DNA of 64,000 nt. It comes from a virus. The notes below the pieces were generated by a model. The model had not been told where the DNA came from. It ran no database searches and was given only the letters and a program-made list of their open reading frames with translations. This document shows positions 1 to 64,000 of the stretch, one piece after another. The stretch spans positions 1 to 64,000 of the IMG/VR virus record IMGVR_UViG_3300025070_000019; one strand, 5' to 3'. Both the position numbers and the translations under genes were made by a program. Position 1 is the stretch's first letter. Every line of letters begins with the position of its first letter.

Positions 1-1
1 T

Positions 2-55
2 ACCTTATTAAAACCCTATATTGAACCTTATTAAAACCCTATATACCTTATTAAA
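2..55 (+). repeat. short direct repeats ACCTTATTAAAACCCTATAT (2 full copies + 1 partial)
   Basis: Copies at 2-21 and 25-44, partial at 45-55; may continue left of the window. Confidence 0.8.
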
Positions 56-146
56 GCACTAGTTAAGTTTATTTGAGTATTATGTTGTTTTATTAATTAT
101 TGGAGATAATCAATTGTATTTATTGAAGTTTTTAAATTGTGAATTA

Positions 147-175
147 AAATGCCATTCTTTAGGAGAATGGCATTT
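147..175. other. perfect 12-bp inverted repeat (hairpin)
   Basis: AAATGCCATTCT-ttagg-AGAATGGCATTT in the non-coding leader. Confidence 0.7.
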
Positions 176-407
176 CATCTATGGTTTATTACAATTGCAA
201 GGCATTAATTATGAATCGTTTACAAGAGTGAGTGATTTTAGTTATTGCTTTAAGTTTAATTGTAATTATTAATTTTTCGTAAGTTATTGAAATCTAAGTG
301 GTTCTTATAAAAAGAAAAAGGGGCGCGCGATTTTAATACACATTAACTTTAGATCATTCGAATCAAACGAATGGTTTGTTCTATTTTTCGAAAGGATAGA
401 AAACATT

Positions 408-806
408 ATGAGATGTAACATTACATTAGAAGAGAATGGAAACAGTGTAAGCTTTCAAGGAGAGATTACATTTCCTAAATTGCTAGCTGCTTTGAATGCA
501 GCTAGCCAATTGTTTGACGAGGAGAAAACTGTTGTAGAAGTTATTCCTGAAGTTAAGGAGATTATTATTCCTGAGACATTAGAAGAAAGTATTAAATATG
601 CTAAGAAGTTAGGATATAAGAATATAGACAAAAATAATTTTAATTCTGCACATAAGGTAACTAATGAAATGCCTCGATTTGTAAAGAGTTTGGGGTTACC
701 AGGATTTATAACTTGGTATCGTAATATTGAGAAAGAAAAAAAACCCGCACGTCGAGTAAAAGACGTGAGTTTACATCGTTATTTTGATGCTGCGAAAAAT
801 GTCTAA
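408..806 (+). CDS. hypothetical protein
   Basis: ORF with AAAGGA RBS; TAATG coupling to next gene. Confidence 0.7.
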   Translation: MRCNITLEENGNSVSFQGEITFPKLLAALNAASQLFDEEKTVVEVIPEVKEIIIPETLEESIKYAKKLGYKNIDKNNFNSAHKVTNEMPRFVKSLGLPGFITWYRNIEKEKKPARRVKDVSLHRYFDAAKNV

Positions 807-1006
807 TGTATTATTTATTAGCACAAGAATATTTAAATGGAATTTTGTTAGATAATTGGATGATTAAAAATCCAATTACTGGTAAGAATCACATATATGA
901 TAATTTTTCATTAGCTTTTAGTGATAGCAAAAAGTATTGTCATGAAACTCACAATAGGGAAGTAAGGGTAATTGTAGTACATTCTAAGACAAAAATAGAA
1001 AGCTAA
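806..1006 (+). CDS. hypothetical protein
   Basis: Translationally coupled ORF. Confidence 0.6.
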   Translation: MYYLLAQEYLNGILLDNWMIKNPITGKNHIYDNFSLAFSDSKKYCHETHNREVRVIVVHSKTKIES

Positions 1007-1007
1007 T

Positions 1008-1763
1008 ATGAGTTATTTTTTTGATTATTTAAAAGATTATAATAATTGGATTACAATTTGGATTATTATGATGTTTTTGATTTCAAGTTTACTTTTTTTA
1101 TTAAAAAAAACTAATGAAATAACACTTGAAAGAACATATTTATTTACTGTTTTCTTATACATTCTTTTTGATTTGTCTCAATCAGACTATTCTGAAATGT
1201 TATATAATGATTTTGAAGGTTATGTTTGGCTATTAAGTTTCATTTGGTCACTATTTGTTTTAACTTTTATTTTAGTAATTCCTCCTACTATTTTTTTAGG
1301 TTTAATTGCATTTATTATATCTATTTTTCATTGTATTATTATATTCTTAAAAGCAGCTGTACTGGGTGTTAGCGTAGATGATGTAGAAGTAATAGGTATG
1401 TCTAATATTTATTATGAAAAGAAAAGCAAAAAAGAAACATATAATAAATTTATAAGCTTGGTAGAAGATTTAATTAAACTTGAATTAAAACACTATCCAA
1501 ATAACTCAGAAAAGATAAATGAGTCTTATAGAGATATAAAAAGAAATTATTACAATAATCCTTCTTACTATTGGAATTATATTGAAGAACGAGCAAGTTA
1601 TTTAAAATCAATACAAACAGTTTCAGATAAAGAGGTTTTATTAAAAGCAAGAAATGAGCTTTATAGGTTAAGTAAATCAAGTAAACAATCTAAAGAGTTT
1701 ATACAAGGTGTTAATAGAGTTATTAATATAATTAATATCCTTGAAAAGAAGATAAAACAGTAA
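1008..1763 (+). CDS. membrane protein (3-4 N-terminal TM helices)
   Basis: Hydrophobic N-terminal stretches. Confidence 0.65.
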   Translation: MSYFFDYLKDYNNWITIWIIMMFLISSLLFLLKKTNEITLERTYLFTVFLYILFDLSQSDYSEMLYNDFEGYVWLLSFIWSLFVLTFILVIPPTIFLGLIAFIISIFHCIIIFLKAAVLGVSVDDVEVIGMSNIYYEKKSKKETYNKFISLVEDLIKLELKHYPNNSEKINESYRDIKRNYYNNPSYYWNYIEERASYLKSIQTVSDKEVLLKARNELYRLSKSSKQSKEFIQGVNRVINIINILEKKIKQ

Positions 1764-1805
1764 TATATACTCAAAGTTATTTTAAATAAAGAGAATGTAT
1801 TTGTT

Positions 1806-2099
1806 ATGAAGTTAAAACATTTGTATATAATTCAGAGTAATTTAGAAGGAAAAATAAAGATAGGCCGCTCAATTCACCCTTATAAAAGGTTAAAACAATT
1901 GCAAACTGGTAATCCTAATAAATTGCGAATGATCCATGTTTTTGAGAACATGGGTCATCTTGAGAGTTATTTACATGATGCTTTGAGTTTATTTAGGTTA
2001 TGTGGCGAATGGTTTAGTTATAAGTGTATAGGTAGTATTCCTGTTAATTTATATGAACAAATTGAATTCGGTGCATTTGATGATTGGTGGAAAGAGTGA
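1806..2099 (+). CDS. GIY-YIG-like T5orf172/MUG113 family protein
   Basis: LYII...IKIGRS..P.KRLKQLQTGNP...E..LH...GEWF. Confidence 0.85.
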   Translation: MKLKHLYIIQSNLEGKIKIGRSIHPYKRLKQLQTGNPNKLRMIHVFENMGHLESYLHDALSLFRLCGEWFSYKCIGSIPVNLYEQIEFGAFDDWWKE

Positions 2100-2476
2100 A
2101 GTTTTTAATTTTATTAATATTTTTTTTAATTGGATGCGCAGATCAATCTGATTTGCAGGAAAAAAATGATTATACATTTTTATATTCTGTAACTAGTTGT
2201 TTTTATCCATTAAAACACTATGAAACATTTGATTATTTAATAAGTGAAGAAGACAATATTACTTACTTAAATAAATGTGAGTATGATTTAAACTATCGTG
2301 TAATTCGAGAAAATAAATATGATTTTCTTCAAGGCACTCCCAATGATGATCATTTAATAGGTTATAATAGATATGAATATAAAGATGAAAAAGTAATTGT
2401 TTCTTTTCATGATATGATTCAAGGTCATCCTAACAATGATTATTGGATTAGAGAAACAACTTATTATGTCGAATAA
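2084..2476 (+). CDS. putative lipoprotein
   Basis: Hydrophobic signal followed by LIGC lipobox. Confidence 0.55.
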   Translation: MVERVKFLILLIFFLIGCADQSDLQEKNDYTFLYSVTSCFYPLKHYETFDYLISEEDNITYLNKCEYDLNYRVIRENKYDFLQGTPNDDHLIGYNRYEYKDEKVIVSFHDMIQGHPNNDYWIRETTYYVE

Positions 2477-2681
2477 AGTAGATCATCCTAATCATTATCG
2501 TAGTGATAGTGGTATAGAAGCTATTGATGCAATTGAGGCCTGGGGCCTTAATTTTAATTTAGGCAATGTTATTAAGTATACATGTCGTGCAGGTTTGAAA
2601 GAAAATCATTTAGAAGATTTAAAAAAAGCCGCGTGGTATTTAGAAAGAGAAATAAATAATGTTGAAGGAAGTAAAAAGTAA
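2436..2681 (+). CDS. DUF3310 family phage protein (probable start near 2466)
   Basis: VDHPNHY...EAIDAI...FNLGNVIKY..RAG.K...EDLKKAAWYL. Confidence 0.85.
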   Translation: MIIGLEKQLIMSNKVDHPNHYRSDSGIEAIDAIEAWGLNFNLGNVIKYTCRAGLKENHLEDLKKAAWYLEREINNVEGSKK

Positions 2682-3066
2682 ACTATTTAAAAATTATATT
2701 TTAAAAAAACTTATATTTTTAAATCAAGAAATAAACTTAAAAACAAATGATTTGATTTTTCTTCATTACCTTGCAAAAGAAAAAAAAGAAAATAACAATT
2801 TTTTAATTGTTGAAAAATACGAAGAAGATTTAAATAATTTCTTAAATAATTATTTTAAACAATTACAATTAATAACTTTAGAAAAAAGTTCTATTTTATA
2901 TTCTTTAGTTGATCCTACTTTATTTTTAAAATTATTTAATGACTTATCTTTACCTTTTTCTAACGATTTAAAACAATTTTTAGATGAACAACTCCATCAA
3001 GCTAATTGTTGGCTTGAAGAAACGCATCAAGAACAATACCCATTTTATTGGGAGAAAGTTAATTAA
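2659..3066 (+). CDS. hypothetical protein
   Basis: ORF in operon. Confidence 0.55.
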   Translation: MLKEVKSKLFKNYILKKLIFLNQEINLKTNDLIFLHYLAKEKKENNNFLIVEKYEEDLNNFLNNYFKQLQLITLEKSSILYSLVDPTLFLKLFNDLSLPFSNDLKQFLDEQLHQANCWLEETHQEQYPFYWEKVN

Positions 3067-3068
3067 TC

Positions 3069-3353
3069 ATGGCTTTATTAGACTATATTATCTTTGTATT
3101 TGGTATTTATGGAATTGCGTGGACAATAACTCAATCAAAGTTATTGTCTAAACCAGTATCTTTTTTACAAGAAAAAAGTTCATTTTTAAACGAAATGTTA
3201 AGTTGTATAGTCTGTACAAGTTTTTGGGTTAGCATACCCTTTTGTTATCTGTATTTTGTTAGTGAGCTTTGGTTCACTAAAGTATTAATCTGTTTTTCAC
3301 AAGTATCATTTACATGGATGCTTGCATTATTTTTAGGAGACTTAGATGAATAA
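3069..3353 (+). CDS. DUF1360-like membrane protein
   Basis: TM helices with LSCIVCTSFW motif. Confidence 0.6.
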   Translation: MALLDYIIFVFGIYGIAWTITQSKLLSKPVSFLQEKSSFLNEMLSCIVCTSFWVSIPFCYLYFVSELWFTKVLICFSQVSFTWMLALFLGDLDE

Positions 3354-3786
3354 TGAATCTGTAGTTTTAAGTAATATTCATAGTAATTTTGCAAATAATT
3401 TTATTAAAAAAAAATCTGGCCCTTATAAAGAACATTTACAAGTTGTTTATATTATTAGAGGCATTTACTGCATTATGTTTAAAAAAGGCGTTTTGCGAAA
3501 CGGAAAAGAATTAAATCATACTAACAACAAAACTAAGCTTGCTTATGAATTTACCAATGCATGTCATGAATTTGGTTTAAAACATTGTATTCGTTATCAA
3601 GTTGACGGATATAATGGAATTTATCTTTATTTAAATACTTGGGACTCAAATAGAGATATTAAACAAGCAAAAGAGTATGCTTCAAAAAAACAAGCAGCTG
3701 CTGCTGTTGGTTATCCAGAAGCTGATAGCTGGGAAGAAGTTCAAGGTATGATGGAACATGATGACTATTTTAATAATAAGGATTAA
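3346..3786 (+). CDS. hypothetical protein
   Basis: ORF in operon. Confidence 0.6.
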   Translation: MNNESVVLSNIHSNFANNFIKKKSGPYKEHLQVVYIIRGIYCIMFKKGVLRNGKELNHTNNKTKLAYEFTNACHEFGLKHCIRYQVDGYNGIYLYLNTWDSNRDIKQAKEYASKKQAAAAVGYPEADSWEEVQGMMEHDDYFNNKD

Positions 3787-3788
3787 AA

Positions 3789-4856
3789 ATGTATATTAAC
3801 AATAATGTAGATGCTGTAATTGGTTTACAGTATGGTGATGAAGGTAAAGGTAAAATAACAGCTGGTGTTCTTAGTCAAGTAAATTATGATATAACAGCGC
3901 GATTTAATGGTGGACCAAATGCTGGTCATTCTATACATAAAGAGAATGGCGCACATTATGCATTACATCAATTACCATCCTCTGTCGTCTACGGACAAAG
4001 AGGACTTATTGGTCCAGGTTCTGCTGTTGACTTTCACAAACTAAATAAAGAAATTAAAGAAGTAAATGCTATAGAAGATTTAAATGTTAAAAATCTTTTG
4101 CATGTTGCTAGAAACATTTGCCCTATAAAAAATAGACATATTGAGGTTGACAGAAACTTTCATGCAGGAATGCAAGGCAGCACTTCATCTGGTATTGCTC
4201 CTGCTTATAGTGATTTTTACAACAGAACTAATGAAAGCAATAATCAGCAATACTTACCACCTCCATTAACAGTTGACAACATGTTACTTGAAGGTGCACA
4301 AGGTTTTTACCTTGATATTTATCATGGACAATACCCTTATGTAACAAGTAGTCACATATCTCCTGCATTTGCAGCAGCTAGTTTTGGATTTTCACCTAAG
4401 AAAATCCGCAACATTATTGGTGTTGCAAAATGCTATGAAACCAGATCAGGTAAAGATCCTTATTTTGATTACTTAATGGATGATATGGGGGTATTGAAAA
4501 AGCAAAAAGGTTTTAATTTTTCATTTGAAGACATTTATGAAGACATACAAAAAACAGGTCATGAATTTGGTGTAACTACAGGAAGAAAACGTCAGATACG
4601 TTTTCTTGATGTAAGTCGTTTGATTCACAGTATTAATGCTACTGGCACTACTCATGTAGTAATTAACAAATGGGACATTTTAGAAAAACTAGATGCTTGT
4701 TGTTACTTTTATAATACTAATTTATTTGTATGTGATAAAGAATCAATGTTTCCTGAAGTGGAAGCATTGATTTATGCTTATTGTAAAGATGTAAAAAAGG
4801 TATTTTATAGTGCATCTAAAACTAATGATATTGATTGGAAGTGGTTAAATGATTGA
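3789..4856 (+). CDS. purA: adenylosuccinate synthetase (short form)
   Basis: GLQYGDEGKGK, GGPNAGHS, LEGAQG, YPYVTSS, GVTTGRKR, NKWD. Confidence 0.95.
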   Translation: MYINNNVDAVIGLQYGDEGKGKITAGVLSQVNYDITARFNGGPNAGHSIHKENGAHYALHQLPSSVVYGQRGLIGPGSAVDFHKLNKEIKEVNAIEDLNVKNLLHVARNICPIKNRHIEVDRNFHAGMQGSTSSGIAPAYSDFYNRTNESNNQQYLPPPLTVDNMLLEGAQGFYLDIYHGQYPYVTSSHISPAFAAASFGFSPKKIRNIIGVAKCYETRSGKDPYFDYLMDDMGVLKKQKGFNFSFEDIYEDIQKTGHEFGVTTGRKRQIRFLDVSRLIHSINATGTTHVVINKWDILEKLDACCYFYNTNLFVCDKESMFPEVEALIYAYCKDVKKVFYSASKTNDIDWKWLND

Positions 4857-5949
4857 AAGATATTCTGATCCTCTAGTAAAGTGCTTATGGGGAGATAAAA
4901 TTAGATATAGTCTTTATATAAGTTACAGCTTGAGATATTTAGAATATTTTCTAGGAAAGCCTGTTGAAGTTGATATAGAAGCTTCAGTAAGTGAAATAAA
5001 ACAAATTGAAAAAGAAACTAAACACGAATTAGTTGCTGTACTCAAATATATTGATTTACATTTAGAAGATAATTATGAACTAGCAAAATATTTACATTAT
5101 GGATTAACATCTAGCGATGTATTAGATACTATTTCTAGTTATCAAATTAAATCGTGTTTAGATTGGGTCATTAAATTAATAGATAAAATACTTAATGAAA
5201 ATTATAAATGGCCTGGTCAAATTGCTGGTAGAACTCATGGTCAATATGCAGAGATAGTTCATCTACACAATAGATTGCTTTTATTTTTAAATGAACTAAA
5301 GACATGTAAGAAAGAATTAAAAAGAGCTGCCGACAGTTTACAAGGCAAAGCACATGGACCTACAGGTCAATATAAGTGGCCTGGTCAAACTAGATTTATA
5401 CAATCTTGGGATCTTAAAATCCCTAAGATTGTAACTCAAGTTATACCTCGTCATGAATATATAGACTTTATGGTTGCATTAACTAAAACTGCTTCAATTA
5501 TAGAAAGATTTGCTACACAAATTAGATTATCTGCTTTATCTGGTATTGATGAAATCTCAGAAATAAAAAGTCAATATCAATGCGGTTCATCTGCTATGCC
5601 TCACAAAAACAATCCTATATTAAGTGAAAATTTATGCGGACTAGCAAGATTAGTAAGAAGCAATCTTGCTGTATCTTTTGAAAATGTATCTTTATGGCAT
5701 GAAAGAGATATGAGTCATTCCTCTACAGAAAGAGTCATTTGGGAAGACTCTTTTCATTTGGTTTCTTTCATGTTGCAAAGAGTTAAAGTTATATTAGATA
5801 ATTTAAGTATAAATCATAAAAAGAATAATGAAGTAATTAATGAGAATTTAGATAAATTACAAAGTCATGAAAATATGTTAAAAAAGATAATAAATGGGCA
5901 AAGCACAAGAATGGAAATTTATACTAATGAGTTAAGTAAGTTTAGATAA
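4849..5949 (+). CDS. purB: adenylosuccinate lyase
   Basis: HYGLTSSD, GRTHGQ, GSSAMPHKNNP, LWHERDMSHSSTER. Confidence 0.95.
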   Translation: MIERYSDPLVKCLWGDKIRYSLYISYSLRYLEYFLGKPVEVDIEASVSEIKQIEKETKHELVAVLKYIDLHLEDNYELAKYLHYGLTSSDVLDTISSYQIKSCLDWVIKLIDKILNENYKWPGQIAGRTHGQYAEIVHLHNRLLLFLNELKTCKKELKRAADSLQGKAHGPTGQYKWPGQTRFIQSWDLKIPKIVTQVIPRHEYIDFMVALTKTASIIERFATQIRLSALSGIDEISEIKSQYQCGSSAMPHKNNPILSENLCGLARLVRSNLAVSFENVSLWHERDMSHSSTERVIWEDSFHLVSFMLQRVKVILDNLSINHKKNNEVINENLDKLQSHENMLKKIINGQSTRMEIYTNELSKFR

Positions 5950-6216
5950 AATATCGATAATACGTTCTTCAATATCATCTAATCTTTCTTTTAACTTTTC
6001 AGTTAATTTATCATAATCATTTATTTTGTTTTGCATTTCACTATAATCTTTTTCTCCTTGTGTAATACGTAATTTTTCTATTTCATTATCTTCGTCCAGC
6101 TTTTTCAATTTAAAACCAAAATATTGTTTAATAAATAATGTACCTACAACTGTAAAAGCAACTACCCAAGGACCTGCAGACTCTATCATTTTTAATGTTT
6201 CAGGTGAAAAATCCAT
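5932..6216 (-). CDS. single-TM coiled-coil membrane protein
   Basis: AAGGAG RBS on minus strand; N-terminal TM then charged coiled coil. Confidence 0.7.
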   Translation of the reverse strand: MDFSPETLKMIESAGPWVVAFTVVGTLFIKQYFGFKLKKLDEDNEIEKLRITQGEKDYSEMQNKINDYDKLTEKLKERLDDIEERIIDILSKLT

Positions 6217-6288
6217 ATTATTACTCCTTTATATAGTGATTACTAATTATATTTGTTATAAACTTATAATTCAATTGAAAGGTAAAAT

Positions 6289-6465
6289 ATGAAAGATCTA
6301 GTAAGTAAAAAAAGATACAAAGAAAGAATAAAAATATGTCAAACTTGTGAATATTGGGATTCACAACTTAATCGTTGCAAAAAATGCGGTTGTTTCTTAT
6401 TATTAAAAGCTGCATTATCGATTACTAAATGCCCAGAAAACAAATGGCCTAAAGAAAATGTATAA
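6289..6465 (+). CDS. small Cys-rich protein (DUF6171-like), absent from ORF track
   Basis: MKDLVSKKRYKERIKICQTCEYWDSQLNRCKKCGCFLLLKAALSITKCPENKWPKENV; AAAGG RBS. Confidence 0.8.
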   Translation: MKDLVSKKRYKERIKICQTCEYWDSQLNRCKKCGCFLLLKAALSITKCPENKWPKENV

Positions 6466-6676
6466 ACTTTACTTATTAGAAAAAGTAGATAATGAAATAA
6501 ACGAAACAGAAATACAATCTTTTGAAAATGAATCTTTAACATTTTATTCAAAGCAAGATGCTCAAAATTATTTTAATAATAATTTTGACATAACATTATC
6601 TGAATGGAACACAAACTACATGTATGAATCTGTACACTTAGAACATTACTTTAAAATAGTAATTAAAGAATGTTGA
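6458..6676 (+). CDS. hypothetical protein
   Basis: ORF overlapping previous stop. Confidence 0.55.
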   Translation: MYKLYLLEKVDNEINETEIQSFENESLTFYSKQDAQNYFNNNFDITLSEWNTNYMYESVHLEHYFKIVIKEC

Positions 6677-6774
6677 CATATAAACTATACATGTTAGATA
6701 TAAAAAGTACCTCCTTATGTGCGAGTGTTGCAAGTTGAGTTACCCCTGCCTTTTCTACTTAACTTGTAACATTT

Positions 6775-6848
6775 GGGCCTTTAGCTCAGTTGGTCAGAGC
6801 ACTCGTCTCATAAACGAGTCGTCCTGGGTTCAAGTCCCAGAAGGCCCA
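6775..6848 (+). tRNA. tRNA with CAT anticodon (tRNA-Ile2-like; Met not excluded), CCA not encoded
   Basis: Acceptor GGGCCTT/AAGGCCC, D arm GCTC/GAGC, anticodon arm CTCGT-CTCATAA-ACGAG, T arm CTGGG-TTCAAGT-CCCAG. Confidence 0.95.
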
Positions 6849-6867
6849 TTATTAAAAAGGATATACT

Positions 6868-7224
6868 ATGTCTCAATATTGCGATTTACCACCCACAAAT
6901 AACTATGCTAAATCAAGAAGATGGTTAGTATCAGATCTTTGGAAAGACTCTGATACTATGCAATCTTATGAAGAAGATGTAGATCGTTTATGGGAGTTGT
7001 ACAAAAATCGTTTTTGTTGGACATTATATGGTGAAGAAATAGATAATGAATTCTTTTTAGATCATATGAAAAGGATTCTTATGGCAGATTTAAATTATGC
7101 TATAATTTTAACTGAAGAAGATTATATTATGGATGGCGTACATAGACTATTAAAATGCAAATATTTAGGCAGAAAGAAAATTCTATGCGTCAAATTCAAA
7201 AAAGATCCTCCTTCAATAAAATAA
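6868..7224 (+). CDS. ParB/Srx-like N-terminal domain protein
   Basis: AIIL...IMDGVHRLLK motif. Confidence 0.65.
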   Translation: MSQYCDLPPTNNYAKSRRWLVSDLWKDSDTMQSYEEDVDRLWELYKNRFCWTLYGEEIDNEFFLDHMKRILMADLNYAIILTEEDYIMDGVHRLLKCKYLGRKKILCVKFKKDPPSIK

Positions 7225-7907
7225 TTCTCTCTCCACCATATAGTAATATCCTATTTTATAAAAACACTACACCTATATTAGGTACATATACGAAGAATAG
7301 AAGACCAGGTAGACAAAGAGTATTTACAACTTTAAGAAAAGCTAAAGACGGCTGGTATAATAAAAGTGGTTTAAAAAACCCTGGCATTGAAAACTTGATC
7401 TATCGTAAAAATGCAATTTATAGCATTGCATTGCTTAAAAATAATGACTGGCATTTAATAAGAGATGTTTTAGTTGAAAAAAACATCTCATCTATTGAAT
7501 TCAATGTAAGTTGTCCTAATCATCAAGTGCAACTTTTAAATCCTAGTATTATTTGTCAAGCTAAGTATTGTTTTGAAAATGTAATAATAAAAATGCCTCA
7601 TCAAACTAATCTTAGATTTATAGAAGATTATATAGAAGAAGGTATTAATATTGTACATATATCAAATACAAAACCTACTGATAAAGGGGCTTTGTCAGGC
7701 AAACAATTAGTTTATAATAATTTAAAACTAATTGAAAAATTAAAAGAAAAATATCCTTACATAAGGGTCATAGGAGGTGGAGGTATCTATGATATAGATA
7801 CCCTAAAAAGCTATGAATCTGCAGGTGCTGATCATTTTTCTTTATCAACTGTATTACTTACTCCAATCAAAACTAAAAACCTTATAAAGGAATATTATAA
7901 TGAATAA
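7155..7907 (+). CDS. pyrD: dihydroorotate dehydrogenase-like protein
   Basis: N.SGLKNPG, EFNVSCPN, SNT, GALSG, IGGGGI, AGAD. Confidence 0.85.
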   Translation: MQIFRQKENSMRQIQKRSSFNKIILSPPYSNILFYKNTTPILGTYTKNRRPGRQRVFTTLRKAKDGWYNKSGLKNPGIENLIYRKNAIYSIALLKNNDWHLIRDVLVEKNISSIEFNVSCPNHQVQLLNPSIICQAKYCFENVIIKMPHQTNLRFIEDYIEEGINIVHISNTKPTDKGALSGKQLVYNNLKLIEKLKEKYPYIRVIGGGGIYDIDTLKSYESAGADHFSLSTVLLTPIKTKNLIKEYYNE

Positions 7908-7940
7908 ATTGCGTTTAGACTTAGATAAGGCATAGCTTAT

Positions 7941-8195
7941 TTATTTAAATATTAATTTTGTTGGCAAAATTTCTATATGTTTATAACATGGACATATATC
8001 TGCATCTAGACCACATAAATTACATTTATTGTCATTAAAAACAACTTTAGTGAAATCTCTTGTTTCTTGAATGAAACAAGAGTCAGGTATAATGTAATAT
8101 TGATTTGAAACACCTTTATCTATTTTATTGTTAAACATAATGTTTTCCTGGTGAATGTAATGAGAAAAGATCAAACTAATAAACAATCTATACAA
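7941..8195 (-). CDS. hypothetical small Cys-containing protein (probable start near 8138)
   Basis: Fills gap between + genes; CNLC..CPC.KH. Confidence 0.4.
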   Translation of the reverse strand: MYRLFISLIFSHYIHQENIMFNNKIDKGVSNQYYIIPDSCFIQETRDFTKVVFNDNKCNLCGLDADICPCYKHIEILPTKLIFK

Positions 8196-8624
8196 GATAC
8201 TAAAGCAAAACGTGGTTGGTGGTTCTCTGTCATTTTTTTGCTAATAGTAGTAGGATTAATACTCTTTCTTACTTATGTAAAAATAGTAGATGAAAACAGA
8301 GATGTACTTGTAGGCATTTTAGGCATGATCACTGGATCTATTTCAAGTATGATGGCTATAGCTTCAGGTAGAGATCCTAGTGAGGTAGAAGAACTTAAGG
8401 ATAAACTTTCTGCTTCTGATGCAGATCGTGCTGCTTTAATTGCTAGATTACGTGACGCACAGATACAGTTGCAACTTAAAAACGAACAAGTTTTTGAGTT
8501 GCAAAATGCAGTAATCAACAAGCTTTCTGTTTTTCAAGGTCAACAACCTATAAAAACTTTAAATGAAAATCAAGTTGTTTTACATCCAGATGTAGCTACT
8601 TGGTTACCTGAAGAAAAAAAGTAA
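8151..8624 (+). CDS. 2-TM protein with C-terminal coiled coil
   Basis: Two hydrophobic helices then heptad-rich segment; 2 nt from cyclase gene. Confidence 0.75.
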   Translation: MNVMRKDQTNKQSIQDTKAKRGWWFSVIFLLIVVGLILFLTYVKIVDENRDVLVGILGMITGSISSMMAIASGRDPSEVEELKDKLSASDADRAALIARLRDAQIQLQLKNEQVFELQNAVINKLSVFQGQQPIKTLNENQVVLHPDVATWLPEEKK

Positions 8625-8626
8625 TA

Positions 8627-9466
8627 ATGTCTACTGTAGCTCAAATGACTATGCGAGAAAAACATCTTGCTATAGTTTTATTAGACTTGATAGGCAGTAC
8701 TGCTTTTGTTCAAAAAGTAGGTGCATTAAAAGCAGCTCAATGGTTACAATATCATGATAGATTAACTCGCAATCTTATTTACAGATTTAACGGTCGTGAA
8801 ATAGATCGTTCAGATGGTTTTATGCTTTCGTTTGATTCCGTAATAGATGCTGTTAATTTTGGACTTCATTATCAATCTCAAATACCTGCTAAAATTAAAC
8901 TTAATACTAGAATAGGTATACATTGGGGTAAAATTATTGAAGTACAACAAGATGATATATTTATTGATGCTGGTGCCAAACGAGTAGAACTCGAAGGTAT
9001 AGCTAAAAATATAGCTGCTAGAACAATGTCTTTATGTCAAGCAGGACAAGTCTTGCTTACGAAGGAAGCAATTAGTATAGTACGCAGAAGAACTAATATG
9101 TTTACACCTAAAGGAACGAGATATGCTTGTTTGGGTCTTTACAAGTTTAAAGGAGTAAAAGAGCCACAAGAAATATATGGAGTGGCAGTAGATATAAATT
9201 ATCTACAACCACCTCCTGGTTCCGAAAAGGTCAAACGTATTGGTGGTGCAAAAAAAATAAAAAGTAGAGCTAGAGATAGAAAACTTAAAGAATGGTTATC
9301 TTGGTTATACTATCGATTATTCTTAATATCTTTTGTATATATGAGTTATTGGTTTTTACCTTTTATTTTTAGTCCAACTGGTAGACAAATGTTTAATAAA
9401 CATTTGTTTATTATTTATTTTATTTACGATTTAATTAAAGGAGCATTTAAACATGTGTTTTTATGA
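8627..9466 (+). CDS. class III adenylate/guanylate cyclase domain protein with C-terminal TM
   Basis: LLDLIGST, DRSDGF, RIGIHWG, G.AKNIAAR, GQVLLT, YKFKGV.EP. Confidence 0.85.
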   Translation: MSTVAQMTMREKHLAIVLLDLIGSTAFVQKVGALKAAQWLQYHDRLTRNLIYRFNGREIDRSDGFMLSFDSVIDAVNFGLHYQSQIPAKIKLNTRIGIHWGKIIEVQQDDIFIDAGAKRVELEGIAKNIAARTMSLCQAGQVLLTKEAISIVRRRTNMFTPKGTRYACLGLYKFKGVKEPQEIYGVAVDINYLQPPPGSEKVKRIGGAKKIKSRARDRKLKEWLSWLYYRLFLISFVYMSYWFLPFIFSPTGRQMFNKHLFIIYFIYDLIKGAFKHVFL

Positions 9467-9511
9467 TTACTTACAATTTATCTGTTATTGTGTTGAGGTT
9501 GCTATTGTCTA

Positions 9512-10132
9512 ATGCATTATCAACATATACCAAAATTTTTGTACGAAAATGAAGCAAATAGATTAGAAAAATATTTAGAAGAAGAAATACCTTGGCAAGT
9601 AGTGCGTTATTACAAACCTGAAAGAGGTTATGTAGTAACGCCAAGAGAAACTTGGGTTGCAGGTTTCCATCAAAATGAACTTTACCCTTTATACAACAAT
9701 GATTATGACCCTAACCCAATACCTAAATTTCTTGTACCATTAAAAGAATTAGTAGAAGAAGAATTAAATACTACTTTTAATTTTATGTTATTTGCTAAGT
9801 ATCGCAATGAAAAAGACAGTATAACTTTTCATTCTGATGATGAAAAGTTTCTAGGTCTTAATCCTACTATTGCAAGTATTACAGTTGGATTCACTAGAGA
9901 TTTCTTACTTAAAGAAAAATCTACAGGGAATACACAATCATTTAATTTAAATCACGGTGATTTATTTGTAATGCAAAATAACTGTCAAGCTGATTATTTA
10001 CATGCAATAAAAAAACAAACAAAACGTTGCTATCCTCGCTATTCTATTACATTTAGGAAAGCATTAAATGAAGCAGGTAGTAAGAATTATTATAAATATA
10101 ATACTATGCCTCTAAGTAAATTGATTTTCTAA
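9512..10132 (+). CDS. alkB: AlkB-family 2OG-Fe(II) dioxygenase
   Basis: PRETW, YRNEKDSITFHSDDE, LHAI, RYSITFR. Confidence 0.9.
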   Translation: MHYQHIPKFLYENEANRLEKYLEEEIPWQVVRYYKPERGYVVTPRETWVAGFHQNELYPLYNNDYDPNPIPKFLVPLKELVEEELNTTFNFMLFAKYRNEKDSITFHSDDEKFLGLNPTIASITVGFTRDFLLKEKSTGNTQSFNLNHGDLFVMQNNCQADYLHAIKKQTKRCYPRYSITFRKALNEAGSKNYYKYNTMPLSKLIF

Positions 10133-10248
10133 TATAAAATAGTCTATAAGCATTGCAAAACTAAGGAGTTTATTATGCTTGTAGAAGAATGTTTATTTAC
10201 AGTTGCTTTAAGTAATTATATATTTTTAATGTATATTTGGATTAAAAC

Positions 10249-10491
10249 ATGGAAATCTTAATAGTAGTTCTTTACTTTACATTATCTATTGTAAATTTAG
10301 GTTATAGTTTATATTACCTTACAATCCCTTATATTCAAGATTTTGATTTTATAGATAAAACATTTACTATTTTATTTATGGTAATTTTCTCTTTTATATT
10401 TGGACCATTCATAGTATTTAACTGGTCTGATGAAGAATGGATTAAAGATATTACTGAAAAATTTGAAAATGCTTATTATGGAGATGAATAA
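10249..10491 (+). CDS. small 2-TM membrane protein
   Basis: Hydrophobic helices. Confidence 0.55.
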   Translation: MEILIVVLYFTLSIVNLGYSLYYLTIPYIQDFDFIDKTFTILFMVIFSFIFGPFIVFNWSDEEWIKDITEKFENAYYGDE

Positions 10492-10709
10492 TGAGTGGCT
10501 GTTACACTAGTAATGATTGCAAAAAACAAACTAAAAAGTTCTTAATTAAATTAAATGATTTATTAAGAAAATATAATATGAGACTAGTAGAAGATAATAT
10601 TATTACTTCTACTGAATATGGTTATGTAGGTCGCATTGAAGACGACCTTACAAATTTAACTTTAATAGATGATTATCAAAATGTAATAATGGAGACTGAA
10701 GATGATTAA
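10491..10709 (+). CDS. hypothetical protein
   Basis: Coupled ORF. Confidence 0.55.
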   Translation: MSGCYTSNDCKKQTKKFLIKLNDLLRKYNMRLVEDNIITSTEYGYVGRIEDDLTNLTLIDDYQNVIMETEDD

Positions 10710-11334
10710 ATTTTTAATACTTGCTTCTCTTAACTTTAACTGTTTTCTAGATGCTATGTCGAATGCTTCAAGAAGTGAATTATATTCAGTAAAAGGTAAA
10801 AAAGAGATACTTGTTAAGTATTATAAACCTGCTAAGAAAAAACATTTAAAGTTTTTTCTTAAAACTATTCTTAAAAATGATAAAAAAATAGATGAGAGAA
10901 TATTAGCTTTGTCTTGGATGGAATCAAGAATGAGACCATTCGTACGCAGAGGTGATGGAGGAAAAGCTTGTGGAGCTTTTCAAATTCATGCTAGGCATTC
11001 ATACCCTATGTTTCGCAGAAAAAAAGGTTATGTAAATTGGGAGCCTAAAGCTCCTAGAAATGCTCACTATATAAATGGTGAATGCAGAAAATTAGAAAAA
11101 CTTTCATACAGTATATCTACTTTAAAAAAATATTTAAATATTTTTGATAAAAGAAATAAACATGCATGTCATCATAATAGTGGTGTGTATGGTAAATGTA
11201 ATACTTGGTATAAAAAAAGGGTTGACTACTGGTTAACTTATTTTAAACTATCAAAACTAATCTGTAACGGAGAAAATTATGAAGATACATGGAAAATTGT
11301 CTTTAACAGTTTCGGACTGGAGACTCATTTATAG
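10702..11334 (+). CDS. lytic transglycosylase/lysozyme-like protein
   Basis: ALSWMESR catalytic-Glu helix, GAFQI, HNSG; N-terminal signal-like stretch. Confidence 0.6.
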   Translation: MIKFLILASLNFNCFLDAMSNASRSELYSVKGKKEILVKYYKPAKKKHLKFFLKTILKNDKKIDERILALSWMESRMRPFVRRGDGGKACGAFQIHARHSYPMFRRKKGYVNWEPKAPRNAHYINGECRKLEKLSYSISTLKKYLNIFDKRNKHACHHNSGVYGKCNTWYKKRVDYWLTYFKLSKLICNGENYEDTWKIVFNSFGLETHL

Positions 11335-11971
11335 TAGTATTATTAACTATTTAAATTTACGTATTCGTAAAGCAAATAAATATGCTAATGAAATCTATTT
11401 AAGTCATTCAAAAAAAAGTATTCAAGAAACAAGAGCAGAAATTGAACGTCTTTACAAAGAAACTTGTATTACTTCTGAAGAAAAACATTTAATTGAAAGC
11501 TCTTTGTTTGTAGGATCTTCTAGTAAAATTTATAAACCCAAACAAAAAAACTTTGAATTACTTAGTAATAGAACTGAGTATGTTAATTTTGGTTCTATTA
11601 TTGTCTTTTTTGAAAAAAGCACTAATTCTATTCGTATAGAAACAAGCCAATTTGATAACTTTGATGATTATGTCAGAGATGAACCTTTTATACAAGAGTT
11701 CATTACAATGGTTAATACGATTGATTGGCCTGAAAGAACTGGTCCTAGTATTACTATTAGAGGATGCACTCTCATTAAACTCTCTGATAATAAGTCTACA
11801 GTTTTCTATAAAGTAGGTTCTAATCCACCTAAACTTTTTTCAGACAATGACGAAACAACTGAAGAACCTCAAATTCTTCAGTCTAATGTATTCAAGGATA
11901 TCAGTTTAGTAAGTACTGAAGATGATTCTGAACAATTAGTTGCAGAAGATAAAGTTGATTACGACTTATGA
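11279..11971 (+). CDS. hypothetical protein
   Basis: ORF with GGAG RBS. Confidence 0.6.
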   Translation: MKIHGKLSLTVSDWRLIYSSIINYLNLRIRKANKYANEIYLSHSKKSIQETRAEIERLYKETCITSEEKHLIESSLFVGSSSKIYKPKQKNFELLSNRTEYVNFGSIIVFFEKSTNSIRIETSQFDNFDDYVRDEPFIQEFITMVNTIDWPERTGPSITIRGCTLIKLSDNKSTVFYKVGSNPPKLFSDNDETTEEPQILQSNVFKDISLVSTEDDSEQLVAEDKVDYDL

Positions 11972-12225
11972 AATATTTATTTTTTATTCTATTATTTATG
12001 TTTTTAAATATAGATGAAAAGAAAATAAATTATAAATGTGAAATAGATACTAGTTTATATTTTTTTAATAATGTTTCTAAGAAATATATGTATTTAGACA
12101 AATATAAATATAAAGTAGAAAAAATAGGAATTTTTAATTGTAAAAAAAGAAATTGTAAATTAAAAAAAGTTATAAATGAAAAAGAATTTCTTTCTAATAA
12201 AGACTTTTTTAAAAACTGTGGATAA
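11968..12225 (+). CDS. hypothetical protein
   Basis: ATGA-coupled ORF. Confidence 0.45.
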   Translation: MKYLFFILLFMFLNIDEKKINYKCEIDTSLYFFNNVSKKYMYLDKYKYKVEKIGIFNCKKRNCKLKKVINEKEFLSNKDFFKNCG

Positions 12226-12228
12226 AAA

Positions 12229-12942
12229 ATGATTATAAATTTATATGAAAACTCAGAATCACAAGGTTATGTAGAATTAATATCTCATATGGGCAAAGAC
12301 ATTGTTACGCCTGCTGGTGCTGCAAGAGCTTCTTTTGCTAAAGAAGTAACTGAAATTACTGAACGAGATATAAAACTTGTTAACTATTGTGCAAGAGAAA
12401 AACATTCATCTATATTTGAACATAATACTGTTACTTTTAAATTTAAAGTGCCTCTCTTTGTTGCACGTCAACATATGAGACATAGAACTTGGTCTTATAA
12501 TGAAGTTAGTCGCAGATACACTTCTATTGACATAAATTTCTATGAACCTAATTCTTTTCGTACTCAACATAAGAGTAACAGACAAGCTTCTAATGGAGAT
12601 GAAATAAACCCTATAGTCTCTCTTGTAAAGGGATCTACAGTATCATGGGATACAAAGGCATCAACAGCTATAGGAAATCACGTTAAAGACTCATTAAAGC
12701 TTTATAATCAATTATTAGACTCAGGTGTATGTAGAGAACAAGCTAGAATGATTTTACCCCAAAATATATATACAACATATTGGGGTACAGTTAATCTTAA
12801 TAATTTAGTTAAGTTCATACATTTAAGAGATCATGAAGGAGCACAACAAGAAATACAAGTTGTTGCTCAAGCATGTAAAGTTATTGTATATAACTTATGG
12901 CCTGAAACGGCTAAAGCATTATTTGAGGTGAATCATGGCTAA
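12229..12942 (+). CDS. thyX: FAD-dependent thymidylate synthase
   Basis: HSSIFEH, ARQHMRHRTWSYNEVSRRY, REQARMILP. Confidence 0.96.
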   Translation: MIINLYENSESQGYVELISHMGKDIVTPAGAARASFAKEVTEITERDIKLVNYCAREKHSSIFEHNTVTFKFKVPLFVARQHMRHRTWSYNEVSRRYTSIDINFYEPNSFRTQHKSNRQASNGDEINPIVSLVKGSTVSWDTKASTAIGNHVKDSLKLYNQLLDSGVCREQARMILPQNIYTTYWGTVNLNNLVKFIHLRDHEGAQQEIQVVAQACKVIVYNLWPETAKALFEVNHG

Positions 12943-13258
12943 TATGAATCTTTACATTGGTGAAGGTATTTTGTGTACTGATCCTAAAATCAGGTACACA
13001 AAAGATGATACTAAGGCTGTATGCAATTTTATTTTACTTGTAGAAAACAGCTATAAATCTAAAAAAAATAATGATATTCAATTTAAAAAAAGACAAGCTT
13101 ATATTCCAGTAGTTGCTTGGGATAATAAAGCAAAACTTATAGAAAAAGAATATCAAAAAGGTGACAAGATTAGAGTCATGGGTCGTATTACAACAGAAGT
13201 AAATTCTTTTGAAGTTGTTCTTGATGATATTTGCTTAATTAAAGGTTACTTAGCATAA
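12935..13258 (+). CDS. ssb: single-stranded DNA-binding protein (OB fold, no acidic tail)
   Basis: G.L.TDP.IRYT, VVAW..KA, KGD.I.V.GRI. Confidence 0.8.
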   Translation: MANMNLYIGEGILCTDPKIRYTKDDTKAVCNFILLVENSYKSKKNNDIQFKKRQAYIPVVAWDNKAKLIEKEYQKGDKIRVMGRITTEVNSFEVVLDDICLIKGYLA

Positions 13259-13294
13259 ACTCGTCGTCCCTTTGGGACTCCTCGAACTAAGTCT

Positions 13295-14200
13295 TTAGCA
13301 TAGTTCATCTAATCTTGCAGATGCTTTAGATAACATATCTTGCATATCTAAAGATGCACAATCAATCTTATTACGTGTTAAATTATAATGATTGATAAAC
13401 CCGTTGAATTGCCCCTTATCACATTTTTCACAGTAACCTTGAACATCACAAACATCCATATTGATACCTGTTGCATTAGAAATAGCAGCCCATAAAGCTG
13501 CTAAAGCTTCTAATTGTACAGGATAAAAGTCTAGATGTTCACCTAATGAACGACCATTTACATATGACTCTACTATAGGACGTTCTCCAAAACCTTTTTT
13601 AACATACCAATTCTGGTATTTAGTATAAAAAGCATTACTTATTTCAACACCAATAGAATTCATGTTCCAAAACTTAGATCCTGCTTGCCAAGCAATTTGT
13701 TGAATGTCTAACATCTGATAAATGGTACCGTCATTATCTATGAGAAAGTGCATTGACAAGCCTCTCTTTTTAATAATACGAGCACAAGCTTCAGATGATA
13801 GAGTTGCATCCCAATGATTAACAAATTGAATTGGTTCACGTTTGGGTTTATGCATAAATTCTGTGTATGTACCAGGTTCACAAACTAAAGCACCTCTTTG
13901 CCCAGGAATAATTACTTTATCCCATTTAATAGGAAATAGTTCGCCTTTATACAAGATACCTTTTTCCCCTCGTCTCTTATACCTTTTAGAAGGAGTAAAG
14001 TTTTCGTCTGCTAACAACTGCGTTTCAAGTCGTCGCAATGTTGAGGGACCACAAAGTCCATCAACTTGCATTCCATTATCTCTTTGAAAATCCATAATTG
14101 CATGGATTAAACTTTCATCAAATGTATCACAATCAAACCATTCTGGTGTCCATTTGTTTTTTTTAGAAGATTGAATGTTGTATTCTATTTTCTTAATCAT
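13295..14200 (-). CDS. N-acetylmuramoyl-L-alanine amidase with peptidoglycan-binding domain (endolysin-like)
   Basis: FQRDNGMQVDGLCGPST; NHWD, SMHFLID.DGTIYQ, AWQAG, SIGVEI, H...K.DC. Confidence 0.88.
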   Translation of the reverse strand: MIKKIEYNIQSSKKNKWTPEWFDCDTFDESLIHAIMDFQRDNGMQVDGLCGPSTLRRLETQLLADENFTPSKRYKRRGEKGILYKGELFPIKWDKVIIPGQRGALVCEPGTYTEFMHKPKREPIQFVNHWDATLSSEACARIIKKRGLSMHFLIDNDGTIYQMLDIQQIAWQAGSKFWNMNSIGVEISNAFYTKYQNWYVKKGFGERPIVESYVNGRSLGEHLDFYPVQLEALAALWAAISNATGINMDVCDVQGYCEKCDKGQFNGFINHYNLTRNKIDCASLDMQDMLSKASARLDELC

Positions 14201-14335
14201 AATGTTATCCTTGAAAAAAAAGAAAAATGTTTTTGTTTTTTATAACTTGAAAGGAGTAATAATGTTAATTACAGTAACTAACATTGTGATAACAATTCGT
14301 TTAATTTTCAATCTTTTTAAACAACTGGCTACTAT

Positions 14336-14593
14336 ATGGATATAATCTGGTTAAAATTTCCTACTGGTTTTTACTACCTACTAACAATACTTGGTTGTTA
14401 TACATTGTTTTATGTTCTAAACTTCTTTTTCTTAAATGTTCAAAGTTATATGAAATACAAAAGGTTTCATAGGTCTTTGACTGAAGAGAAACTTTACTTT
14501 TTAATTGAAGAAAATAAAAAGTTAAAAGAAAAAATAGATGATTTAGAAGATGAAATTGATGAATTAACTAAACAAATAATTAATAAACTGTAA
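14336..14593 (+). CDS. TM + coiled-coil protein
   Basis: Hydrophobic N-terminus, heptads. Confidence 0.55.
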   Translation: MDIIWLKFPTGFYYLLTILGCYTLFYVLNFFFLNVQSYMKYKRFHRSLTEEKLYFLIEENKKLKEKIDDLEDEIDELTKQIINKL

Positions 14594-14604
14594 AGGAGGC
14601 TTAT

Positions 14605-14886
14605 ATGCCAACTTATAATTCTCAATCTTTTATAACTGTTGTTGTCGTTCAAGACAACTTACAAGCATCAGATGCAGAACAAGCTCACAATATCTCTAAT
14701 GATAGACTTGAAGAAGTTTACAATAAAGTAAATGAAGTCTTAAATGAAGAAAATGAATATATATCAAATTGTTATGTTAATGATGTTGATGAATTAGAAC
14801 AAACTTATACATCTTTAAGAAGCTTACAAAAAACTCAAACGTCACAAAATAGTTATACATCATTAACAGAACATTACAATAAGTGA
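14605..14886 (+). CDS. hypothetical protein
   Basis: Strong AAGGAGG RBS. Confidence 0.7.
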   Translation: MPTYNSQSFITVVVVQDNLQASDAEQAHNISNDRLEEVYNKVNEVLNEENEYISNCYVNDVDELEQTYTSLRSLQKTQTSQNSYTSLTEHYNK

Positions 14887-14890
14887 AACG

Positions 14891-15757
14891 ATGATAAAAA
14901 GTTACAATTTAGAAACTTCTGAATTGTCATTTCATAAAAAAATATATTCAAATTATCTTAAAATCTTAAATTCTATACACCCAGAATTAAAAGAATATAA
15001 ACCTATTCTTAGTGGTAGTGCAGCAGTAAAATTAGTTATTCACCCTAATGCTGATTTTAATGATTTGGATTTTTATTTCAATTCAGAAGAACATTACAAT
15101 AACACAAAAGAGTTTCTTTTAAAAAACTCTTTTGCATTCAAAACAGAAACAAAAAATTGTATTGTTTTCTCAAATAAAAAAGAAGAAAAAGATATACAAT
15201 TAATTAAAACATTTTATGGAGGTTACAAAAATGTAATTACTTATCACGATTTTCTAAACTGTTCTGTTGCTATTGAAGCCAATATGCTTTATTTAAATTT
15301 AAATGCTTTGAAAGCATGGAAAAATAAAGAACTTGTTTTGCAAAACATACAATGCAATCCTAGTTGTTACCTTAATAGCAAATATAATGATTTAGAAATT
15401 AGCAGTATTTTATCTTACATTGCTAATCTTATGTATCGTATACAAAAATATGAAGATAGGTATGGTCTTAAGTTTAATAATAAATCTATTGAGAGACTAG
15501 CACCATTTAAAACTTATTTAAGGTATTTATCTACAATGCAAACTTTTGATAAAAAAGATTTGCTTTTTTGTAAAGTGGTATATTATGGATCAGCTACTAA
15601 AGATATAGCTTATCAAAAATATATAAATGACTTTATAAAATTATTAAAACTCCCTATAAAATTACGTGTTACATCTGTAAGTGATAATAAACTAACTTAT
15701 AGATGCGAAATAAAAGAACACGATTGGGGTTTTACAAATGAAAATTTATTGTTTTAA
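14891..15757 (+). CDS. Pol-beta superfamily nucleotidyltransferase-like protein
   Basis: LSGSA...NDLDFYF (GS + DxD), IQLI, HDF..C. Confidence 0.65.
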   Translation: MIKSYNLETSELSFHKKIYSNYLKILNSIHPELKEYKPILSGSAAVKLVIHPNADFNDLDFYFNSEEHYNNTKEFLLKNSFAFKTETKNCIVFSNKKEEKDIQLIKTFYGGYKNVITYHDFLNCSVAIEANMLYLNLNALKAWKNKELVLQNIQCNPSCYLNSKYNDLEISSILSYIANLMYRIQKYEDRYGLKFNNKSIERLAPFKTYLRYLSTMQTFDKKDLLFCKVVYYGSATKDIAYQKYINDFIKLLKLPIKLRVTSVSDNKLTYRCEIKEHDWGFTNENLLF

Positions 15758-15959
15758 CAGAGATTCTTGTGCTCATACTAAATATTTACCTTTAGAAGAA
15801 TTGCAAGATTATAATCTCGAAGAACCATTCATTGCATGTCCTGAATGCAATGAATTAGCTGCAATTGTAAGTAATGACTTTATATTAGATGATTCAACTG
15901 AACAGTTATTCATTGCTTATTTAAAGCTATTACAAAAGGAAAAAGAAAAAAATGTTTAA
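15738..15959 (+). CDS. small putative zinc-binding protein
   Basis: C....C ... CPEC. Confidence 0.55.
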   Translation: MKIYCFNRDSCAHTKYLPLEELQDYNLEEPFIACPECNELAAIVSNDFILDDSTEQLFIAYLKLLQKEKEKNV

Positions 15960-18900
15960 ATTTATCCCTGAAGAATTTTTAAAAGATGATTATAGTGAGA
16001 ATATATCTCATTATAATTTTTACAATTTACTTAATAATTATGAAACGATACTAGATACCAATAACTTTAATTTAAAACATACCTGGTCAAAAGAAATATT
16101 AATTTCTTTAACATCAGGATTGAAAACAAGATTAAAAAATCTTAATGAGATTTTTAATAAAGAAAATAATACTTTAGAAAAAGATTTTCTTGGAAAGGAA
16201 ACAGATCTTCAAAGTTCAATTGAAGATTTCAAAGATTTCAATGAAGATAATTCTTTTTTTGAAACTCATTTCAACGATCTATTTTCTTATTTTACAGATG
16301 TTGAAAATAGAAATAATTTACTTTTACATTGTAAACCAGAAGATAAAGACACTCCCTTCTTAGCAAGAAGTAATGTCTCTATTGACGATGATTATTATGT
16401 TAATCTAAATACTGCAGCTAGAAAATCTTGCAGATACTCTCGTTTTTTTAATTTTAAATCAATTCTTAATTCTACAAAAAACTATAAACCTAAGAAGTTA
16501 TATGAAAAAGAACTTAAAAATTACATATTTCAACAATACATAAATAAAACTTTATTTTCAGTTTATGAAGATTCTCAGACAATTTTTAAAAGTTCACTAT
16601 TAGAAAATATAGCAAGAAGTCATTTAGTTGATGAAGAAACATTTGCTCAAAAATTAGATACTGAACATAATTTTTTAAATGCTATGTTTTTGAATTGGTT
16701 CAAACAAAGAGTTGTTAATACAGAATATGGTTATTTTGATTCACTTCAAGAGTATTTTGACTTCTTAGATAGTGATACTAATTGCAAAATATTTAATTAT
16801 GAAAAAAATGATCTCACTCTTACAGTGTACGCTTATCATGGAAAGCAAGAACGTATAAACAAACTTGCAAACTTATTTTCTAGATATGTTCGATTAGAGC
16901 AATATTTAATTTTGTCAAATTTATTAAGTTTTATTAGTTATTCTCAACTTACAACTTCGACTAATAAAACAGTACATTTAAATATGTATAATGAAAACTT
17001 AATTTTTTGTAAAAAAGAACATGATTGTTTAAGAAACAATCAATTGTTTTTCTCTAACTTTCATTCTAGTACTTCTTTTTCATTAAATCCAAATGCTGAT
17101 AGTCCAACTTTTCATTTTCTTCATGAAGATGAAAAGTTTAAAAGAATGAAAAAAACTAATCATTTAAATTCAGATTCTACATACAATAACTACTTAGTTG
17201 TTAAATTTAATTATCATCATATTGAAAATGATCAACATATTTACTCTAGATTTGATAAAAGTTTTTTAGATTTATTTGGCAACAAAATTATTAAAATAGA
17301 TGATGATGTTTTTTGTAATATGTCTTCTAAAGAATATTCATTTAAATTGCCAATTGATAACGATAAAGGAGGAGAAAATAAAGAATTTTTTTTAAATTCT
17401 AACACTTCTCATGTTGTAACGTCTGATACATTTAGCAATGAGCAAAAAACTTATCTTTTTAATTATTTAAAAGAAAACAGTAAAAAGAGAATAAAGGTTA
17501 TTTATTACCCTGGTTTAGATAATAAAAGTAAAAAGAAATATCCAGTCATACAAGGCACTACACTTAAAACTCTATTAACTAAAAAAGGTTTTCTTGTACC
17601 TGTTATGTTACCATTTGTTCATTTAAATGGTAACAATGAAGAACAAAAATCTTGGAATATTTGTTTATTAAACTTTAATGAAAATTCAACTTCTGGTAAA
17701 AACTTTTACAATTTTGCCTATCATATGAATTCTGATTATTTTAGATTAACTTCAAAAGATAGTGTTATCTTTATTATGAGTTTGTTTAAAAAACTTTTTA
17801 GTTATAACAATTTAATTCTCACTGACCCTAAAGAATATGAAAGATTAAAATATTCTAAATTTAATTCTATTTCACAATACAATCAAAATAATGCTGTTTT
17901 ATTTTACGATGCTTTTAAAAAAACATCTATAAGTAATCAAGATAAATTTTTGAAAGCATTTAATGATGCTAAAGGGTTGATAAATCCTACTTCTAAAAAG
18001 GGTGTTTTAGATATTTTCGCTAAAGTTAAATTAGATGAATCTATTAAAATAAATTATGATAAGGTTAAAAAAAGATACGACAAAATAAATTCAAAACTCA
18101 AAGACTTAAAAAAGAGAAAACTAAACTATAAAGAACACGTTGTTGCTTTAGAACATGATGTTGAAAGATATTTAAATGTTATAGAAGAAAAGAAACAGAA
18201 ACTTTTAAATACACAACAATCTTTAGAACAACAAGAACAAGAAATAGAAACTTTTCAAATTCAATATAATTCTATTTCTGAGTTAATGAATCAAAAATCA
18301 CAAGAATATAAAAAAAACTATGAATTAAACTTTAACAAAAAGAATTACGAACTTAATGCTTTCTTAAAAAACATTTCTAAAAACAACATTAATTTATCTT
18401 ACATTTTGTTTTCTATGAAAAATGAACCTAGGAGTTTATTCTTATATTATTCTCACCCTGATTATTTACAAGTCAAGAACTTCAATCTTGAGAGAGATTA
18501 TTATAGTTATTATGATAGTGAATATAATCATAATTATGATGACTTAATTACTGAAATGGATGTAGATAAACAATATAAGTTTGAAGGTGATAACATTTAT
18601 ATTTTGCAATCTTTATTACAAAATAATGATTATTCTATTAAAAAAGTTTGTTTTACTACTATAAAACCTTCTTTAATTAAAATTGATAATAAAGAAAAAT
18701 ATGTAGTTGGTGGTCCATACAGAATCACTGTGAGTACAGCTAAAGTACGTATTGGTCTTTTAAACTTTTCATCTGTTATGGGAGTTGATAATATTGATAC
18801 TCCTAAGAATATCAAAGCTCATCCTCATTCTAATAGTTATGGTTTACATGACATACTTTCTAGAGATGAAGCAACATTGTTAAAACCAACTAACGGTTGT

Positions 18901-19299
18901 TTAGGCGAAGCTAGTACAATGATATATCATGCTTTTAATCAAAATGATTTATCTAGAATTCTATTATCAACTATGATTTGGGTTAAATCTGCTAACTCAG
19001 CAGATGTTTGGGGTAAAACTTACAAATGGTTTCCAGAACCAAATGATGTTGATTTTGAGTTCGATGCTTTAGGTCAATTACCAACGAGTTCTGAAATCAA
19101 TTCTTTTATTGATTCAGAACTAAAAGAAATAGAAGTATCTGAAAATGAAGAACCTTCAGAAGAAGATATTTTTAGAATGGAAACTCAAGAATTAGAACAA
19201 CAAGAACAGGAGCAAATCCAAGAAACACAAAATAACAATCAACAAGATATTGAAACTTTCAATACTGATGACACTTATGTTCGTTATAGAAGAACGTAA
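15952..19299 (+). CDS. large protein with coiled coil and C-terminal prokaryotic E2 (UBC-like) domain
   Basis: GPYRITV...HPH...NGCLG...N.ADVWG near C-terminus; directly upstream of JAB and E1 genes. Confidence 0.65.
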   Translation: MFKFIPEEFLKDDYSENISHYNFYNLLNNYETILDTNNFNLKHTWSKEILISLTSGLKTRLKNLNEIFNKENNTLEKDFLGKETDLQSSIEDFKDFNEDNSFFETHFNDLFSYFTDVENRNNLLLHCKPEDKDTPFLARSNVSIDDDYYVNLNTAARKSCRYSRFFNFKSILNSTKNYKPKKLYEKELKNYIFQQYINKTLFSVYEDSQTIFKSSLLENIARSHLVDEETFAQKLDTEHNFLNAMFLNWFKQRVVNTEYGYFDSLQEYFDFLDSDTNCKIFNYEKNDLTLTVYAYHGKQERINKLANLFSRYVRLEQYLILSNLLSFISYSQLTTSTNKTVHLNMYNENLIFCKKEHDCLRNNQLFFSNFHSSTSFSLNPNADSPTFHFLHEDEKFKRMKKTNHLNSDSTYNNYLVVKFNYHHIENDQHIYSRFDKSFLDLFGNKIIKIDDDVFCNMSSKEYSFKLPIDNDKGGENKEFFLNSNTSHVVTSDTFSNEQKTYLFNYLKENSKKRIKVIYYPGLDNKSKKKYPVIQGTTLKTLLTKKGFLVPVMLPFVHLNGNNEEQKSWNICLLNFNENSTSGKNFYNFAYHMNSDYFRLTSKDSVIFIMSLFKKLFSYNNLILTDPKEYERLKYSKFNSISQYNQNNAVLFYDAFKKTSISNQDKFLKAFNDAKGLINPTSKKGVLDIFAKVKLDESIKINYDKVKKRYDKINSKLKDLKKRKLNYKEHVVALEHDVERYLNVIEEKKQKLLNTQQSLEQQEQEIETFQIQYNSISELMNQKSQEYKKNYELNFNKKNYELNAFLKNISKNNINLSYILFSMKNEPRSLFLYYSHPDYLQVKNFNLERDYYSYYDSEYNHNYDDLITEMDVDKQYKFEGDNIYILQSLLQNNDYSIKKVCFTTIKPSLIKIDNKEKYVVGGPYRITVSTAKVRIGLLNFSSVMGVDNIDTPKNIKAHPHSNSYGLHDILSRDEATLLKPTNGCLGEASTMIYHAFNQNDLSRILLSTMIWVKSANSADVWGKTYKWFPEPNDVDFEFDALGQLPTSSEINSFIDSELKEIEVSENEEPSEEDIFRMETQELEQQEQEQIQETQNNNQQDIETFNTDDTYVRYRRT

Positions 19300-19311
19300 A
19301 AAAAGGAAAAA

Positions 19312-20403
19312 ATGCAATCTATTACAGAATTAAATATTTTAAACAAAAAACCTACCCTTTATATTTCATATGAAGGGTTAGAAGCAATTAAACACATTGT
19401 CTCTATTGCGCCACAAGAAGCACAATGGTTTCATACTATTGAAGTTGAAAACGAAAACACTTTAGTTTTATCAGATCGTATTTACATACCAGAACAAAAT
19501 ACATCTGCTGCTCAAGTTGATTCTACATCTGAAATGTTAATAAATTTTTATAAAGAATTATCTAAAGAATTTAAAACGGAAGAAGTAAATCACATATTAC
19601 AAAATATGGGATGTTGGTGTCATTCACATCATAACATGGGTGTAAGTCCATCAGGACAAGACGTAAAACAATTCACTGAATTTGTTAAAAGTTCTATTGA
19701 ACAAAATCAAAACACTTGGCAAATCATGTTGATCTTTAATAAAAAAGATCAATTTTATTGTCGAGCATATGATCCTAAAACAGGAATTATTTACGAAGGT
19801 TTAGATTTAGAAATTTATCATACTTATGATTTCGATTATATTGACAAAGCAGCTAAAACTAAATTTAAGAAACCTAAACCTAAATTTAATAGCTATGGAT
19901 TTAAATCTAAAAAGAATCAAACTAAAACTACTTACACTAGCCCTAATTGGTTATATCAATCTTCACAAGAATCATTGTTTCCAGCTACTGTTGATAGCAA
20001 TGGTTATGTGTATCCTTCGAAGATCAATGATTATGCAAATGAAGGTTATTATGATGAGTTAGCAGAACATATTTTAAGTGGGTTTAATCAAAAAACTATT
20101 AAGTTTAATCAAAACAATTTAGATGAATTAGTTTTTCAAATGCAAAATCATTTAGATGATAGAGAATTTTGTTTATTTAGCTATATGTTAGCTAATAATA
20201 AAAAAAGTCTAATTAGATCTTGGTCTTTAAATGAAGGTGATTTCAATATTTTACTTTTACAAGATGCTGAAGATAAATTAAGAACTTTTATGAAAAGCAA
20301 AACCAGAAGTAAAAGATCTCTTATCAGTAAAATGTCTACATTTTTAGACATTTTAGATTTAAAAAATGATGAAGCAATTAAAATAATAAAGGAGTTAAAT
20401 TAA
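19312..20403 (+). CDS. JAB/MPN+ (JAMM) metalloprotease
   Basis: N-terminal Glu (PQEAQW), WCHSHHNMGVSPSGQD = HxH-x7-S-xx-D. Confidence 0.88.
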   Translation: MQSITELNILNKKPTLYISYEGLEAIKHIVSIAPQEAQWFHTIEVENENTLVLSDRIYIPEQNTSAAQVDSTSEMLINFYKELSKEFKTEEVNHILQNMGCWCHSHHNMGVSPSGQDVKQFTEFVKSSIEQNQNTWQIMLIFNKKDQFYCRAYDPKTGIIYEGLDLEIYHTYDFDYIDKAAKTKFKKPKPKFNSYGFKSKKNQTKTTYTSPNWLYQSSQESLFPATVDSNGYVYPSKINDYANEGYYDELAEHILSGFNQKTIKFNQNNLDELVFQMQNHLDDREFCLFSYMLANNKKSLIRSWSLNEGDFNILLLQDAEDKLRTFMKSKTRSKRSLISKMSTFLDILDLKNDEAIKIIKELN

Positions 20404-21092
20404 TGACAGTATCATTTTTACGACATAATTCGTTTTTCGGACCTGAAGATACTGATCAAGCTGTACTTAACATAATTGGTGTTGGTGCAACAGGTTCTTG
20501 GGTTGGTTTATTAGCAGCTAAAATGGGTTGGCACCATTTTAGAGTTTGGGATCTAGACATTGTAGAATCTCATAATTTACCTAATCAGATATATGATTCC
20601 AAACATATAGGAATGAAAAAAGTTGATGCGTTTAAAGAAGTATTATTACGTTTTAATCCTCATTGTATTATTGAAACTAATGATTGTTTTTACACCAGTA
20701 ATACTTTTGCTTCTTCTATGGAAGGTGCAGTTTTTATTGCAGTCGATTCACTCAAAGCAAGAAAAGACATCATGACTGGTTTGAAATCAAATCCTATGGT
20801 GGATTTGATTCTTGAAACTAAAATGGGTTTTACACATGCTGAGATGAATTTTATTGACCCATTAGATGTAAATTTTATTGACAACTACTTATCTATGCTT
20901 AAAAATGATGACGAAGTAGAAGAAAGTGCTTGTAATGCACGTATCATTACTACACTTACTAATATTGTTAGTAGCACACTTGTTCATGAACTTTGTAACT
21001 TCTACAAAAAGTACAATTCAGAAGAAGATACTAAAAAATCTTTTAAAACTATTTTTAACATTGAAAACTGTTTATCAGTTTATCATACATAA
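20403..21092 (+). CDS. ThiF/MoeB/E1-like Ubl-activating enzyme
   Basis: IIGVGATGS, D.DIVESHNLPNQ, GMKKVDA, AVDS..AR, candidate catalytic Cys in ESACN. Confidence 0.92.
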   Translation: MTVSFLRHNSFFGPEDTDQAVLNIIGVGATGSWVGLLAAKMGWHHFRVWDLDIVESHNLPNQIYDSKHIGMKKVDAFKEVLLRFNPHCIIETNDCFYTSNTFASSMEGAVFIAVDSLKARKDIMTGLKSNPMVDLILETKMGFTHAEMNFIDPLDVNFIDNYLSMLKNDDEVEESACNARIITTLTNIVSSTLVHELCNFYKKYNSEEDTKKSFKTIFNIENCLSVYHT

Positions 21093-21106
21093 ATCTAAGG
21101 ATTATT

Positions 21107-21295
21107 ATGTCAAAAGAAAAATTACAATCTATTATTAATTTACTAACTTCATCTCTAGAAGATGCAACAAAGTTTGATGCAGGAAATGATGCTGCAGGTA
21201 AACGTATTCGTAAGGATTGTCAAGATGCTAAAGCACTTTTACAAGAACTTAGAGTTGAAGTACAAGAAGAAAGAAATAATCGAAAAGCTAAGTAG
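21107..21295 (+). CDS. histone H1-like Hc1 family protein
   Basis: DATKFDAGNDAAGKRIRK...L.ELR. Confidence 0.8.
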   Translation: MSKEKLQSIINLLTSSLEDATKFDAGNDAAGKRIRKDCQDAKALLQELRVEVQEERNNRKAK

Positions 21296-21321
21296 ATTAT
21301 TTCTAAACAAAAAACATTTTA

Positions 21322-21350
21322 AAAAGGGAGGCATTTAGCCTCCTTTTTTA
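21322..21350 (+). terminator. intrinsic terminator
   Basis: GGAGGC-attta-GCCTCC followed by T tract, preceded by A tract. Confidence 0.8.
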
Positions 21351-21365
21351 TTTTAAGGAGACTAA

Positions 21366-21656
21366 ATGTACATTTACCGTTTAATGCAAGGCGATACTAC
21401 TAAAGACGCTTTTTTAAAAATGTTAGCTAAAGAAAAAGAATGGTCAGAATATACTAATGAACCATCTTTATTTATTAAATATAAACGTTATCAAGTTTTA
21501 GATACTAATAAACATTTTGATAAAATGGAGGATGAAAATGTAATTCATAAATATTTAAAAGAAAAAAATTTATCTAAAAACTGCTGTGGAGTATTTGTAC
21601 TACATGGCAACCAATTTCAATTCCTATGTCCTGATGACATTGAATACGAATATTAA
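21366..21656 (+). CDS. hypothetical protein
   Basis: AAGGAG RBS. Confidence 0.7.
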   Translation: MYIYRLMQGDTTKDAFLKMLAKEKEWSEYTNEPSLFIKYKRYQVLDTNKHFDKMEDENVIHKYLKEKNLSKNCCGVFVLHGNQFQFLCPDDIEYEY

Positions 21657-21731
21657 CTTCGCTTAATTTTAAGCAAAATTTATTAAATAAACTGTATTTA
21701 CATACAAAAACAAAAAGAAGGAAAAAATCCT

Positions 21732-22238
21732 ATGGATATCACTCTTATCGTAATTCCTGGTCCTGGTGTTCGCACTGTAACTCTTAACGAAAATACAACT
21801 GTAGAGCAACTTGTTACGCAAGAAAATTTACATGGTCGTGACATCATTATTGATGGTGTTGGTGTTTCTCCTGCTAACTATCAAACAACTAACATTACTG
21901 CTAATAGCGAAGTATTTGCTACTGGTAGTGTGAAAGGGAATATGTCTAATTTAACTTTAATCGTAATTCCTGGTCCTGGTGTTCGCACTCTTAGTATCAC
22001 TAATAGTATGACTGTAGAACAACTTATTACGCAAGAAAATTTACATGGTCGTGATATTATTATTGACGGTGTTGGTATCTCACCAACTAATTATCAAACA
22101 ACTACATTAACTAGTGGTAGCGAAGTATTTGCTACTGGTAGTGTAAAAGGGAATGGTGATCGTCCTGCAAACGGTCCATCACAAACAGGTCGTCCTAGTG
22201 GTGGTGGACGCGGTAACAATCCACCTCGTGGAAAGTAA
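21732..22238 (+). CDS. tandem ubiquitin-like (beta-grasp) precursor: 2 x ~70 aa units + 27 aa tail
   Basis: Units 21732-21941 and 21942-22154 both end SEVFATGSVKGN; beta-beta-alpha-beta-beta pattern; near E1/JAB/E2. Confidence 0.8.
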   Translation: MDITLIVIPGPGVRTVTLNENTTVEQLVTQENLHGRDIIIDGVGVSPANYQTTNITANSEVFATGSVKGNMSNLTLIVIPGPGVRTLSITNSMTVEQLITQENLHGRDIIIDGVGISPTNYQTTTLTSGSEVFATGSVKGNGDRPANGPSQTGRPSGGGRGNNPPRGK

Positions 22239-22330
22239 TTAATTTCAAGTTAAAATAAAAACTATGTATTAGTTATGTATTTGATTAAAAACATCGATTA
22301 ATACTTAAAAAAAACGAAAAAGAAATGAAC

Positions 22331-22360
22331 TTGTGACTAAATAAAAAACTTAAGTATAGT
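22331..22360 (+). promoter_or_regulatory. candidate sigma70-like promoter TTGTGA-N18-TATAGT
   Basis: Intergenic upstream of phoH; similar TTGTGA-N18-TATGAT at 25668-25697. Confidence 0.35.
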
Positions 22361-22395
22361 TATAGTATCTTCTATTCTATACTAAAGGATTAGTT

Positions 22396-23298
22396 ATGAA
22401 AGATATATTCGAACCAGTAAAACTAACTGTTTCAGATTCATTTATTGATAACTTGTTTATTGAAAAAACAAACGAATTAAAAAGTATACATAAAAAGTTC
22501 CACTATGAAAGTGGGACTTTTTTAGTTTTACAAAGTGAAAAGAAAAAGAACAAGAAAGCATTAGCTTATGTAACTGTAGATGAATTAAAATTAATTGACC
22601 CTAAATTAGCATATGGTTCTATAAGTCCTAAAGACTCTAAACAACTTATGTTTGCCGCTGCTATGCAAGAAATAGATTTTAGTGTAATTGTTTGTTTTGG
22701 TGCTGCTGGAACAGGCAAAACTACATTAGCTATAGCAAAAGCAATACAAGATTATTTTACACATAAAAAGAAAATCTATTTAACAAAACCTACACATATG
22801 GTACAATCACATACGAATCAGGTGTTTGGACCTGTACCTGGCGATGTAGATGAAAAATATACACCATATATAAAGAGTTTTGAAATAGTATTGAAAAAGA
22901 TTTTAGGAAACGAAAGTAAACACTATTTAGATATGATGAAAAAACGAAAAGATCTTGAATTTGTACCTGTTGAATATACAAGAGGATGCACGTATGAAGA
23001 CTGTACTTTTATTATAGATGAAGTACAAAATATGACATGGCACGAATTAAAAACTACTATGAGTAGAATAGGTGAAAATAGTCAATTGTTACTATTAGGT
23101 GATTTAAATCAAATTGACGCAGATTTTGGTTTAAAAGATTCAGGAATATATCAATTAATAACTTCTCAAACTTTTGACGAATCAGATATTACTTCTACTA
23201 TAAAGCTTACTAAGCAATATAGAGGACCTATACCTGATTTAGTCTATCATGTAGATAAAGAACAGAAAGGAACTCATGAATTATCCAACGAGTTTTAA
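22396..23298 (+). CDS. phoH: PhoH family ATPase
   Basis: GAAGTGKT, GPVPGD..EK..PY, RG.T, IIDEVQN, SRIGE, GD..QID. Confidence 0.93.
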   Translation: MKDIFEPVKLTVSDSFIDNLFIEKTNELKSIHKKFHYESGTFLVLQSEKKKNKKALAYVTVDELKLIDPKLAYGSISPKDSKQLMFAAAMQEIDFSVIVCFGAAGTGKTTLAIAKAIQDYFTHKKKIYLTKPTHMVQSHTNQVFGPVPGDVDEKYTPYIKSFEIVLKKILGNESKHYLDMMKKRKDLEFVPVEYTRGCTYEDCTFIIDEVQNMTWHELKTTMSRIGENSQLLLLGDLNQIDADFGLKDSGIYQLITSQTFDESDITSTIKLTKQYRGPIPDLVYHVDKEQKGTHELSNEF

Positions 23299-23701
23299 TG
23301 TTTATAAAAAAACTGCAGCGGCTCAATTCACATTATTGATCCCACGCAGAGATGAAAATGGTCGTATACAAAAGCCAGGTGCCATTCTTTTAGAGATGGC
23401 ACCTTCTAAAGGTGACAAAGCATATGATTGGAATTCTAAAATTTATTTTGCGTTTGGTTTAAATGACTTAACGCAATTTTTTGACGACCCATACTCTGAT
23501 AAATGGGGTAGCTTTTTTCACAAAAATGGTGACACTAATAAAAAATTACAAATTAGTCATGGTGAAGGTCGTTATGAAGGAACATATACAATGAATCTTT
23601 ATTCTGGAGATCAACGTATTATGATTTCTTTAACAGGTGGTGAGTTTACTGTCTTAAGTAAATTATTTGCTAGTGCATTACCTAAGTTAATAGGTTGGTA
23701 A
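23276..23701 (+). CDS. Whirly-like ssDNA-binding protein
   Basis: VYKKTAA, G.ILLEMAP..G...YDW..K..F, FFH, EFTVL..LF..ALP.LIGW. Confidence 0.75.
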   Translation: MNYPTSFNVYKKTAAAQFTLLIPRRDENGRIQKPGAILLEMAPSKGDKAYDWNSKIYFAFGLNDLTQFFDDPYSDKWGSFFHKNGDTNKKLQISHGEGRYEGTYTMNLYSGDQRIMISLTGGEFTVLSKLFASALPKLIGW

Positions 23702-23702
23702 T

Positions 23703-23975
23703 GTGTTTCAAATAAGAACAAAAGACAATAAACTTCTCACAGTTTCTAAGGAACAAGCATTTGAAGAGATATTAGAAGCAGCAATGAAACAAAACGAAAA
23801 TAAAAAACTTGAGTCTTTAGATGAATTTATTGAAATTGTTTTTGCTAAATTAAAATCTCATATGCTTGATGCGAATAATAAACAATTATATGGGATTTAT
23901 TTTTTAGCTGGTTATTATTATCGTATCTTTTTAGAGAAAAATAATGTCGAAATTAGTAAAGAAAAATCAAATTAA
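23703..23975 (+). CDS. hypothetical protein
   Basis: ORF in operon. Confidence 0.55.
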   Translation: MFQIRTKDNKLLTVSKEQAFEEILEAAMKQNENKKLESLDEFIEIVFAKLKSHMLDANNKQLYGIYFLAGYYYRIFLEKNNVEISKEKSN

Positions 23976-24085
23976 AAAACAAGATGAAATTGTTATCAAT
24001 TTCTTATCAGATATAATTGTATATTTATATTTTAAATTAAAAAAGAAATTAAACGAACCTAAAGTAAAACAAAGAAAGGAAAAAA

Positions 24086-24520
24086 ATGTTTAATTACTCA
24101 TTTAATATTCGTCGCTTAAATAGTGGATCAGCACTTAAAGCATTCGTTACACTCATCATTGATGATGTAATGTCTATTGAAGGATTTAAAATTGTCAATG
24201 GTAGAAATGGACTGTTTGTTTCTGTACCCTCTCATAAAGGCACTGTAACTGAAGAAGGACAACAAGTTGAAAAGTATTTTGATGATGTTCGTTTTCTAGG
24301 AGACAATGGCATTGAAGTTGGCAATGAAATTAAAAACGCTATGCTTGATGCTTATAATAATCAAAGCAGTTCTTCCTCCCAACAAGGTGGTCAAACTTGG
24401 GGTAGTAAAGCAAATAGCAGCCAGCAAAGAGCTGACTCTGCACAAGCTAATACTCAAGCTATGAGTAAACCTGCTAACAAGAACAAAGGTAAAAGACGTG
24501 CTCTTTGGGATGATACATGA
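24086..24520 (+). CDS. spoVG: SpoVG family nucleic-acid-binding protein
   Basis: LKAFVTLIIDD...I.GFKIVNGRNGLFVSVPS.K...YFD; low-complexity C-terminal tail. Confidence 0.88.
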   Translation: MFNYSFNIRRLNSGSALKAFVTLIIDDVMSIEGFKIVNGRNGLFVSVPSHKGTVTEEGQQVEKYFDDVRFLGDNGIEVGNEIKNAMLDAYNNQSSSSSQQGGQTWGSKANSSQQRADSAQANTQAMSKPANKNKGKRRALWDDT

Positions 24521-25059
24521 AAGAAATTCATGTAGAAAAAGTTGCTGCAGATGACGTATTAGACCCTTTAAAAGAAGGTGCAGAACTCTATACTAACTTG
24601 ACTGAAAATTTTATTAGTGAATTTGTTTTTTATGATAAAACTTTATATGACTGGGCAACAGATTTAATGATCAAGATACCTTCTAATAGAGATCTTGATC
24701 TTGTGTCTTTTCGTGAATGTTTGTTAAAGTTAAGTAAAAATATACAGATTGCATCCAATTATTATTCATTAGCTAGCAGTATGGTAGATGCTATTGGTGG
24801 TGGCAACAGTATTAAAAAAAGTGATTTAATTAATATTATTGTCAATAATTATCAAGTTAAAGGTGCTAAACGTCCTGCTGCAAGTGTCATCGAATCAATG
24901 GCAGAATCTTATTTATCAAATACTACTAGTGCAGAAAAAGCAGCTAAAATTGTAAAATCTTTTTGGAAACAAAGACTTGATACACTTTTAGATCTACGTA
25001 AAGTGTTTGAGCAAATAGGTATGTCATTATCTGTAGAAATTAAATTTACTTCAACATAA
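24517..25059 (+). CDS. hypothetical helical protein
   Basis: ATGA-coupled ORF. Confidence 0.65.
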   Translation: MKEIHVEKVAADDVLDPLKEGAELYTNLTENFISEFVFYDKTLYDWATDLMIKIPSNRDLDLVSFRECLLKLSKNIQIASNYYSLASSMVDAIGGGNSIKKSDLINIIVNNYQVKGAKRPAASVIESMAESYLSNTTSAEKAAKIVKSFWKQRLDTLLDLRKVFEQIGMSLSVEIKFTST

Positions 25060-25070
25060 CAGGGAAGAAC

Positions 25071-25418
25071 ATGTCTTTAGATTGTGTCTGGGTTTTACCA
25101 GAAAATATAAAGCCTCCTGAAAATTTTAAATTTTTAAATATTAAAAGATCTTTTTATTATGCAACTAACATTCTAGCATTCAAAGGCGATACGTATTCTG
25201 AATGGCTAGAATTGAAGTTAGGCTACACATTGTACGAAGAACTTAAAAAAAAAGAAAAAATAATTGAAATTAATAATGAATTACAAAAATTATTAACTAA
25301 TGAATTTGAAATTTTCAAAGGAGAAATAGATGAATTGTCTATAAAAGAACAAAAAGATTTTATTTTTATGTGGAATGAAGTTTCTAAACAAAAAGCTTCA
25401 TTAGTTGGGTGGTGGTAA
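25071..25418 (+). CDS. hypothetical protein
   Basis: ORF in operon. Confidence 0.6.
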   Translation: MSLDCVWVLPENIKPPENFKFLNIKRSFYYATNILAFKGDTYSEWLELKLGYTLYEELKKKEKIIEINNELQKLLTNEFEIFKGEIDELSIKEQKDFIFMWNEVSKQKASLVGWW

Positions 25419-25664
25419 ATGATTGATGGAATTGTTTTAGGTGTATTTACTTGGATTAGTTTTGTTTTATCATTTATGCATTTTCCAACTTTAGTTAAAA
25501 GATTTTTACTTAAGAACTTTTTCTTGACAGATATTTCATCAGTTGTAATATCATTTATACTTTTAACAAATATCAGCAAGTCAATTACTTCTGTTATTGC
25601 TTCAATGCTGTGTGGATTGTTGGTTAACCTAACGTTAATCCTTCACAGAGAGTTTATTGCTTAA
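25419..25664 (+). CDS. small multi-TM membrane protein
   Basis: Three hydrophobic segments. Confidence 0.65.
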   Translation: MIDGIVLGVFTWISFVLSFMHFPTLVKRFLLKNFFLTDISSVVISFILLTNISKSITSVIASMLCGLLVNLTLILHREFIA

Positions 25665-25698
25665 GACTTGTGATTTAAAATGAAGTATATTTATGATT

Positions 25699-25728
25699 AA
25701 AGATCCCCCTAAAAGGGATCTTTTTTTA
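25699..25728 (+). terminator. intrinsic terminator
   Basis: AAGATCCC-cctaaaa-GGGATCTT followed by T tract. Confidence 0.75.
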
Positions 25729-25750
25729 TATTTAGTCATAGGAAATTGTT

Positions 25751-27436
25751 ATGGAATTTACAAAACATTCAAAAAAACTACTAGAAAACTACTATTTAAA
25801 TAAAGACGAAACCCCACAACAAGGATTTAAACGAGCTGCTTTTACTTATACTAACAACAAAGAATTAGCTCAACGTATATATGAATATGCATGTAAAGGT
25901 TGGTTTATGTTTTCATCACCAATACTTTCTAATGCAGGTAAAACAGGAATGCCTATATCATGCTTTCTTTCATATGTACCTGATACTGTAGATGGTCTCA
26001 TTAAACATTCAGAAGAATTGCGTTGGATGAGTGTTATGGGTGGTGGAGTTGGTGGACATTGGGATCATGTCAGAAGTGTATCTGACAAAGCTCCTGGCCC
26101 TATACCATTTCTTAAAACTGTAGATTCAGATATGGTTGCATATAGACAAGGTAAAACTCGTAAAGGTTCTTATGCAGCATATATAGATGTTTCCCATCCT
26201 GATATTATAGAATTTCTTAATATAAGAATGCCTACAGGTGGTGATACAAATAGAAAATGCTATAATCTTAATAATGCAATCAATATAACTAATAAATTTA
26301 TGAATGCTGTAGTTTCTAACAATCATTGGGAACTGATTGACCCATCAGATCAATCAGTTCGTACTGTTTTAAAAGCAAGAGAACTGTGGCAACGTATAAT
26401 TGAGGTTCGCTTTAGAACAGGCGAACCTTATTTAAATTTCATTGACGAAGCTAATAAACATTTACCTCAATCTCTGAAAAAGAAAGGATTAAGAATTCAT
26501 GGATCTAACTTATGCAATGAAATACACCTTCCCACATCAAATGATAGGTCTGCAGTTTGCTGCTTATCATCTTTAAATGTAGAGTATTTTGATGATTGGA
26601 AAGATACTAATATAGTTCAAGATCTAATAGAGTATTTAGACGATGTATTGCAATATTTTATAAACAATGCACCTAATCAACTTAATAAAGCTATTTATTC
26701 TGCTATACATGAAAGATCATTAGGCTTAGGCACTATGGGTTTTCATGCTTATTTACAAAGAAACAATTTACCTTTTGAATCAGTTTATGCTGTATCTGCT
26801 AATCGTAAAATATATTCTACTATTAAACAAAAAGCAGTAGAGTCTACTAAACGTTTAGGTATAGAAAAAGGTGAATACTTAGATGGTATTGGCTACGGAA
26901 GAAGGAATAGTCATTTATTAGCTATTGCTCCTAATGCTAATTCTGCAATAATACTTAATACAAGCCCTAGTATTGAACCTTGGAAATCCAATGCTTTTAC
27001 ATATAGAACAAGAGCAGGTAGCTTCTTACAAAAGAATAAATATTTATTTGAATTATTAGAAACTAAAATAAAAACTCCAGAAGAATTACAAGAAATAGAA
27101 CGTTCTATTATCCTTACTGAAGGTTCAGTAAAACACTTAGAATGTTTGACTGATTGGGAAAAAGATATATTTAAAACAGCGTTTGAAATTGACCAGAAAT
27201 GGATAATCGAACATGCTTCTGTAAGACAAGAATGGATCTGTCAAGGTCAATCTGTTAATCTCTTTTTTCCTGCTGGCACTAGTGCTGATTATGTAAATGC
27301 AATACATCTTTTAGCTTGGAAAAAAAATCTAAAAGGTTTGTATTATTTACGAACAAATGCAGGTGTAGTGGCAGAAAAAGTAAGTCAAAAAATTCCACAG
27401 TATAATCAGGAGGAATGTTTATCATGTCAGGGTTAA
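25751..27436 (+). CDS. nrdA: class I ribonucleotide reductase alpha subunit
   Basis: PISCF, GGGVG, RKGSYAAY, GSNLCNEI, AIAPNANS, QGQSVN, LYYLR, C-terminal CLSCQG. Confidence 0.96.
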   Translation: MEFTKHSKKLLENYYLNKDETPQQGFKRAAFTYTNNKELAQRIYEYACKGWFMFSSPILSNAGKTGMPISCFLSYVPDTVDGLIKHSEELRWMSVMGGGVGGHWDHVRSVSDKAPGPIPFLKTVDSDMVAYRQGKTRKGSYAAYIDVSHPDIIEFLNIRMPTGGDTNRKCYNLNNAINITNKFMNAVVSNNHWELIDPSDQSVRTVLKARELWQRIIEVRFRTGEPYLNFIDEANKHLPQSLKKKGLRIHGSNLCNEIHLPTSNDRSAVCCLSSLNVEYFDDWKDTNIVQDLIEYLDDVLQYFINNAPNQLNKAIYSAIHERSLGLGTMGFHAYLQRNNLPFESVYAVSANRKIYSTIKQKAVESTKRLGIEKGEYLDGIGYGRRNSHLLAIAPNANSAIILNTSPSIEPWKSNAFTYRTRAGSFLQKNKYLFELLETKIKTPEELQEIERSIILTEGSVKHLECLTDWEKDIFKTAFEIDQKWIIEHASVRQEWICQGQSVNLFFPAGTSADYVNAIHLLAWKKNLKGLYYLRTNAGVVAEKVSQKIPQYNQEECLSCQG

Positions 27437-28416
27437 CATCTTATAGTCTTACATATAAACCATTTAAATATCCTTGGGCTATGCAAATAGCAGAAGAACA
27501 TGAACAAATCCATTGGGGTACATGGGAAGCAAAGCTTCAAGAAGATGTAAACCAATGGAAGAATAATCAAATATCTGAATTAGAAAAACAACACATTACA
27601 CAAATTTTACGTATTTTTACTCAATCAGATGTAGCAGTAGGTGGCAACTATTGTGATATCTTTATTAAAGAGTTTAAAAATAATGAAATAAGAAATATGC
27701 TTTTGTCATTTGCTAATCGTGAAGGTACTCATCAAAGAGCTTATGCTTTGTTAAATGACACTTTAGGTTTACCTGAAAGAGAATACTCTTCATTTCTTGA
27801 CTATAAAGAAATGAAAGAGAAAATCGAATTCATGATAGAGTCTACAGTTGTTATCAAAAATAAAAAACAAAAGCTTTTGTTTGAGTTAGCTAGATCTGTC
27901 TGTAATGAAGGTATGTCTTTGTTTTCAGCATTTGTAATGCTTTTAAATTACCAACGTTTTGGTAAGATGAAAGGTATGTGCGAAATTGTTGAATGGAGCA
28001 TAAGGGATGAAAGTACACATGTAAATGGTATGACAAAACTATTTCATGAATATTTAAAAGAAAATCCTGAGTTACTAGATGACAATCTAAAAGCATATAT
28101 CTATAGTAATTATGCAATGGCTGTTACTTTAGAAGATGCTTTAGTTAATTTAGTATATAGGGGTGAGAAGCTAAATGAATTAGATCCTGCATTAATTAAA
28201 AGATATGTTAGATATCTTGCTGACAGAAGGTTATTGCAATTAGGATTTAAACCACTATTTGAAGAAAAAACTAATCCATTACCTTGGTTGGATTGGGTTG
28301 TATCTGGAGATTCATTTAAAAACTTTTTTGAAGGTACAGTTACAGATTACAATGCATCAGGTATGATTGGTGATTTTGATGATAATTTATATTTACAATT
28401 TTTAGAAAGGAATTGA
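27415..28416 (+). CDS. nrdB: class I ribonucleotide reductase beta subunit (probable start 27424)
   Basis: YKPFKYPWA, FTQSDV, REGTHQRAY, EGMSLFSAF, RDESTH, NFFE..VTDY. Confidence 0.96.
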   Translation: MFIMSGLTSYSLTYKPFKYPWAMQIAEEHEQIHWGTWEAKLQEDVNQWKNNQISELEKQHITQILRIFTQSDVAVGGNYCDIFIKEFKNNEIRNMLLSFANREGTHQRAYALLNDTLGLPEREYSSFLDYKEMKEKIEFMIESTVVIKNKKQKLLFELARSVCNEGMSLFSAFVMLLNYQRFGKMKGMCEIVEWSIRDESTHVNGMTKLFHEYLKENPELLDDNLKAYIYSNYAMAVTLEDALVNLVYRGEKLNELDPALIKRYVRYLADRRLLQLGFKPLFEEKTNPLPWLDWVVSGDSFKNFFEGTVTDYNASGMIGDFDDNLYLQFLERN

Positions 28417-28417
28417 T

Positions 28418-28753
28418 ATGCATATTAATGATTGCGTTAAAGAGGCTTACGAAAATGCAAAAGAAAAAGGATGGCATGACAAACCCAGATCTATTGGAGA
28501 TCTGATTTGTCTTATGCATTCTGAGTTAAGTGAAGCTTTAGAAGAGCATCGTAATGGTTATTCCCCGACGGAAGTTTATTATAATGAAACTAAACCTAAT
28601 AAACCGGAAGGCATTGGAGTTGAATTAGCAGATTGTGTAATTCGCATATTTGATTTTTGTGGTAAACATGATATTGATTTAGAAGAACTTATTAAAATCA
28701 AAATGCAATACAACGCTACTAGACCTCAACGTCATGGTGGTAAAACCATATAG
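28418..28753 (+). CDS. MazG-like NTP pyrophosphohydrolase
   Basis: LMHSELSEALE, ELADCVIRIFD, KM.YN..RP.RHGGK. Confidence 0.88.
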   Translation: MHINDCVKEAYENAKEKGWHDKPRSIGDLICLMHSELSEALEEHRNGYSPTEVYYNETKPNKPEGIGVELADCVIRIFDFCGKHDIDLEELIKIKMQYNATRPQRHGGKTI

Positions 28754-28762
28754 GTATTCAAT

Positions 28763-29353
28763 ATGTTAACAGATGAAGAACTAAATCATGATCCTGATTA
28801 TATTCGATTAATTAGAGCTGTTGTTGAAAATGCAATGACAGATTATTGCAAATTGCAACATCCTAAGAATCGAAATAAGAAGTATCTTGAAGAAGGTTTT
28901 TTATCTGCTATAGCAATGTTTTTTGATGATGATTTTGAGTTCTTAGCTTTTACTTCATTTGATGACGATAACAAACCTTTAAAAACTAAAGATTTGTTAT
29001 CTATACTTCTTAAAACCAAAAAGGTAAGTATGGATAAAGCACGACAACATATAATAGATAACTCTATTGATTACTGGTTTAATAAAAATTTTAATGATAT
29101 TAAGATACCATCTAAAATAACTATTGCTGGTAAAGTTTACTTTATACATAACTATACAAAAGAAGCATTTATCGATTATCAAAGCAATAGAATTTATTTA
29201 AATATTAAAAAAATAGGAATGGATAGAGTTTTTTTAAAATTATGTTTAGAAATAGTTTTAAAAGAATCTTTTATTGAATTGGAAAACGATAAGTTAGAAT
29301 TATTATTTAAATACTTTTATTTATTTTTAAAAATTAACGATGCTTTTAAATAA
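28763..29353 (+). CDS. hypothetical protein
   Basis: ORF in operon. Confidence 0.6.
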   Translation: MLTDEELNHDPDYIRLIRAVVENAMTDYCKLQHPKNRNKKYLEEGFLSAIAMFFDDDFEFLAFTSFDDDNKPLKTKDLLSILLKTKKVSMDKARQHIIDNSIDYWFNKNFNDIKIPSKITIAGKVYFIHNYTKEAFIDYQSNRIYLNIKKIGMDRVFLKLCLEIVLKESFIELENDKLELLFKYFYLFLKINDAFK

Positions 29354-29753
29354 TTTTTGAAGTAGATAAAATTTTAGCATCTTTCATCACTATATATTCT
29401 ATATTAAAATTTTTACATATATCTTTTTCAGGTATATTTACATTTAAATAATCTGGTCCTTTAATATAAAAATCAGGTTTAATTTTGTAAAGAAGAGAAC
29501 AAGAGTCTTCTTCATCAAAAGATATTATATGTGAAACATATTTAATACTTTCAATGACACTAATTCTATCTTTAAGTGTTATTGCTTTAGATCCATACTT
29601 TTCAACTAAGTATGGATCATTATTAACTGCAACTATTAAGTTGCCTAAACTTGATGCATATTTAAATAATTCAATATGACCAGCATGAATTATATTGAAT
29701 GTGCCATTAACTAAAACATTTGGAGTCTTAAATGTATTTTGATTTAGTAGCAT
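29346..29753 (-). CDS. cytidylyl/adenylyltransferase (HldE C-terminal/TagD-like)
   Basis: GTFNIIHAGH (HxGH), LIVAVN.D, KPD.YIKG.DY, STSKII. Confidence 0.88.
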   Translation of the reverse strand: MLLNQNTFKTPNVLVNGTFNIIHAGHIELFKYASSLGNLIVAVNNDPYLVEKYGSKAITLKDRISVIESIKYVSHIISFDEEDSCSLLYKIKPDFYIKGPDYLNVNIPEKDICKNFNIEYIVMKDAKILSTSKII

Positions 29754-30406
29754 TAGGTGTCTCTTTAACTATAGTATGGTTAATATACAGCACTTATAAA
29801 CTATATGAAAAAATAAAGATATTAGAAAATGTAAATACATCATTACTCAAAGCCAACCAGACTTTATCTGAAAATATAAAAGAAAGATCTGAAAACTTTG
29901 ATAAGCTAAGTAATGCTTATGAAATGTTAATAAGTGATTTTGAAAAAGAGAATATAAAAGCAGGAATTTTAGAAACTCAAATAGACAATATAAAAGAAAA
30001 CAATGATTTAATTTTAAAAGAAATGAAATCTAAACATAAACTTGATTTAAAAGAAGCTAGAAAAGACGCTTTAGACAAATCAAGAGCTGTAATACGTGGT
30101 CAAGCTACAGAACATTTAGCACCATACGTTATGGATGGAGTCAATCCAAAGGATTGTCGTTTTATGGGCAATCCTATTGATTATGTAATATTTGACGGTT
30201 TATCAGATGTAACTGACAAAGTAGCTAAAGAAGTTAAAGAAGTCATCTTTGTAGATGTTAAAACTGGTAAGTCAAATCTAACAACTGTTCAACGAAGAAT
30301 AAGAGATGCAATTAAAGATAATCGTGTTTCTTTTCAAGTTGTAAACCCTGATAAAAAGGAAAAAGAAAATGCCAATAAGAGTATCGTACAAGAAACCAAA
30401 CTATAA
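29732..30406 (+). CDS. Holliday junction resolvase-like endonuclease (Endonuc_Holl type) with N-terminal TM and coiled coil
   Basis: SRAVIRGQ..EHLAPY, RFMGNPIDYVIFDG, VKTGKS.L...QRRIRD. Confidence 0.85.
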   Translation: MYFDLVALGVSLTIVWLIYSTYKLYEKIKILENVNTSLLKANQTLSENIKERSENFDKLSNAYEMLISDFEKENIKAGILETQIDNIKENNDLILKEMKSKHKLDLKEARKDALDKSRAVIRGQATEHLAPYVMDGVNPKDCRFMGNPIDYVIFDGLSDVTDKVAKEVKEVIFVDVKTGKSNLTTVQRRIRDAIKDNRVSFQVVNPDKKEKENANKSIVQETKL

Positions 30407-30602
30407 TACTTATATGGAATTAGTAGGTATCAACAATTGGAGAAGTGTTAAGTATCCAAATGGATATGCAACTAAAGTTATTGACGCAAAAGATGAAGTT
30501 GATCTTCGTAAAAAAATAAGTCATTTATCTTTCTATGAAACACACGATCATAAAGCAAGACCTTTAACTTTAAATGATTTACAAATAGTAGAATGGACTT
30601 AG
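30369..30602 (+). CDS. hypothetical protein
   Basis: ORF in operon with RBS. Confidence 0.55.
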   Translation: MPIRVSYKKPNYNTYMELVGINNWRSVKYPNGYATKVIDAKDEVDLRKKISHLSFYETHDHKARPLTLNDLQIVEWT

Positions 30603-31015
30603 TTCGTCAAAATTGGAATAGTTACTTTATGTCTATTGCAGAACAAGTAGCTACTAGAGCTACTTGTTCTCGCAGACAAGTTGGTTGTGTAATTGTATTT
30701 AATAAAAACATTTTAGCTACAGGTTATAATGGTTCACTCCCTGGAGATGATCATTGTTTTGATGTAGGTTGTTTAATTAAAAACAATCATTGTATTCGTA
30801 CAATACATGCAGAAACAAACGCAATTAATCAAGCTGCAAAAAACGGCATTGCATTACAAGGTTCAATACTTTATTGTACTTCAAAACCATGTTGGAATTG
30901 TTTAAAAAACACAATCTCAGCAGGTATAAAAACTATTTATTATAAGGATGATTATCATACAGATAATAAAGCTTATGATAAAGCTGAAAAAACAATAAAC
31001 GTATATAAAATTTAG
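30593..31015 (+). CDS. dCMP deaminase (ComEB-like)
   Basis: C.RRQVGC, TGYNG, HAETNA, PCWNC. Confidence 0.93.
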   Translation: MDLVRQNWNSYFMSIAEQVATRATCSRRQVGCVIVFNKNILATGYNGSLPGDDHCFDVGCLIKNNHCIRTIHAETNAINQAAKNGIALQGSILYCTSKPCWNCLKNTISAGIKTIYYKDDYHTDNKAYDKAEKTINVYKI

Positions 31016-31024
31016 GAGAAAGAT

Positions 31025-31876
31025 ATGTTTGATACGCAAGGTTTTCACTTAACACTAGTTAAAGCAAGAGAGTTTCTTTTAACTAAGGGACTTGTAGAAG
31101 TTCCAGTTCAATCAAGATTATCTATTCTTGCAGCTTGTGAAGATCCTAAAACTGTTTCTACATTTAATTATGATGGAATTATTTGGCCTTTACCTCAAAC
31201 AGGTCAAATGTGGTTAGAACATGAATTATTGAAGAATCCTAATCAAAAAGGATTCTTTTGTGTATCAACAAGTTACAGAAATGAACCAAATCCAATACCT
31301 GGTCGTCATGAAAAAATCTTTCCTATGTTAGAGTTTGAAATGAAAGGTGATCAAAATGCTCTTGTACAATTTGAACATGAGTTTGTTGAATACCTTTTAG
31401 GAGAAAAATCAGTAGAAGTTGATTATGAAGAAATGGCTACTAAATATGATGTATCTATTTTAGAAAATGAGCATGAAGAACTTATCTGCAAGGATTATGC
31501 AGCTTCTACTATTTTAAAAGACTTTCCTAGACGCACTAGTCCTTTTTGGAATATGCGTCGTCATAATGGATCCACTGAATTGTATAAAAAAGTAGATGTA
31601 CTAATTGATGGTATTGAAACTATTGGTTCTGCTGAACGTGCTGTATCAGTAGAAGAAATGAAAGAAGATTTCTACACTATTTCAAATGGTGAATATGCTG
31701 AATTGCTATTTAATAAATTTGGAAAAGATCGTGTGGAAAAAGAATTGAATGAATATTTATCAAATGATTTCTTTGAAAGATTTGGCGGTGGTATTGGAAT
31801 GACACGTTTAGCTTCTGCTTATATGCGTCGTCATGATAATTTAACTCGTTTAATGATGGAAAGAAATCATATGTAA
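31025..31876 (+). CDS. class IIb aminoacyl-tRNA synthetase catalytic-domain paralogue (AsnRS-like/asparagine synthetase A-like)
   Basis: LPQTGQ, SYRNE...GRH...F.M.EFE, ETIGSAER, GGGIGMTRL; no anticodon-binding domain. Confidence 0.82.
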   Translation: MFDTQGFHLTLVKAREFLLTKGLVEVPVQSRLSILAACEDPKTVSTFNYDGIIWPLPQTGQMWLEHELLKNPNQKGFFCVSTSYRNEPNPIPGRHEKIFPMLEFEMKGDQNALVQFEHEFVEYLLGEKSVEVDYEEMATKYDVSILENEHEELICKDYAASTILKDFPRRTSPFWNMRRHNGSTELYKKVDVLIDGIETIGSAERAVSVEEMKEDFYTISNGEYAELLFNKFGKDRVEKELNEYLSNDFFERFGGGIGMTRLASAYMRRHDNLTRLMMERNHM

Positions 31877-31883
31877 GGAACAT

Positions 31884-32129
31884 ATGATTATAAAAAGAAA
31901 ATGTATTATTACAGGTAAATCCAATCAACTTGATTTACCTGTAACTCAAACTCAATTAGATCGCTGGAAAGCAGGTTTACCAATTCAAGATGCAATGCCT
32001 CATTTAAATAATGATGAAAGAGAATTCATTATTACAGGCATTACGAAAGAAACTTGGGATCAGTATCTAAAAACAGAAAAAACAAAAGAAATTGTTAATG
32101 GGATTTTAAATCCAGAAAGAAATGATTGA
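31884..32129 (+). CDS. phage hypothetical protein
   Basis: AAGGA RBS; IQDAMPHL...EREFIITGI. Confidence 0.65.
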   Translation: MIIKRKCIITGKSNQLDLPVTQTQLDRWKAGLPIQDAMPHLNNDEREFIITGITKETWDQYLKTEKTKEIVNGILNPERND

Positions 32130-33136
32130 TGCCAGCTAAAAAAATCACAGGCATTGCTGAAATTGATTTAGTAATGAATGCCTTTTCCAAAAAATTTGGC
32201 AAAGAAAATATGATTTCAATGGGACCAAAGTATGAAAAAGTGGAACCAGTTTCTACCGGTTCTATTAGTTTGGATTCAACACTTGGTGTAGGCGGATTAC
32301 CTAACGATAGAGTTATTGAAATTTATGGACCTCCTAGTGCAGGTAAAACTAGCCTTTGTCTACAAATTGTAAGGCAATATGTAAATAAATATGGTTATGA
32401 AAGACCACCCGTCTATATAGACCTAGAACGTACAACTGGTTTAGATCTTGTTACATCGATGGGTCTAGATGCCAATCAAATGATTTTCTGTTACCCTGAT
32501 ACTGCAGAAGAAGCATTACAACTTTGCCAAGATCTTGGAAAGACTGGCAAAGTAGGAGTTGTTATCTTCGATAGTATTGATGCTGCTCAAAGTGAAAAAG
32601 ATACTAAACGCCTTATGAATGAAACAGGTGTTGGTGATTTACCTAGACTACTATCAAAAGCTTTACGAGCTATTAGTAAAATTAGTGTAGATAATCAATG
32701 TATGTATTTATTTATTAATCAAGTACGTATAAACATTGGTGTCATGTATGGAAATCCAGAGACAACTTCTGGTGGTAATGCTATACCGTTTTATTCTTCT
32801 GTAAGATTACGTGTCAGTAGTAAACCAAGTTCAGACCAACCTAACAGCATTAACATGAAAGTTAAAATTGTTAAAAATAAAGTAGCTCCTGCTCTTAATA
32901 AAGTAGCTGAGTTTACATTTTTATGTGGTCAAGGTACTGATAAATACCTTGACCTTATCGGTTGTGCTAAAGACATGGGGTTACTTCGTTTTGCTGGTTC
33001 TACTGTTAAATGTTTTAATGGAGATACAGGAGAAGAAGAAAGTATTTGCACAGGTGGCAAACTTGGTGCTAAACAATACTTTATGGAAAATCAAGATGCA
33101 TATGAAAGTCTTAAACAACTTTGTTTAACAAATTAG
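32126..33136 (+). CDS. recA: RecA recombinase
   Basis: STGSISLD..LG.GGLP, EIYGPPSAGKTS, FINQVR..IGVMYGNPETTSGGNA..FYSSVRL, KNKVAP. Confidence 0.96.
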   Translation: MMPAKKITGIAEIDLVMNAFSKKFGKENMISMGPKYEKVEPVSTGSISLDSTLGVGGLPNDRVIEIYGPPSAGKTSLCLQIVRQYVNKYGYERPPVYIDLERTTGLDLVTSMGLDANQMIFCYPDTAEEALQLCQDLGKTGKVGVVIFDSIDAAQSEKDTKRLMNETGVGDLPRLLSKALRAISKISVDNQCMYLFINQVRINIGVMYGNPETTSGGNAIPFYSSVRLRVSSKPSSDQPNSINMKVKIVKNKVAPALNKVAEFTFLCGQGTDKYLDLIGCAKDMGLLRFAGSTVKCFNGDTGEEESICTGGKLGAKQYFMENQDAYESLKQLCLTN

Positions 33137-33143
33137 GAGTAAT

Positions 33144-33410
33144 ATGAAAGCTTTAATAGTTGATACACCATATACAGAATCATTTAAAGGCAAATTCGAT
33201 AAAATACAAGATAAAGTTTATGATATTTTGCATTTGCTACCATATAATCAAGATGATGTAGAATTTTTATCTTATTTGGCTGATAACTTCTTAGAAGGTT
33301 TAGAAGATTATTATAAAGAGAATGTTTTTAAGTGTAAATGTTGTGAAAGGTTAGCTGTTAAAGGTAACATATGTTCTGACAACTATGAAAAGGATTGTAA
33401 AAGACAATGA
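33144..33410 (+). CDS. hypothetical protein with C-terminal Cys cluster
   Basis: AGGAG RBS. Confidence 0.55.
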   Translation: MKALIVDTPYTESFKGKFDKIQDKVYDILHLLPYNQDDVEFLSYLADNFLEGLEDYYKENVFKCKCCERLAVKGNICSDNYEKDCKRQ

Positions 33411-34675
33411 GTGGAGAGTATGTACACTTACATGTACATACCGAGTATAGTTTATTAGATGGTATAAATAAGGTTAATAGATTACCACATATTATAAAAG
33501 AGATGAATCAACCTGCATTAGCTATGACAGATCATGGCAATGTATCTGGTTCATTTAAGTTTTATAAAGAGTGTAATAAAGCAGGCGTTAAACCTATTAT
33601 AGGTATGGAAGCTTATTATACTGTAAATGATAGAACTGCTAGAGAAAAAGATGAATTAGAAAAATCCTATTATCATCTTATTTTGCTGGCTCAAAATAAT
33701 ATTGGTCTAAAAAATCTTATAAAACTATCTTCTTACGCTTATACAGAAGGTATGTACAGGAAACCACGTATTGATGATGCATTAATTGCTCAATACTCTG
33801 ATGGTATAATTGCAACGACTACTTGTTTAGGTGGTCGTGCATCTCAATTAATTATTAATGGCCGAGAAAAAGAAGCTGAAAATTTAATACATCATCATAA
33901 AGCAATGTTTAAAAATAGATTTTTAGTTGAATTACAATTACATAAAGACAAAGATCAACAACTAGTTAATAATGTATTACAAAGAATTGCATTAGATAAT
34001 GACTTACCTATGGTTCTTACAAATGACTGCCACTACACGCATGAGCATGATAAGTGTCATCATGAGGCAGCTTTATGTTTGCAAACAAAAACAACTCTTA
34101 GTAATGAGAAACGTTTTACTTTTGGTGAAATAGATGTACATGTAGCACATCATGACTGGATGTGGAAACATGCAGAAGCTCAAGGAATGCCTTATGATGT
34201 TATTAGTAATAGTGTTGCTGTTGCTGATTTAATTGATAGCGATTCATATTTTATGGATAGAATGAATCGTTATCCTAAGTATCAAGAGCTACCTGAAGAT
34301 ATGACTTCTATTGATTATCTGAATGTAGAAGCTCAACATGGATTGTATAGGAGGTTTAAAGAGTTGCCTCCAGAAGATTATAGAAAACGTTTAGCCTATG
34401 AGCTGAAAGTAATTAAAAGAATGGGTTTTGCTGATTATCTTTTGATTGTTGCACAATTTATGAATGGCGCAAAAGAAAGAGGTGTTTTGCATGGCCCCGG
34501 TCGTGGCTCTGCTGCAGGTTCTCTTATTGCTTGGGCACTTGGTATTACTGAAGTGGATCCAATTAAATATGGATTAGTTTTCGAACGTTTTTTAAATGAA
34601 GGTCGTGGTGCTACACCACTTATATTCAATAAACAAATGGCTTTAATAGCTGATCAAAATGGTTTACCATTTTAA
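33407..34675 (+). CDS. dnaE: DNA polymerase III alpha, fragment 1 (PHP domain + start of palm)
   Basis: HLHVHTEYSLLDG, TDHG, KPIIGMEAY, NDCHY, GPGRGSAAGS, FERFLN. Confidence 0.93.
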   Translation: MSGEYVHLHVHTEYSLLDGINKVNRLPHIIKEMNQPALAMTDHGNVSGSFKFYKECNKAGVKPIIGMEAYYTVNDRTAREKDELEKSYYHLILLAQNNIGLKNLIKLSSYAYTEGMYRKPRIDDALIAQYSDGIIATTTCLGGRASQLIINGREKEAENLIHHHKAMFKNRFLVELQLHKDKDQQLVNNVLQRIALDNDLPMVLTNDCHYTHEHDKCHHEAALCLQTKTTLSNEKRFTFGEIDVHVAHHDWMWKHAEAQGMPYDVISNSVAVADLIDSDSYFMDRMNRYPKYQELPEDMTSIDYLNVEAQHGLYRRFKELPPEDYRKRLAYELKVIKRMGFADYLLIVAQFMNGAKERGVLHGPGRGSAAGSLIAWALGITEVDPIKYGLVFERFLNEGRGATPLIFNKQMALIADQNGLPF

Positions 34676-35117
34676 GAAAGAAAAAATAATGCAAATTAAA
34701 ACTCCTTTTATTGTATACTACGAAGATTACAAAAAAGATAACAATATTTTAAATGAAAATATTTATAAAAATTTGAATAAAAGTAATTTAAATTCTTATA
34801 AAAGAATTATAAATAGAATCAACAGAAACCTTCACGAAGGTAACGAGCATGTAGCTCATTATACCAAAAAAGCTATCATTTCATTTGAAAAGAGCGAAAT
34901 ATGTTTTACTAATTTAAGATCTTTTTTAACTTTAAAAGATCAATTTGTAAATGAACAGTCATTCAATTTAGCAAAGATTAAAACTGCTAGTGAATTTGAA
35001 GATTGGGTTAGAAATCAAAATGAAGACAAACCTTTAGAATTACTTAATTTAAAAATTCAAGAAATTCAACATAATTTAAATGGTTTAAAAGAGTTATTAA
35101 AAAGTTTTGATTTATGA
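34659..35117 (+). CDS. hypothetical protein (probable start 34689)
   Basis: ORF between dnaE fragments. Confidence 0.55.
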   Translation: MVYHFKKEKIMQIKTPFIVYYEDYKKDNNILNENIYKNLNKSNLNSYKRIINRINRNLHEGNEHVAHYTKKAIISFEKSEICFTNLRSFLTLKDQFVNEQSFNLAKIKTASEFEDWVRNQNEDKPLELLNLKIQEIQHNLNGLKELLKSFDL

Positions 35118-35359
35118 AAATTAAAGAAGTACCTATTTTATGGAGGATGAATCGTAAAGCTAAAACTGCTACAAACAGTTTTAGTACAGATGGAAGTAAC
35201 ATTTATAGTTATCGTCTTAAAATTGGTTATACAAATGAATATGGTCAAAAAGTTTTACTTAGATATACAAAAGAATATAACAATTTCAAAAGTCACACTA
35301 CTAGTAGACACGTCAATCTAGCAGCTTATCATGCTGACATATTTGAAATACCTAGCTAA
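35114..35359 (+). CDS. hypothetical phage protein
   Basis: ATGA-coupled ORF. Confidence 0.6.
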   Translation: MKIKEVPILWRMNRKAKTATNSFSTDGSNIYSYRLKIGYTNEYGQKVLLRYTKEYNNFKSHTTSRHVNLAAYHADIFEIPS

Positions 35360-35498
35360 CATCCACCTTTACATCTACGTACGGGTTGTAACATCCAACG
35401 TTTAAACATAGAAAGACCCTTTATGCAAAAAATTTGTATTGAACTTTTTTTAATTCCAGCAATAATTGCTTTTTTTAAAAAAATGAAAAAGAAAAAAA

Positions 35499-37091
35499 AT
35501 GTATGACAGTAGAAAAAATAATTTAAAACTCTTAGATGAGAATATAATAGATGAAAGATACGATCAAGTCGATCCCGATTATTTAGCTTTTGAAGTTAAA
35601 ATGGTATCAGATGAAGATTTAGAAAGAATTTTCTGGTTGTTAACTGAAAAAGTTAAATTTGAATCGAATCCATACAATTCTATCTTGCTTTATATTACAG
35701 GGATTACAGATGACTTTAATTTTGATAAAGCTAGATCTGAAATGGTTGGTGGTGCTCCACCTGACATTGACATTGACCATGATGCTTTAGACAGAGAAGA
35801 AGCGATTCAATGGTGTGTTGATTACTGGGGTAGAGAAAATGTAGCTAATATTATTACTCATGGTACTTTTAAACCTAAAAGTTTAGCGCGGTCTTTTTAT
35901 CGTATTACTGAAGGCAATAATGAAGACCTTAACGAGTTACTTAAAAAGATACCTATGCCTGTATATGGTAAAGAAGCTACATTAGATGAAATACTTGAAG
36001 TTGCACCTGAAATAAAAGAAGAAATACGATATGCAAACTTTTTGGAGTTTGCAGATCGTATTGAAGGTATGGTTTCTACATTTGGTATTCATGCTGCTGG
36101 TATTATTATATCTGACACTGAAGTTAATGATACTGTTCCTGTATGGAAAAATAGCAAGGCAGATCGTATTACTCAATATGATAAAGATGAATGTGAAGAA
36201 CTTGGTTTGATTAAGTTTGACTTCTTAGGTATAGACACATTGTCTATTATTAAAGAATGCCGTCATTTAATTAAACATCATACTTTATTAGATATAGAAC
36301 CATATGCAATTGAAGATGGAGATGAAAGAACTTATCAGACACTTTGTAGTGGCTTGCTTACTGGCGTCTTTCAAATGGAAACATCTGGTACTGCTAAAAA
36401 ACTAATACTTAGTATTCGTCCTAAATCAATAGAAGATTTATCTGCTATATCAGCTTTGAATCGTCCAGGTCCGTTACAAGCAGGACTAGATAAACAATAT
36501 ATAGAGAACAAATATAAGGGCTCTCCTCCAAAAGATTTACCTAGTAATGTTGCTGAAGTATTACAAGCTAGTTACTGGACTTTAGTTTATCAAGAACAAG
36601 TAATGGATATATGTTCTAAAATTGCAGGATTCACTCCTAAACAAGCTGATGATATTCGTCGTGCTATGGGTAAAAAGAAACATGAAGTATTAGAAAAATA
36701 TAAAGAACAATTCATTGAAGGTTGTCAATCAATTGGTGGTCTTGCCAAAGATTATTCAAGTAATCTTTGGGATGATCTTGTCGGTTTTGCAGACTATTGT
36801 TTATTAGGTAATACTAAGATTCAAACTGTAGATGGTACTTTCACAATAAAAGACATAGTTGATAACTTTATTTCAGCAGAAGTATTTAGTTATAGTTTTA
36901 AAGATAAAAATTTTATTAAACAAAAAGTATCTCAATGGTATAATCGTGGTGTCAAGCCAGTATATCGTTACACGTTAGAAGATGGTACTTATGTCGATTG
37001 TACAGAAGATCATAAGTTTTTAACAATAAATGATGATATGCTTGAAATTGATGCTATATTTGATAAAAATATAAAATTAAAGACTAAATAA
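35499..37091 (+). CDS. dnaE: DNA polymerase III alpha, fragment 2 (palm/thumb/fingers) fused to N-terminal split-intein half
   Basis: PDIDID, GIHAAG, KFDFLG, GVFQME, ALNRPGP, YQEQVM, IRRAMGKK, FADY|CL. Confidence 0.95.
   Translation: MYDSRKNNLKLLDENIIDERYDQVDPDYLAFEVKMVSDEDLERIFWLLTEKVKFESNPYNSILLYITGITDDFNFDKARSEMVGGAPPDIDIDHDALDREEAIQWCVDYWGRENVANIITHGTFKPKSLARSFYRITEGNNEDLNELLKKIPMPVYGKEATLDEILEVAPEIKEEIRYANFLEFADRIEGMVSTFGIHAAGIIISDTEVNDTVPVWKNSKADRITQYDKDECEELGLIKFDFLGIDTLSIIKECRHLIKHHTLLDIEPYAIEDGDERTYQTLCSGLLTGVFQMETSGTAKKLILSIRPKSIEDLSAISALNRPGPLQAGLDKQYIENKYKGSPPKDLPSNVAEVLQASYWTLVYQEQVMDICSKIAGFTPKQADDIRRAMGKKKHEVLEKYKEQFIEGCQSIGGLAKDYSSNLWDDLVGFADYCLLGNTKIQTVDGTFTIKDIVDNFISAEVFSYSFKDKNFIKQKVSQWYNRGVKPVYRYTLEDGTYVDCTEDHKFLTINDDMLEIDAIFDKNIKLKTK
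36798..37088 (+). mobile_element. split intein N-half (IntN, 97 aa)
   Basis: CLLGNTKIQT block A; QWYNRG..PVYRYTLEDG...CTEDHKFLT block B; ends at stop codon. Confidence 0.93.
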
Positions 37092-37102
37092 AAAGGTATC
37101 TT

Positions 37103-37474
37103 ATGGCTACTCATGCAGAATCTAAAAATCAAGGTACTATAATTGTAGATAGTACACTTAATATAGAAAATATCAACAATAGTGATCAAGGTTTATCAGT
37201 AGGACAAGTAATGACTATTCTACCTAAATCTCATGACCTTTCATCTCAGTGTGATGGTAGCTTAAAAGATTTTGTTTTAAGTCCAGCAGTAGTTCAAAAT
37301 ACTTTAAACTTTTTTAGTTTATATTTAGACGGTGTATTGCTTACAAGATCAGCAGATTTAACAATTTCAGACTATGTAGTATCTTCTCATAGTCAAATTA
37401 ATTTACATCAATCAATACCTGCACCTCCTGCAGGTTCTAGTTTAATTGCTATTTATATAGGAGTAGTAGGATAA
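37103..37474 (+). CDS. putative virion structural protein
   Basis: HDLSSQ.DG...F.L, LYLDGV; paralogue of 44822 ORF. Confidence 0.6.
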   Translation: MATHAESKNQGTIIVDSTLNIENINNSDQGLSVGQVMTILPKSHDLSSQCDGSLKDFVLSPAVVQNTLNFFSLYLDGVLLTRSADLTISDYVVSSHSQINLHQSIPAPPAGSSLIAIYIGVVG

Positions 37475-40400
37475 TGGCTATTGATAGAAAATCAAGATTA
37501 AAACCAGGATCAATACATCCTACATTAGTAGATGAAACTAGTGGTTTACAAGTAAATCCTGATACAGGAATTTTAAATGCTACAAGTCTAAAAAATGAAA
37601 TCAATACCTTTGATCAAAGATTTAACAACTTGCCTTGGAAACAAGTTATTAATGTTCAAGAAGTATTTGACGATGTAGATATCACAGATGAAGCTACTCA
37701 AGTTTTAGAATTAAATCACATCCTTGTACCTGGCAATACATATTACAGTCGTACAGATAAAGCTTTTTATATATACATAAAAGATGTAACTAATATAGAT
37801 TCTGCATGGCAACCTACAAACTGGATTGCAGCTAATAGAATAGAAGGTTTTTTAAAAATACCTTTAACTTTAGATTATGCTGATAAAGAATATGTAAATA
37901 CTCAAGTTTCACAGCTTGTAGGTGTAGATCAGCAAACTTTACAAAGCATACAAGACTTATTAGATTACATTGCTAACAATCCAACAGCAAATATTATTGG
38001 CAGAATAACAGCTTTAGAAACTAACAAAGCCAATCGAAGTGAAATTTACACTCAAGATATTATTGATAATAAGCTTCAAACTATTAATACAAATATTGAT
38101 TTACTATCTGATTCTATAATGACCCCTGCAAATTATTCTTGCGGCAATGACCCTCTAGACTCTGATAATAATATAAATGATTTATATAATAATACTAAAG
38201 TAAGAATAGTAGACGACTTTACCTTGAATTATTTAATTAAACAAGGCGTAGAAATTTCAGAAACCCCACTAATAATAGATCAAGCACCAGTTCTTTTTAC
38301 AGGTTTGCAACCTCAAAAGAACTACATGTTTAGCAGGCTTAATAAAGTTGAAATAAATCGCAATTTATCTTTACAACAAGGCAATTCAGATCAAATAACA
38401 TTCAATAATATTTGGTTTGCTTATGGATTTGAAGTTAAATCTACTTCTGCTTATGTAAAATTAACTTTTAATAATTGTTTGTTTGAAAATACATCCCTTG
38501 CAGGAGGGAGTGTATTTTCTTCTTTAGTTGAAGATGCAAATGTAAATCGTATTGATTTAGAATTTTACAATTGTACATTTAACTTAACTAACAATTTATT
38601 AATAAAACGAGCAAATGTATCATTTGATAATTGTTTCTTTTTAGATTCTGCTAATAAGGATCAAATAAACTTATATAATAATTGCGACGCAAAAGTTATT
38701 AATTCTCATTCAGAATCTTGTATCAACATATACGACAATTCTTTACTTGAGTTACAAGGATGTAGTTTTAAGAAAACTACAGGATCTGAGTCTTACCTTG
38801 ATATAAGAAATTTAGATGTCAACTTAAGTCCTTCATTAGTTAAATTAAAAGATATTACCTTTGACACTTATGAAACATTTACTAGTGATTATATATCTGG
38901 TACAGGTGAGTTATATTTAGATTATAATATAATAGAGCAAAATTTAAGATCTGCTTTAGTAGATGGAACTAAGATTATAGTACCAAGAATATCCTCTATG
39001 TTAAATGCAGGCTCTGGTATTGAGTTAAATAAGTTTTTTCAACCTTATGGTAGTGAAAACTTTTTCTATAATGATGAGTTCGCAAGAGATGCTATTGGAG
39101 CTATGATTACCTCAAGTACTCATAGCTCAGGTATTGTTTGGACTTACAATGATAACAATAATAAACTTAGTCTTTCATTAGAAACATTATCATCTATAGA
39201 TTTAGCAGATACCAATAACATTGCTTATAAAGATGAAGAAAATGTATTTTCAGGAACTTTAAATGCTTTTCAAAACATAAGTACAAATATAATAACAAAT
39301 TCTGCTACTTTATCTACAGGCAGTGTAAAATCAACAACAGGTAATATAGACACATTAGAAAGCGCAAACCTTACTACTACTACACAGTTGTCTACTGACA
39401 ACTCTACAAAAGCAGCTACAACTGCTTTTGTACAAGAACGTTTTAGTAACTTAGTTGCACAATTCAATAGCACTGAACTTACTGAACTTTCAGATGTAAC
39501 AATCACAAGTGCAACTTTATCTAGCAGTCAAGTTTTAAAATATGATTCTAATACTACTCAATGGATTAATGCTCAATTAGATTTTGATGACTTACTTGAT
39601 ACAGATAAAGTTGTTACAGAAAATGATTCTGTATTTAAATTAGGACAAATAGATCCTCCTACAGATCAAAGAGATAATGGTGCTATACCAGAAACAACTA
39701 GATATTTATCTACTAATCAAGTTTTAGCTTGGAATGGTATTGACAGAATTGATGAAGGTACAGGAGATGAAGATCCTAATGCTAAATATATACCTGTACT
39801 TATAAATGAAATAATTTTATATGCACAAGAAGCTAACAGTCAGCAAGGTGAAACAGTAGCAGGAGCTGGTATAATTACTATTGCTTCTACAGAAGGAGTA
39901 AGAGATGGCACAGATCTTAATAAAGCTGTTATACCTCCTTACCTATATAAACATTATTTAAGAAGAGATGCATCTAATATTGATCCATCTGAAACTCAAA
40001 GTGCAAGAGATAACCTTGATATAGACTCTGAATTTGTAAAGATTGATTTAAGCAATGCCACAACTGCTGCTAATTATAGAAGTCATATAGGCTTACCTGC
40101 TCTTGAAGCAGGTAAATATCTAGTTGGAACTGCTAGTAATTGGACAAATACAGATAGAACATTAGGTTATTTACAACCAGAAGGTTTAGATTTTACTTCC
40201 TCACCTAGTAGTAAATGGGATCTTTCACCTTCTTATTTTTATAATGTTAAAACACCTGCTAATGAAACTAAATATGTTGTATTACCTGATATAAATTCTA
40301 TGAATCCTCAAGGTGGTACAATCAGAATTAAAAAAGAAAATGGTTCTACACATGCAACTGCTGGAACAGTTTCTATACGTGCTAATGACTCAGATGATGT

Positions 40401-41499
40401 TATTATAACTGCTGATAATGAAGTCATTACTTCTTCAGGAAGTAATGAAGCACAAATAGACATACTTGTTGCAGGTCATACTGTTGATTTATATGTAGGT
40501 TATAGCATTGCTTTGAATAAAAGAGTTTGGTATGCATTCGGTTATTACTATAATAGTGCAGATCAAACACAACCTGTACCAGTTATTGATTTAACTCAAG
40601 AAGCTACAGAAGATGCTATTATATCATTATTCAATCATAATGATCATTCACCAGCACTATCTGTTAATTATGATGACCCGAATCATCAAGTAGAACTTAA
40701 TTTAGCTTTTGCTTCTCAAGCTGAAGTTACAGCAGGCACTATAGATAATTTACCTATTGCTCCTAATACCTTAAAATCAATCACAAATGATATAGATACT
40801 TCTATTACAGATTTAGAAACTTTAGCTAGCAATACATATTTAGCTAAAGATAGTAATTTAGATGATTTACAAGATGTACCTACAGCAAGAACTAATTTAG
40901 GTTTAGGTACTGCAGCTACATATAATGTTGGTATAAATTCTGGTGAGTTATTATTAAATGGAACATTACTACCTAATAAATTTACTTATTTTAACGGTAC
41001 TAATTTAGTTACAAATGATTTACCTATAGCTACTTCAACAATAAATGGTTTAATTCAAACAACAACTATCACAGATGTAATTACTACAAATGCTTTATCT
41101 GATACTAAAGCATTGACCCCTTATGATTTAAATGAAGCCATAACTACTAATGTAGGTACTTCTACTATACGTGATAACATTTTAAGTTTAACCAATACTT
41201 TAAAATATGAATATACCAACAATGCTACTGTAAATGCTACAGTTACTAAGCATTATTCATTAAGAGCAGACCCTAATAGTATCGTTGTAAATTTACCAGA
41301 TATTACAACTGTTGCTACTGGTGCAAGAATTAGTATTAAATTAAAAAGATTAGTTAATAACAATACTGTTACAATAAACCCATATAGTAATCAAACAATA
41401 GATGACGACACATCTAGCTTTGTACTAGATGTTGTCGGTCAAGCAATTACTTTAGTAGCAGGTAATGATAATAATGAAACTGATTGGGAGATTGTATAA
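37474..41499 (+). CDS. large tail-fibre/virion protein
   Basis: Beta-helix-like segment, DNSTKAATTAFV, ARTNLGLGTAA fibre motifs. Confidence 0.75.
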   Translation: MAIDRKSRLKPGSIHPTLVDETSGLQVNPDTGILNATSLKNEINTFDQRFNNLPWKQVINVQEVFDDVDITDEATQVLELNHILVPGNTYYSRTDKAFYIYIKDVTNIDSAWQPTNWIAANRIEGFLKIPLTLDYADKEYVNTQVSQLVGVDQQTLQSIQDLLDYIANNPTANIIGRITALETNKANRSEIYTQDIIDNKLQTINTNIDLLSDSIMTPANYSCGNDPLDSDNNINDLYNNTKVRIVDDFTLNYLIKQGVEISETPLIIDQAPVLFTGLQPQKNYMFSRLNKVEINRNLSLQQGNSDQITFNNIWFAYGFEVKSTSAYVKLTFNNCLFENTSLAGGSVFSSLVEDANVNRIDLEFYNCTFNLTNNLLIKRANVSFDNCFFLDSANKDQINLYNNCDAKVINSHSESCINIYDNSLLELQGCSFKKTTGSESYLDIRNLDVNLSPSLVKLKDITFDTYETFTSDYISGTGELYLDYNIIEQNLRSALVDGTKIIVPRISSMLNAGSGIELNKFFQPYGSENFFYNDEFARDAIGAMITSSTHSSGIVWTYNDNNNKLSLSLETLSSIDLADTNNIAYKDEENVFSGTLNAFQNISTNIITNSATLSTGSVKSTTGNIDTLESANLTTTTQLSTDNSTKAATTAFVQERFSNLVAQFNSTELTELSDVTITSATLSSSQVLKYDSNTTQWINAQLDFDDLLDTDKVVTENDSVFKLGQIDPPTDQRDNGAIPETTRYLSTNQVLAWNGIDRIDEGTGDEDPNAKYIPVLINEIILYAQEANSQQGETVAGAGIITIASTEGVRDGTDLNKAVIPPYLYKHYLRRDASNIDPSETQSARDNLDIDSEFVKIDLSNATTAANYRSHIGLPALEAGKYLVGTASNWTNTDRTLGYLQPEGLDFTSSPSSKWDLSPSYFYNVKTPANETKYVVLPDINSMNPQGGTIRIKKENGSTHATAGTVSIRANDSDDVIITADNEVITSSGSNEAQIDILVAGHTVDLYVGYSIALNKRVWYAFGYYYNSADQTQPVPVIDLTQEATEDAIISLFNHNDHSPALSVNYDDPNHQVELNLAFASQAEVTAGTIDNLPIAPNTLKSITNDIDTSITDLETLASNTYLAKDSNLDDLQDVPTARTNLGLGTAATYNVGINSGELLLNGTLLPNKFTYFNGTNLVTNDLPIATSTINGLIQTTTITDVITTNALSDTKALTPYDLNEAITTNVGTSTIRDNILSLTNTLKYEYTNNATVNATVTKHYSLRADPNSIVVNLPDITTVATGARISIKLKRLVNNNTVTINPYSNQTIDDDTSSFVLDVVGQAITLVAGNDNNETDWEIV

Positions 41500-42008
41500 T
41501 GAGTCATAATTTAACAAAAGTTTTAAATCAACCTGGTTTAAAAGAAATTGATAATTCGAATCAATTTATAAATGTAACATTAGATACAGATAATGTAGAT
41601 GAAGGTGTTACCAATCTTTATTATACAGATGCTCGTGGATTAGCTACTATGCGAGCTAATCCTATTATACAAGATCGGCATTTTTATACTGTTGATGAAC
41701 TTGCAGTTAAACAAGGCGATTTATATTGGCGAATCATATCGCCAATAAAACTTTTGCAAGCTAAAGCTTATGTTGGTACACCATCAGTAGGTGCAGATAT
41801 TTCTTTACATGTAATAAAGAATGATTCTACAGCACCTGAAGATTTACTATATGATTTAGACATTACATCTACAACCAATGAAGTTTATATTGATGATGAA
41901 TATACTTTAGCTGTAGGTGATTATTTACGTGTCGATGTAGTACAAATTGGTACTACTACAAAAGGTTCAGACCTTATTGTATCTTTTAAATATCATTCAA
42001 TACTTTAA
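41499..42008 (+). CDS. putative virion/fibre-associated protein
   Basis: TDNVDEGVTNLYYTDAR motif; L.VDVVQIG...GSDL; TAATG coupling. Confidence 0.65.
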   Translation: MSHNLTKVLNQPGLKEIDNSNQFINVTLDTDNVDEGVTNLYYTDARGLATMRANPIIQDRHFYTVDELAVKQGDLYWRIISPIKLLQAKAYVGTPSVGADISLHVIKNDSTAPEDLLYDLDITSTTNEVYIDDEYTLAVGDYLRVDVVQIGTTTKGSDLIVSFKYHSIL

Positions 42009-42024
42009 TTAAGGATTATATATT

Positions 42025-44241
42025 ATGGCTGTTGTTAAAGAAATTACAGGAAAACTTTTAATTGCTGATCGTGATAATGGAACAACAAGTAGTGGTCAAA
42101 TTGCACTACCTGAAGTTTCAATTATAAATGACAACAATACTGTACTTATAGAAAATGAATCTCAACAAACTCTTTACTTGAATAACGAAGCTCATGATTC
42201 TGTTACATTAACACCATATTTTGATAAAAAAGCAACAGGTATAAAAAGAAATGCTAAAAATGTTTTTAATCAATTTTCTAATAACATGCTTTTAACTTCA
42301 AAACCTCAATGTAGAACTAATTGGAATGATGATACATATACTGCTAGCACATATTGGGACAATTGTAGTTTAGATGCTATAAAATATAGCAATGAAACAT
42401 TTCATAAAAACTTAACATCAGAAGCCTATGATTTTAATCCTAATTTTTATAAGTTTACAGCTAACAATCAAGAATATACTCTTTTGTTATCTTATGCATT
42501 TGAAGACATTGGAAATGTAGCTCAAGCAATTGAAAACACAACTCATTTTACTATAATAAAAGGTGATGACTATTCTAATCCAATTGCTACTTTAGAGTTA
42601 GACTATAGTAATAACGGTTTATATCCAGACAATATTCATTATAGCACAAAATTACCTTTATATTTTGAAATATTAACTATAGATACAACAAATCTTTCTA
42701 GTTGTTTTGCAGTTTTACATTTTACTGCTTATCGTGAGTATCAATATGAATATATTAAAGGTCAAGGTTTAATTACACTTAATTTTGATTTAAATACTTT
42801 TGCATGGAAATCTTCACCTATAAATTTAATATTTCCCAATCCAGTTTTCCCTGCAAATCAAGATTCGATTTTAGCTGATCTTGATTTGCAGACTGCACCA
42901 CCAAGTAAAACTAATAAATTATCACATAACTTATTTTATTGTGGAAAAGATACATCTTCTAATCATATTTTTATGGATATAAATTTAGACCATGATTATG
43001 CTTCTGATGGTGGAGCAATAGCTGATGGAGAAATTTCATTTACATTATATGAATTAGATGAAGTAAATATGATTTTAGATGCAACAACTAGATTTGTTGC
43101 ATCAGATAATAATATTGCAAACGTAAAAACAATAACAGATAATTATGTAAATGGAGATTTAATAAATATATATTGTTCTAAGTTTCAAGCTTTAGATAGT
43201 AACAAATCTAATACAATGTATTCTTACATTGCAGCTTTTGATAATTCTGGCAATTTCAAACCAATAAGAATAATATGGAATAAAAATATAGTTATTAGCA
43301 ATTACGCAGGCACTGGTACTGCACCATTATATGTAGATGAATGTACAGTTACTTTTCCTAATTCTAATCCATCTACTAATTATATTAAGAATTGGGCTTC
43401 TAACTATGCAGATGCTGCAGATACTTTAGATTCTGTAGCATCTAGCAATTATAGAAGTTTACCAAACATACCTTTATTTATGAAAAGTTTATCATTATTG
43501 AGTCCAACAGATAATACTATAAACTTTACTTACCTTTTTAAGAAAAATGAATTAGCTAATCATTTTCATGCTGCTGACGCTCTGCATTCAGATTTAACTT
43601 CTTTTTCAATTGATGTATCAGATTTTGCAACTAATTCTGATTTAAATTTAACTTATCAGTCTTCATATACTTTAAAAGCTTTAGATTTAATCTACAATTC
43701 TGCAGTTAATAAAATTAAAGCAATTACTCCTACAGGTATAAAAATGCTTTCATATTCAGCAAATGCATGGGTTTTATCTTCAGAACATACAGGCATTTAC
43801 AATGTATTAGCAGAGGATAGTTATGGGCGCAATTGGGCTTTAAATATGCCTGTAGCAGATTTAAGCTCTTTAAGTGATTCTGCTTTGCAGTACATTTATT
43901 TAAATGTAAAAAATGTAGATATGAAGTTAGAATTATTATCAGATACGCTTCCACACGTAACATCTTTATCATTAGAAACACCAAATCAGACCTATGCTGG
44001 GTCTGATTTAAACAATCGTTTAATTGTAAATGCATATGATGAAACAAATGTTAGAATTGCAAAAGATGTACGTTTAACTATTGAAGGCAACAACTGTACA
44101 TTTGATGCAGATTTTGCACAAGGTATTACTGCAGGTGCTACTACAGCAGTAGTTACTACATCTACTAGTGCAGATACATTTGTTGATATAACAATTACTA
44201 ATTCTGGCTTAATTAATGTATCAGCATCATTTGATCTATAA
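42025..44241 (+). CDS. putative virion structural protein
   Basis: Long N/S/T-rich beta protein in structural cassette. Confidence 0.6.
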   Translation: MAVVKEITGKLLIADRDNGTTSSGQIALPEVSIINDNNTVLIENESQQTLYLNNEAHDSVTLTPYFDKKATGIKRNAKNVFNQFSNNMLLTSKPQCRTNWNDDTYTASTYWDNCSLDAIKYSNETFHKNLTSEAYDFNPNFYKFTANNQEYTLLLSYAFEDIGNVAQAIENTTHFTIIKGDDYSNPIATLELDYSNNGLYPDNIHYSTKLPLYFEILTIDTTNLSSCFAVLHFTAYREYQYEYIKGQGLITLNFDLNTFAWKSSPINLIFPNPVFPANQDSILADLDLQTAPPSKTNKLSHNLFYCGKDTSSNHIFMDINLDHDYASDGGAIADGEISFTLYELDEVNMILDATTRFVASDNNIANVKTITDNYVNGDLINIYCSKFQALDSNKSNTMYSYIAAFDNSGNFKPIRIIWNKNIVISNYAGTGTAPLYVDECTVTFPNSNPSTNYIKNWASNYADAADTLDSVASSNYRSLPNIPLFMKSLSLLSPTDNTINFTYLFKKNELANHFHAADALHSDLTSFSIDVSDFATNSDLNLTYQSSYTLKALDLIYNSAVNKIKAITPTGIKMLSYSANAWVLSSEHTGIYNVLAEDSYGRNWALNMPVADLSSLSDSALQYIYLNVKNVDMKLELLSDTLPHVTSLSLETPNQTYAGSDLNNRLIVNAYDETNVRIAKDVRLTIEGNNCTFDADFAQGITAGATTAVVTTSTSADTFVDITITNSGLINVSASFDL

Positions 44242-44252
44242 GGATAAAGCTC

Positions 44253-44831
44253 ATGGCATTACATGGATTTGTAGATAGCGTAAAAGAAACATTATCTTTT
44301 CAAGTAAAAGATAATTATTTTGTAGTTAATAATCAAACTAGAGAGAAAAAACTTTTATCATTTGATTTAAAAGTATTTCTGTTTGATGAATTTTTATCTT
44401 CTCAAAACCACACTAATGTTAATTTTAATTCTTATAATTCATTTGAACTATTTGAGAATGTAGAAGAAGAATCTTACTCTAACCAACCTACATATAATGG
44501 TTCTACTGGAGTAGTATCTAAGCTTATGCATTATGTAAATAAAGCATATTCTTATAGAAATAATACTTTAAGTTATACTACATCTATAGTATCTACAAAT
44601 ATAGATTTTCTTAAATCAACACAACCAACTTACACTTATGATGAAAATGACATAAATTATTTTAGTAAAAACTTAATAACTTATATTTCAGGTGCTGATG
44701 TTGATATAAATATAGAGTATAACAAATCACAAGATTACGTTAACCAATACTTCGAAGAAGAACCTTCATCTAATGGAGGAGGTTCTGAAGAACCTCCAGA
44801 AGTTACTGGTTTAAAAGAATTTTGGGCATAG
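44253..44831 (+). CDS. hypothetical (structural cassette)
   Basis: AAGGA RBS. Confidence 0.6.
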   Translation: MALHGFVDSVKETLSFQVKDNYFVVNNQTREKKLLSFDLKVFLFDEFLSSQNHTNVNFNSYNSFELFENVEEESYSNQPTYNGSTGVVSKLMHYVNKAYSYRNNTLSYTTSIVSTNIDFLKSTQPTYTYDENDINYFSKNLITYISGADVDINIEYNKSQDYVNQYFEEEPSSNGGGSEEPPEVTGLKEFWA

Positions 44832-45145
44832 GAGATATTATGACTGTTGTTACTATATATAATTCTACAGTTACTACTACAAATTTAACTAACATTACAA
44901 ATAGAGCGCGTTTAGTTACGCATGACTTAAGTAGTCAACTAACTAATAACTCGTTGATATTTATTTTATCACCACCAGCAGTGATTGAAAGTGTTCAAGT
45001 AGTTGTAGATGGTCTTACTTTAAAGCCATCTACAGCTAATGTCGTTGGTGATTACAGTTTGAATAATGCGACTCAACTAGAGCTTCTATTTAATTCACCC
45101 TTATCTACTAGCTCTACTATATTAGCAATTTACGAAGAGGCATAA
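44822..45145 (+). CDS. putative virion protein (probable start 44840)
   Basis: HDLSSQ...FILSP, V.VDGL; paralogue of 37103 ORF. Confidence 0.6.
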   Translation: MGIGDIMTVVTIYNSTVTTTNLTNITNRARLVTHDLSSQLTNNSLIFILSPPAVIESVQVVVDGLTLKPSTANVVGDYSLNNATQLELLFNSPLSTSSTILAIYEEA

Positions 45146-45147
45146 AA

Positions 45148-45483
45148 ATGGCACGTATCACTAAAATAAAAAGAGATAGTTTAGATTTACCTGAAATATT
45201 TGCATCTGGTTATCAAACAGATGCAAATGGCAAAGTTATAACTGGTTACAAATGGAAAACACATGTTCCATCTTTAAGTCAAGGTATTCATACACAGTTC
45301 CAACTACCAGACCCAGTATTAGTTGTTAATAACGTTGAATTAATATTTTTATTTGTAAATGGTGTTCAAATAACTGCAGATAAAATTTCGTTGCAAAGCC
45401 AAAATAGCTTAGTAATATACAGCAATACTGAATTCAGTATTGATCAAGATGATGTAGTTGAAATAAAATACGTAGCAGCTTAA
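45148..45483 (+). CDS. putative virion protein
   Basis: LFVNGVQ, D.VEIKY. Confidence 0.6.
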   Translation: MARITKIKRDSLDLPEIFASGYQTDANGKVITGYKWKTHVPSLSQGIHTQFQLPDPVLVVNNVELIFLFVNGVQITADKISLQSQNSLVIYSNTEFSIDQDDVVEIKYVAA

Positions 45484-45493
45484 GAGGTTTACA

Positions 45494-47281
45494 ATGAAAA
45501 TTAAATCTAAACAACTAGAAGAAAATTTAGGTTCTCAATCTTCTCCATTTACATCTGTGCATTCTTCAGATTTTACTGGTAGCTTAACAGGACCTATTCG
45601 GTTTAAAGCTAAAAACGAAACAGGCGTTGCAGTAGCTAAGGGTGTTCCAGTTTATATAAATGGAGTTAGTGGTGATGTCCCAACCATTGCTCTTGCAGAT
45701 TCCGATACAATAAATATGCCTTGTGTTGGTTTAACAGAATCTGCAGCTAATAATAATGCTGAAGTTTATATTGTAAGTTTCGGTAATCTTACAGGTTTAA
45801 ATACAGCCGCTTTAGGTACAGATATTGTTGGAGATACTGTATATATAAGTACAACAGCAGGTGCTTTAACTTTAACGCCTCCAGCAGGCAGTTCAAGTAA
45901 GTTACAAAATATAGGTCAAGTAATAAGAGAGCATGCAACAGATGGCATTATTAAAGTTGGTGGTGCAGGCCGTACAGCTGCAACACCAAACTTAGATCAA
46001 GGTAAAATATTTATTGGCAATGCTTCTAATCAATCATCTTCAAGTGTTTATACATTACCCATTGCAGATGGTAGTAGTGGGCAAGTACTTACTACTGATG
46101 GTTCTGGAGCAGTTACATTTCAAGATGCTAGTGGAGGTGGTGGTAGTTCTGCTGCTGATGATATTACTGCTGGTGATGCAGCAGTTAATATCACTACAAC
46201 ATCTGGTAATATTACTATTGATGCTCAAGCAAATGATTCTGATATCATATTTAAAGGTACAGATAATAATTCTGATATAACTATGTTAACTTTAGATGGT
46301 TCAGACTCTGGTACAGCTATATTTAATAATAATTTAAAACTTAAAAGTGATTACAGCGTTTTATATTTTGGTTCAGATGACGATGTACTTGTACAACATG
46401 ACCCAGATGATGGTTTAAAGTTTCAAGTAAGTTATAGCAATGAAAGTATTCGAGACCCAAGGTTTACATTTCAAACAACTTCTGGAAACAATTCTGTAGG
46501 CCCTTATCTAACTTTTATGCATAGTGGTAGTGACTCTAATAATGATACTATTGGTAATCTTGAATTTAGAGCTGCTACTACTACTAGTAATATACTTTCT
46601 GGAACAACAGATTACGCTTTAATCAAAGCTAAAATTTTAGATAGAACTAATGCAACTAGATCTGCAGAAGTTTCTATTGCTACTCAAAGTAATGGAACCT
46701 CTACTACTGCATTACAAGTTTACGGTAATTCATCTAATACAAATGTAATAACCAAAATAAATAAAATAGTTAATGTAGCTGATCATGATGGTACTACAGG
46801 TTTACAATTAGCAGGTACTTTAGTTACTACTACTGCTGCAGAACTTAACATTATGGATGGTGATACTTCAGCAACTTCTACTACTTTAGTAGATGCTGAC
46901 CGTATTATAATTAATGATGCTGGAACAATGAAGCAAGTTGCATTAACAGATGTTATGACATATGTTAATGCAAATGTATCTGGTGGTGGTGGATTTACAT
47001 ACACAGCAATCACATCAGCATCTTCACCCGTTGCAGGAGCAGCCTCAACTCATTATTCAGCAGATACATCAGGCGGAGCGATCACAATCAATCTTCCTGC
47101 TTTGAGTGGTGTGACGGCAGGCACTGAGATTCGAGTAAAACTTAAAACAGCAGGAAATACATTGACTCTTGATGGTAATCTATCAGAGACAATCGACGGC
47201 TCAACCACATACACTCTCACAGTACAAAACCAAGCTGTCACTCTTGTGAGTGATGGATCATCAAATTGGGAGGTCATCTAA
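45494..47281 (+). CDS. tail-fibre-like protein
   Basis: DGSSGQVLTTDGSG, TAAELNIMDG motifs; C-terminal domain shared with 37474 ORF. Confidence 0.72.
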   Translation: MKIKSKQLEENLGSQSSPFTSVHSSDFTGSLTGPIRFKAKNETGVAVAKGVPVYINGVSGDVPTIALADSDTINMPCVGLTESAANNNAEVYIVSFGNLTGLNTAALGTDIVGDTVYISTTAGALTLTPPAGSSSKLQNIGQVIREHATDGIIKVGGAGRTAATPNLDQGKIFIGNASNQSSSSVYTLPIADGSSGQVLTTDGSGAVTFQDASGGGGSSAADDITAGDAAVNITTTSGNITIDAQANDSDIIFKGTDNNSDITMLTLDGSDSGTAIFNNNLKLKSDYSVLYFGSDDDVLVQHDPDDGLKFQVSYSNESIRDPRFTFQTTSGNNSVGPYLTFMHSGSDSNNDTIGNLEFRAATTTSNILSGTTDYALIKAKILDRTNATRSAEVSIATQSNGTSTTALQVYGNSSNTNVITKINKIVNVADHDGTTGLQLAGTLVTTTAAELNIMDGDTSATSTTLVDADRIIINDAGTMKQVALTDVMTYVNANVSGGGGFTYTAITSASSPVAGAASTHYSADTSGGAITINLPALSGVTAGTEIRVKLKTAGNTLTLDGNLSETIDGSTTYTLTVQNQAVTLVSDGSSNWEVI

Positions 47282-47916
47282 TGAGTCATAATAAAATAAC
47301 AGTAGCAAGTCAAAGCCCTGATTCAAATGGTGATGTTTCGATTGATGTTGCCAATATGTCAGATGTAAATATTAGTACACCATCCGACAATCAAGTATTG
47401 CAATATTCGACAGCATCAAGCCAATGGCAAAATCAAACTCTTTCAGTCGGGTCAGGCTTGCTTGTTCTAGGTCAAGGGGATTCGGACGCATACAGTAATA
47501 GCGGTGCTAGTTCAATGAGTGGAGACGTTTATTTATATGCTCCCTCAGCTTCTATTGTAAATACTCTCGGTGCAACAATCACTAAATATCTTGCCACAGA
47601 TTGGGTCACATCCATCACATTGCCTCCTGGTAATTATCAAGCTATGATCACTTATAGAGTTGAGTTTTCAGCAAGTGGATATTTCAATTACGGATTAACA
47701 GACACAAGCGGAACAACAGAGTATACATCAAGAGCATATATCGGGGAAGATAGGACAAACATTGATAATGCGGCTAGTACTGCTCTGGGCTATTTTGAAT
47801 TAGCCTCATCAACTACAGTTATTTTGCATAATAACGCTTCCTCTGGCGTTGCTTCAGTAGCAAGCCAAGGAAACACCCCTGCCGAATTTAGTACTTTAAT
47901 GATTCGGAGCGTGTAA
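47281..47916 (+). CDS. fibre-associated protein
   Basis: SDVNI..P.DNQVLQY....QWQN; TAATG coupling. Confidence 0.65.
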   Translation: MSHNKITVASQSPDSNGDVSIDVANMSDVNISTPSDNQVLQYSTASSQWQNQTLSVGSGLLVLGQGDSDAYSNSGASSMSGDVYLYAPSASIVNTLGATITKYLATDWVTSITLPPGNYQAMITYRVEFSASGYFNYGLTDTSGTTEYTSRAYIGEDRTNIDNAASTALGYFELASSTTVILHNNASSGVASVASQGNTPAEFSTLMIRSV

Positions 47917-47917
47917 A

Positions 47918-48523
47918 ATGTCTCATTTATTAAACTCTGTAAATAATGTTAAAAGCTCAAGTGATGGAAATATAAATCTAGGTTTATCTAGTTTAATGAG
48001 TTCACCCTCTGATACTGATGTAGTGGGTATTGATGGCGGTGGAAGTTCTAAGAAATTGGCAATAGGAACTAATGTTGGGGATCTTGCTATGTCTTATGTA
48101 GTCCAGTCGGCAGGCTGGGCAGGTTCAGGTACGATCACAGAGGGATATAATACTTATTTAAGAGGGAGTAGTTGTACAGTAGAGGAAAACACATCAATTA
48201 TTACAAGACATGCCGCAGGAGGGGCTTCTTGGTTGCAGGGCTGGACTTTAGTAGCGGGCAATTATTTAATGTTAGCAAGCTGGGGGTTTAGTTTGTCAAG
48301 CGGTGGGAATTGTAATGTACAGTTTTATAATGCGACCACTGCGGCATATGTGGGGCCTAAAATGCACTTTATAACAGGCAATTTTAGCAATCGATTGATT
48401 TATCATGCTAACATCTCTAGTAGTACTCGATTCGAGTTGAGAGCGCGTGATGTTGTTAATAATGTAAATTTATTTGATGCGTCAAGTATGTTCGCATGTA
48501 CAATACAAATATTTAAAGTTTAA
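47918..48523 (+). CDS. fibre-associated protein
   Basis: MSH.. start as in 47281 ORF; L.AGNY beta-sandwich pattern. Confidence 0.6.
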   Translation: MSHLLNSVNNVKSSSDGNINLGLSSLMSSPSDTDVVGIDGGGSSKKLAIGTNVGDLAMSYVVQSAGWAGSGTITEGYNTYLRGSSCTVEENTSIITRHAAGGASWLQGWTLVAGNYLMLASWGFSLSSGGNCNVQFYNATTAAYVGPKMHFITGNFSNRLIYHANISSSTRFELRARDVVNNVNLFDASSMFACTIQIFKV

Positions 48524-48540
48524 AAAATTAGGAGTTTATT

Positions 48541-48903
48541 ATGTATGTCACTGTAAAATGTAATCAATCTTTAACTGTTGGTCAAGTCGTATCTTATAGT
48601 TTATCGAGTAATCAATGGGAGGTTGCAAACTCAATCTCTGAAGAGATCTCAGTAGTCAAAGATATGCCCTACAACAACGGAACAGATGAGAATCCTGAAT
48701 ATGTTTGTAAAATTCTTGTCTCTGGTCCTGTTCGTTGTTTCGCTTCAAGAGATATACCAGTGCAAGGAGGTCAATTGAATATTGAGAACGGAAAAGTATT
48801 TGTTGATAATTCGCTCACAGAATCAACAGGATTCATCGTGCCCAAAGACATCAATGAAGCTGATCGAGTTGTTGACTCTTCTGTTGTTATTGTTTTGAGG
48901 TAA
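48541..48903 (+). CDS. putative structural protein
   Basis: AGGAG RBS. Confidence 0.55.
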   Translation: MYVTVKCNQSLTVGQVVSYSLSSNQWEVANSISEEISVVKDMPYNNGTDENPEYVCKILVSGPVRCFASRDIPVQGGQLNIENGKVFVDNSLTESTGFIVPKDINEADRVVDSSVVIVLR

Positions 48904-49157
48904 TCATGACAATTTATGTAAATGTGATATTTCAAATTCTTGGCCTGTTTAGCACTGTAATCGATGTGATTTAGTATGTATCAAACATGATCAACAGTTT
49001 ACGGAATGGATCTTCTGCTACAGATAAATTTTATAATATTAATTTATCAACATACTCAATTTAATATATTATAAATAGTAAATTGAAATTATCTTTTACA
49101 ATAAATTATTATATTTTTGGTTAACCAAAAAACAAAACCCTAATTAGGAGACACCTC

Positions 49158-50537
49158 ATGGCGTTAATTAAAGGTAAACAATTAAGTAATAATACTCTTG
49201 CACTTACAAAAGTTGCACTTCAATCAGAAGCTGAAATTCTTGTTGCAGATTCTAATGGTCAATTACAAGCAGTAAGTCTTGGAACTGATGCTACTATTAC
49301 AGCAGCAGGTGCTTTAACAATTGCTAATGATGCAATTAACAGCGCAAAAATTGCTAACGGTTCTGTTACATTTGCTAAACTCAATAGCGGCTCTTATTCA
49401 ACAGATTTAAGTTCATCTGCTACTGCGTCTGAACTTGCTCGTGCTGATGCAGCTAAAGCTTATGCTGATTCAATTTTAACTTCAGCTCAAACTTATGCTG
49501 ATAATGTTGCTAATGGTCTTGATATCAAAGCTTCTGTTAGATTAGCTTCTACTGCAGCTTTAACGTTAGCAACAGACGTTGAAAATGGAGACAGCTTAGA
49601 TGGTATAGCATTAGTTACAGGTGATCGTATTCTTTTAAAAGATCAAGCTGATGCAACTGAAAATGGCATCTATGTAGTTGCTGCATCAGGTGCTCCTTCA
49701 AGAGCAGCTGATGCAGATCAAGGTGATCTAACAGGTGGTGCATTCTTTTTTGTAGAAGAAGGTACTGCTAATGCTGACAATGGTTTTGTTTGTACAACTA
49801 ATGGTACTCCAACATTAGGTACAGATAATATTGTTTTTGCTCAATTTAGTGGTGCAGGTAGTGTTAGTGCAGGTGCAGCTTTAACTAAAACTGGTAATCA
49901 ACTAGATGTAAATGTAGATGATTCAACTATTGAAATAAACAATGATACTTTACGGATAAAAGATGCAGGTATTACATCTCTTAAATTAGGTAATCTTTCT
50001 ATTACACCTGCTAAGATTTCTCCTACTGTTGCCGGTGATGGTATTGCAGGTGGTAATGGTGTTGCACTTTCAGTAAGTTTAAATGAGTTAACTGCTGCAG
50101 TTTTGGATGTATCTGCTGATAGTATTGCATTCATTGATGCTACTGACAGCTCAACAAAGAAAGAAAGTGTTGCAGATTTTGCTACTGCTCTAGCAGGTTC
50201 TGGTCTTACAGCTTCTTCAGGTGCTTTAGCTGCTGCCCGTCTTTCATCTAATGATCAATTTGAAACAGCTAGTGCTACTAGTTCGAATGGAGATAGTGCT
50301 GGTGTAACTATTGCAGCAACTCCTGAAGGTATGGTTCAAATTTTTGTAAATGGATTACAACAAGAATTAGGTCAAGGCGTAAAAACTAAAGATTGTTACT
50401 TCAGTGCTGATGGTGGAAGTACAGCAAGAGCAATTACTGCAATTGCTAGTGGTGACACATTGTACTGGAATGGAAGTGTTGCAGGCTATCAACTTGATAC
50501 TAATGATAAAATTAGCATGGTATATGAAACTGCATAA
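49158..50537 (+). CDS. Ala/Gly/Thr-rich virion fibre/decoration protein
   Basis: DIKASVR.A.T, GDRILLKDQ...ENGIY, FVEEGT.NAD; strong AGGAG RBS. Confidence 0.75.
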   Translation: MALIKGKQLSNNTLALTKVALQSEAEILVADSNGQLQAVSLGTDATITAAGALTIANDAINSAKIANGSVTFAKLNSGSYSTDLSSSATASELARADAAKAYADSILTSAQTYADNVANGLDIKASVRLASTAALTLATDVENGDSLDGIALVTGDRILLKDQADATENGIYVVAASGAPSRAADADQGDLTGGAFFFVEEGTANADNGFVCTTNGTPTLGTDNIVFAQFSGAGSVSAGAALTKTGNQLDVNVDDSTIEINNDTLRIKDAGITSLKLGNLSITPAKISPTVAGDGIAGGNGVALSVSLNELTAAVLDVSADSIAFIDATDSSTKKESVADFATALAGSGLTASSGALAAARLSSNDQFETASATSSNGDSAGVTIAATPEGMVQIFVNGLQQELGQGVKTKDCYFSADGGSTARAITAIASGDTLYWNGSVAGYQLDTNDKISMVYETA

Positions 50538-50597
50538 TCATTTATTTCATAAATGATTAAAAAACACTTGGCTGTTTTTAAATAAACTGTATTTAAT

Positions 50598-50627
50598 AAA
50601 GCGTCTTAATTGACGCTTTTGTTTTTT
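50598..50627 (+). terminator. intrinsic terminator after structural cassette
   Basis: AAAGCGTC-ttaatt-GACGCTTT followed by T-rich run. Confidence 0.7.
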
Positions 50628-50640
50628 GAGGTATGTAAAA

Positions 50641-50754
50641 ATGAAAATTGTAAAAAAAGAATTTCTTGGTAACCAAGAAGTTTACGATATCGGTGTGTCT
50701 TCTAACGAAGATGCACATAACTTTTTGCTAGATAATAACTTGATAGCAAGTAAT
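50641..50754 (+). mobile_element. split intein C-half (IntC, 38 aa)
   Basis: MKIVKKEFLGNQEVYDIGV...HNFLLDNNLIASN followed by +1 Cys. Confidence 0.93.
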
Positions 50755-51894
50755 TGTTTTAACAAAGCGCATTCAGTTAGCTATTCTATGTTAACTTATA
50801 TTAGTGCTTATCTAAAAACTCACTACCCTGTTTACTTTTTTACTGCTTTGATGTCTACTCGATCTAAAACTTTACAACCTAAATCATGGGCTGTTAAAGC
50901 TCCTGAATATGTATTGGAAGCAAAAAAATTTAATATAGATATAAATACTCCTAGTGTTAATAAATCAGGTTATGAATTTACTATCTTTAATAATGAAGTA
51001 TACTTTGGGTTAAATGCTATAAGAGACGTAGGTAAAACAGCAGCTAAAAGTATTATCAAAGCGAGAAAGAATGTCCCATTTAAAGACATTCTTGATTTTG
51101 TCGAACGTGTTAACTTGCAAAAAGTAAATACTAAAACTTTTGAAGCATTAGCCTATGCAGGTGCTTTTGATAGAATGGGTTACTCTCGTAAAGAGCTTAT
51201 AGAAAAAACTTCTGAAATATATTCCTATATAAGAGATTTAGAAGATTATCGACAACGTAAAATAGATGCAGCTGCTAGACGAGAAAAAAATGCTCGCAAT
51301 ACACCTTTAATAGAAAGACGTAACTTTTTACGTAAAGAAATAAAAAAAATAAACAATCGTATCAATAAGGATAAAGCTAAAGAAGAAGACTTTGAGAATT
51401 TGACTGTGTATGAAAATGAACTAGAACCTTTAGAAGACTTAGGACTTAAGAAACTAGTTGATCTTAAAGAAAAAGAAAGACCTGTTTTTCCTGAGTTAAA
51501 ACGCAATAGTTCTGTTGAGTTAGATCTTCAGGATATAACTCAACAAGCACACTACATTGGCTGTTACTTAGGTGGACACCCTTTGCAATTTGTACAAGTA
51601 AGTGGTGTTTCTCAAATTATTTCATTAGATATCGGTGAAATTGATACAATAGCTGGTGTAATATTAGGCATTCGTGAGATTACTACTCGTAAAGGCAAAA
51701 AAATGGCTGTTATAGATGTAAACGACTCAACGAATACTACTGAAATAGTTTGTTTTCCTTCAACATGGTCTAAGATAAATAATATGAATTTAAAAACTGG
51801 TGATATAGTTAAAGCTAAAATCAAAGTAGAAGAGACAGATCCAGACTATAAAATGATATTATTCAGCTTAACTACTGTTGATCAAAATCAATAA
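50641..51894 (+). CDS. dnaE: split-intein C-half fused to DNA polymerase III alpha fragment 3 (HhH + OB)
   Basis: ATG at 50641 after GAGGT; ASN|CFNKAHS.SY, YLKTHYP, PSVNKS, FGLNAIRDVG, AGAFD, YL.GHPL, T.KGKKMA. Confidence 0.94.
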   Translation: MKIVKKEFLGNQEVYDIGVSSNEDAHNFLLDNNLIASNCFNKAHSVSYSMLTYISAYLKTHYPVYFFTALMSTRSKTLQPKSWAVKAPEYVLEAKKFNIDINTPSVNKSGYEFTIFNNEVYFGLNAIRDVGKTAAKSIIKARKNVPFKDILDFVERVNLQKVNTKTFEALAYAGAFDRMGYSRKELIEKTSEIYSYIRDLEDYRQRKIDAAARREKNARNTPLIERRNFLRKEIKKINNRINKDKAKEEDFENLTVYENELEPLEDLGLKKLVDLKEKERPVFPELKRNSSVELDLQDITQQAHYIGCYLGGHPLQFVQVSGVSQIISLDIGEIDTIAGVILGIREITTRKGKKMAVIDVNDSTNTTEIVCFPSTWSKINNMNLKTGDIVKAKIKVEETDPDYKMILFSLTTVDQNQ

Positions 51895-52966
51895 GGATCA
51901 ATTTATGAGATGGACTCCTGAAGAAGAATATTTACTTAGAACTAATTTAAATTTAAATAATCAAGAAATAGCTTCTTTAATACAAGAAAAATATAATTCT
52001 AAAGTTGCTGGTTTTCCAATAATCAGAACTCCTCATGCTGTAAGAACTAAGATATATAGAGAAAGTTTAACTAAAGACTCTAAAAACACTTACAATGATG
52101 CATGGGATTATATAGTTAAGGTAGCAAAAGAATACAGAGCTAATTCTGTTAAACATGATGCTGGCTTAACTCGAAACAAAGAATGTAAAATAGTTTCCTT
52201 TAGTGATTTACATATACCATTCTTCAATTGGGAAGATATGAAAACTGCTTTAAATGATCACAAAGATGCTAACATAATTGTTTTAAATGGTGATATATTA
52301 GACGCTTATATTTTTAGTACTTTTAGTAAAAGTAAGAATATAGCTGCATTAAAAGAATATAAAGTAGCTTTTGATTTAGTTCACTTTCTAAGTGATAGTT
52401 TTGAAAAAGTAGTTTTAGTATCCGGTAATCATGATTACCGAACAACCAGAGCACTTAAAACCTCTGGTTTTTCAGACGAAGCTTCTAAAGTGTATCGTCC
52501 TGATTTATTATTTAGAATTGCAAATGGCGAAAAATTAGATAATTATGGAAATTTAGAAGAAAAATTAAATTTCAATAATGTACATTATGATGTATACGAT
52601 TCTTGGTATAGCATTATTGGCAAAACAATATTCTGCCATCCATCTGGTTTTGGTTCTAAATATCCTGGAGCTACAGTAGTAAAACTTTTAGATCACTTTA
52701 TACATAGAATGGAACCAAGTAGTTTTGATTCTATTGTTGTAGGACATACACATAAAGTGTATAAAGGTATAGTCTCCAATAAGATGCTTATTGAGCAAGG
52801 TGCTATGTGCCATAAATTACCTTATCAGTTTCGTGCTGATTTAAAATTTAAAAATGCAATGAATGGTTACGCTGTTGTCTACCAAGATGCAGATGGTAAC
52901 ACTAACTTTAATGATAGTGGATCTATTTATTTAGGTTCACATTTACCTGTTAAGAAGGGAATATAA
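51878..52966 (+). CDS. calcineurin-like metallophosphoesterase
   Basis: SDLHIP, NGDILD, GNHD, GHTH. Confidence 0.88.
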   Translation: MIKINKDQFMRWTPEEEYLLRTNLNLNNQEIASLIQEKYNSKVAGFPIIRTPHAVRTKIYRESLTKDSKNTYNDAWDYIVKVAKEYRANSVKHDAGLTRNKECKIVSFSDLHIPFFNWEDMKTALNDHKDANIIVLNGDILDAYIFSTFSKSKNIAALKEYKVAFDLVHFLSDSFEKVVLVSGNHDYRTTRALKTSGFSDEASKVYRPDLLFRIANGEKLDNYGNLEEKLNFNNVHYDVYDSWYSIIGKTIFCHPSGFGSKYPGATVVKLLDHFIHRMEPSSFDSIVVGHTHKVYKGIVSNKMLIEQGAMCHKLPYQFRADLKFKNAMNGYAVVYQDADGNTNFNDSGSIYLGSHLPVKKGI

Positions 52967-52967
52967 A

Positions 52968-53300
52968 ATGTCTGAAGAAATAAAAGATATTGAACTTGAT
53001 GAAGAAGTAGCAAAACAAAATGTACCTTTGGGCTTTTTGCTTTCACTGACAAAAGCTTTAGAAAGTAGAGTTGATTATAACTTTAATAATCTAATTCAAC
53101 TTTCTCTTTTAATTGAATTCTTATATGAATCTTTAGAAAAACAAGGAATTAAAATTCCTTTAGATAAAGACTTTGAAAATTTTCAAGAAAAACGTTTAAA
53201 AGAAATTAAAGAAGAATTTGATAAACATGTCAAAGAAGAAGTTCAAAGCTTTGAAGAAAAAGTTGAACAAGAATCTAGCATTGACCTTAAGGATGACTGA
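52968..53300 (+). CDS. hypothetical acidic protein
   Basis: ORF in operon. Confidence 0.6.
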   Translation: MSEEIKDIELDEEVAKQNVPLGFLLSLTKALESRVDYNFNNLIQLSLLIEFLYESLEKQGIKIPLDKDFENFQEKRLKEIKEEFDKHVKEEVQSFEEKVEQESSIDLKDD

Positions 53301-54331
53301 TGTCTTGGTCTTTTATAAAACATGTAACTAATCACTTAGCTAGACCTGGCTTAAGTGAACAAAAAGCACCAACTTTATGGCCTAGTTCTGCTACAGCTAT
53401 TAAAGATGGTAAAGTAATAGGAAAATGTCGTAGACAGGCTTACTTTAGGTATTTAAAAGATTCATATTATTTTTATAATAAATATGATCATTTAGAAAAT
53501 CTAGTAAAATATATTGAAGAAAAAGAATCACCAATTGCTTTGTACACTAGATGGATATGGCAACAAGGTGAACTTTATGAAGATTACTGCACTAATTTAG
53601 CTAAAGAATCTGGTGTATTTGTAGCAACTCAAACTTCTGTATATGTTCCTGGTTACAATATTTCAGGTAAAATTGACTTAATTGTTGTCAATCCTGAAAC
53701 AACTAAACTGCATATCGTTGAAGTTAAATCCGTTTATGGATTTAACGCTAACTCAGTGTTGGGTACAGAAGCTCAACAACGCAAAGGAAATTTAGGCCAA
53801 CCTAGAGATTCACATCTTATGCAACTAGGTTTATATCAATGGTGGTATGGCAACAATGACGATCGTTTTGCTGAAGGCCTACTAGTATATGGTGCTAGAG
53901 ATACAGGCAGATTTGCTGAATACAAACTAACTGTAGAGAAAGTAGATGATAAAGATTATATTTTTTATCAAGGTCATACACCAATAACTACATCTAAAGT
54001 TAATTCTGGAATTAGCATTCAAAGTATTTTAGACAATTACAAATATTTAAATTCTGTAAGAGATACTAATGAAATTCCGCCTAAAGACTATGAGTTGTTT
54101 TATAGTGAAGATAAAATAGAACAACTTTATAATGATGGTTTGTTATCTAAAGCTGATACTGCTCAATTTGAAAAACGTAAACAACAGTTAGCTGAAGGTA
54201 AAAAACGAGTTGTTAAAGCTGTTGAAAAAGGCGATTGGCAATGTCGTTTTTGTCAGTATAAAACAATTTGTTACAATGAAGACAATAATCCTTTTGATAT
54301 TGAAAGTATGATTGATGAATCCAACATATAA
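53300..54331 (+). CDS. Cas4/RecB-like PD-(D/E)XK exonuclease
   Basis: C.R..Y, SGKID, VEVKS, QLGLY, CRFCQYKTIC. Confidence 0.85.
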   Translation: MSWSFIKHVTNHLARPGLSEQKAPTLWPSSATAIKDGKVIGKCRRQAYFRYLKDSYYFYNKYDHLENLVKYIEEKESPIALYTRWIWQQGELYEDYCTNLAKESGVFVATQTSVYVPGYNISGKIDLIVVNPETTKLHIVEVKSVYGFNANSVLGTEAQQRKGNLGQPRDSHLMQLGLYQWWYGNNDDRFAEGLLVYGARDTGRFAEYKLTVEKVDDKDYIFYQGHTPITTSKVNSGISIQSILDNYKYLNSVRDTNEIPPKDYELFYSEDKIEQLYNDGLLSKADTAQFEKRKQQLAEGKKRVVKAVEKGDWQCRFCQYKTICYNEDNNPFDIESMIDESNI

Positions 54332-55409
54332 TAGAAATCATAAGCTTTTTACTAGAGAAAACTTATCTACTAATGATGTTTTATTAAAGCCTAAAACAGG
54401 CATTTTAGATACTCGCAGTAAAGCTATAATTGATACTTCTTATATATATAGTAGTCCTATGGATACTGTCACAGATATTGAATTAACCCATGAGTTTGTC
54501 AGTAATAAACAAAATGCTGTATTCTGTCGTTTTCTTTCGATAGAAAAACGACAGAAAGCTCTTGATTTGTTTAGTAGTAATCCTTGGTTTTGGTATTCTG
54601 TAGGTTCTTCAGAAGAAGATTTTGAATTCTTAAAACATTATTTTTCTAAAGAAAAAACTGCAAGAGAATCAGTTAACATATGTATTGATGTTGCACATGG
54701 AGATACAGTGCATCTTGTAGAAGTATATAAGAAATATGCTTCTGAATCATGGTGTTCTAACCTTATGTCAGGAACTATTGCTAATGAAGAATCTGCAATT
54801 CCACTTGTACAAGCTGGGTGCACTCATTTACGTATTGGTATTGGACCTGGTAGTGCTTGCAGCACTAGGATTGTTACAGGTTGTGGTATACCTAATTTAA
54901 CTGCTGTATTTAAAATACATGATATTTTAACTGTATGTAATCTTAGAAATAATGTTACATTAATTGCAGATGGTGGCATTAAAGAAACTGGCGATATAGT
55001 TAAATATTTATGCGCTGGTGCTGATGCTGTTATGCTAGGTAGTATGCTTTCTACATTAAAAGAAAGCGCAGGTTGGATGCCAACTAAGCTTTATAAAATT
55101 TTTAAATACATTTGGTATTTCGATTACAATAAAAGATATTATAAATATTACAGAGGTCAAGCTTCTTATGAATTTCAGATTGAACGTCGCGGTTTAGTCA
55201 ATGGAGTTCCAGAAGGAGTACAATCTCAGAAAAGATTGTATCCTTCTATTGACGCAAAAACCTTTTTAAGTAATTGTAATTCAGCTATAGCATCTGCTAT
55301 TTCATATCTAGGTACAAATCAAATAACTGATTTGAATCCTAATAATGTTGAATTTTTAAAGATTACGCAAAATGGATTTATTGAAAGTAAACCCCATATC
55401 TTATTATAA
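54312..55409 (+). CDS. IMP dehydrogenase/GMP reductase family protein (no CBS domains)
   Basis: SSPMDTVT, IDVAHG, GIGPGSACSTR, IADGGI, GADAVMLGSM, YRGQAS, PEGV. Confidence 0.9.
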   Translation: MMNPTYNRNHKLFTRENLSTNDVLLKPKTGILDTRSKAIIDTSYIYSSPMDTVTDIELTHEFVSNKQNAVFCRFLSIEKRQKALDLFSSNPWFWYSVGSSEEDFEFLKHYFSKEKTARESVNICIDVAHGDTVHLVEVYKKYASESWCSNLMSGTIANEESAIPLVQAGCTHLRIGIGPGSACSTRIVTGCGIPNLTAVFKIHDILTVCNLRNNVTLIADGGIKETGDIVKYLCAGADAVMLGSMLSTLKESAGWMPTKLYKIFKYIWYFDYNKRYYKYYRGQASYEFQIERRGLVNGVPEGVQSQKRLYPSIDAKTFLSNCNSAIASAISYLGTNQITDLNPNNVEFLKITQNGFIESKPHILL

Positions 55410-56085
55410 ATATCTTTTAATTGGAGACTCTTTTTTAGATTTTTATTTTGATGATAAAATAAAAGTTTTTTATGGAGGAGTTTTAAATGTTAAAAAAAAT
55501 ATTGAAATAATAAGTTCAAATAAATTTGAATTAAAAACATCTCAAAAACCAAAGTGTTTAAATTTTTTTAAAAAAAATAAAAAAATATTTTCTAAAATAA
55601 ATTCAAAAGAAATAATTAATAACGAAACAATTTTTACTAAAGTAACTACAATAAGCGATTACAACAAAGGTTTTTTACATAATAATGTAAAAGTTCATGC
55701 TCGTATATTAATCGTAGACTCAAAGTATTGTTCTTTATTAAGAGACTATATCGTACATGCTAAAGTTAAAATTCTTAAACTCGCATCTACAGATGTTTTT
55801 AATACTGAGTTTATAGAACTATTTGATTATCTTATAGTGACTTACTCAACACATGTTAATTTATTTCACAAAGGTAATTTAATTTATTCTTGCAAAGTTA
55901 AAAATAATTTACCTATATGCACTATAGGTGCTGGAGATGTGTTTATCGGATCTCTCACTTCTTATTTATATAATTGTTTTAAACAGTTTCAACTGTCAGA
56001 TTTAATTTCCGCTATAGATTTTGCAACATATTATGCTTCTGAATCTGTAGCTACCTCTTTCACTTGTCGAATAAAGGAAATTTAA
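55372..56085 (+). CDS. PfkB-family sugar kinase (HldE N-terminal-like, divergent)
   Basis: IGDSFLD, GG..NV, SDYNKG, TIGAGDVF. Confidence 0.7.
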   Translation: MDLLKVNPISYYKYLLIGDSFLDFYFDDKIKVFYGGVLNVKKNIEIISSNKFELKTSQKPKCLNFFKKNKKIFSKINSKEIINNETIFTKVTTISDYNKGFLHNNVKVHARILIVDSKYCSLLRDYIVHAKVKILKLASTDVFNTEFIELFDYLIVTYSTHVNLFHKGNLIYSCKVKNNLPICTIGAGDVFIGSLTSYLYNCFKQFQLSDLISAIDFATYYASESVATSFTCRIKEI

Positions 56086-58577
56086 AAATGTATATAACAG
56101 ATATTGACGAGGTAGTTTCTTTACTAAGAGAGAAACTACCTGAGTATCTACAAATTAAACTTGGTAAGGATTTTGATCCTTACAAAAAATTTGTTTGTTT
56201 TGCTCATGATGATACTAATCCTAGTATGTCATTGAATCCTAAAACAGATAATCAAACAGTTAAATGTTTTAGTTGCGGTTATTACGGTGATATCTTTTCT
56301 GTAGCCAATCACTTTGACAACTTACCTACTAATGGTGCTGAATGGCTCACTGTTACCATTCCATCTCTTTGCGACACCTTGGATATACCTTACTCTCCAG
56401 GTGCCCTCACACCGCAACAGAAAGAACGTATTTCTTTATATAAATTAGCTGAAGATATTAGTAATATATTGGCTTCTCAAAAGATGAGTGAAAACAGCTA
56501 TATTAAGGATCGCAATTGGATTCAACCTTATTTAGGTTTAGGTTCTATCGATCAAGAAGTTATTTTAGAGCAACTTCTTGATCTTGGCTGGTCTTCTTCA
56601 TTTATTAATGATAGTTCGTTTATTAAAACTAAGTATCAATCTTTTTTTGGTAAAGATAAAATTACTTTCCCTATTAGAGATCATCTTAAAAGAACTATTG
56701 GTTTTATCTGTCGTAATGAATTATCAGAACAAGATAATACTATACCTAAATACGTTAATACTCCAGAAAGCGATTTGTATAAAAAATCAAAAGCTCTTAT
56801 GGGTATTGACGTGGCATACAGAGATGCAAAGAAGTATGGTCTATACATCGTAGAAGGCCCTGGTGACCTCATGCAGCTCTACCGTTTAGGTATTAAAAAT
56901 GCTGTAGCTGTTTGTGGTACTGCATTTACTGAATCTCATTTATTGTATTTAAAACAAATAGGTATTAAAAAGATTTACCTTTGTTTTGATTGGGACCAAG
57001 CAGGATTTGCTGCTACCCATCGTGTATTAGAAAATATACTTAAAGTTACTTCTGGTATCAATGCTTTTGTAGTAGAAGGTCCTGAAGGCTTTAAAGATCC
57101 TGATGAGTATTTATTTGACAAAGACGACGCTAGTCATTTTCATAACTTAACACGTTTAACTGCCTTTCAATGGCAGTTAAACTCATTTGGTCAAAATGAA
57201 ACGCCTGACTACATCTGTCAAAAAATGATACCTATTATTGCTTCTGAAGAAACAGCAGTCAAAAGAGATTTACTTGTAAAGGAGTTAGCTCAACATACTT
57301 CTGTATCTACGTCTTCTATTCATTCAGACGTTAACTCTATTAGAAATAATAGATTCTCAGAGCGTTTAGATAGAATTAAAACTGTATCTGAATCACATCT
57401 TAGATCTGTAATGGATGACCCTGATAATGTTAGGACTCATATTGCTTCTTATGAACAGTCTTTAGATTACATTGAAAAAGAATTTAAAACAGATACTATT
57501 GGTATTAATTACCAAGTGTCACGTTTCGATGCTATGCAAGAACTTAGAACACTTGCAGCAGATGATGAAAATTCAACATCTTTTAAAATGGACTATTTTA
57601 AAGATTTTTCTAATAATATGAATGGGGGTATGTCTTGGGCTAGTGGTGCACTTATGTATGTAGGTGGTCGTGCCAACTCAGGTAAGACTGCTACTTGTCT
57701 TATGATTGCTACTGATATTGCTATGAGTGATGAAAACGCTACTGTTATTATTCACAGTACAGACGACTCATATGAACAAATCGAGCCACGTATTAAAACC
57801 AACATTTACAGAATGGCTTATCCTGATGGAGTTGCATTAACTATTGGTATGGTAGTCCAACCTAATTTACACTTATCTGATATGCCTTATGAGTATACTA
57901 ACGCTCATGAAGAAGCTAATCGTATATTTAAAGAGCTTATTGAAAAAGAACGTCTTGTTATTATCGATTCAGAAGATGGTGCTACATTATCTACACTAGA
58001 AAGAAATCTCAAACATTATCGTATGAGATTTCCTAATCGTAAAATTATGATGGTTTGTGACAATACTCACAATTATCTTGATTTTATGAATCTAGAACAA
58101 TCTAGTAGAATGACAGCTATTTCTAATCAACAAAAGAATCTAACTGTTAAATATCATGCAGCTATGATTGCTACTGCTGAGTATCGTAAGAATATGCCAA
58201 AAGACAACTCTAAGTTGTCTTTACCTGTTGATGATGATCTAGCAGACGCAAGAGCTTTGATGTATAGACCTAACGTTATTTGGCATGTATACAATGATAT
58301 GCATGATAGGAAACAACATGCCGAAATCTTTTGGCGTGATGAGGAAAATAATATGCGTCCTCGTTTATTATTACATTTTACAAAAAACAAAATTAGCGGA
58401 TTTAAAGATAAACTTATTGTAGATCTTGATCCTTCTACTGTTTCTTTAAAACCTGTATCTGTTGATGATGCAACAAATGAAATACATCAATTTCAAGATT
58501 TAAAAGACTCTGGTCAAGTTAGATCTGATGGACGTAAAGTAATATTTGTAGATAGTGAAGAATATAATGAAGAGTAA
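56064..58577 (+). CDS. DnaG-type primase / DnaB-like helicase fusion (probable start 56088)
   Basis: CFAHDD..PS...CFSCG zinc finger, KYVNTPE, VEGPGD, FDWDQAG, KDPDE, GGRANSGKT Walker A. Confidence 0.9.
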   Translation: MSNKGNLKMYITDIDEVVSLLREKLPEYLQIKLGKDFDPYKKFVCFAHDDTNPSMSLNPKTDNQTVKCFSCGYYGDIFSVANHFDNLPTNGAEWLTVTIPSLCDTLDIPYSPGALTPQQKERISLYKLAEDISNILASQKMSENSYIKDRNWIQPYLGLGSIDQEVILEQLLDLGWSSSFINDSSFIKTKYQSFFGKDKITFPIRDHLKRTIGFICRNELSEQDNTIPKYVNTPESDLYKKSKALMGIDVAYRDAKKYGLYIVEGPGDLMQLYRLGIKNAVAVCGTAFTESHLLYLKQIGIKKIYLCFDWDQAGFAATHRVLENILKVTSGINAFVVEGPEGFKDPDEYLFDKDDASHFHNLTRLTAFQWQLNSFGQNETPDYICQKMIPIIASEETAVKRDLLVKELAQHTSVSTSSIHSDVNSIRNNRFSERLDRIKTVSESHLRSVMDDPDNVRTHIASYEQSLDYIEKEFKTDTIGINYQVSRFDAMQELRTLAADDENSTSFKMDYFKDFSNNMNGGMSWASGALMYVGGRANSGKTATCLMIATDIAMSDENATVIIHSTDDSYEQIEPRIKTNIYRMAYPDGVALTIGMVVQPNLHLSDMPYEYTNAHEEANRIFKELIEKERLVIIDSEDGATLSTLERNLKHYRMRFPNRKIMMVCDNTHNYLDFMNLEQSSRMTAISNQQKNLTVKYHAAMIATAEYRKNMPKDNSKLSLPVDDDLADARALMYRPNVIWHVYNDMHDRKQHAEIFWRDEENNMRPRLLLHFTKNKISGFKDKLIVDLDPSTVSLKPVSVDDATNEIHQFQDLKDSGQVRSDGRKVIFVDSEEYNEE

Positions 58578-58947
58578 AGATTACACAGGTTATTTACAAA
58601 ACTTTGATATTATTAATAAGTCTTGGGGATTTGAAAAAATCTTTATAAATACCGATTTATACTGTACAAAAGAATTAAATATTTATGAAGGTTGTTCTAC
58701 TTCTAAACATTATCATAAAGTGAAGCATGAAACATTTTATGTAGTACAAGGTGTTGCAAATATATCTTTGTATAAAAAAGATGGAAGTTTAAAAGAAACT
58801 TGCACTTTAAATGAAAAAGAAAGTTTTTGTATACAACCTGATACATTACATTCAATTGAAAATGTTAGTTTCGGTAAAACATTAATTTTGTTAGAATCTT
58901 CTACGCAAGATAAACAATCAGATAATATAAGGTTAAAAAATGTCTAG
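58555..58947 (+). CDS. cupin domain protein (mannose-6-phosphate isomerase-like)
   Basis: KSWGFE, SKHYH..KHETFYV..G, P.TLHSI.N. Confidence 0.8.
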   Translation: MKNIMKSKDYTGYLQNFDIINKSWGFEKIFINTDLYCTKELNIYEGCSTSKHYHKVKHETFYVVQGVANISLYKKDGSLKETCTLNEKESFCIQPDTLHSIENVSFGKTLILLESSTQDKQSDNIRLKNV

Positions 58948-59227
58948 TGATAAAGATTTAGGTGTCTACCTACACAGTAAAAAAGTTTTCTATTACCTTG
59001 AAGCAGGCAATAGCTATATTGGTAATACAGTTGAAAGAGTAAGGAAAACTTTGATTCAAAGAGGCTATATTACTCCTGAAGTTGGAAATATTACTTCTGT
59101 AAATTATACTATATGTAGTATCAAAGAAGCTAAAATGAAAGATTATGAAATGAAACCCATTTATCTTTCAAAACATATTCGTAAGCTTTACGAACAAACA
59201 CAAGAATCTAAATCATCATTTAAATGA
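58940..59227 (+). CDS. hypothetical protein
   Basis: ORF in operon. Confidence 0.55.
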   Translation: MSSDKDLGVYLHSKKVFYYLEAGNSYIGNTVERVRKTLIQRGYITPEVGNITSVNYTICSIKEAKMKDYEMKPIYLSKHIRKLYEQTQESKSSFK

Positions 59228-59244
59228 TTTAAATAGGAGATATT

Positions 59245-59580
59245 ATGATTGAGCAAGTTTTAAAATTTTTAATTGCTTATAAAAAAGAACTTATTTATTT
59301 AGCTATTTTTTTAATAGGCTTTATTGCTGGAATTTCAATATCTCCTACATGTGATAGAGATAGTATTTGTGAAGACGACATTAACGCTAAGAAAGCTGCT
59401 ATCAAACAGCTAAATAAAAGACAAGCAGAACATATAGAAGATCTTCGTAACAAAGAAGATTCTATGAAAAAAAAATGTGACAAAACTGTTGCTAAAGCAT
59501 TAAAAGACAATAATATAAATTCTAGTGAGCTAGATTGTTTAATTTGTGGAGGTATATTACAACAATGTATAAAAAAATAA
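59245..59580 (+). CDS. membrane-anchored coiled-coil protein with Cys
   Basis: N-terminal TM; AGGAG RBS. Confidence 0.6.
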   Translation: MIEQVLKFLIAYKKELIYLAIFLIGFIAGISISPTCDRDSICEDDINAKKAAIKQLNKRQAEHIEDLRNKEDSMKKKCDKTVAKALKDNNINSSELDCLICGGILQQCIKK

Positions 59581-60050
59581 TATTTTTATTATTATCTTTA
59601 TTTAGTTTATCTGTTAGTGCTGAAGGATTTAATTTAGGATTAAATCCTTCTACTTGGCAACCTCATTTTTTTGAATATGAATTAACTTCTACTTTTAAAA
59701 TTGATAAGGTCGTTTATTTAAAACAAACAGTTCCTGCTCCATTTGAAGGAATACTGTTGTATAAAGCTGATTTAGAAGACATTAAAACAGAAATGAATCG
59801 TATATCTAATAATGAAACAGATTGCATAGATGAACAACGTTTAATTTGCGATAAATTAATAGACACAATAAATGACGATTGTTTATCTTATAATGATCAA
59901 CTTATAAAAGATAAAAAAGAACTTATAAAGAAGCTTAATTTAAAAACTAGTCAATATAAAAAACTACAATTTAAAACTACAGTTGCACTTGTAATCAGTG
60001 GCGTAATTGTAACAGCTTTAACAACATCGTTAGTTTATGGAACGTTATAA
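59535..60050 (+). CDS. secreted/membrane coiled-coil protein (probable start 59565)
   Basis: Signal peptide, APFEGILL, C-terminal TM. Confidence 0.6.
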   Translation: MFNLWRYITTMYKKIIFLLLSLFSLSVSAEGFNLGLNPSTWQPHFFEYELTSTFKIDKVVYLKQTVPAPFEGILLYKADLEDIKTEMNRISNNETDCIDEQRLICDKLIDTINDDCLSYNDQLIKDKKELIKKLNLKTSQYKKLQFKTTVALVISGVIVTALTTSLVYGTL

Positions 60051-60798
60051 CGAAGATGAAGTAATTACAATCTCTTATTGCAATTACTTACATTATTTAG
60101 GCGGTAATATTAACAAGCTTTCTATAGCTCAATGTTTATTTAAAGATTTAATTTTAAAGTTAAATTATTTAATTTTAAAAAAAGAATTAAAAGATATAGA
60201 TTTATTTTTAAATAACTATTTAAAAACTTTAATTAAAAAATACTACTCAGATATAAACACAATTGATGATTTAGGTTATTTACACTCTTTTTATAGTCAA
60301 TTGTTTTTTAAGTATATTGACTTATTTCCAACAGAAAAATATATGCCTGGTTTTGTAGATTACAAACCTGTAGTAAAAATGGATGATATTGAATTAAAAT
60401 TAAATTTAGATCTTATTTTAATACAACAAAATAAAGACGCATACTATCATCTTATATGTTTTGCAAAAGATTTAGATGAATTTAATATAAAAAATAACCC
60501 ATTGAATTACTTTAAATTAAAGATATTAAGAAAAATACATACTAAACAAAAACGTAGAAGAGAACCAGTTAAGATGCATTTCTTATATATTCCTACTCCT
60601 ACATTTAGAAATCGCAATCAACGCGACTATAGATTAAAACATATAACAATAGACCTAGAAGATTACAAAGAAGTAAATACGGATAATTTTAAATCTTTAT
60701 TTAAAGATTACAAAAAAAGAAAACCTAAACCTAGATTTTACTGTAATGAAAAAAACTGTATAAAAAGAAAGGAGTGCTTAAATGCCAACTTACGGTGA
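60037..60798 (+). CDS. hypothetical protein (possible degenerate PD-(D/E)XK fold)
   Basis: LDLIL, C-terminal C....C.....C. Confidence 0.45.
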   Translation: MERYNEDEVITISYCNYLHYLGGNINKLSIAQCLFKDLILKLNYLILKKELKDIDLFLNNYLKTLIKKYYSDINTIDDLGYLHSFYSQLFFKYIDLFPTEKYMPGFVDYKPVVKMDDIELKLNLDLILIQQNKDAYYHLICFAKDLDEFNIKNNPLNYFKLKILRKIHTKQKRRREPVKMHFLYIPTPTFRNRNQRDYRLKHITIDLEDYKEVNTDNFKSLFKDYKKRKPKPRFYCNEKNCIKRKECLNANLR

Positions 60799-61081
60799 TT
60801 TTGTACTAGCATCTAAGATAAGAATAAATCTTCCATCAGACTTATTCTATGGTGGACCTTGGACTCATTTAGCAACTGTAAAAAGAAGTTTATGTGAATA
60901 TGTAGCTTTATTACATGAACCGAGCCAAAAGATATATATAGAACAAATAAGTGCTACTGGTCATTTTCATCACATAGAAGACGATTCTTTATGGACTGCA
61001 CTTGTGCAATTTCTTGTATCGAAAGGTGTATTAGGTTTCAATAAAGATGAAGAGATTGTTGTAGGTAATTTTGAAAAGTAG
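60782..61081 (+). CDS. hypothetical protein
   Basis: AAGGAG RBS. Confidence 0.65.
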   Translation: MPTYGDFVLASKIRINLPSDLFYGGPWTHLATVKRSLCEYVALLHEPSQKIYIEQISATGHFHHIEDDSLWTALVQFLVSKGVLGFNKDEEIVVGNFEK

Positions 61082-61490
61082 AAGTGTACTTAAGAATCAA
61101 TTCTTTTATTATGAAAATGCTTCTAATTTCCATAATAAAGTACGTGACATATTTGCAAACGATTCTTTCTTTAGGCAATTTGGTTGCTATCAAGAAGTAC
61201 CTTTATCATTTCTTGTAGATGATTATCCTAATAATAAAGATGCTGTTGATTGGTGGATAGATGAGTTTGGAGTAATTATAGAATTACATGGCAGACAACA
61301 TTATCACTCTACATCTTTTACAAAAGATATAAGCTATGAAGAAAAACAGAAAAACTTTTTTAACATTAAGTATAGAGATAATCGAAAGAAAACATTTTTA
61401 TTAGATGCAGATTACAAATACATAGAAATTTCTTATAAAGAAATTGGTAAAATAACTTCTGAATATTTAAAACAATTAATATTAAATTGA
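61071..61490 (+). CDS. DUF559/Vsr-like endonuclease
   Basis: QEV, VDWW, IIELHGRQHY, RD..K...IEISY. Confidence 0.75.
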   Translation: MKSRSVLKNQFFYYENASNFHNKVRDIFANDSFFRQFGCYQEVPLSFLVDDYPNNKDAVDWWIDEFGVIIELHGRQHYHSTSFTKDISYEEKQKNFFNIKYRDNRKKTFLLDADYKYIEISYKEIGKITSEYLKQLILN

Positions 61491-61497
61491 GGTTATC

Positions 61498-62133
61498 ATG
61501 AATAAAGAAGAACTAATTCAAATGTTATTTGCACTTGAGGAACAAGAAAAGATCAACACTGTATGGGAACCAAACTCAATATTGTTTTATGGACCTGATA
61601 GCCGCGTTATCAGTTTCAATCAAGACGTAAATGCTCAATCAGCTACTTCTTTAATATCACAGCTTTATCATTTAAACCATTTAGATACAGAAGATACAAT
61701 TGGTATACATTTAAATACACCTGGTGGAAACTTAACAGACGCTTTAGCTATATATGATTGTATAACTCAATTACCTAACCCTGTTATTATTCAAGCTACA
61801 GGTTTATGTGCTTCTGCTGGTTTGATTATATTAAGTGCTGCTGATTATAGAATAGCTACACCTAATTGTAGTTTCTTTTACCATGAGCCTGTAGTAGATG
61901 GTTCAGCTATTACTTCTTCTAGCGAGATGAATGAGTTTGCATCTCACTATGCAAACTCAAAAGTAATTGCAGATAGACTTATACAAAGAAAAGCTAAAAT
62001 TAAAAAAAGCATTTGGAACAAATATTTTGAAGGTAAAACTTCTTATTGGTTTGACACTCAAAAAGCATTAGAATATAACATAATAGATAAAATTAGTGAA
62101 TCAGATAAAATTGATTTTAAAATAAAAACATAA
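61498..62133 (+). CDS. clpP: ClpP-like serine protease
   Basis: LNTPGG....LAIYD, GLCASAG (Ser), FYHEP (His), ALEY.IID. Confidence 0.85.
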   Translation: MNKEELIQMLFALEEQEKINTVWEPNSILFYGPDSRVISFNQDVNAQSATSLISQLYHLNHLDTEDTIGIHLNTPGGNLTDALAIYDCITQLPNPVIIQATGLCASAGLIILSAADYRIATPNCSFFYHEPVVDGSAITSSSEMNEFASHYANSKVIADRLIQRKAKIKKSIWNKYFEGKTSYWFDTQKALEYNIIDKISESDKIDFKIKT

Positions 62134-62149
62134 TTGTAAAGGATTTATT

Positions 62150-62500
62150 ATGGCTTCAAGAGGTCGAGGAGCAAGAACAAAAGGTGCTGCTTTTGAAAGA
62201 GAGTTAGCTAAGTATTTTACAGAAAATACTAAACTAACAGCCAAACGAGGGATTGGTCAAACTAGATCAGGTGGTTCTGAAGTATCCGATGTTGATATGC
62301 CTATACTTCATATAGAAGCTAAAAGACATAAAAGATGCAATATAAAAGCTGCACTTAGACAAGCTATTGATGATGCTAATGTAAATGGCAAAATACCAGT
62401 TGCTATAACTAGAGACGATAGAGCTGATATTTTAGTAACTATGCGTTTAGATGATTGGATAGATCTATTCAATGCTTATCTTGTCAAAAAGAAAAAATGA
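62150..62500 (+). CDS. Hjc-like Holliday junction resolvase
   Basis: KGAAFERELA, SDV, HIEAKR. Confidence 0.8.
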   Translation: MASRGRGARTKGAAFERELAKYFTENTKLTAKRGIGQTRSGGSEVSDVDMPILHIEAKRHKRCNIKAALRQAIDDANVNGKIPVAITRDDRADILVTMRLDDWIDLFNAYLVKKKK

Positions 62501-63231
62501 TAATAAAACCAAAAAAGAAATCATTATATATAACTGTTGACTATAATGATTTTGTTTTGCATTATCATAATATCTTTACTTTAAATTCTCAGAGTAAAGT
62601 CAAGTCGAGTTACATTTCAAAAAAGGAGTCTATTGCTTTTATCCTTATAGCAGTGGATTCCTTTTTTGATTTTATAACTAACTTATTTAATGCAAAACAA
62701 TATAACAAAAATATAACTTTATATACTTTATTAAAATTATTAGAAAAAGATGATCGTCCAATTGCAACTTTAAATTGGAAGTTAAAGAAGTACAAAAACT
62801 ACCTTTTGCAAAATGATCTTTCTTTCAAAGATCATTTAGTTGAAGCATTTTTAATGCATTTAAATAAAGTACATAAAAGAAAACCTAAGTATAAAAAAAA
62901 TTACAGATTGTTTTATTTTATTACTTGTGAAATTAAAACTTTTTTATTTAAAATAATTAGAAAAATCATTTATAAATCTAAAAGAGATTTTTTAACTAAT
63001 CAATCCTATTATTATTATAATAATAAATGCTTTGACATATTTATAGATAGTGGTTATTTATCTATTATAGAAAAAGAAAATCCTTTTTTATTTTATCTGT
63101 ATATTAAATACACAGAAGATTACTATGATAAAAAAGATTTTTATAAATTTCTAAATAATATTAGTAATAACTCTAATTATCATAAAGAGGACTTATGTCA
63201 ATTGATAAAAAAACTGCCATACAGCAATTAG
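62455..63231 (+). CDS. hypothetical protein (probable start 62497)
   Basis: ATGA coupling to previous stop. Confidence 0.5.
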   Translation: MDRSIQCLSCQKEKMIIKPKKKSLYITVDYNDFVLHYHNIFTLNSQSKVKSSYISKKESIAFILIAVDSFFDFITNLFNAKQYNKNITLYTLLKLLEKDDRPIATLNWKLKKYKNYLLQNDLSFKDHLVEAFLMHLNKVHKRKPKYKKNYRLFYFITCEIKTFLFKIIRKIIYKSKRDFLTNQSYYYYNNKCFDIFIDSGYLSIIEKENPFLFYLYIKYTEDYYDKKDFYKFLNNISNNSNYHKEDLCQLIKKLPYSN

Positions 63232-63692
63232 GCACAAATAGTAATGTATCTAATCAATACAGTTTAGTTAAAAAACTATCTGGACCTAAAATAAATAAAA
63301 CAGTAAAAATGGTTATACCTGCTGGTAGAAATTTAACAGAATTAATTAGTAGAGAAAAATTGCCTCAAGCAATCTTTACTTGGTTAAGAAGAGTTCGCCA
63401 TTTTAAAAATGTAACAATTAGTTTTGTTGATGATATCTCCAATAGAGATTATCACGAAACTACAGTTGTAGATTTTAATACTAATAATAGACTTCCTGAA
63501 TGGGAACTCCAAGGCAAAAAATGGTTAGCAGAAAGAACTGCAGAAGTACTTGCAATGGAGAACATACTTGCTGTTAGAATAGATAAACAAGGTATCCACG
63601 CGATTTTAGATATGAAACAATCTTTTAATTCTGAAAGTGAAAATTGGGAACCACATTTATTATTTACACCTCACAAACCTACAGGATTTTAA
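63195..63692 (+). CDS. hypothetical protein
   Basis: GAGGA RBS. Confidence 0.6.
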   Translation: MSIDKKTAIQQLGTNSNVSNQYSLVKKLSGPKINKTVKMVIPAGRNLTELISREKLPQAIFTWLRRVRHFKNVTISFVDDISNRDYHETTVVDFNTNNRLPEWELQGKKWLAERTAEVLAMENILAVRIDKQGIHAILDMKQSFNSESENWEPHLLFTPHKPTGF

Positions 63693-63961
63693 TTATGAGT
63701 TTATTTAAAGAAAGACAACAAACTAGTAAAAGAATTATTGCATTAGAAAATCAAATTCTTGCTCTTAAACAAGAATTAGCTAATCAATCTTCACAACCAG
63801 TTGCTTCATGTGATAAATGTGAAAGTGAAAAGTTATTATTAGACTCTCAGCTTAAAGATCTTAAAGCTGAACTTAAGAAAGTTAAATCTGATTTAACTCG
63901 CAGTAAAAATAAAATCACTAAATTGCAAGATCAACTTTCTTCATCGCAAAGTGAAGAATAA
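63644..63961 (+). CDS. coiled-coil protein (probable start 63695)
   Basis: Heptads, CDKC. Confidence 0.55.
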   Translation: MGTTFIIYTSQTYRILIMSLFKERQQTSKRIIALENQILALKQELANQSSQPVASCDKCESEKLLLDSQLKDLKAELKKVKSDLTRSKNKITKLQDQLSSSQSEE

Positions 63962-64000
63962 TGTGTAATTGTAAAAAAGATAAAAAATCTGATTTACAAA

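What the first reader, a model, noticed from the sequence alone, without database searches (positions are those of the whole stretch)
15952..22238. Phage-encoded ubiquitin-like conjugation system: E2-like, JAB protease, E1 and poly-Ubl in one locus
Seen: consecutive co-oriented genes encode a protein with a C-terminal HPH...GCLG segment (15952), an intact JAMM motif HSHHNMGVSPSGQD (19312), a ThiF/E1 with GxGxxG, DxVExxNL and a crossover-loop Cys (20403) and, two short genes later, a tandem beta-grasp protein ending in KG-N (21732). No thiamine, molybdopterin or tRNA-thiolation genes occur in the window. Established: E1+E2+JAB+Ubl operons occur in bacteria (Bil antiphage systems conjugate Ubl to phage structural proteins; CBASS Cap2/Cap3 use E1-E2 and JAB). 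Inference: here the virus carries the whole pathway, possibly to tag host proteins, modify its own virion or replisome, exclude competing phages, or counter host Bil/CBASS through a decoy Ubl and deconjugase.
Basis: partly seen in the sequence, partly recalled or inferred. Interest (0 to 1): 0.93.

Follow-up and report, generated by a model that had tools for sequence, protein, structure and literature searches.

The report
Phage-encoded ubiquitin-like tagging gene module
An uncultured ~160-kb marine phage carries its own ubiquitin-style kit (tandem tag precursor, activating enzyme, trimming protease and a giant probable carrier enzyme), machinery so far characterised only in cells, mostly as anti-phage defence; what it tags is unknown.

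Summary
On a viral contig, co-oriented and mostly tightly packed genes encode:
- a 1115-aa protein with a conserved C-terminal His/Cys domain (HPH...CLGE);
- a JAMM peptidase with an intact motif;
- a minimal ThiF-type E1 with an invariant Cys;
- an Hc1-like protein;
- a two-unit beta-grasp protein.

The E1 (Pfam E = 3e-19), the JAMM motif (8 of 10 relatives hit Prok-JAB) and the ubiquitin-like fold (Foldseek probability 1.0 to linear di-ubiquitin and ISG15) are solid. The "E2" is not proven. Its model is confident (pLDDT 90), but it resembles UBC enzymes only faintly (VIA Z 2.0-2.5), although 12 of the 20 chains reaching Z >= 2 are UBC enzymes.

The module is conserved in 12 divergent loci of one phage clade (complete genomes 158-162 kb). 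It is essentially absent from 185,579 cellular genomes.

All 230 tag units examined end in Lys-Gly-Asn. 23 of 120 genes stop right after that Asn and none stops after Gly. Units are lysine deserts (1.5% Lys against 9.4% in neighbouring proteins). No sulfur-pathway partner genes were found.

Best reading: a virus-owned ubiquitin-like conjugation pathway with polyubiquitin-style precursor genes. The target, and whether the mature end is Gly or Asn, are open.

This scan noted the same family earlier on other DNA. I found no publication describing it.

The parts
14891..15757 (+). 288-aa protein (phrog_4400). It always lies upstream of the module. Invariant S41-G42...D58-x-D60...D120 resembles a Pol-beta nucleotidyltransferase signature. 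Membership of the module is uncertain.
   Evidence: no PDB or Pfam support
15738..15959 (+). 73-aa zinc-ribbon-like protein. It overlaps both neighbouring genes and is conserved in position.
   Evidence: (weak Zn_ribbon_8)
15952..19299 (+). Giant 1115-aa protein. It has a variable N-terminal and coiled-coil part, a conserved C-terminal His/Cys domain, an acidic linker and a short aromatic C-terminal peptide.
18613..19095 (+). Candidate E2-like (Ubl carrier) domain, residues 888-1048. HPH957-959 is at 18820-18828 and Cys983 at 18898-18900. Invariant motifs: GGPY, HPH, CLGE, SANSxDxWG.
   Evidence: 291 clusters; pLDDT 90.3; UBC chains dominate the weak VIA list
19312..20403 (+). JAMM/MPN+ metallopeptidase (N-terminal ~190 aa) with a variable C-terminal part. 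The JAMM motif is at 19621-19662.
20403..21092 (+). Minimal E1-like adenylating enzyme (ThiF family, 229 aa). Invariant Cys177 is at 20931-20933. There are no Zn-binding CxxC pairs and no second adenylation domain.
21107..21295 (+). 62-aa Hc1 (histone H1-like) protein. It lies between the E1 and the Ubl genes in all loci of the clade that include this stretch.
   Evidence: (Pfam Hc1 8.4e-15)
21366..21656 (+). 96-aa protein of unknown function. It is found next to Ubl genes in a subset of relatives (L008/L009, L014).
21732..21941 (+). Ubl unit 1 (residues 1-70), beta-grasp, ends VKGN.
21942..22154 (+). Ubl unit 2 (residues 71-141), beta-grasp, ends VKGN.
22155..22238 (+). 27-aa Gly/Arg/Pro-rich tail (conserved core GPSxTGRPSGGGRGNNPP) plus the stop codon. 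It is predicted to be disordered and is a presumed released peptide or pro-sequence.
   Evidence: 26 of 120 relatives carry it

Best explanation
A phage-encoded ubiquitin-like (Ubl) protein-conjugation pathway with polyubiquitin-style precursor genes.

Proposed steps (all inferred; none was tested biochemically):
1. The tandem precursor, and in relatives the single, triple, quadruple or cargo-fused precursors, is cut by the JAMM peptidase at each invariant Lys-Gly|Asn site. This releases ~70-aa beta-grasp tags plus the tail peptide or cargo.
2. The minimal homodimer-type E1 adenylates the exposed C-terminal carboxylate and takes the tag onto its invariant Cys177.
3. The tag passes to Cys983 of the C-terminal His/Cys domain of the 1115-aa protein. 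That protein acts as a giant E2, or an E2/E3 hybrid whose variable N-terminal part selects targets.
4. The tag is attached to lysines of phage or host proteins. The JAMM enzyme may also reverse this.

Shown by analysis here: the identity of the E1, the JAMM motif and the Ubl fold; the repeat and site architecture; the lysine depletion; the conservation; the viral setting.
For: - E1: Pfam ThiF 3.3e-19. The family profile matches PaaA, TcdA, UBA5, MoeB/ThiF, Cap2, MccB and BubCD. Nucleotide-binding motifs and Cys177 are invariant.
- JAMM: exact E...HxHx7Sx2D, invariant. 8 of 10 relatives hit Prok-JAB, best 9e-6. PADLOC JAB models hit to 4e-5.
- Ubl: AlphaFold gives beta-beta-alpha-beta-beta-beta twice. 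Foldseek's best hits are linear di-ubiquitin and ISG15, E ~5e-7, probability 1.0.
- Precursor logic: 230 of 230 units are followed by Asn. Forms with 1 to 4 units and cargo fusions occur.
- Lysine desert: one Lys per unit in 220 of 230 units, 1.5% against 9.4% in neighbours. This fits selection against self-conjugation in a Lys-directed system.
- Carrier candidate: the domain folds confidently (pLDDT 90.3). Only 20 of 48,161 chains reach Z >= 2, and 12 of these are UBC E2s plus 2 UEV-type chains, aligned across the whole domain. There is an Atlas lead to Prok-E2_D. The order beta-meander, HxH, Cys, helices matches UBC (inference).
- Linkage: gaps between the 288-aa gene and the Hc1 gene are -20, -8, 12, -1 and 14 nt. 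The module is kept in 12 divergent loci.
- Distant phages: a similar order (X protein with HxH...C, then JAB, then E1) occurs in Crassvirales. JAB homology there has hhalign E = 6e-5. There are weak structural hits to crAss-like proteins of 373-435 aa.
- Sulfur-pathway partners are absent.
- Precedent: the Bil JAB pre-processes its Ubl to expose the C-terminal Gly (PMC10557695).
Against: - No single measure establishes a UBC fold. Foldseek against the PDB finds nothing (best E = 0.59). The VIA scores are very low. There is no Pfam UQ_con or Prok-E2_D signal in five clade genomes.
- The E1 is nearest by sequence to non-conjugating ThiF-like enzymes (PaaA, TcdA).
- The invariant Asn, and genes that stop right after it, are not expected for a simple Gly-terminated tag.
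- Gene order is collinear across the whole region in this clade, so synteny within the clade is weak evidence of functional linkage.
- No target, no expression data and no biochemistry are available.
Confidence: 0.62

Rival explanations
1. E2-independent Ubl system, as in archaeal SAMP/UbaA/HvJAMM1 or Thermus TtuB/TtuC. The E1 alone activates the tag and conjugation, or another transfer, proceeds without a carrier enzyme. The 1115-aa protein is then a target, a scaffold or an unrelated Cys/His enzyme that merely sits next door.
For: The E1 is a minimal single-domain ThiF-type enzyme, like the E1s of E2-less systems. The UBC fold is not demonstrated. Gene order in the clade is collinear over many unrelated genes.
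Against: The His/Cys domain is strongly conserved, with an invariant Cys, in 291 clusters. It lies next to the JAB and E1 genes, with a 12-nt gap to the JAB gene. An analogous HxH...C protein precedes JAB and E1 in Crassvirales and in a Xanthomonas jumbo phage. The weak structural matches that exist are mostly UBC enzymes.
Confidence: 0.17
2. Asn-terminated tag with MccB-like chemistry. The mature unit ends in Lys-Gly-Asn, with cleavage after the Asn or none needed for genes that stop there. The E1 adenylates the Asn carboxylate. This could cyclise to a succinimide and give either a nucleotidylated C-terminus or an unusual linkage to targets.
For: Asn follows Gly in 230 of 230 units. 23 of 120 proteins end exactly in KGN and none ends in KG. 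ThiF-like MccB adenylates a C-terminal Asn, which forms a succinimide (PMC12596934). MccB and PaaA are among the E1 profile's PDB matches.
Against: The E1 lacks the N-terminal peptide-clamp/RRE domain of MccB and PaaA (229 aa; the ThiF match spans residues 23-217). All characterised JAMM enzymes cut after Gly, and Bil and Bub Ubls are processed to a terminal Gly. A one-residue cap on the last unit is also seen in eukaryotic polyubiquitin genes (own knowledge). The lysine desert fits ordinary Lys-directed conjugation.
Confidence: 0.13
3. Sulfur-carrier or auxiliary metabolic module (ThiS/MoaD-ThiF type). The Ubl is thiocarboxylated for thiamine, molybdopterin, cysteine or tRNA/DNA thiolation, as the database labels suggest ('sulfur carrier protein ThiS', 'thiamine biosynthesis protein').
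For: Source annotations of relatives use these labels. There are weak Pfam ThiS hits on a few family members. The E1 belongs to the ThiF family.
Against: ThiG, MoaE, rhodanese and PP-loop thiolase genes are absent from the contig. The last two are also absent from two complete genomes, where ThiF itself is found. The tag has no Gly-Gly terminus. Tandem precursors with repeated sites, cargo fusions, an obligatory JAMM peptidase and lysine depletion have no role in sulfur transfer. Fold matches are to ubiquitin and ISG15.
Confidence: 0.05

Closest known systems
Bil operons (BilA Ubl, BilB E2, BilC JAB, BilD E1; types I/II; class 6d of Iyer et al. 2006), bacterial anti-phage systems (PMC10557695, PMC1779556)
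   Same: The component set is the same: Ubl, JAB, E1 and a Cys-bearing carrier candidate. The Ubls are ubiquitin/ISG15-like and can have tandem beta-grasp domains. The JAB pre-processes the Ubl.
   Different: - This module is encoded by a phage, not by a host defence island.
- The E1 is a 229-aa single adenylation domain, not IAD-AAD-CYS.
- The carrier candidate is the C-terminus of a 727-1115-aa protein with no sequence match to BilB.
- Every tandem unit has its own processing site, so several tags come from one gene.
- The site is Lys-Gly-Asn.
- PADLOC gives only generic JAB and E1 Rossmann-region hits.
Eukaryotic polyubiquitin and ubiquitin-fusion genes (UBI4/UBB/UBC type; ubiquitin-ribosomal protein fusions)
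   Same: Units are arranged head to tail, each with the same C-terminal motif. Some genes have a one-residue cap after the last unit. Other genes fuse units to an unrelated passenger peptide or domain. The fold matches linear di-ubiquitin.
   Different: There is no sequence similarity. Junctions carry an invariant Asn plus a 2-4-residue linker, not a direct Gly-Met junction. The processing enzyme is presumed to be a JAMM peptidase encoded alongside. The system is viral and prokaryotic.
Type II CBASS Cap2 (E2-E1 fusion) / Cap3 (JAB) acting on a CD-NTase
   Same: E1 and JAB homologs are present; PADLOC's 'E1-E2' and 'JAB' models are the best defence-library hits. A protein with a nucleotidyltransferase-like motif lies upstream.
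   Different: E1 and the E2 candidate are separate proteins. A dedicated Ubl exists. The NTase assignment rests on a motif only. No effector gene was recognised.
Bub operons (BubA Ubl, BubB E2, BubCD JAB-E1) (PMC11601596)
   Same: A peptidase cleaves a precursor after a conserved Gly to release a Ubl from a fused partner. The E1 is a homodimer-type enzyme. BubCD appears among the E1 profile's PDB matches.
   Different: Bub works through Tyr and Ser oxyesters and lacks catalytic Cys residues. Here both the E1 and the carrier candidate keep an invariant Cys. JAB and E1 are separate genes. The system is viral.
Giant E2/E3 hybrid enzymes of eukaryotes (UBE2O, BIRC6) - analogy only, from own knowledge
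   Same: A small catalytic carrier domain sits near the C-terminus of a very large protein whose remainder would choose substrates.
   Different: There is no detectable homology. The UBC fold is unproven here.

Membership tests
E1-like superfamily (ThiF/MoeB/UBA, PF00899) | Rossmann-type adenylation domain with GxGxxG and conserved Asp/Arg/Lys nucleotide and Mg contacts | tested here: met
   Pfam ThiF 69.4 bits against a cut-off of 28.1. G26/G28/G31, D50, D52, K73, D115 and R120 are invariant. The profile matches 36 PDB E1-like sequences.
E1-like superfamily (ThiF/MoeB/UBA, PF00899) | Cysteine in the crossover loop able to take the Ubl (thioester-forming E1s) | tested here: inconclusive
   Cys177 is invariant in ESACNARIITTLT. 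By the colinear offset it lies near ThiF Cys184 / MoeB Cys187 (inference). No structure of this E1 was predicted.
ThiF/MoeB proper (sulfur-carrier activating enzymes) | C-terminal Zn-binding Cys pairs, a Gly-Gly-terminated carrier, and partner enzymes (ThiG, MoaE, rhodanese) | tested here: not met
   The 229-aa protein has no CxxC pairs. The carrier ends in KGN. Partner genes are absent.
JAMM/MPN+ metallopeptidases | E...H-x-H-x7-S-x2-D zinc and catalytic motif | tested here: met
   E36, H104, H106, S114 and D117 are invariant in 10 relatives. 8 of 10 hit Prok-JAB, best 9e-6. The window's own protein is below the Pfam cut-off (15.6 against 25 bits).
Ubiquitin-like beta-grasp modifiers | Beta-grasp fold of about 70-76 residues | tested here: met
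   Model with unit cores at pLDDT 85-95. Foldseek hits linear di-ubiquitin and ISG15 at E 5e-7 to 1e-5, probability 1.0.
Ubiquitin-like beta-grasp modifiers | Flexible C-terminal tail ending in Gly (exposed by a protease) that is adenylated by the E1 | tested here: inconclusive
   An invariant Gly is present, but it is always followed by an invariant Asn. 23 of 120 genes stop after the Asn and none stops after the Gly. The cleavage position cannot be tested with these tools.
UBC/E2 fold (UQ_con, Prok-E2 families) | UBC fold: beta-meander, then an HPN-type loop and the catalytic Cys, then helices | tested here: inconclusive
   The confident model has that order of elements, with HPH70-72 and Cys96. 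By VIA, 12 UBC and 2 UEV chains are among the only 20 chains with Z >= 2, but Z is just 2.0-2.5, rmsd 4-5 A, 89-107 residues aligned. Foldseek against the PDB gives no hit. The Atlas lead to Prok-E2_D scores 0.88.
UBC/E2 fold (UQ_con, Prok-E2 families) | Sequence match to a curated E2 model | tested here: not met
   No Pfam family at E <= 1 for 10 members. UQ_con and Prok-E2_D give no match at E <= 10 in five clade genomes. There is no PDB sequence match.
Bil (BilABCD) | [quoted passage not shown] | tested here: not met
   The E1 is a single 229-aa domain. The locus is in a virus record and in complete phage genomes. Only one look-alike locus occurs in 185,579 cellular genomes, and it is a phage-sized contig.
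Polyubiquitin-type precursor genes | Head-to-tail units, each carrying its own C-terminal processing motif, with a cap or passenger after the last unit | tested here: met
   Genes with 1, 2 or 3 units are counted, and one with 4 units is seen. All 230 counted junctions or ends read KGN. Tails are 1-5 residues, a conserved 19-30-aa peptide, or a 95-aa domain. Cleavage itself was not shown.

The most novel reading that the evidence does not exclude
Tailed phages own an ancient ubiquitin-like conjugation system built from undescribed families, shared in diverged form by this marine clade, Crassvirales and some jumbo phages. Its tag is made from polyubiquitin-like genes. The tag's reactive end is Asn rather than Gly, activated by a ThiF-like E1 through MccB-type chemistry. 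That would be a new conjugation chemistry and the first virus-of-bacteria Ubl pathway acting on host or viral proteins.
Probability: 0.12. Interest if true: 0.95.

Novelty: new variant of a known kind. Interest (0 to 1): 0.78.

Why it matters
Ubiquitin-like conjugation in prokaryotes has been characterised as a host weapon against phages (Bil, type II CBASS, probably Bub). A complete-looking pathway owned by the virus would reverse that picture. Phages could tag host or their own proteins during infection.

The system would also give a tractable minimal model: a 229-aa E1 and 70-aa tags. It shows the polyubiquitin and ubiquitin-fusion gene layout outside eukaryotes.

The module is widespread in marine metagenomes (more than 175 Ubl relatives and 291 clusters of the carrier-candidate domain). 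A diverged JAB-E1 core with an analogous His/Cys protein also sits in crAss-like gut phages, where it is annotated only as 'metalloprotease' and 'thiamine biosynthesis protein ThiF'.

The invariant Lys-Gly-Asn end poses a concrete chemical question that a few in vitro assays could answer.

Tried and rejected
- Synteny was obtained through the search for related loci instead.
- **Single-sequence searches:** The search for related loci with the E1 or the Ubl alone found nothing. The GenBank phage collection holds no near DNA match and no tblastn match to the Ubl or to the conserved 180-aa neighbour.
- **PDB sequence searches:** profiles of the carrier candidate, the JAB, the Ubl and the 288-aa protein gave nothing useful.
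- **Complex prediction:** E1 x2 with the candidate E2 domain gave no verdict (score 0.01 against a mark of 0.32). This is no evidence either way.
- **Fold searches of the E2-like model:** Foldseek against the PDB found no match. The pdb_via second look found one chain at Z 2.2.
- **Pfam E2 models:** UQ_con and Prok-E2_D run over five clade genomes gave no match.
- **crAss 'X' family:** hhalign of the carrier-candidate profile against it put the HxH and Cys motifs in register but was not significant (E = 0.013, probability 3%).
- **Cargo domains:** the cargo domain of relatives and the 96-aa protein match no Pfam family and do not match each other.
- **Frameshift lead:** I considered a frameshift joining the Ubl to the 96-aa-like gene in L009 and rejected it. 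That gene has its own ATG overlapping the Ubl stop.
- **Promoter/terminator scan:** uninformative, with fewer promoter-like sites than in shuffles.
- **Sequencing runs:** no RNA holder was listed, so expression could not be addressed.
- **Literature:** searches found no paper on a phage-encoded Ubl/E1/JAB/E2 pathway. PDB entries 9egb/9egc could not be traced to a paper.

Full report
**What is there.** The window is the first 64 kb of a 96.6-kb IMG/VR virus record, about 59% complete by CheckV, with ~29% G+C.

The region 14.9-22.2 kb holds co-oriented genes. From the first to the Hc1-like gene they are tightly packed, with gaps of -20, -8, 12, -1 and 14 nt. The remaining gaps are 70 and 75 nt, and 157 nt to the next gene, PhoH. 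In order, the genes are:
- a 288-aa protein;
- a 73-aa zinc-ribbon-like protein;
- a 1115-aa protein;
- a 363-aa protein;
- a 229-aa protein;
- a 62-aa Hc1-like protein;
- a 96-aa protein;
- a 168-aa repeat protein.

The surroundings are phage replication and nucleotide-metabolism genes: PhoH, a Whirly-like protein, RNR, a split DNA polymerase and a primase-helicase. The other arm of the contig carries a baseplate-wedge homolog among large novel ORFs. The DNA occurs in marine and seawater metagenomes.

**The solid parts.**

*E1.* The 229-aa protein is an E1-like adenylating enzyme (Pfam ThiF 3.3e-19). In ten relatives the GxGxxGS loop, the Asp/Asn/Gln/Lys/Arg nucleotide contacts and one Cys (Cys177, ESACNARIITTLT) are invariant. 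A family profile matches the E1-like superfamily broadly:

| PDB match | E-value |
|---|---|
| PaaA | 3e-13 |
| unnamed ThiF-type protein 9egb | 5e-13 |
| TcdA | 1e-10 |
| UBA5 | 2e-9 |
| MoeB/ThiF | 2e-7 |
| Cap2 | 4e-7 |
| MccB | 1e-6 |
| BubCD | 7e-5 |

Sequence therefore places it in the superfamily but not in a particular branch. It is a minimal E1, with no second adenylation domain and no Zn-binding Cys pairs.

*JAMM peptidase.* The 363-aa protein has the exact JAMM signature (Glu36; His104-x-His106-x7-Ser114-x2-Asp117), invariant in the family. The window's copy is below Pfam's threshold. However, 8 of 10 relatives hit Prok-JAB (best 9e-6), and PADLOC JAB models hit at 4e-5.

*Ubl.* The 168-aa protein folds as two beta-grasp units with a disordered tail. 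Its best structural matches are linear di-ubiquitin and ISG15 (E ~5e-7, probability 1.0).

**The uncertain part.** The last ~160 structured residues of the 1115-aa protein (888-1048) form a well-conserved domain with invariant GGPY, HPH, CLGE and SANSxDxWG motifs. It is present in 291 clusters at 50% identity, almost always at the C-terminus of 650-1150-aa proteins.

It has no Pfam, PDB-sequence or Foldseek-PDB match. Pfam UQ_con and Prok-E2_D find nothing in five genomes of the clade.

The AlphaFold model is confident (pLDDT 90.3, pTM 0.83). Its order of elements is that of UBC enzymes: a beta-meander, a loop with HPH, the Cys, then helices.

A search of 48,161 representative chains that does not depend on Foldseek found only 20 with Z >= 2. 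Twelve of them are UBC E2 enzymes and two are UEV-type relatives, aligned over 89-107 residues spanning the domain. But Z is only 2.0-2.5. The ESM Atlas places the domain next to small viral proteins; one such cluster has Prok-E2_D on 11% of its members (score 0.88, a lead only).

I read this as faint but specific support for a very diverged UBC-like carrier domain, not as proof. A complex prediction with the E1 gave no verdict.

**Conservation and range.** Using a Ubl alignment I fetched 12 IMG/VR loci. Eleven carry the same series:
- 288-aa gene;
- Zn-ribbon;
- giant protein (727-1097 aa, with only the C-terminal part and some middle stretches conserved);
- JAB (39-53% identity);
- E1 (54-60% identity);
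- Hc1-like;
- one to three Ubl genes;
- PhoH, Whirly and onwards to RNR.

Two of the genomes are complete, at 158.5 kb and at 161.8 kb with terminal repeats.

Among 185,579 bacterial and archaeal species genomes, only one locus matched the Ubl. It is a 158-kb contig in a MAG with the same synteny, most simply a binned phage genome. The carrier-candidate domain matched none. GenBank phages hold no close relative.

Because the whole region is collinear in this clade, synteny within the clade is only weak evidence of functional linkage. Better evidence comes from distant phages.
- In Crassvirales, the ThiF-annotated E1 (25-28% identical) is preceded by a 'metalloprotease domain' protein with an intact JAMM motif. 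It is homologous to the window's JAB (hhalign E = 6e-5).
- Before that lies a 370-445-aa protein with invariant YMHSH...F-x-T-P-C-x-G.
- Profile-profile alignment puts these motifs in register with HPH...CLGE but is not significant.
- Foldseek against viral models gives weak hits of the carrier-domain model to crAss-like proteins of 373 and 435 aa (probability 0.72 and 0.35).
- A Xanthomonas jumbo phage has, upstream of its ThiF, an 892-aa protein reading IHPH...SLCLGS...NDLYVRAWAKTYG.

**The tag genes.** More than 175 relatives exist. The 120 listed relatives have 1, 2 or 3 units. One locus encodes 4 units plus a 95-aa domain. Other features:
- All 230 units counted end FAT[G/A]SVKG followed by Asn.
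- 23 of 120 proteins stop exactly after that Asn, and none stops after the Gly.
- After the last KGN come 1-5 residues, a conserved 19-30-aa Gly/Arg/Pro peptide (core GPSxTGRPSGGGRGNNPP; 26 of 120, including the window), or a 95-aa domain of unknown family.
- Each unit contains a single Lys, the one before the Gly, in 220 of 230 units. That is 1.5% Lys against 9.4% in neighbouring proteins.

This is the layout of polyubiquitin and ubiquitin-fusion genes. The lysine depletion fits selection against self-modification in a Lys-directed conjugation system.

The sulfur-carrier reading suggested by database labels is disfavoured. ThiG, MoaE, rhodanese and PP-loop thiolation enzymes are absent from the contig. 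PP-loop and rhodanese genes are also absent from two complete genomes in which ThiF is readily found.

**Mechanism proposed.**
1. The JAMM peptidase cuts at each KG|N, by analogy with BilC and BubCD, which expose a C-terminal Gly.
2. The E1 adenylates the tag and takes it on Cys177.
3. The tag is transferred to Cys983 of the giant protein, whose variable N-terminal part would pick targets.
4. The tag is attached to lysines.

All these steps are inferred. The alternative end, Asn, is a real possibility. The Asn is invariant and is often the encoded terminus. A ThiF-like enzyme, MccB, is known to adenylate a C-terminal Asn that then forms a succinimide (PMC12596934). Against this, the E1 lacks MccB's peptide-clamp domain, and known JAMM enzymes cut after Gly.

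The target and the biological purpose (counter-defence, host takeover or modification of phage proteins) are unknown. The constant Hc1-like neighbour and the replication-gene setting are the only hints, and they are weak.

**Comparison and novelty.** The closest known systems are Bil, then type II CBASS and Bub. This module is not a member of any of them, because E1 architecture, carrier family, site and genomic owner all differ. I file it as a new variant of a known kind (E1/JAB/Ubl conjugation).

Literature searches found no description of a phage-encoded pathway of this sort. Iyer et al. 2006 describe only the lambda-type TAPI/TAPK tail-assembly Ubl-JAB pair in phages.

Earlier notes of this scan describe the same family on other genomes and reached similar readings. 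I used them as leads and re-tested the points I cite.

Noticed in passing
window 33407-34675, 35499-37091 and 50626-51894 (+): One DNA polymerase family (phrog_405, 1190 positions) is matched in three separate ORFs covering profile positions 43-443, 442-790 and 771-1061. The third piece lies about 13.5 kb downstream of the second. The polymerase is therefore split or interrupted.
   Followed up: no
window 3789-4856 (+): A 355-aa protein matches phrog_1211, the adenylosuccinate-synthetase-like (PurZ-type) family, at 3.8e-56. This is a possible hint of 2-aminoadenine (Z-base) DNA or of purine salvage.
   Followed up: no
window 14891-15757 (+): The 288-aa protein is conserved upstream of the module. 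Its invariant S41-G42...D58-x-D60...D120 looks like a Pol-beta nucleotidyltransferase signature. That would recall the CD-NTase partner of Cap2/Cap3, but no PDB or Pfam match supports it.
   Followed up: partly
window 21107-21295 and 23276-23701 (+): A chlamydial-type histone H1-like protein (Pfam Hc1 8.4e-15) and a Whirly-family ssDNA-binding-like protein (Pfam 3.4e-12) are encoded by the phage. Both are conserved across the clade.
   Followed up: partly
window 19096-19299 (+), C-terminus of the 1115-aa protein: After the His/Cys domain comes an acidic low-complexity linker. The protein ends in a short conserved aromatic peptide (consensus roughly Y-V/T-P/R-Y) in all relatives. This may be a docking tail.
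   Followed up: no
L011:9989-11140 and L012:10010-10729: Relatives fuse four or two Ubl units to a ~95-aa domain ending ...GFVFYGWAAC. The domain has no family match and is a candidate passenger protein.
   Followed up: partly
L001, L022-L025 (Crassvirales); L002 (Xanthomonas phage PhiXhv-15): crAss-like phages keep the order X (370-445 aa, YMHSH...TPCxG), JAB ('metalloprotease'), ThiF, Y (190-270 aa), between the primase and UDG genes. The Xanthomonas jumbo phage has an 892-aa protein with HPH...CLGS followed by a degenerate JAMM-like segment (GSHQNMGASGS) and a Cys-rich tail. No Ubl was identified in either.
   Followed up: partly
L019 (CAYOWH010000001.1, 158,217 bases): A contig filed in a 'Bacteriovoracaceae' MAG has the clade's genome length and the same synteny. 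It is probably a phage genome binned with a bacterium. At best this is a weak host hint.
   Followed up: partly
window 6774-6849 (+): A single tRNA-Met (CAT) gene.
   Followed up: no

Follow-up and report, generated by a model that had tools for sequence, protein, structure and literature searches.

The window, that is, the whole stretch of 64,000 nucleotides analysed here, derives from an uncultured marine phage and carries a gene for a tandem ubiquitin-like protein (Ubl) close to the phage's own genes for an E1 enzyme and a JAMM/JAB protease (Table 1). Translation of the gene bore out the preliminary description of two units of 70 and 71 amino acids followed by a Gly/Pro/Arg tail of 27 residues; all the strings quoted as common to both units are present, and the second unit opens with a methionine of its own (Met71). 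The two units share 54 of 70 residues (77%) and 82% of their DNA, a similarity far beyond chance, and they differ by 16 non-synonymous and 9 synonymous codons, the latter having been noticed earlier without a count. The claim that the only lysine of each unit adjoins its terminal glycine was also correct, since the lysines of the precursor are K68, K139 and the final residue of the tail. The lysine content of the gene is 1.8% versus 6.6-12.9% in the neighbouring genes, and its GC content 39% versus 29% for the window. An assembly artefact can be dismissed as the origin of the head-to-tail junction, because the junction is identical in contigs of three marine runs, which are possibly the source of the window, and is bridged by a contig from an independent seawater run of 2025. 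The gene in this independent strain is under purifying selection: 9 of its 11 substitutions are synonymous, two of them lying within SVKGN codons.

Table 1. Features of the poly-Ubl locus, in positions of the window
Feature	Position	Strand	Basis or remark
1115-aa protein, always directly upstream of the JAB gene	15952-19299	+	Synteny; only the C-terminal domain conserved
C-terminal domain of the 1115-aa protein, invariant HPH...CLGE...SANSxDxWG; candidate E2-like/transfer domain	18604-19086	+	Alignment A3
JAB/JAMM metalloprotease, 363 aa, N-terminal JAB domain plus C-terminal half	19312-20403	+	PADLOC JAB models, E 4e-5
JAMM zinc-site motif HSHHNMGVSPSGQD	19621-19662	+	Motif reading, orthologue alignment
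Minimal ThiF/MoeB-type E1 adenylating enzyme, 229 aa	20403-21092	+	Pfam ThiF, 3.3e-19
Hc1 histone-H1-like gene, between E1 and Ubl genes in close relatives	21107-21295	+	Pfam Hc1, 8.4e-15; synteny
Likely ribosome-binding site AAGGA, 9 nt upstream of the ATG	21718-21722	+	Inferred by reading the sequence
Poly-Ubl precursor gene, 168 aa plus stop, two units then tail	21732-22238	+	175 homologues at E<=0.01
Ubl unit 1, residues 1-70, beta-grasp	21732-21941	+	AlphaFold2 model, Foldseek matches
SVKGN end of unit 1, internal; predicted processing site G69/N70 or after N70	21927-21941	+	Motif conservation
Ubl unit 2, residues 71-141, own Met start	21942-22154	+	Translation, unit comparison, AlphaFold2 model
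SVKGN end of unit 2; predicted processing site G140/N141 or after N141	22140-22154	+	Motif conservation
Basic Gly/Pro/Arg tail peptide, 27 aa, residues 142-168	22155-22235	+	Core conserved in 28 homologues

The assignment of the units as Ubls, made at the outset from the letters, was upheld by structure prediction. AlphaFold2 models the precursor as two beta-grasp domains, the order strand-strand-helix-strand-strand-strand occurring twice; in unit 1 the topology extends over residues 2-64, with mean pLDDT values of 82-96 for blocks of ten residues along residues 1-60. The best PDB matches given by Foldseek were linear di- and tetra-ubiquitin, ISG15, polyubiquitin and FAT10 (E 2e-7 to 4e-5), with a probability of 1.0 for di-ubiquitin, ISG15 and polyubiquitin. 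Identity to the ubiquitin-type matches in the fold alignments was 10-17%, and ubiquitin was absent from the matches of a profile search of PDB sequences. In Pfam the precursor of the window falls below the cut-offs (OTU1_UBXL, 21 bits vs 22.7), while its relative P0016 passes those of OTU1_UBXL (36.4 vs 22.7) and SAMP2 (33.5 vs 27), and a second relative, P0032, passes that of ThiS (25.3 vs 22.5).

Conservation of the terminal glycine in homologues had been named beforehand as a test of the initial reading, and the Lys-Gly pair proved invariant in 233 close units and 51 distant homologues. The complete SVKGN end is found in 230 of the 233 close units; asparagine follows the pair in every one of them, and over the whole set the unit end is always Lys-Gly followed by Asn or Ala and never Gly-Gly. 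Lysine is almost excluded elsewhere, with 10 occurrences in 15,406 residues outside the motif (0.06%). The glycine codon of KGN varies across units between GGC, GGT, GGA and GGG, which indicates that there is no constraint at the nucleotide level, and an internal Shine-Dalgarno or slippery site at KGN was therefore dropped. Orthologous systems with shared synteny end in AKGA. Since the residue after the glycine is thus a small Asn or Ala in orthologues, chemistry specific for asparagine is ruled out, be it MccB-like succinimide formation or nucleotidylation, Pup-like deamidation or self-cleavage by Asn cyclisation. Long proteins with 3-13 repeats that match the unit weakly were set aside as InlB B-repeat (PF18998) arrays without the KG[NA] end.

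The comparison of unit number and tail among homologues, which had been proposed earlier, gave one to four units per gene. In related loci the unit occurs as standalone genes of 71 amino acids that end exactly at SVKGN and the stop codon, and as fusions of two, three or four units; in all, two to five units are present per genome, arranged differently among sister phages. The last KGN is followed by nothing, by 1-4 amino acids, or by one of three kinds of cargo, namely the basic tail, a DSSVPANFTM tail or a domain of 94 amino acids of which standalone viral look-alikes exist. The basic tail of the window (GDRPANGPSQTGRPSGGGRGNNPPRGK) is predicted to be disordered (pLDDT below 50 for residues 138-164) and had no match in the PDB. 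Its core, N[GA]PS[QT]TG[RN][PK]SGGGRGNN.P[RK].K, is conserved in 28 proteins, where a variable linker of 2-5 amino acids precedes it, and the tail is therefore a selected peptide. The tail had been suggested to be either a safety cap or a functional peptide; a mere cap is unlikely to be the whole story given this conserved core. The search for it as a small open reading frame of its own, also proposed earlier, found no standalone or second copy in the 96.6-kb record or in related loci, where the tail is always attached to a Ubl.

Bacteria and animals are both known to have tandem beta-grasp Ubls that are not cut apart, and the fold matches described above include two such proteins, ISG15 and FAT10. 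The phage protein could accordingly be an uncleaved modifier of the type of ISG15, FAT10 and the two- and three-domain Bil/Bub Ubls, of which only the end of the last unit would be used after removal of the tail, the internal SVKGN being a relic of duplication. However, internal units carry the full SVKGN end, as invariant as the terminal one, although the units are only 52-87% identical, and such retention is not expected of uncleaved tandem Ubls. Sister phages moreover encode the same units as separate genes and in every combination, and the model of the precursor, in which each domain is confident, reaches an overall pTM of only 0.56, so that no fixed packing between the domains is indicated. 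An uncleaved tandem is hence improbable.

The genes around the precursor form a module in the order large protein, JAB, E1, (Hc1), Ubl gene or genes, PhoH and Whirly, whose synteny is shared by 11 distinct loci of related phages, 9 from IMG/VR and 2 from metagenomes (L003, L005 and L013, being redundant or without the module, are left out of this count). The surroundings are those of phage replication and nucleotide metabolism (RNR, DnaE, primase-helicase, PhoH, Whirly) and not those of a defence island. The neighbouring JAB postulated in the preliminary description is a protein with a complete JAMM motif, E...HxHx7Sx2D, whose residues E36, H104, S105, H106, S114 and D117 are invariant in 10 orthologues. 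The E1 consists of one ThiF domain (residues 23-217); its relatives in the PDB are TcdA, PaaA, MoeB and UBA5, with MccB among the weak ones, and GxGxxG, D50, D52, K73, D115, R120 and Cys177 are invariant. The architecture of multidomain E1s is absent, and the small size of the enzyme, which at 229 amino acids lacks the extra domains of conjugating E1s, counts against conjugation. Maturation of a peptide product of the MccB/PaaA RiPP type was rejected, as the obligatory C-terminal Asn is replaced by Ala in syntenic orthologous systems and the N-terminal peptide-clamp is missing, the adenylation domain starting at about residue 20 of 229 vs about residues 115-125 in the MccB/PaaA matches.

In the protein upstream of the JAB, the C-terminal HPH...CLGE domain is modelled with a pLDDT of 85 and contains an invariant Cys, an invariant Glu and two invariant His, ordered differently from those of CEHH. 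Neither Foldseek (at E<=0.001) nor a profile search found a relative in the PDB, and none of 10 members matched Pfam. The best Z score in the wide VIA-align comparison was 3.4, the only fold alignment over the full length was to E2S (Z 2.9, rmsd 5.4 over 104 residues), and Atlas gave a weak lead to a cluster with Prok-E2_D in 11% of its members. The domain is consequently kept as a candidate E2-like or transfer domain, neither accepted nor rejected.

A small beta-grasp protein next to an E1 of the minimal MoeB/ThiF/TcdA type could also be a sulfur carrier of the ThiS, MoaD, CysO or QbsE type. The E1 would then produce a C-terminal thiocarboxylate for thiolation of a cofactor, tRNA or DNA base, and the JAB would only uncap the carrier, as JAMM proteases do in the pairs QbsD/QbsE and Mec+/CysO. 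Some sources indeed label relatives of the unit as sulfur carrier protein ThiS, besides the relative that passes the Pfam ThiS model. But no sulfurtransferase, rhodanese, ThiG/MoaE or cysteine desulfurase is encoded in the module, and such a function would leave the extreme depletion of lysine, the multiple fused units and the fusions to unrelated cargos unexplained; it is considered very improbable.

The best reading of the gene is that of a processed poly-Ubl precursor of a phage ubiquitin-like modifier, to which a probability of about 0.6 is assigned; it is preferred because of the fold, the syntenic module, the variable number of units, the standalone units, the cargos and the conserved SVKGN. 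Cutting of the precursor and the bond at which it occurs, attachment to proteins, the identity of the targets and the role of the tail peptide are inferred. The JAMM/JAB protease would cut each SVKG-N junction, the favoured bond being that between Gly and Asn, with the Asn acting as the P1' or cap residue behind the invariant end EVFATGSVKG-N of each unit. The cut would free two monomers ending in VKG and a peptide of 28 amino acids, NGDRPANGPSQTGRPSGGGRGNNPPRGK. The ThiF-type E1 would then adenylate the exposed glycine and probably take the Ubl onto its invariant Cys177, from where it could be passed to lysines of phage or host proteins, possibly via the invariant Cys of the HPH...CLGE domain. 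The near-absence of lysine in the Ubl would prevent self-conjugation and the formation of chains. The proposal of a precursor in the style of polyubiquitin or of ubiquitin fusions stands with respect to the fold, the intact JAMM, the E1, the one to four units, the standalone genes, the motif and the cargos, while cleavage is a prediction and the G/N site only favoured.

The same precursor and conjugation logic would also operate if the cut fell after the asparagine. The mature end would then be VKGN, or KGA in the sister lineage, the E1 would activate Asn or Ala, and the standalone KGN genes would need no processing. Several features point in this direction. Conservation stops abruptly after the Asn or Ala and not after the Gly, the next residue being variable although never Pro; the chain stops precisely at KGN in 23 close proteins and precisely at KG[NA] in 40 of the 51 distant ones, and KG is the terminus in none of some 110 terminal units. 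Measured from the residue behind the Asn, internal units match in N-terminal length the first units measured from Met, Lys-Gly-Asn/Ala aligns with the Arg-Gly-Gly of ubiquitin, and MccB, a weak relative of the E1, is an E1-fold enzyme that acts on a C-terminal Asn. Two observations nonetheless favour cleavage between Gly and Asn: KGA is the terminus in orthologous systems, and the JAB of Type II Bil, BilC, takes off a single Ala behind Gly97 of BilA (G97/A98), whose full-length form is unreactive (PMC10557695); the precedent for a JAB-linked bacterial Ubl is thus one of cap removal. An exchange of Asn for Ala would also be easier to accommodate in a small P1' residue than in the residue that is activated. 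To our knowledge, every conjugated Ubl of the beta-grasp type that has been characterised is joined through a C-terminal Gly. A cut after the Asn is thus regarded as rather unlikely.

Among known systems, Type II Bil (BilABCD) of Ensifer aridi (PMC10557695) resembles the phage module in having Ubl, JAB and E1 in one cluster, in gene order (E2-DUB-E1 vs upstream protein-JAB-E1), in the single small residue behind the reactive Gly, which in Bil is removed by the JAB, and in that some of its Ubls are multi-beta-grasp proteins. It differs in its large E1, which combines an inactive and an active adenylation domain with a mobile Cys domain (PMC10557695) in place of the single domain of the phage enzyme, and in the recognisable E2 fold of its E2 (CEHH), whereas the phage candidate is without a detectable relative. 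Bil is moreover a host defence, whereas the phage module lies among replication genes, and the multi-domain Ubls of Bil are not described as arrays of cleavable units. The tail assembly protein I and the JAB-containing protein K of lambda-type phages offer another parallel, in that a segment follows the conserved C-terminal Gly of a phage beta-grasp protein and a phage JAB is predicted to release this Ubl (PMC1779556); they belong, however, to a tail gene cluster without an E1, while here an E1, replication and nucleotide-metabolism genes and a repeated Ubl are found. Archaeal sampylation (SAMP/UbaA/HvJAMM1) shares the small ThiS/MoaD-like modifier, the MoeB-type E1 and the JAMM protease, relatives of the phage unit reach the SAMP2 model of Pfam, and sampylation needs no E2. 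SAMPs, in contrast, end in Gly-Gly, are single-domain proteins without cap or cargo, double as sulfur carriers and are cellular, not viral.

In gene organisation the phage precursor resembles eukaryotic polyubiquitin (UBI4/UBB/UBC) and ubiquitin-ribosomal-protein fusion genes, which also consist of beta-grasp units placed head to tail without spacers, each with a processing motif, have a cap residue or an unrelated basic passenger behind the last unit, vary in unit number and occur in genomes that encode a dedicated peptidase, cleavage being a prediction in the phage case. The phage unit, by contrast, has no sequence homology to ubiquitin, ends in Lys-Gly-Asn and not in Arg-Gly-Gly, is repeated with 77% identity within the gene whereas ubiquitin repeats are identical in protein sequence, and forms a modifier that is almost free of lysine and encoded by a phage.

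Arrays of tags with passenger fusions have been thought a hallmark of eukaryotic ubiquitin genes, and Ubl conjugation in bacteria has so far been described either as a means by which the host resists phages (Bil, type II CBASS) or as a cellular process (SAMP, Pup). Here, the whole Ubl tool kit is on the side of the phage and among early replication genes, which suggests that phages may themselves tag proteins, be it against defences or for the control of phage replication or assembly. If true, the organisation of the eukaryotic ubiquitin gene would have been invented independently in a bacterial virus, or would have an ancient relative there, and the phage arrays would offer a simple system for asking why such an organisation evolves, be it for stoichiometric co-production, an inactive pro-form or a rapid change of dosage by recombination of units. 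In a wider and more tentative form, with slightly less than even odds, a widespread group of large marine phages, and possibly also crAss-like phages, would have a complete Ubl tagging system of their own, in which JAMM cleavage of polyubiquitin-like arrays and passenger fusions yields a Lys-free tag, and a minimal E1 together with a new Cys/His transfer domain links this tag to proteins of the host or the phage in the course of infection. As the single lysine lies beside the reactive end, trypsin would leave a remnant of +57 Da (Gly) or +171 Da (Gly-Asn) on the target lysine, and the design of the tag would thereby provide a clean mass-spectrometric signature for finding targets.

No published description of this phage poly-Ubl family was found, and neither the Ubl gene nor a distant homologue had a match in the GenBank phage collection at the DNA or protein level. 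A scan of IMG/VR with the single protein was negative, and relatives were found with an alignment as the query. A query with the KGA subgroup gave no relative in 185,579 prokaryote species genomes or in IMG/VR, and matches only in metagenome contigs. The public runs listed as holding the gene include no RNA run. A promoter scan gave no signal above shuffled controls; a single terminator-like site was present on the minus strand at positions 21327-21343, exceeding the shuffled mean of 0.2.

The gene for the putative precursor encodes two copies of the ubiquitin-like (Ubl) unit, residues 1-70 and 71-141, which are identical at 54 of 70 residues in protein and at 82% in DNA, and whose codons differ at 16 non-synonymous and 9 synonymous sites. 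Each copy closes with EVFATGSVKGN; the second has a Met of its own at its start and is followed by a tail of 27 aa, GDRPANGPSQTGRPSGGGRGNNPPRGK. The single Lys of each unit adjoins the Gly, and Lys content is 1.8% in this gene versus 6.6-12.9% in its neighbours, while GC reaches 39% against 29% for the window. A ribosome-binding site, AAGGA, is read from the sequence 9 nt 5' of the ATG. Translation and comparison of the units bore out the preliminary description of the gene in all details. The window belongs to an IMG/VR virus record of 96.6 kb with an estimated completeness of 59%, and the region is identical in contigs of three marine runs, which are possibly its source. The junction between the units is also spanned by a contig of an independent 2025 seawater run, differing from the gene by 11 substitutions, 9 of them synonymous, including two in SVKGN codons. 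The two-unit repeat is genuine and under purifying selection.

Features of the window discussed in the text
Feature	Position	Strand	Remarks
355-aa protein	3789-4856	+	matches phrog_1211 '2-aminooxy adenylosuccinate synthetase' (PurZ-type), E 3.8e-56
C-terminal domain of 1115-aa protein	18604-19086	+	invariant HPH...CLGE...SANSxDxWG
JAB/JAMM protein, 363 aa	19312-20403		matches PADLOC JAB models
ThiF-family adenylating enzyme (E1), 229 aa	20403-21092		Pfam 3.3e-19
Hc1-like gene, 62 aa	21107-21295	+	Pfam 8.4e-15; homologue of chlamydial/Bacteroidota histone-H1-like Hc1
96-aa protein	21366-21656	+	CC...C motif; no family match
Putative poly-Ubl precursor gene	21732-22238	+	168 residues by translation

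The AlphaFold2 model, built on a 66-sequence alignment, consists of two beta-grasp domains (residues 2-64 and 73-135; mean pLDDT 82-96 in most 10-residue blocks) and a disordered tail (pLDDT below 50 at residues 138-164), and its pTM of only 0.56 points to the absence of fixed packing between the two domains. Among PDB structures, Foldseek ranks linear di- and tetra-ubiquitin, ISG15, a polyubiquitin and FAT10 highest (E 2e-7 to 4e-5, probability 1.0). The protein scores slightly under Pfam cut-offs, whereas its relatives exceed those for SAMP2, ThiS and OTU1_UBXL.

A search of 5.8 billion proteins yielded 175 relatives, with length classes that correspond to one unit plus a basic tail as in the window (95-99 aa), two units (142-146 aa), two units plus tail (168 aa), three units (209-237 aa) and two units plus a 94-aa domain (239 aa). 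IMG/VR supplied 12 loci, of which nine are distinct and have the module (excluded are L003 and L005, which repeat L002 and L006, and L013, with a Ubl gene only); two metagenome loci have it as well. Inside a constant synteny of large protein, JAB, E1, (Hc1-like), Ubl gene(s), PhoH and Whirly, the Ubl part varies: genes of two, three and four units occur, standalone 71-aa genes stop exactly after SVKGN, and genomes hold 2-5 units in the combinations 1+3, 1+2, 2+1, 1+4, 1+1 and 1+1+1. The repeated organisation noted at the outset extends to the homologues, with 1-4 units per gene; the tail is found only in some of them, its core being kept there. Mean identity is 72% for units of the same protein versus 61-65% for units of different proteins, a pattern consistent with recurrent duplication or with gene conversion. 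Close relatives at 92-94% identity lack the tail, their two units ending in KGNSQN, and a separate single-unit protein with tail has a unit resembling unit 1 of the window; hence the window's form may have arisen by recombination between units.

The long proteins P0128, P0133, P0135, P0200 and others (500-2200 aa) contain 3-13 repeats of a divergent InlB B-repeat domain (PF18998), several with signal-peptide-like N-termini; they match residues ~11-66 of the unit at 30-34% identity without a KG[NA] end, and the relation is one of remote beta-grasp kinship. In P0144 (212 aa) a partial unit, which ends in KGN and is identical to the single unit of locus L009, follows directly on a major-capsid-like N-terminal fragment (Pfam Phage_capsid_3), either through chimeric assembly or as a real capsid-Ubl fusion.

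In the 233 full units of close relatives the end SVKGN is kept in 230 and KG is followed by Asn in all 233, so that the terminal Gly, whose conservation the preliminary description had made decisive, is retained; the residue after Asn is variable but never Pro. Internal units keep the whole end motif with an invariance equal to that of terminal ones, and sister phages encode the unit as a separate gene. Both observations argue for a cleaved precursor and against an uncleaved tandem Ubl, similar to ISG15, FAT10 or the Ubl2 and Ubl3 proteins of Bil/Bub, in which no internal cleavage would occur and which is very improbable here. The cleaved precursor is further supported by a JAMM protease with intact motif in every module and by the joining of unrelated cargo at one and the same point, three kinds being found after KGN: the basic tail, a DSSVPANFTM tail and the 94-aa globular domain. 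Pre-processing of bacterial Ubls by a JAB also has a precedent in Type II Bil, where BilC cleaves BilA between Gly97 and Ala98, the single C-terminal residue, and uncut BilA is unreactive (PMC10557695). The whole fits a poly-Ubl protein that JAB would cut into monomers; the exposed end would then be activated by the minimal E1, in which a Cys is invariant. Outside the motif Lys accounts for only 10 of 15,406 residues in the full units, and this near lack argues for Lys as the putative acceptor and for selection against self-modification of the tag. A sulfur carrier is suggested by the automatic names of relatives and by the minimal E1, but the module has no sulfur-transfer gene and such a role leaves Lys depletion, arrays and cargo fusions unexplained.

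The cut between Gly and Asn, as originally proposed, is assigned a probability of about 0.6. To our knowledge, every conjugated beta-grasp Ubl characterised to date relies on a Gly at its end, which favours this position, as does the Bil precedent. At P1' a small residue such as Asn or Ala is expected, in agreement with the residue after KG in 51 distant single-domain homologues (N in 27, A in 24). Cleavage after Asn, giving a mature end KGN, is rather unlikely. It would account for the lack of KG-ending members (0/51 distant homologues and no close terminal unit), for the 40 of 51 distant homologues that stop exactly one residue past Gly, for a conservation boundary behind N/A and for the alignment of K-G-[N/A] with ubiquitin R-G-G; it is opposed by BilA, reactive only once Ala is removed after Gly, and by Ala-ending orthologues in the same synteny, the standalone Ubl of the metagenome sister lineage (L016, L018) ending in GGAKGA. 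Asn-specific chemistry (MccB-like, Pup-like or Asn cyclisation) is ruled out by the N/A interchange.

The tail had been regarded as either a cap or a peptide in its own right. Its core, N[GA]PS[QT]TG[RN][PK]SGGGRGNN.P[RK].K, is retained in 28 proteins after a linker whose length varies from 2 to 5 residues, and judged from this conservation the tail is a selected peptide, more than a cap. It occurs in the window and in four of the related loci, at most once per locus and in every case joined to a unit; the standalone small ORF that had been envisaged was not found in the related loci or the 96.6-kb record, and the PDB holds no match. Binding to nucleic acid, suggested by the RGG-like composition and the adjoining histone-H1-like gene, is speculation. 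The 94-aa domain (GAE.F...GFVFYGWAAC) is fused to a four-unit array in L008 (7989-9140) and a two-unit array in L009 (8010-8729), and has no Pfam or PDB relative; standalone viral look-alikes of 89-109 aa in the Atlas are a lead only.

The JAB carries a full JAMM signature (E36, H104-S-H106, S114 after seven intervening residues and D117 after two more), invariant in 10 orthologues. The E1 has TcdA, PaaA, MoeB and UBA5 as PDB relatives, and its invariant residues (GxGxxG, D50, D52, K73, D115, R120 and Cys 177) are kept even in a crAss-like homologue. Directly upstream of JAB, conservation of the 1115-aa protein is confined to its C-terminal ~160 residues, which have a confident predicted fold (pLDDT 85) and no relative in Pfam, PDB sequences or by Foldseek. 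The best VIA-align Z was 3.4, and the only whole-domain alignment was to the E2 enzyme E2S (Z 2.9, rmsd 5.4 over 104 residues). The domain could represent a novel fold or else an E2 that has diverged strongly. Chiefly because the protein occupies the E2 place of the Bil order E2-DUB-E1, this domain is a candidate, unproven, for the transfer role. The Hc1-like gene is placed exactly between E1 and Ubl genes in all close loci and is missing from L016 and L018; its product could be a partner or target of the Ubl system, or a mere neighbour. The 96-aa protein is kept beside Ubl genes in L005/L006, L007, L011 and L012.

Iyer et al. (PMC1779556) described pairs of Ubl and JAB in lambda-type tail clusters of phages, as well as Ubls with three domains in bacteria. 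Neither arrays with a processing site in each unit nor a phage E1 module appear in Iyer et al., Chambers et al. or Gong et al., and no description of an E1-JAB-poly-Ubl system encoded by a phage came up in a full-text literature search of incomplete coverage. The system of the window would combine a prokaryotic Ubl system with a eukaryotic precursor architecture.

As leads only, E1 relatives occur in crAss-like, Flavobacterium and Xanthomonas phages, and a tagging system akin to this one may exist in crAss-like phages. The uncultured phage cr85_1 (L014, MT774390.1) has an analogous module at 933-4648, in which a 366-aa JAMM protein (HSHx7SxxD) and a 371-aa HxH...CLG protein lie 5' of a ThiF gene annotated 'thiamine biosynthesis protein'; two genes further upstream, a 218-aa protein has a Ubl-like N-terminus ending in IKSGA, then a C-terminal domain. 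In BFVD a weak link leads from the conserved domain of the 1115-aa protein to a crAss-like virus protein of 373 aa. Elsewhere in the window, the PurZ-type protein may serve to make a modified purine for the phage DNA.

Follow-up and report, generated by a model that had tools for sequence, protein, structure and literature searches.

The open reading frame at positions 23276..23701 of the window (the whole stretch of 64,000 nucleotides analysed here) codes for a true Whirly protein (PF08536) in its minimal form, and the DNA comes from a tailed marine phage which is large, AT-rich, and uncultured. We suggest, with a probability of about 0.55, that this phage Whirly protein is an accessory single-stranded DNA-binding tetramer which serves recombination-dependent replication or repair together with the UvsX-like protein of the phage.

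A minimal Whirly protein encoded by a phage

The sequence-only reading had regarded this gene as a phage homologue of the plant Whirly proteins and had quoted the peptides VYKKTAAAQF, GAILLEMAPSKGDKAYDWNSKIYFAF, FFH, and ISLTGGEFTVLSKLFASALPKLIGW from it. The listing of open reading frames gives exactly these coordinates on the plus strand, with an ATG start, a product of 141 amino acids and the stop codon at 23699–23701, and all of the quoted strings lie within the translation. In the Pfam-A search PF08536 was the sole match and was highly significant (E 3.4e-12, 46.8 bits against a curated gathering cut-off of 23 bits, profile positions 1–135 of 136); this search gave no match of the open reading frame to PF00436, the OB-fold SSB family. 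A six-frame search of the genome with the PF08536 profile reached 45.7 bits. PHROGs hold no family for the protein. When the PDB was searched with phmmer, only plant Whirlies were retrieved, that is AtWHY1/2/3, StWhy2, and p24/PBF-2, with E-values from 3e-10 to 5e-8.

The plant motifs had been described as collinear over the whole domain, and the HMMER alignments to AtWHY3/WHY1 and StWhy2 bear this out up to the C-terminal residue of the phage protein. The collinear motifs are LLQFAP..G.RQYDW..K..F, FFHDP, and EFAVL...F...LP.L[IM]GW, and the same holds for the alignment to Canna WHY1. The structural comparison leads to the same family. Based on an alignment of 90 sequences, AlphaFold2 modelled the monomer with a pLDDT of 95.4 and a pTM of 0.87 in the order beta4-alpha-beta4-alpha, with strands at residues 7–60, a helix at 62–68, strands at 79–119, and a helix at 121–138. 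Foldseek superimposes this model on 4KOO, 4KOP, 4KOQ, 3N1H, 3R9Z, and 1L3A with TMq 0.80–0.87, an rmsd of 2.4–3.1 Å and 22–28% identity, whereas PUR-alpha and MRP1/2, the fold class that follows, attain a TM score of just 0.4–0.6. The protein is a bare Whirly domain and its C-terminal end is the GW of the family. The features of the gene are as follows.

23276..23701, plus strand: Whirly-family gene, 16.0 kDa, pI 9.05 (PF08536, PDB matches, AlphaFold2 model, TM scores)
23266..23271, plus strand: Shine-Dalgarno-like AAAGGA, read from the sequence, 4 nt 5′ of the Whirly ATG and within the 3′-terminal part of the PhoH gene
23303..23320, plus strand: codons of Y10-K11-K12-T13-A14-A15, counterpart of the plant YKGKAA(L) (alignments, column counts)
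23423..23440, plus strand: codons of Y50-D51-W52-N-S-K55; W52 and K55 vary hardly or not at all in both phage and eukaryotic Whirlies
23519..23521, plus strand: codon of H82 in the FFH motif, invariant throughout the family
23636..23698, plus strand: codons of the C-terminal helix 121–138 and the terminal GW, which with helix 62–70 form the principal tetramer interface in the prediction

The signature residues K11, Y50, D51, W52, K55, H82, E123, and G140-W141 are all present in the phage protein. Common to the phage clades and the eukaryotic clade are Y10, K11, A15, G35, A42, G46, Y50, D51, W52, and K55, and further F58, H82, K89, L91, E123, and G140.

The gene shares 23 nt with the end of the preceding PhoH-like gene, and only 1 nt separates its stop codon from the following open reading frame; thus, it is packed in a string of co-oriented genes. 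Pairwise dN/dS values among orthologues are 0.09–0.38 at dS > 1.1, and the Whirly gene is under purifying selection. A chance open reading frame or a pseudogene was considered and rejected in view of the PF08536 match, the conserved synteny and the low dN/dS.

According to the structure prediction the phage Whirly protein is most likely a four-bladed homotetramer held together by its two helices. The prediction with four copies scored 0.94, against 0.06 for the best of three controls, a pass which may reflect likeness to, or memory of, the plant Whirly tetramers and may not be independent evidence, as those structures are already solved. Of 30 proteins whose structures were solved as one-chain pairs, 20 attain the mark applied to this score, and so does 1 of 23 solved single chains; these counts apply only roughly here, since the present prediction relied on a custom alignment and on four copies. 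The tetramer runs agreed in at least 96% of the contacts with a partner pLDDT of at least 90, and the predicted interface comprises residues 62–71 and 120–141, i.e., both helices.

The phage genome and its conserved gene module

The window covers the initial 64 kb of an IMG/VR virus record of 96.6 kb, which is estimated to be 59% complete; the G+C content of the window is 25–34%. Among its gene products are a PurZ-like enzyme, thymidylate synthase, an endolysin, and both the alpha and the beta subunit of ribonucleotide reductase (RNR). In addition, there are genes for a UvsX-like recombinase, a DNA polymerase (in three open reading frames), a Mre11-type phosphoesterase, a Cas4-type exonuclease, and a primase–helicase. 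No GenBank phage record contains anything more than ∼42% identical to the DNA polymerase, and the phage is therefore of an uncultured lineage. DNA which is near-identical or related occurs in marine, seawater, and estuary metagenomes from 16 studies. The low G+C content and a weak nucleotide similarity of the RNR genes to pelagiphages are mere hints on the host. The genes which are relevant for the following are listed here.

12935..13258, plus strand: gene of an OB-fold SSB of 107 amino acids lacking an acidic C-terminal tail (PF00436, 52.7 bits against a cut-off of 26)
22396..23298, plus strand: PhoH-like ATPase gene, the conserved upstream neighbour, whose 3′ end overlaps the Whirly gene (PF02562, 123.6 bits; phrog_170)
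23703..23975, plus strand: o90, 90 amino acids, no family assigned, downstream neighbour of the Whirly gene in 15 of 16 related loci
24086..24520, plus strand: SpoVG-like gene, whose SpoVG domain is joined by an S/Q/A/T-rich linker to a C-terminal tip (PF04026, 42.4 bits)
24517..25059, plus strand: o180, all-helical, no family assigned, the most conserved gene of the module
32126..33136, plus strand: UvsX/RecA-like recombinase gene, 8.4 kb downstream (phrog_97, E 8.9e-57)

The neighbourhood was compared in 16 related IMG/VR loci, 12 of them from the clade of the window's protein and four found via another query. The core PhoH–Whirly–SpoVG–o180 is kept in all 16, down to a Whirly identity of 35%. 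In most loci this core is flanked by ThiF, ubiquitin-like repeats, o90, o81, RNR, and UvsX, and the UvsX-like gene is kept in those relatives whose loci extend that far. The identity of o180 is 58–77% in 13 of the related loci and 37% in L013. Across the relatives the tails of the SpoVG-like proteins share a conserved C-terminal tip, R-[KR]-P-L-W.

Contigs from one seawater metatranscriptome library tile positions 22370–23962 (PhoH–Whirly–o90) and bridge both gene junctions; given a possible carry-over of DNA this is only a weak hint of co-transcription, and uncovered stretches carry no information. A scan for sigma-70 promoters remained at chance level (57 found against 56.9 expected) and defined no transcription unit.

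That o180 could be a UvsY-like protein was suggested by an Atlas lead (13% of one cluster set). This candidate was rejected as unconfirmed, since o180 has no Pfam match even at an E-value of 10, PF11056 has no match in the genome, no PDB profile matches o180, T4 UvsY appears only at Foldseek rank 28 with an E-value of 1.3, and VIA-align yields generic helical matches only, with Z up to 8.2.

Probable accessory binding of single-stranded DNA and other possible functions

A role of the phage Whirly protein in replication or recombination, as the sequence-only reading had it, is plausible. Plant Whirly tetramers bind single-stranded DNA non-specifically and limit error-prone repair. Tetramers of StWhy2 bind single-stranded DNA and protect against DNA damage (PMC3245945; PMC7549692), and strand exchange by organellar RecA is reported to be potentiated by plant Whirlies but not by canonical mtSSBs (bioRxiv 10.64898/2026.10.24.761589). 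By analogy to StWhy2 the phage protein would most likely bind single-stranded DNA on its beta-sheet blades and with no sequence preference. It would coat resected or displaced strands, make annealing at short repeats more difficult, and help the recombinase to finish strand exchange, as plant Whirlies reportedly do with the organellar RecAs.

Since the phage encodes an OB-fold SSB alongside the UvsX-like, Mre11-type, Cas4-type, and primase–helicase genes, the Whirly protein is most likely an accessory binder of single-stranded DNA. Given this SSB at 12935–13258 it is not the sole single-stranded DNA binder of the phage and probably not the main one. The opposite view, that the Whirly protein is the main replicative SSB and replaces an OB-fold SSB or gp32, could point to a fold for binding single-stranded DNA in a phage with its own replisome, in whose genome no homologue of gp32 was found. 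We consider this view very improbable, as a canonical OB-fold SSB is encoded in the same window and is also present in the relative L003. This SSB lacks the acidic tail and might therefore still divide the labour with the Whirly protein.

The immediate and conserved neighbours, PhoH and SpoVG, belong to families which are tied to RNA at least as much as to DNA, and the recombinase gene lies at a distance and is not adjacent; both observations, like the unconfirmed UvsY lead for o180, speak against a role in recombination. Whirly-fold proteins can also prefer RNA, as does ChmC of the Chimalliviridae, which speaks against a role on single-stranded DNA. From such observations the chief alternative can be derived: a true Whirly protein which acts mainly on RNA, as an mRNA-binding or RNA-chaperone factor together with the PhoH-like ATPase and the SpoVG-like protein, in the manner of ChmC in nucleus-forming jumbo phages or of MRP1/2 in trypanosomes. 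The tight PhoH–Whirly–SpoVG core of the related loci would fit such a factor. ChmC itself is a Whirly-fold homotetramer which prefers RNA over DNA (58 versus 184 nM) and is required for infection, and the SpoVG-like neighbour carries a disordered tail, as ChmC does. Among the plant WHIRLIES, WHY1 is associated with the RNA of intron-containing genes. The metatranscriptome contigs over PhoH–Whirly–o90 agree with this function and are compatible with any role. Nevertheless, we hold a role mainly on RNA to be unlikely. In sequence and structure the phage protein is near to the single-stranded DNA-binding plant Whirlies (TM 0.80–0.87) and far from the RNA-binding MRP1/2 (0.5–0.6), and the fold search of BFVD gave A0A6J5NR37 as the sole close match and no well-scoring ChmC-like protein. 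In addition, other phage lineages have their Whirly gene beside genes of DNA replication and repair: its neighbours there include RNase H with a Pol A 3′–5′ exonuclease, a Top1 zinc ribbon, and a Mre11-type phosphoesterase, and further a RlaP-type nucleotidyltransferase, a reverse transcriptase, and RNR.

An abundant architectural or regulatory DNA binder, which compacts or coats phage or host DNA or acts as a transcription factor, has its models in barley WHIRLY1 in nucleoids and in PBF-2 at promoters. Plant WHIRLY1 compacts nucleoids and has been likened to HU and Dps, p24/PBF-2 was originally described as a transcriptional regulator, the phage protein is basic (pI 9.05), and its gene sits among early or nucleotide-metabolism genes. 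On the contrary, the assembly of StWhy2 into 24-mers relies on a lysine which is a threonine here, and the transcription-factor functions in plants involve nuclear partners which are absent in a phage. Thus, we regard an architectural or regulatory function as quite improbable and favour the accessory binding of single-stranded DNA in recombination-dependent replication or repair.

Diversity of the Whirly family and comparison to known systems

Reviews and a preprint of October 2026 (bioRxiv 10.64898/2026.10.24.761589) call Whirly plant-specific or plant-unique. The description of Whirly as a plant and green-algal family, from which the sequence-only reading had started, is therefore true of the literature but not of the databases: GenBank and UniProt already name one phage protein, CAB4160126.1/A0A6J5NR37, “Whirly transcription factor [uncultured Caudovirales phage]”, by automatic transfer from Pfam. 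We found no paper describing sequence-level Whirly homologues in viruses or discussing A0A6J5NR37; what the literature calls Whirly in phages are the fold-level relatives ChmC and the sensor domains of Shedu and Menshen. Consequently the phage Whirly is not wholly new, as the family has already been flagged automatically and the copy described here is one instance of it.

The viral reservoir which had been proposed for the family clearly exists. An exhaustive phmmer search against 1.84 billion representatives gave 202 clusters at 50% identity (E ≤ 1e-3), most of them with proteins of 140–170 amino acids, and most of these ∼200 clusters are short phage-type proteins. IMG/VR contigs of 49–189 kb anchor at least five separate Whirly clades. 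Among the longer clusters the named members are Viridiplantae (Acetabularia, Caulerpa, Canna, Rumex, and Aegilops), and a search with the profile of the eukaryotic clade retrieved land-plant WHY1 only, among the best 120 matches. Of a bacterial reservoir, which had been offered as the other possibility, one cellular-looking copy was found. Only three contigs of metagenome-assembled genomes (MAGs) carry a Whirly match in 185,579 prokaryotic species genomes; the matches in Thermoplasmata MAGs lie on one virus-like contig and on one contig of 3 kb, and the copy in the MAG of a deltaproteobacterial symbiont has an MFS transporter on one side and a giant NHL-repeat protein on the other, a setting that looks cellular. 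The first scan of genome contigs, with patterns of the window's clade, gave no match, and neither did tblastn searches of 50,697 GenBank/INPHARED phage records with the window's Whirly and two other clade representatives; in this collection no cultured phage is known to carry a Whirly.

Two trees were calculated, one of 146 rows and a careful one of 84 rows, both unrooted. The Viridiplantae together with unnamed, mostly N-terminally extended sequences form one clade (SH-aLRT 96 in the tree of 146 rows; 100/98 in the tree of 84 rows). In the latter tree, whose bootstrap is not fully settled, a supported split (99/92) unites this eukaryotic clade with 11 short sequences, including L023 from a 136-kb IMG/VR contig, and leaves the remaining 57 rows with the window's Whirly on the opposite side; the window's protein is outside the eukaryotic clade and does not adjoin it. 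The query from alignment A3 found no IMG/VR loci, yet L023, which was found via alignment A4, falls in the clade of A3. The data are compatible with eukaryotes nested within the diversity of the phage Whirlies. The relevance for phage-derived organellar DNA machinery which had been attached to the gene does not follow from these trees, as they cannot be rooted and the window's copy lies outside the lineage nearest to the plant clade.

It is possible, if doubtful, that Whirly is an old and diverse family of accessory single-stranded DNA binders of phages and that the green algae and land plants obtained theirs from one phage or prokaryotic copy in the ancestor of the green plants. If this were true, Whirly would join the T7-like RNA polymerase, Twinkle, and the Pol I-like polymerases as a component of the organellar DNA machinery that stems from phages, and the cooperation of Whirly and RecA in organelles would have been inherited from the cooperation with phage recombinases. 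The origin of the plant family thus becomes a testable phylogenetic question. In the literature Whirlies are treated as an invention of plants for the stability of organelle genomes; the window and its relatives show otherwise. In large uncultured phages the Whirly domain occurs commonly and with far greater diversity, has the same signature residues and the same fold, and stands in a fixed gene module under purifying selection. The window's copy is outside the lineage nearest to plants; its relevance, real but moderate, concerns this evolutionary question and also its use as a minimal Whirly model. Natural Whirlies of this small, tail-less kind, which come with a cognate SSB and recombinase, offer a route to what a Whirly tetramer adds over an OB-fold SSB.

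Among the known systems with which the phage protein was compared are PUR-alpha, the trypanosome proteins MRP1/2, and the sPC4L/Whirly sensor domains of Shedu and Menshen. They belong to the same broad PC4-like/Whirly fold class, whose members bind single-stranded nucleic acids, but are kin at the level of the fold only, with TM scores of 0.4–0.6, 8–14% identity and membership in other Pfam families. ChmC (PhiPA3 gp61) of the nucleus-forming jumbo phages is also encoded by a phage and is a homotetramer of the Whirly fold which binds single-stranded nucleic acid. It differs by the missing sequence similarity to known proteins, a beta3-alpha repeat, its preference for RNA and a long disordered tail, whereas the protein described here is a Whirly at the sequence level, has beta4-alpha repeats and is tail-less. 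With the canonical phage set of OB-fold SSB or gp32, UvsX, and UvsY it shares the proposed job, the handling of single-stranded DNA for the recombinase, but the fold is unrelated; a UvsY was not detected in the phage genome by the PF11056 search. Much closer is A0A6J5NR37, which is encoded on a 164-kb contig: it is also a phage protein of 141 amino acids, is ∼44% identical with a TM score of 0.96 and belongs to the same large clade of short Whirlies, though to another phage lineage.

The plant proteins AtWHY1/2/3 (4KOO/4KOP/4KOQ), StWhy2 (3N1H), and PBF-2 p24 (1L3A) are of the same Pfam family and fold. The phage protein shares with them the predicted C4-type tetramer through the helices, the first lysine of KGKAAL, YDW..K, FFH, the glutamate at the beginning of the last helix, and the GW at the C terminus. 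On the other hand, it is just 22–28% identical to them, is encoded by a phage beside PhoH and SpoVG, and has neither the transit peptide of the organellar Whirlies nor a C-terminal extension, its domain beginning at residue 7–9. A further difference concerns KGKAAL, whose first lysine is kept (K11) but whose second lysine, K67 of StWhy2, is T13 in the phage protein. Among the 130 non-eukaryotic rows this column contains K in 34, S in 26, and T in 14. In StWhy2, K67 is needed for the higher-order assembly into 24-mers (PMC3245945). The KGKAAL motif is absent in green algae and Marchantia too (PMC9070903), and thus it is a trait of the higher-plant members and not of the whole family.

Divided genes and a PurZ-like enzyme

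Several genes of the phage genome deserve mention beside the Whirly module:

33407-34675, 35499-37091 and 50626-51894: DNA polymerase (phrog_405), three ORFs with consecutive parts of the profile
3789-4856: PurZ-like enzyme (phrog_1211, E 3.8e-56)
6774-6849: tRNA-Met (CAT), single copy

One DNA polymerase is encoded by three separate ORFs, each of which matches a successive stretch of the phrog_405 profile, and the second and third parts are separated by about 13.5 kb containing a 1341-aa ORF. The PurZ-like enzyme belongs to a family labelled '2-aminooxy adenylosuccinate synthetase' in PHROGs, and judged from this match the genome might possibly carry a modified base (2-aminoadenine).

Split matches and interrupted genes are found in other phages with Whirly:

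L008 16920-18859, L009 17224-18506 and L010 15415-16697: UvsX-like gene, two-piece match
L017 11008-14943 and L020 10470-13025: intein-bearing AAA-family ATPase genes

In the relatives L008, L009 and L010 the UvsX-like match falls into two pieces, and the gap between them, about 0.3-0.9 kb long, points to an intron, an intein or another insert. Inteins with LAGLIDADG or HNH domains break the AAA-family ATPase genes of L017 and L020; these genes lie a few kb downstream, in other phage lineages with Whirly.

A Whirly gene in a bacterial contig

L035 7851-8354: Whirly gene (PF08536, 52 bits)

This copy is located on a 146-kb contig with 53% G+C from the MAG of a deltaproteobacterial symbiont (Olavius algarvensis Delta 3). 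Its setting looks cellular and not phage-like: the gene is flanked by an MFS transporter on one side and by a 1812-aa NHL-repeat protein on the other.

The ThiF/E1-like gene and its repeat ORF

20403-22238: ThiF/E1-like gene (PF00899, 69 bits), then a small ORF, then a 168-aa ORF

The 168-aa ORF consists of two tandem repeats of ~70 aa (LTLIVIPGPGVRT...ATGSVKGN) and a G/R/P-rich tail; in the relatives the repeat number is about 2 to 6, distributed over 1-3 ORFs. It looks like a poly-ubiquitin-like gene adjoining an E1, here in a phage.

o180 and the SpoVG-like protein

24517-25059: o180, all-helical, without family
24086-24520: SpoVG-like gene (PF04026, 42 bits)

No gene of the module is better conserved than o180: its identity is 58-77% across 13 loci, falls to 37% for L013 and is 31% in L018, which belongs to another lineage. 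The AF2 model is all-helical (pLDDT 77). An identity as UvsY was only hinted at by Atlas and is unconfirmed.

The SpoVG-like protein has a low-complexity linker rich in S/Q/A/T and variable in length. The C terminus closes with the motif R-[KR]-P-[LI]-W(-[GDE]-[YF]), kept in 12 of the 13 relatives; at this place the window has RRALWDDT. This arrangement resembles the recruiting tail of SSB-type proteins, whereas the OB-fold SSB of the same phage does not have such a tail.

Follow-up and report, generated by a model that had tools for sequence, protein, structure and literature searches.

The split intein of cyanobacterial DnaE is the founding natural split intein and, in its Npu and Cfa forms, the main tool of protein ligation. 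The naturally split versions of Ssp PCC6803 and Npu were reportedly described by Wu and colleagues in 1998 and by Caspi and colleagues in 2003. According to Novikova et al. (2016, PMC4760082), inteins at this position, PolIII-alpha insertion point a (site a), are known solely from cyanobacteria, where all are split and none has an endonuclease. The 'fractured genes' found in phage-like environmental DNA, from which gp41-1, NrdJ-1 and IMPDH-1 derive, include three dnaE loci, whose integration points differ from the cyanobacterial one, and how an essential replicase survived breakage was unclear (Dassa et al. 2009, PMC2677866). Splits without inteins but with mobile inserts are also described for phage polymerase and RNR genes, as in Aeh1-type gp43 and NrdA (cited in PMC2677866). 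Our literature search turned up no account of inteins at DnaE site a in phages, in line with the original prediction that the pair presented here is new. The split-intein mechanism and the fractured genes are known; what is real, and appears to be new, is a phage form at site a that carries fibre-like cargo.

The window (the whole 64,000-nt stretch analysed) belongs to an uncultured tailed phage of marine origin with ~30% G+C, whose record is ~59% complete; complete relatives measure 158–162 kb and the full genome would be ~160 kb. No near relative was found in the phage collection by blastn or tblastn, and a cyanophage host gained no support, given this lack of a close cultured phage and the absence of psbA from five complete relatives. 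The sole DnaE-type polymerase of this phage is encoded by three genes, dnaE-A, dnaE-B and dnaE-C (Table 1). There are three pieces and not two because of an older, intein-less break at 34675/35499, found in all relatives including G004 (we number the related contigs), which has no intein at all. At this break dnaE-A ends in ...FERFLNEGRG plus a 21-aa tail, and dnaE-B opens with an 85-aa extension ahead of the PPDIDID active site; since these tails are kept as protein in all relatives, A and B are two real polypeptides. The arrangement is like the Aeh1-type splits (two polypeptides, no splicing element, small ORFs in between), a likeness that does not extend to the break between B and C. The two small ORFs matched no Pfam, NCBIfam or PADLOC family, although homologues of the 81-aa one occupy the corresponding position in G001 and G005, and an RNA intron was ruled out by the lack of any Rfam match in 34500–35800.

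Table 1. Features of the dnaE locus in the window.
Feature	Size	Position	Strand	Description
dnaE-A		33407..34675	+	PHP domain and first part of palm; separate polypeptide without intein
Two small ORFs	152 and 81 aa	34659..35359	+	Between dnaE-A and dnaE-B
dnaE-B N-extein	433 aa	35499..36797	+	Remainder of palm and fingers; C-terminus ...LVGFADY
IntN	97 aa	36798..37088	+	Cys1 in CLLGNTKIQ; block B in CTEDHKF; stop 37089-37091
First island gene (anchor)	123 aa	37103..37474	+	Starts MATHA...; resembles in fold the N-terminal domain by which T7 gp17-type fibres attach to the virion
Island ORFs	1341, 174 and 738 aa	37474..44241	+	Large Thr/Asn/Ser-rich fibre-like proteins
Island ORFs	192, 107, 111, 595, 216, 201 and 120 aa	44253..48903	+	Two anchor paralogues; locally raised G+C
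Last island ORF	459 aa	49158..50537	+	Ala/Ser/Thr/Gly-rich; domain common to phage decoration, virion and tail-fibre proteins
Structured spacer		50538..50640	+	Terminator-like hairpin 50598-50619 and T-run; adjoins dnaE-C RBS (GAGG at 50629)
IntC	38 aa	50641..50754	+	MKIVKKEFLGNQEVYDIGV...HNF...IASN; terminal Asn, then +1 Cys
dnaE-C extein	379 aa	50755..51894	+	CFNKAHS...; HhH and OB-fold domains

The polymerase domains are divided among the three genes. dnaE-A matches Pfam PHP (1.2e-48) and positions 2–102 of DNA_pol3_alpha, aligning with Taq DnaE residues 6–463; dnaE-B takes over with DNA_pol3_alpha positions 100–260 and DNA_pol3_finger (3.4e-45), aligning with Taq residues 460–812; and the dnaE-C extein carries HHH_6 (1.2e-28) and a tRNA_anti-codon OB domain (1e-8). 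Acquisition of the whole dnaE from a cyanobacterium is unsupported, as dnaE-A scores generic DnaE models above cyanobacterial ones; extein identity to Nostoc is only ~41%.

Translation of 36600–37100 reads ...LVGFADY-C-LLGNTKIQT...CTEDHKFLT...KTK-stop, with Cys1 as residue 434 of the 530-aa dnaE-B ORF (35499–37091), directly after the N-extein, and translation of 50641–51894 reads MKIVKKEFLGNQEVYDIGV...HNF...IASN-CFNKAHS.... The coordinates originally assigned to IntN and IntC, and the FADY/CFNKAHS junction, were correct to the base. IntN matches Npu DnaE IntN structures in the PDB (4lx3/4qfq, E 2e-16) and TIGR01445 intein_Nterm (2.5e-12), and IntC matches Npu/Ssp structures (E 1.5e-7 to 7e-6); the anticipated likeness to Npu/Ssp in the ~100/~36 aa division, the insertion site and the ASN-CFN junction was borne out. 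The cyanobacterial DnaE-N model NF007079 aligns past the IntN start up to position 870 of 876, and the top match of dnaE-C is the cyanobacterial DnaE-C model NF005616, aligned from residue 1. These models span both junctions, and the intein sits at the same point as in cyanobacteria, whose loci read FAEY-CLSY.... Every catalytic residue of a split intein is present: Cys1, the block-B Thr and His, the terminal Asn and the +1 Cys. Judged by its sequence, the element belongs to the class-1 split inteins and represents the cyanobacterial DnaE allele.

The likeness to the Ssp/Npu intein comprises the host protein, the insertion point (FA-x-Y-C...N-CFNK-x-HS), the division into ~100 and 36 aa, the catalytic residues including a non-His penultimate residue, separate genes for the halves and clear homology. 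Unlike it, the window intein resides in a phage, its IntN is only ~40% identical to that of Npu (block B reads C-T-E-D-H-K-F opposite A-T-K-D-H-K-F) and its extein shows no particular affinity to cyanobacteria; the window clade of the IntN tree falls outside the clade of cyanobacteria, G021 and G023. For the original suggestion that the halves may cross-splice with a host DnaE intein, the observations that bear on it are this ~40% identity to Npu and the absence of psbA from five complete relatives. Moreover, cyanobacterial halves lie at distant chromosomal loci, whereas those of the window share one strand and one locus and bracket cargo. They sit on separate genes with their own stop (37089–37091) and their own GAGG/ATG (50629/50641), at an untranslated distance of 13,549 nt. 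[quoted passage not shown] There, however, the gap holds a single free-standing homing endonuclease gene, while here the site is the cyanobacterial one, there is no endonuclease and the gap holds 2–13.5 kb of fibre-like genes.

Twelve plus-strand ORFs of 107–1341 aa fill 37103–50537. The AF2 model of the first one, the anchor, has a pLDDT of ~90 over residues 40–120; its top Foldseek matches in the PDB, weak at E 8e-3 to 0.1, are N-terminal domains of phage tail proteins, fibres and tailspikes, and 31 BFVD matches at E<=1e-3 include T7-like tail fibres. The predicted fold resembles T7 gp17 and branched tailspike adaptors (e.g. CBA120 TSP4), here as a free-standing small protein. Anchor-domain paralogues occur at 44822–45145 and 45148–45483 (anchor-family profile A3 at 44855–45142, 1.4e-9, and 45232–45480, 1.2e-3), and the three copies precede large fibre-like genes. 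The ORFs in 37474..44241 have full-length orthologues in G005 and G008 at 27–38% identity. For the 1341-aa protein, the G005 orthologue matches ~10 PHROG tail-fibre and tail families (best 4.6e-13) and the atlas neighbours are tailspike/fibre clusters, the latter a lead only; the 174-aa ORF has a weak minor-tail match, and an atlas search with the 738-aa protein gave no usable neighbour. Within 44253..48903 no family was assigned apart from the anchor paralogues, the C-terminus of the 595-aa protein is like that of the 1341-aa protein (9e-9) and G+C rises to 0.38–0.40 at 47–49 kb against ~0.30 around. The 459-aa ORF matches phrog_30390 (1e-34) and PHROGs of head decoration (1.4e-27), virion structural protein (7e-20) and tail fiber (7e-18), and orthologues of 484 aa (G005) and 516 aa (G008) precede IntC at the same position.

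The island thus looks like tail-fibre-like, host-recognition cargo. Direct support for a virion role comes from the anchor fold and the homology of the 459-aa protein, and further support from the relatives of the 1341-aa protein. The original prediction spoke of twelve structural genes: for only about five of the 12 ORFs does homology or fold argue for a virion role, and the remainder are placed by composition, position and orthology. A Ser/Thr/Gly/Asn-rich composition is usual in fibres. The main virion module lies apart from the island, on the opposite strand beyond 64 kb, where a gene for a baseplate wedge and some very large ORFs are found. A homing endonuclease hidden in the island was searched for in PHROGs (12 of 12 ORFs), Pfam (10 of 12) and PADLOC (nine), none of which returned a nuclease family, and defence or counter-defence cargo was also rejected, with no PADLOC match for nine island ORFs. 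Re-analysis recovered the predicted content between the halves, namely twelve genes, a terminator and no endonuclease, and the 108-nt spacer RNA folds at -23.8 kcal/mol (z -4.26), with 0 of 200 shuffles as good.

Approximately 20 related contigs have collinear flanks, with RNR, RecA, dnaE-A and dnaE-B upstream and dnaE-C, a phosphoesterase, a Cas4-like protein and a primase-helicase downstream, around a gap of 0.84–13.5 kb with differing contents. The anchor directly follows IntN in G001, G002, G005–G008, G010 and G018, and weaker relatives of it are found in G013–G015. Cargo of the relatives includes a collagen-like fibre, a lectin and carbohydrate-binding proteins, with fibre-type matches in G001, G010, G012 and G023. 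Contiguous alleles, whose presence in related phages had been proposed as a check, do exist: dnaE is fused, without intein or island, in G004 (807 aa), G017 (808 aa) and G019. The single 807-aa gene of G004 reads ...LVGFADYCFNKAHS..., that is, an uninterrupted GFADY-CFNKAHS. Among DnaE-C protein clusters from marine metagenomes, 119 of 120 begin with an IntC of 35–46 aa ending in N-CFNKAHS, and all 16 IntN of phage relatives keep Cys1 and T/S-x-x-H. Intein identities among relatives are only 38–53%, against 60–77% for exteins, and retention of these residues and of N-C despite the faster divergence argues for selection for splicing. The distribution also indicates that the split intein with cargo has long been established in a large phage family. 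Of the suggestion that the locus became a tolerated landing site, tolerance holds, in that the gap takes varied cargo and fused alleles exist, but a one-off landing does not fit an old family trait with a conserved anchor.

The absence of an endonuclease, true between the halves of the window, does not extend to all phages. In the more distant G021, a LAGLIDADG endonuclease domain forms one protein with an IntN that is 63% identical to Npu (E 4e-36), and an overlapping frame encodes IntC; this form departs from the published account of site a. A search of further contigs for IntN with an endonuclease returned generic LAGLIDADG genes only.

We consider it very probable that dnaE-B and dnaE-C are joined by trans-splicing through the site-a split intein and that, in this phage family, the gap is the home of a diversifying fibre module. 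In this model dnaE-A would remain a separate chain, while IntN and IntC, carried by dnaE-B and dnaE-C, would associate after translation and bring about protein trans-splicing with Cys1, the block-B Thr and His, the terminal Asn and the +1 Cys. The predicted product is an 812-aa chain (...GFADY-CFNKAHS..., junction peptide ...DDLVGFADYCFNK), like the intein-less one-piece gene in length and junction. Because polypeptides and not genes would be joined, the intervening DNA would be free of constraint and could have become home to a rapidly diversifying tail-fibre module for host recognition, made up of a conserved small adaptor gene right after IntN and then variable large fibre, lectin and carbohydrate-binding proteins. 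Splicing activity and the virion location of the island proteins we infer from these sequence comparisons, as we do a plausible order of events in which an endonuclease-bearing intein was split and then lost its endonuclease and gained cargo.

The window derives from one metagenomic contig, whose exact junction patterns had no match in metagenome or viral contigs (near-identical records were possibly masked), so one may ask whether an unrelated 13.5-kb segment was misassembled into a normal gene. A chimeric join cannot create this locus, since each half-gene has a complete intein half with its own stop or start. The N-side junction (IntN stop, then anchor) recurs in seven or more further contigs, drawn from other samples, and the C-side junction (459-aa orthologue, then IntC) in G005 and G008, which support both junctions; synteny with independent contigs rules misassembly out to near certainty. 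It is also highly improbable that the intein halves no longer splice, serving as a high-affinity dimerisation pair or simply decaying, with the polymerase a non-covalent A+B+C complex. DnaE does tolerate non-covalent assembly, as A and B appear to work without an intein in every relative, and three residues are inserted in the window IntC compared with Npu. Yet Cys1, T-x-x-H, the terminal Asn and the +1 Cys are retained across more than 100 diverged clusters while the rest of the intein changes faster than the extein, and a mere dimeriser needs no N-C.

Another reading is that the layout is regulatory and not merely tolerated: with dnaE-C behind the fibre genes and a terminator, the polymerase could be completed only in a particular phase of transcription; we hold this to be unlikely. 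The strongly structured spacer and the hairpin adjoining the dnaE-C RBS would suit it, as would the start of dnaE-C 3–10 nt past the last island ORF in G002 and G006–G008, where it probably shares a transcript with the island. Neither spacer nor hairpin is conserved in relatives, however, and those that lack the intein do well enough with dnaE in one piece; a replicase should be made early and fibres late, and a promoter scan was uninformative in AT-rich DNA (68 sites against 78 expected). For our preferred model the hairpin just upstream of dnaE-C is an awkward feature that leaves dnaE-C transcription unexplained. There is likewise a small chance that the island genes are not virion parts but other variable cargo, such as secreted, surface-modifying or counter-defence proteins, given that neither family nor fold could be assigned to seven of the 12 window ORFs and that the G010 and G018 islands are mostly many small ORFs. 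Against this, proteins of the window and its relatives match tail fibres, decoration proteins, lectins and CBMs, the anchor has a gp17-N-like fold, the Ser/Thr/Gly/Asn-rich composition is fibre-like and PADLOC gave no match for nine island ORFs.

On the trans-splicing model, protein-level joining would allow a hypervariable module for host recognition to be housed within a gene that the phage cannot do without. More tentatively, we speculate that the gap may have been selected as a 'safe harbour' for genes of host range, with the essential and conserved dnaE and intein flanks as fixed anchors between which relatives swap fibre cassettes, and that phages may be the place where the site-a DnaE intein became split before being exchanged with cyanobacteria; this broader proposal is possible but doubtful. 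The second part draws on phages holding empty, endonuclease-bearing and split forms of site a, a set of alleles that makes the history of the intein testable, and a phage origin, if true, would explain how cyanobacterial dnaE came to be broken. The same family offers over 100 diverged natural DnaE-type IntN/IntC pairs as candidate orthogonal ligation tools.

The DnaE polymerase of the window is encoded in three pieces according to Pfam (see the table). Both the ORF list and direct translation show dnaE-B ending in ...LVGFADY/CLLGNTKIQT...CTEDHKFLT...KTK-stop, and by direct translation dnaE-C begins MKIVKKEFLGNQEVYDIGV...HNF...IASN/CFNKAHS, from an ATG with GAGG upstream; the MKI... start is present in all relatives. 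The coordinates and sequence description of the two intein halves in the original prediction were reproduced exactly.

Features of the split dnaE locus and distances between the intein halves in the window and related viral contigs
Feature	Position or genome	Strand	Details
Piece A (dnaE-A)	33407-34675	+	Pfam: PHP domain and palm positions 2-102
Piece B (dnaE-B)	35499-37091	+	530-aa ORF; Pfam: palm positions 100-260, fingers; then IntN
IntN	36798-37088	+	97 aa; Cys1 is residue 434 of the 530-aa ORF
Anchor gene	directly after IntN	+	123 aa, MATHA...; kept there in at least 9 genomes, weaker relatives in three more
IntC	50641-50754	+	38 aa
Piece C (dnaE-C)	from 50641	+	IntC, then HhH and OB domains (Pfam)
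IntN-IntC distance	window		13.5 kb
IntN-IntC distance	G005		12.2 kb
IntN-IntC distance	G008		11.5 kb
IntN-IntC distance	G010		9.4 kb
IntN-IntC distance	G001, G002, G006, G007, G018, G020		7.7-8.4 kb
IntN-IntC distance	G014		5.2 kb
IntN-IntC distance	G011		4.0 kb
IntN-IntC distance	G023		3.5 kb
IntN-IntC distance	G015, G016		3.4 kb
IntN-IntC distance	G012		2.8 kb
IntN-IntC distance	G013		2.2 kb
IntN-IntC distance	G021, G022		0.84 kb

Comparison with solved Npu/Ssp DnaE intein structures returned E 2e-16 for IntN alone and E 1.5e-7 for IntC. The alignment to NF007079 (NCBIfam, cyanobacterial DnaE-N) extends through IntN up to model position 870 of 876, and the cyanobacterial DnaE-C model NF005616 is the top match of piece C, aligned from residue 1. 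Ten cyanobacterial dnaE-n loci that we fetched have the same junction as the window (...FAEY/CLSY...), and the catalytic set is complete: Cys1, T-x-x-H, terminal Asn and +1 Cys. Given these structure and model matches, the shared junction and the full catalytic residues, the split intein is, judged from its sequence, genuine as originally claimed, and the proposal of a new natural pair is likewise borne out. A precise empty allele is found in the relative G004, where B and C form a single 807-aa ORF reading ...LVGFADYCFNKAHS...; the predicted spliced product of the window (433 + 379 = 812 aa) would match this one-piece gene, and the tryptic peptide DYSSNLWDDLVGFADYCFNK would span its FADY/CFNK junction.

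With piece C as query, 235 proteins passed E<=1e-10. Those listed, 120 in number, come from marine metagenomes, are ~420 aa long and lie on contigs reaching about 180 kb; 119 of these 120 start with an IntC of 35-46 aa ending N/CFNKAHS. Both halves were located in about twenty viral contigs with collinear flanks: RNR, RecA, dnaE-A, a small ORF and dnaE-B upstream; dnaE-C, metallophosphoesterase, Cas4-like nuclease, dehydrogenase and primase-helicase downstream. Since the layout recurs across samples in the contigs of relatives, misassembly is practically ruled out. The gap between these flanks varies from 0.84 to 13.5 kb, in agreement with the idea of a tolerated cargo site, and contiguous alleles do exist in related phages, as fused, intein-less dnaE genes (G004, G017, G019). 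A landing event in the genome of the window alone is not upheld: the layout is family-wide and holds an anchored module.

IntN and IntC are separated by twelve ORFs in the same orientation (37103-50537) plus a spacer of 104 nt, the first ORF following dnaE-B by 11 nt. The spacer is strongly structured, and its terminator-like hairpin and T-run lie right next to the ribosome-binding site of dnaE-C; it is not kept in relatives, in several of which dnaE-C begins 3-10 nt downstream of the final island ORF. Because both flanks carry replication genes and the main tail/baseplate module is elsewhere (opposite strand, beyond 64 kb), the insert is an island within the replication module. The anchor gene at its start has two paralogues within the island of the window. 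Its AlphaFold model is confident across residues 40-120, and its closest structural matches are the N-terminal domains that attach T7 gp17-type fibres and tailspikes to the virion (31 matches in the viral library with E<=1e-3; PDB matches consistent, individually weak). The last island gene (459 aa) has PHROG matches to decoration, virion and tail-fibre families, and the 1341-aa protein of the window has an orthologue in G005 that matches about ten PHROG tail-fibre/tail families. Cargo in other relatives includes a collagen-like tail fibre (G001, 4.7e-131), a ConA-like lectin (G012), a CBM_4_9/tail protein (G023) and a decoration/fibre-like protein (G010), and the island proteins are rich in Ser/Thr/Asn/Gly. 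From anchor fold, PHROG matches, cargo of relatives and composition together, we read the island as a putative tail-fibre or host-recognition module. The earlier description as twelve structural genes thus stands for part of the island, seven of the twelve ORFs being without direct support. No nuclease or defence family was matched among the island ORFs in PHROGs (all twelve), Pfam (ten of twelve) and PADLOC (nine) searches, as expected from the prediction that no endonuclease lies between these halves.

Homologues of island genes, including the 136-aa and 331-aa proteins of the relative G011 and the N-terminal part of the 595-aa protein of the window, occur a few kb upstream of dnaE in the intein-less genomes (G004 22650-25832; G017 30379-30630 and 37475-37885; G019 about 97.3-98.5 kb), which indicates a mobile module using different sites within the replication region. 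A 2-kb stretch of the window (47000-49000), covering three small ORFs and the 3′-terminal part of the 595-aa gene, has a G+C of 0.38-0.40 against a background of about 0.30, suggesting recent import within the island.

An endonuclease-bearing form was found in a 204-kb phage, G021 (extracted locus L061:3014-4150 and 4122-5360). Its IntN, 63% identical to Npu, lies at site a, the PolIII-alpha insertion point of the cyanobacterial split intein, and continues in the same frame into an HTH and LAGLIDADG endonuclease domain (phrog_4645 6e-39, PF14528); IntC starts after it in a different, overlapping frame. A second contig, G022, has identical sequence. One possibility is a bifunctional intein that was split or frameshifted recently; such an IntN-endonuclease fusion is a form not reported for site a. 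Site a has been described as cyanobacterial, with every intein known there split (Novikova et al. 2016, PMC4760082), and phage-like fractured dnaE loci solely at other sites, where the halves enclose an endonuclease gene (Dassa et al. 2009, PMC2677866). Our literature search found no paper describing the arrangement of the window. Protein trans-splicing is an already known mechanism; what appears new in this group is that the host is a phage, that the halves enclose a cargo island and that empty and endonuclease-bearing alleles co-exist.

Within the phage family exteins are 60-77% identical whereas inteins are 38-53% identical, and against Nostoc both stand at about 40%. In two further phage lineages, G021 and G023, the inteins share 58-63% identity with Npu, the exteins 43-44%, and in the IntN tree both cluster with cyanobacterial inteins (97/94 support). 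This discordance indicates that the intein moved horizontally between phage and cyanobacterial dnaE genes. Cross-splicing with a host DnaE intein, as raised in the original prediction, is conjectural; as to the host, no psbA was found in five complete relatives.

The A/B break lies immediately before the PDxD active-site motif, without an intein. In this region (34605-35761) a conserved 21-aa tail closes piece A after ...FERFLNEGRG, and piece B has an 85-aa N-terminal extension in which the preceding helices recur in degenerate form (NSILLYITGIT...). All relatives, intein-less ones included, keep the break, with two ORFs without family assignment between the pieces, and Rfam returned no intron there. 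The dnaE-B of G005 has an extra 1.1-kb interruption at ...SAIN/RPGP... (L025:11005-11327, i.e., G005 91005-91327) containing a group I intron (RF00028, 66.8 bits, E 2.4e-16), so that dnaE in this family is interrupted by an intron, by an intein and by a fission that has no intein. In G023 (153032-154939) one 714-aa frame covers IntC and the remaining dnaE-C, but some 670 nt of additional coding sequence lies between them, which may be another insert, for instance a second intein.

An interruption of RecA is possible too in G002 (39220-39849) and G005 (86114-86743), where the match covers residues 1-210 only, in a 209-aa ORF with other ORFs after it; the RecA of the window is intact (336 aa, 32126-33136). 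Weak IntN-like matches within a 1393-aa ORF of G015 (56105-57727) and G016 (33722-35344) may represent another intein, in a different gene. The window has a single tRNA-Met (CAT) gene at 6774-6849. In the viral genome G000, a 2081-aa ORF (L163:6398-12640; G000 90395-96640, minus strand) with an endolysin-like segment (phrog_20474, 3.4e-19) adjoins a baseplate wedge gene (phrog_6) and probably belongs to the main tail module, as a tape-measure protein or virion-associated lysin.
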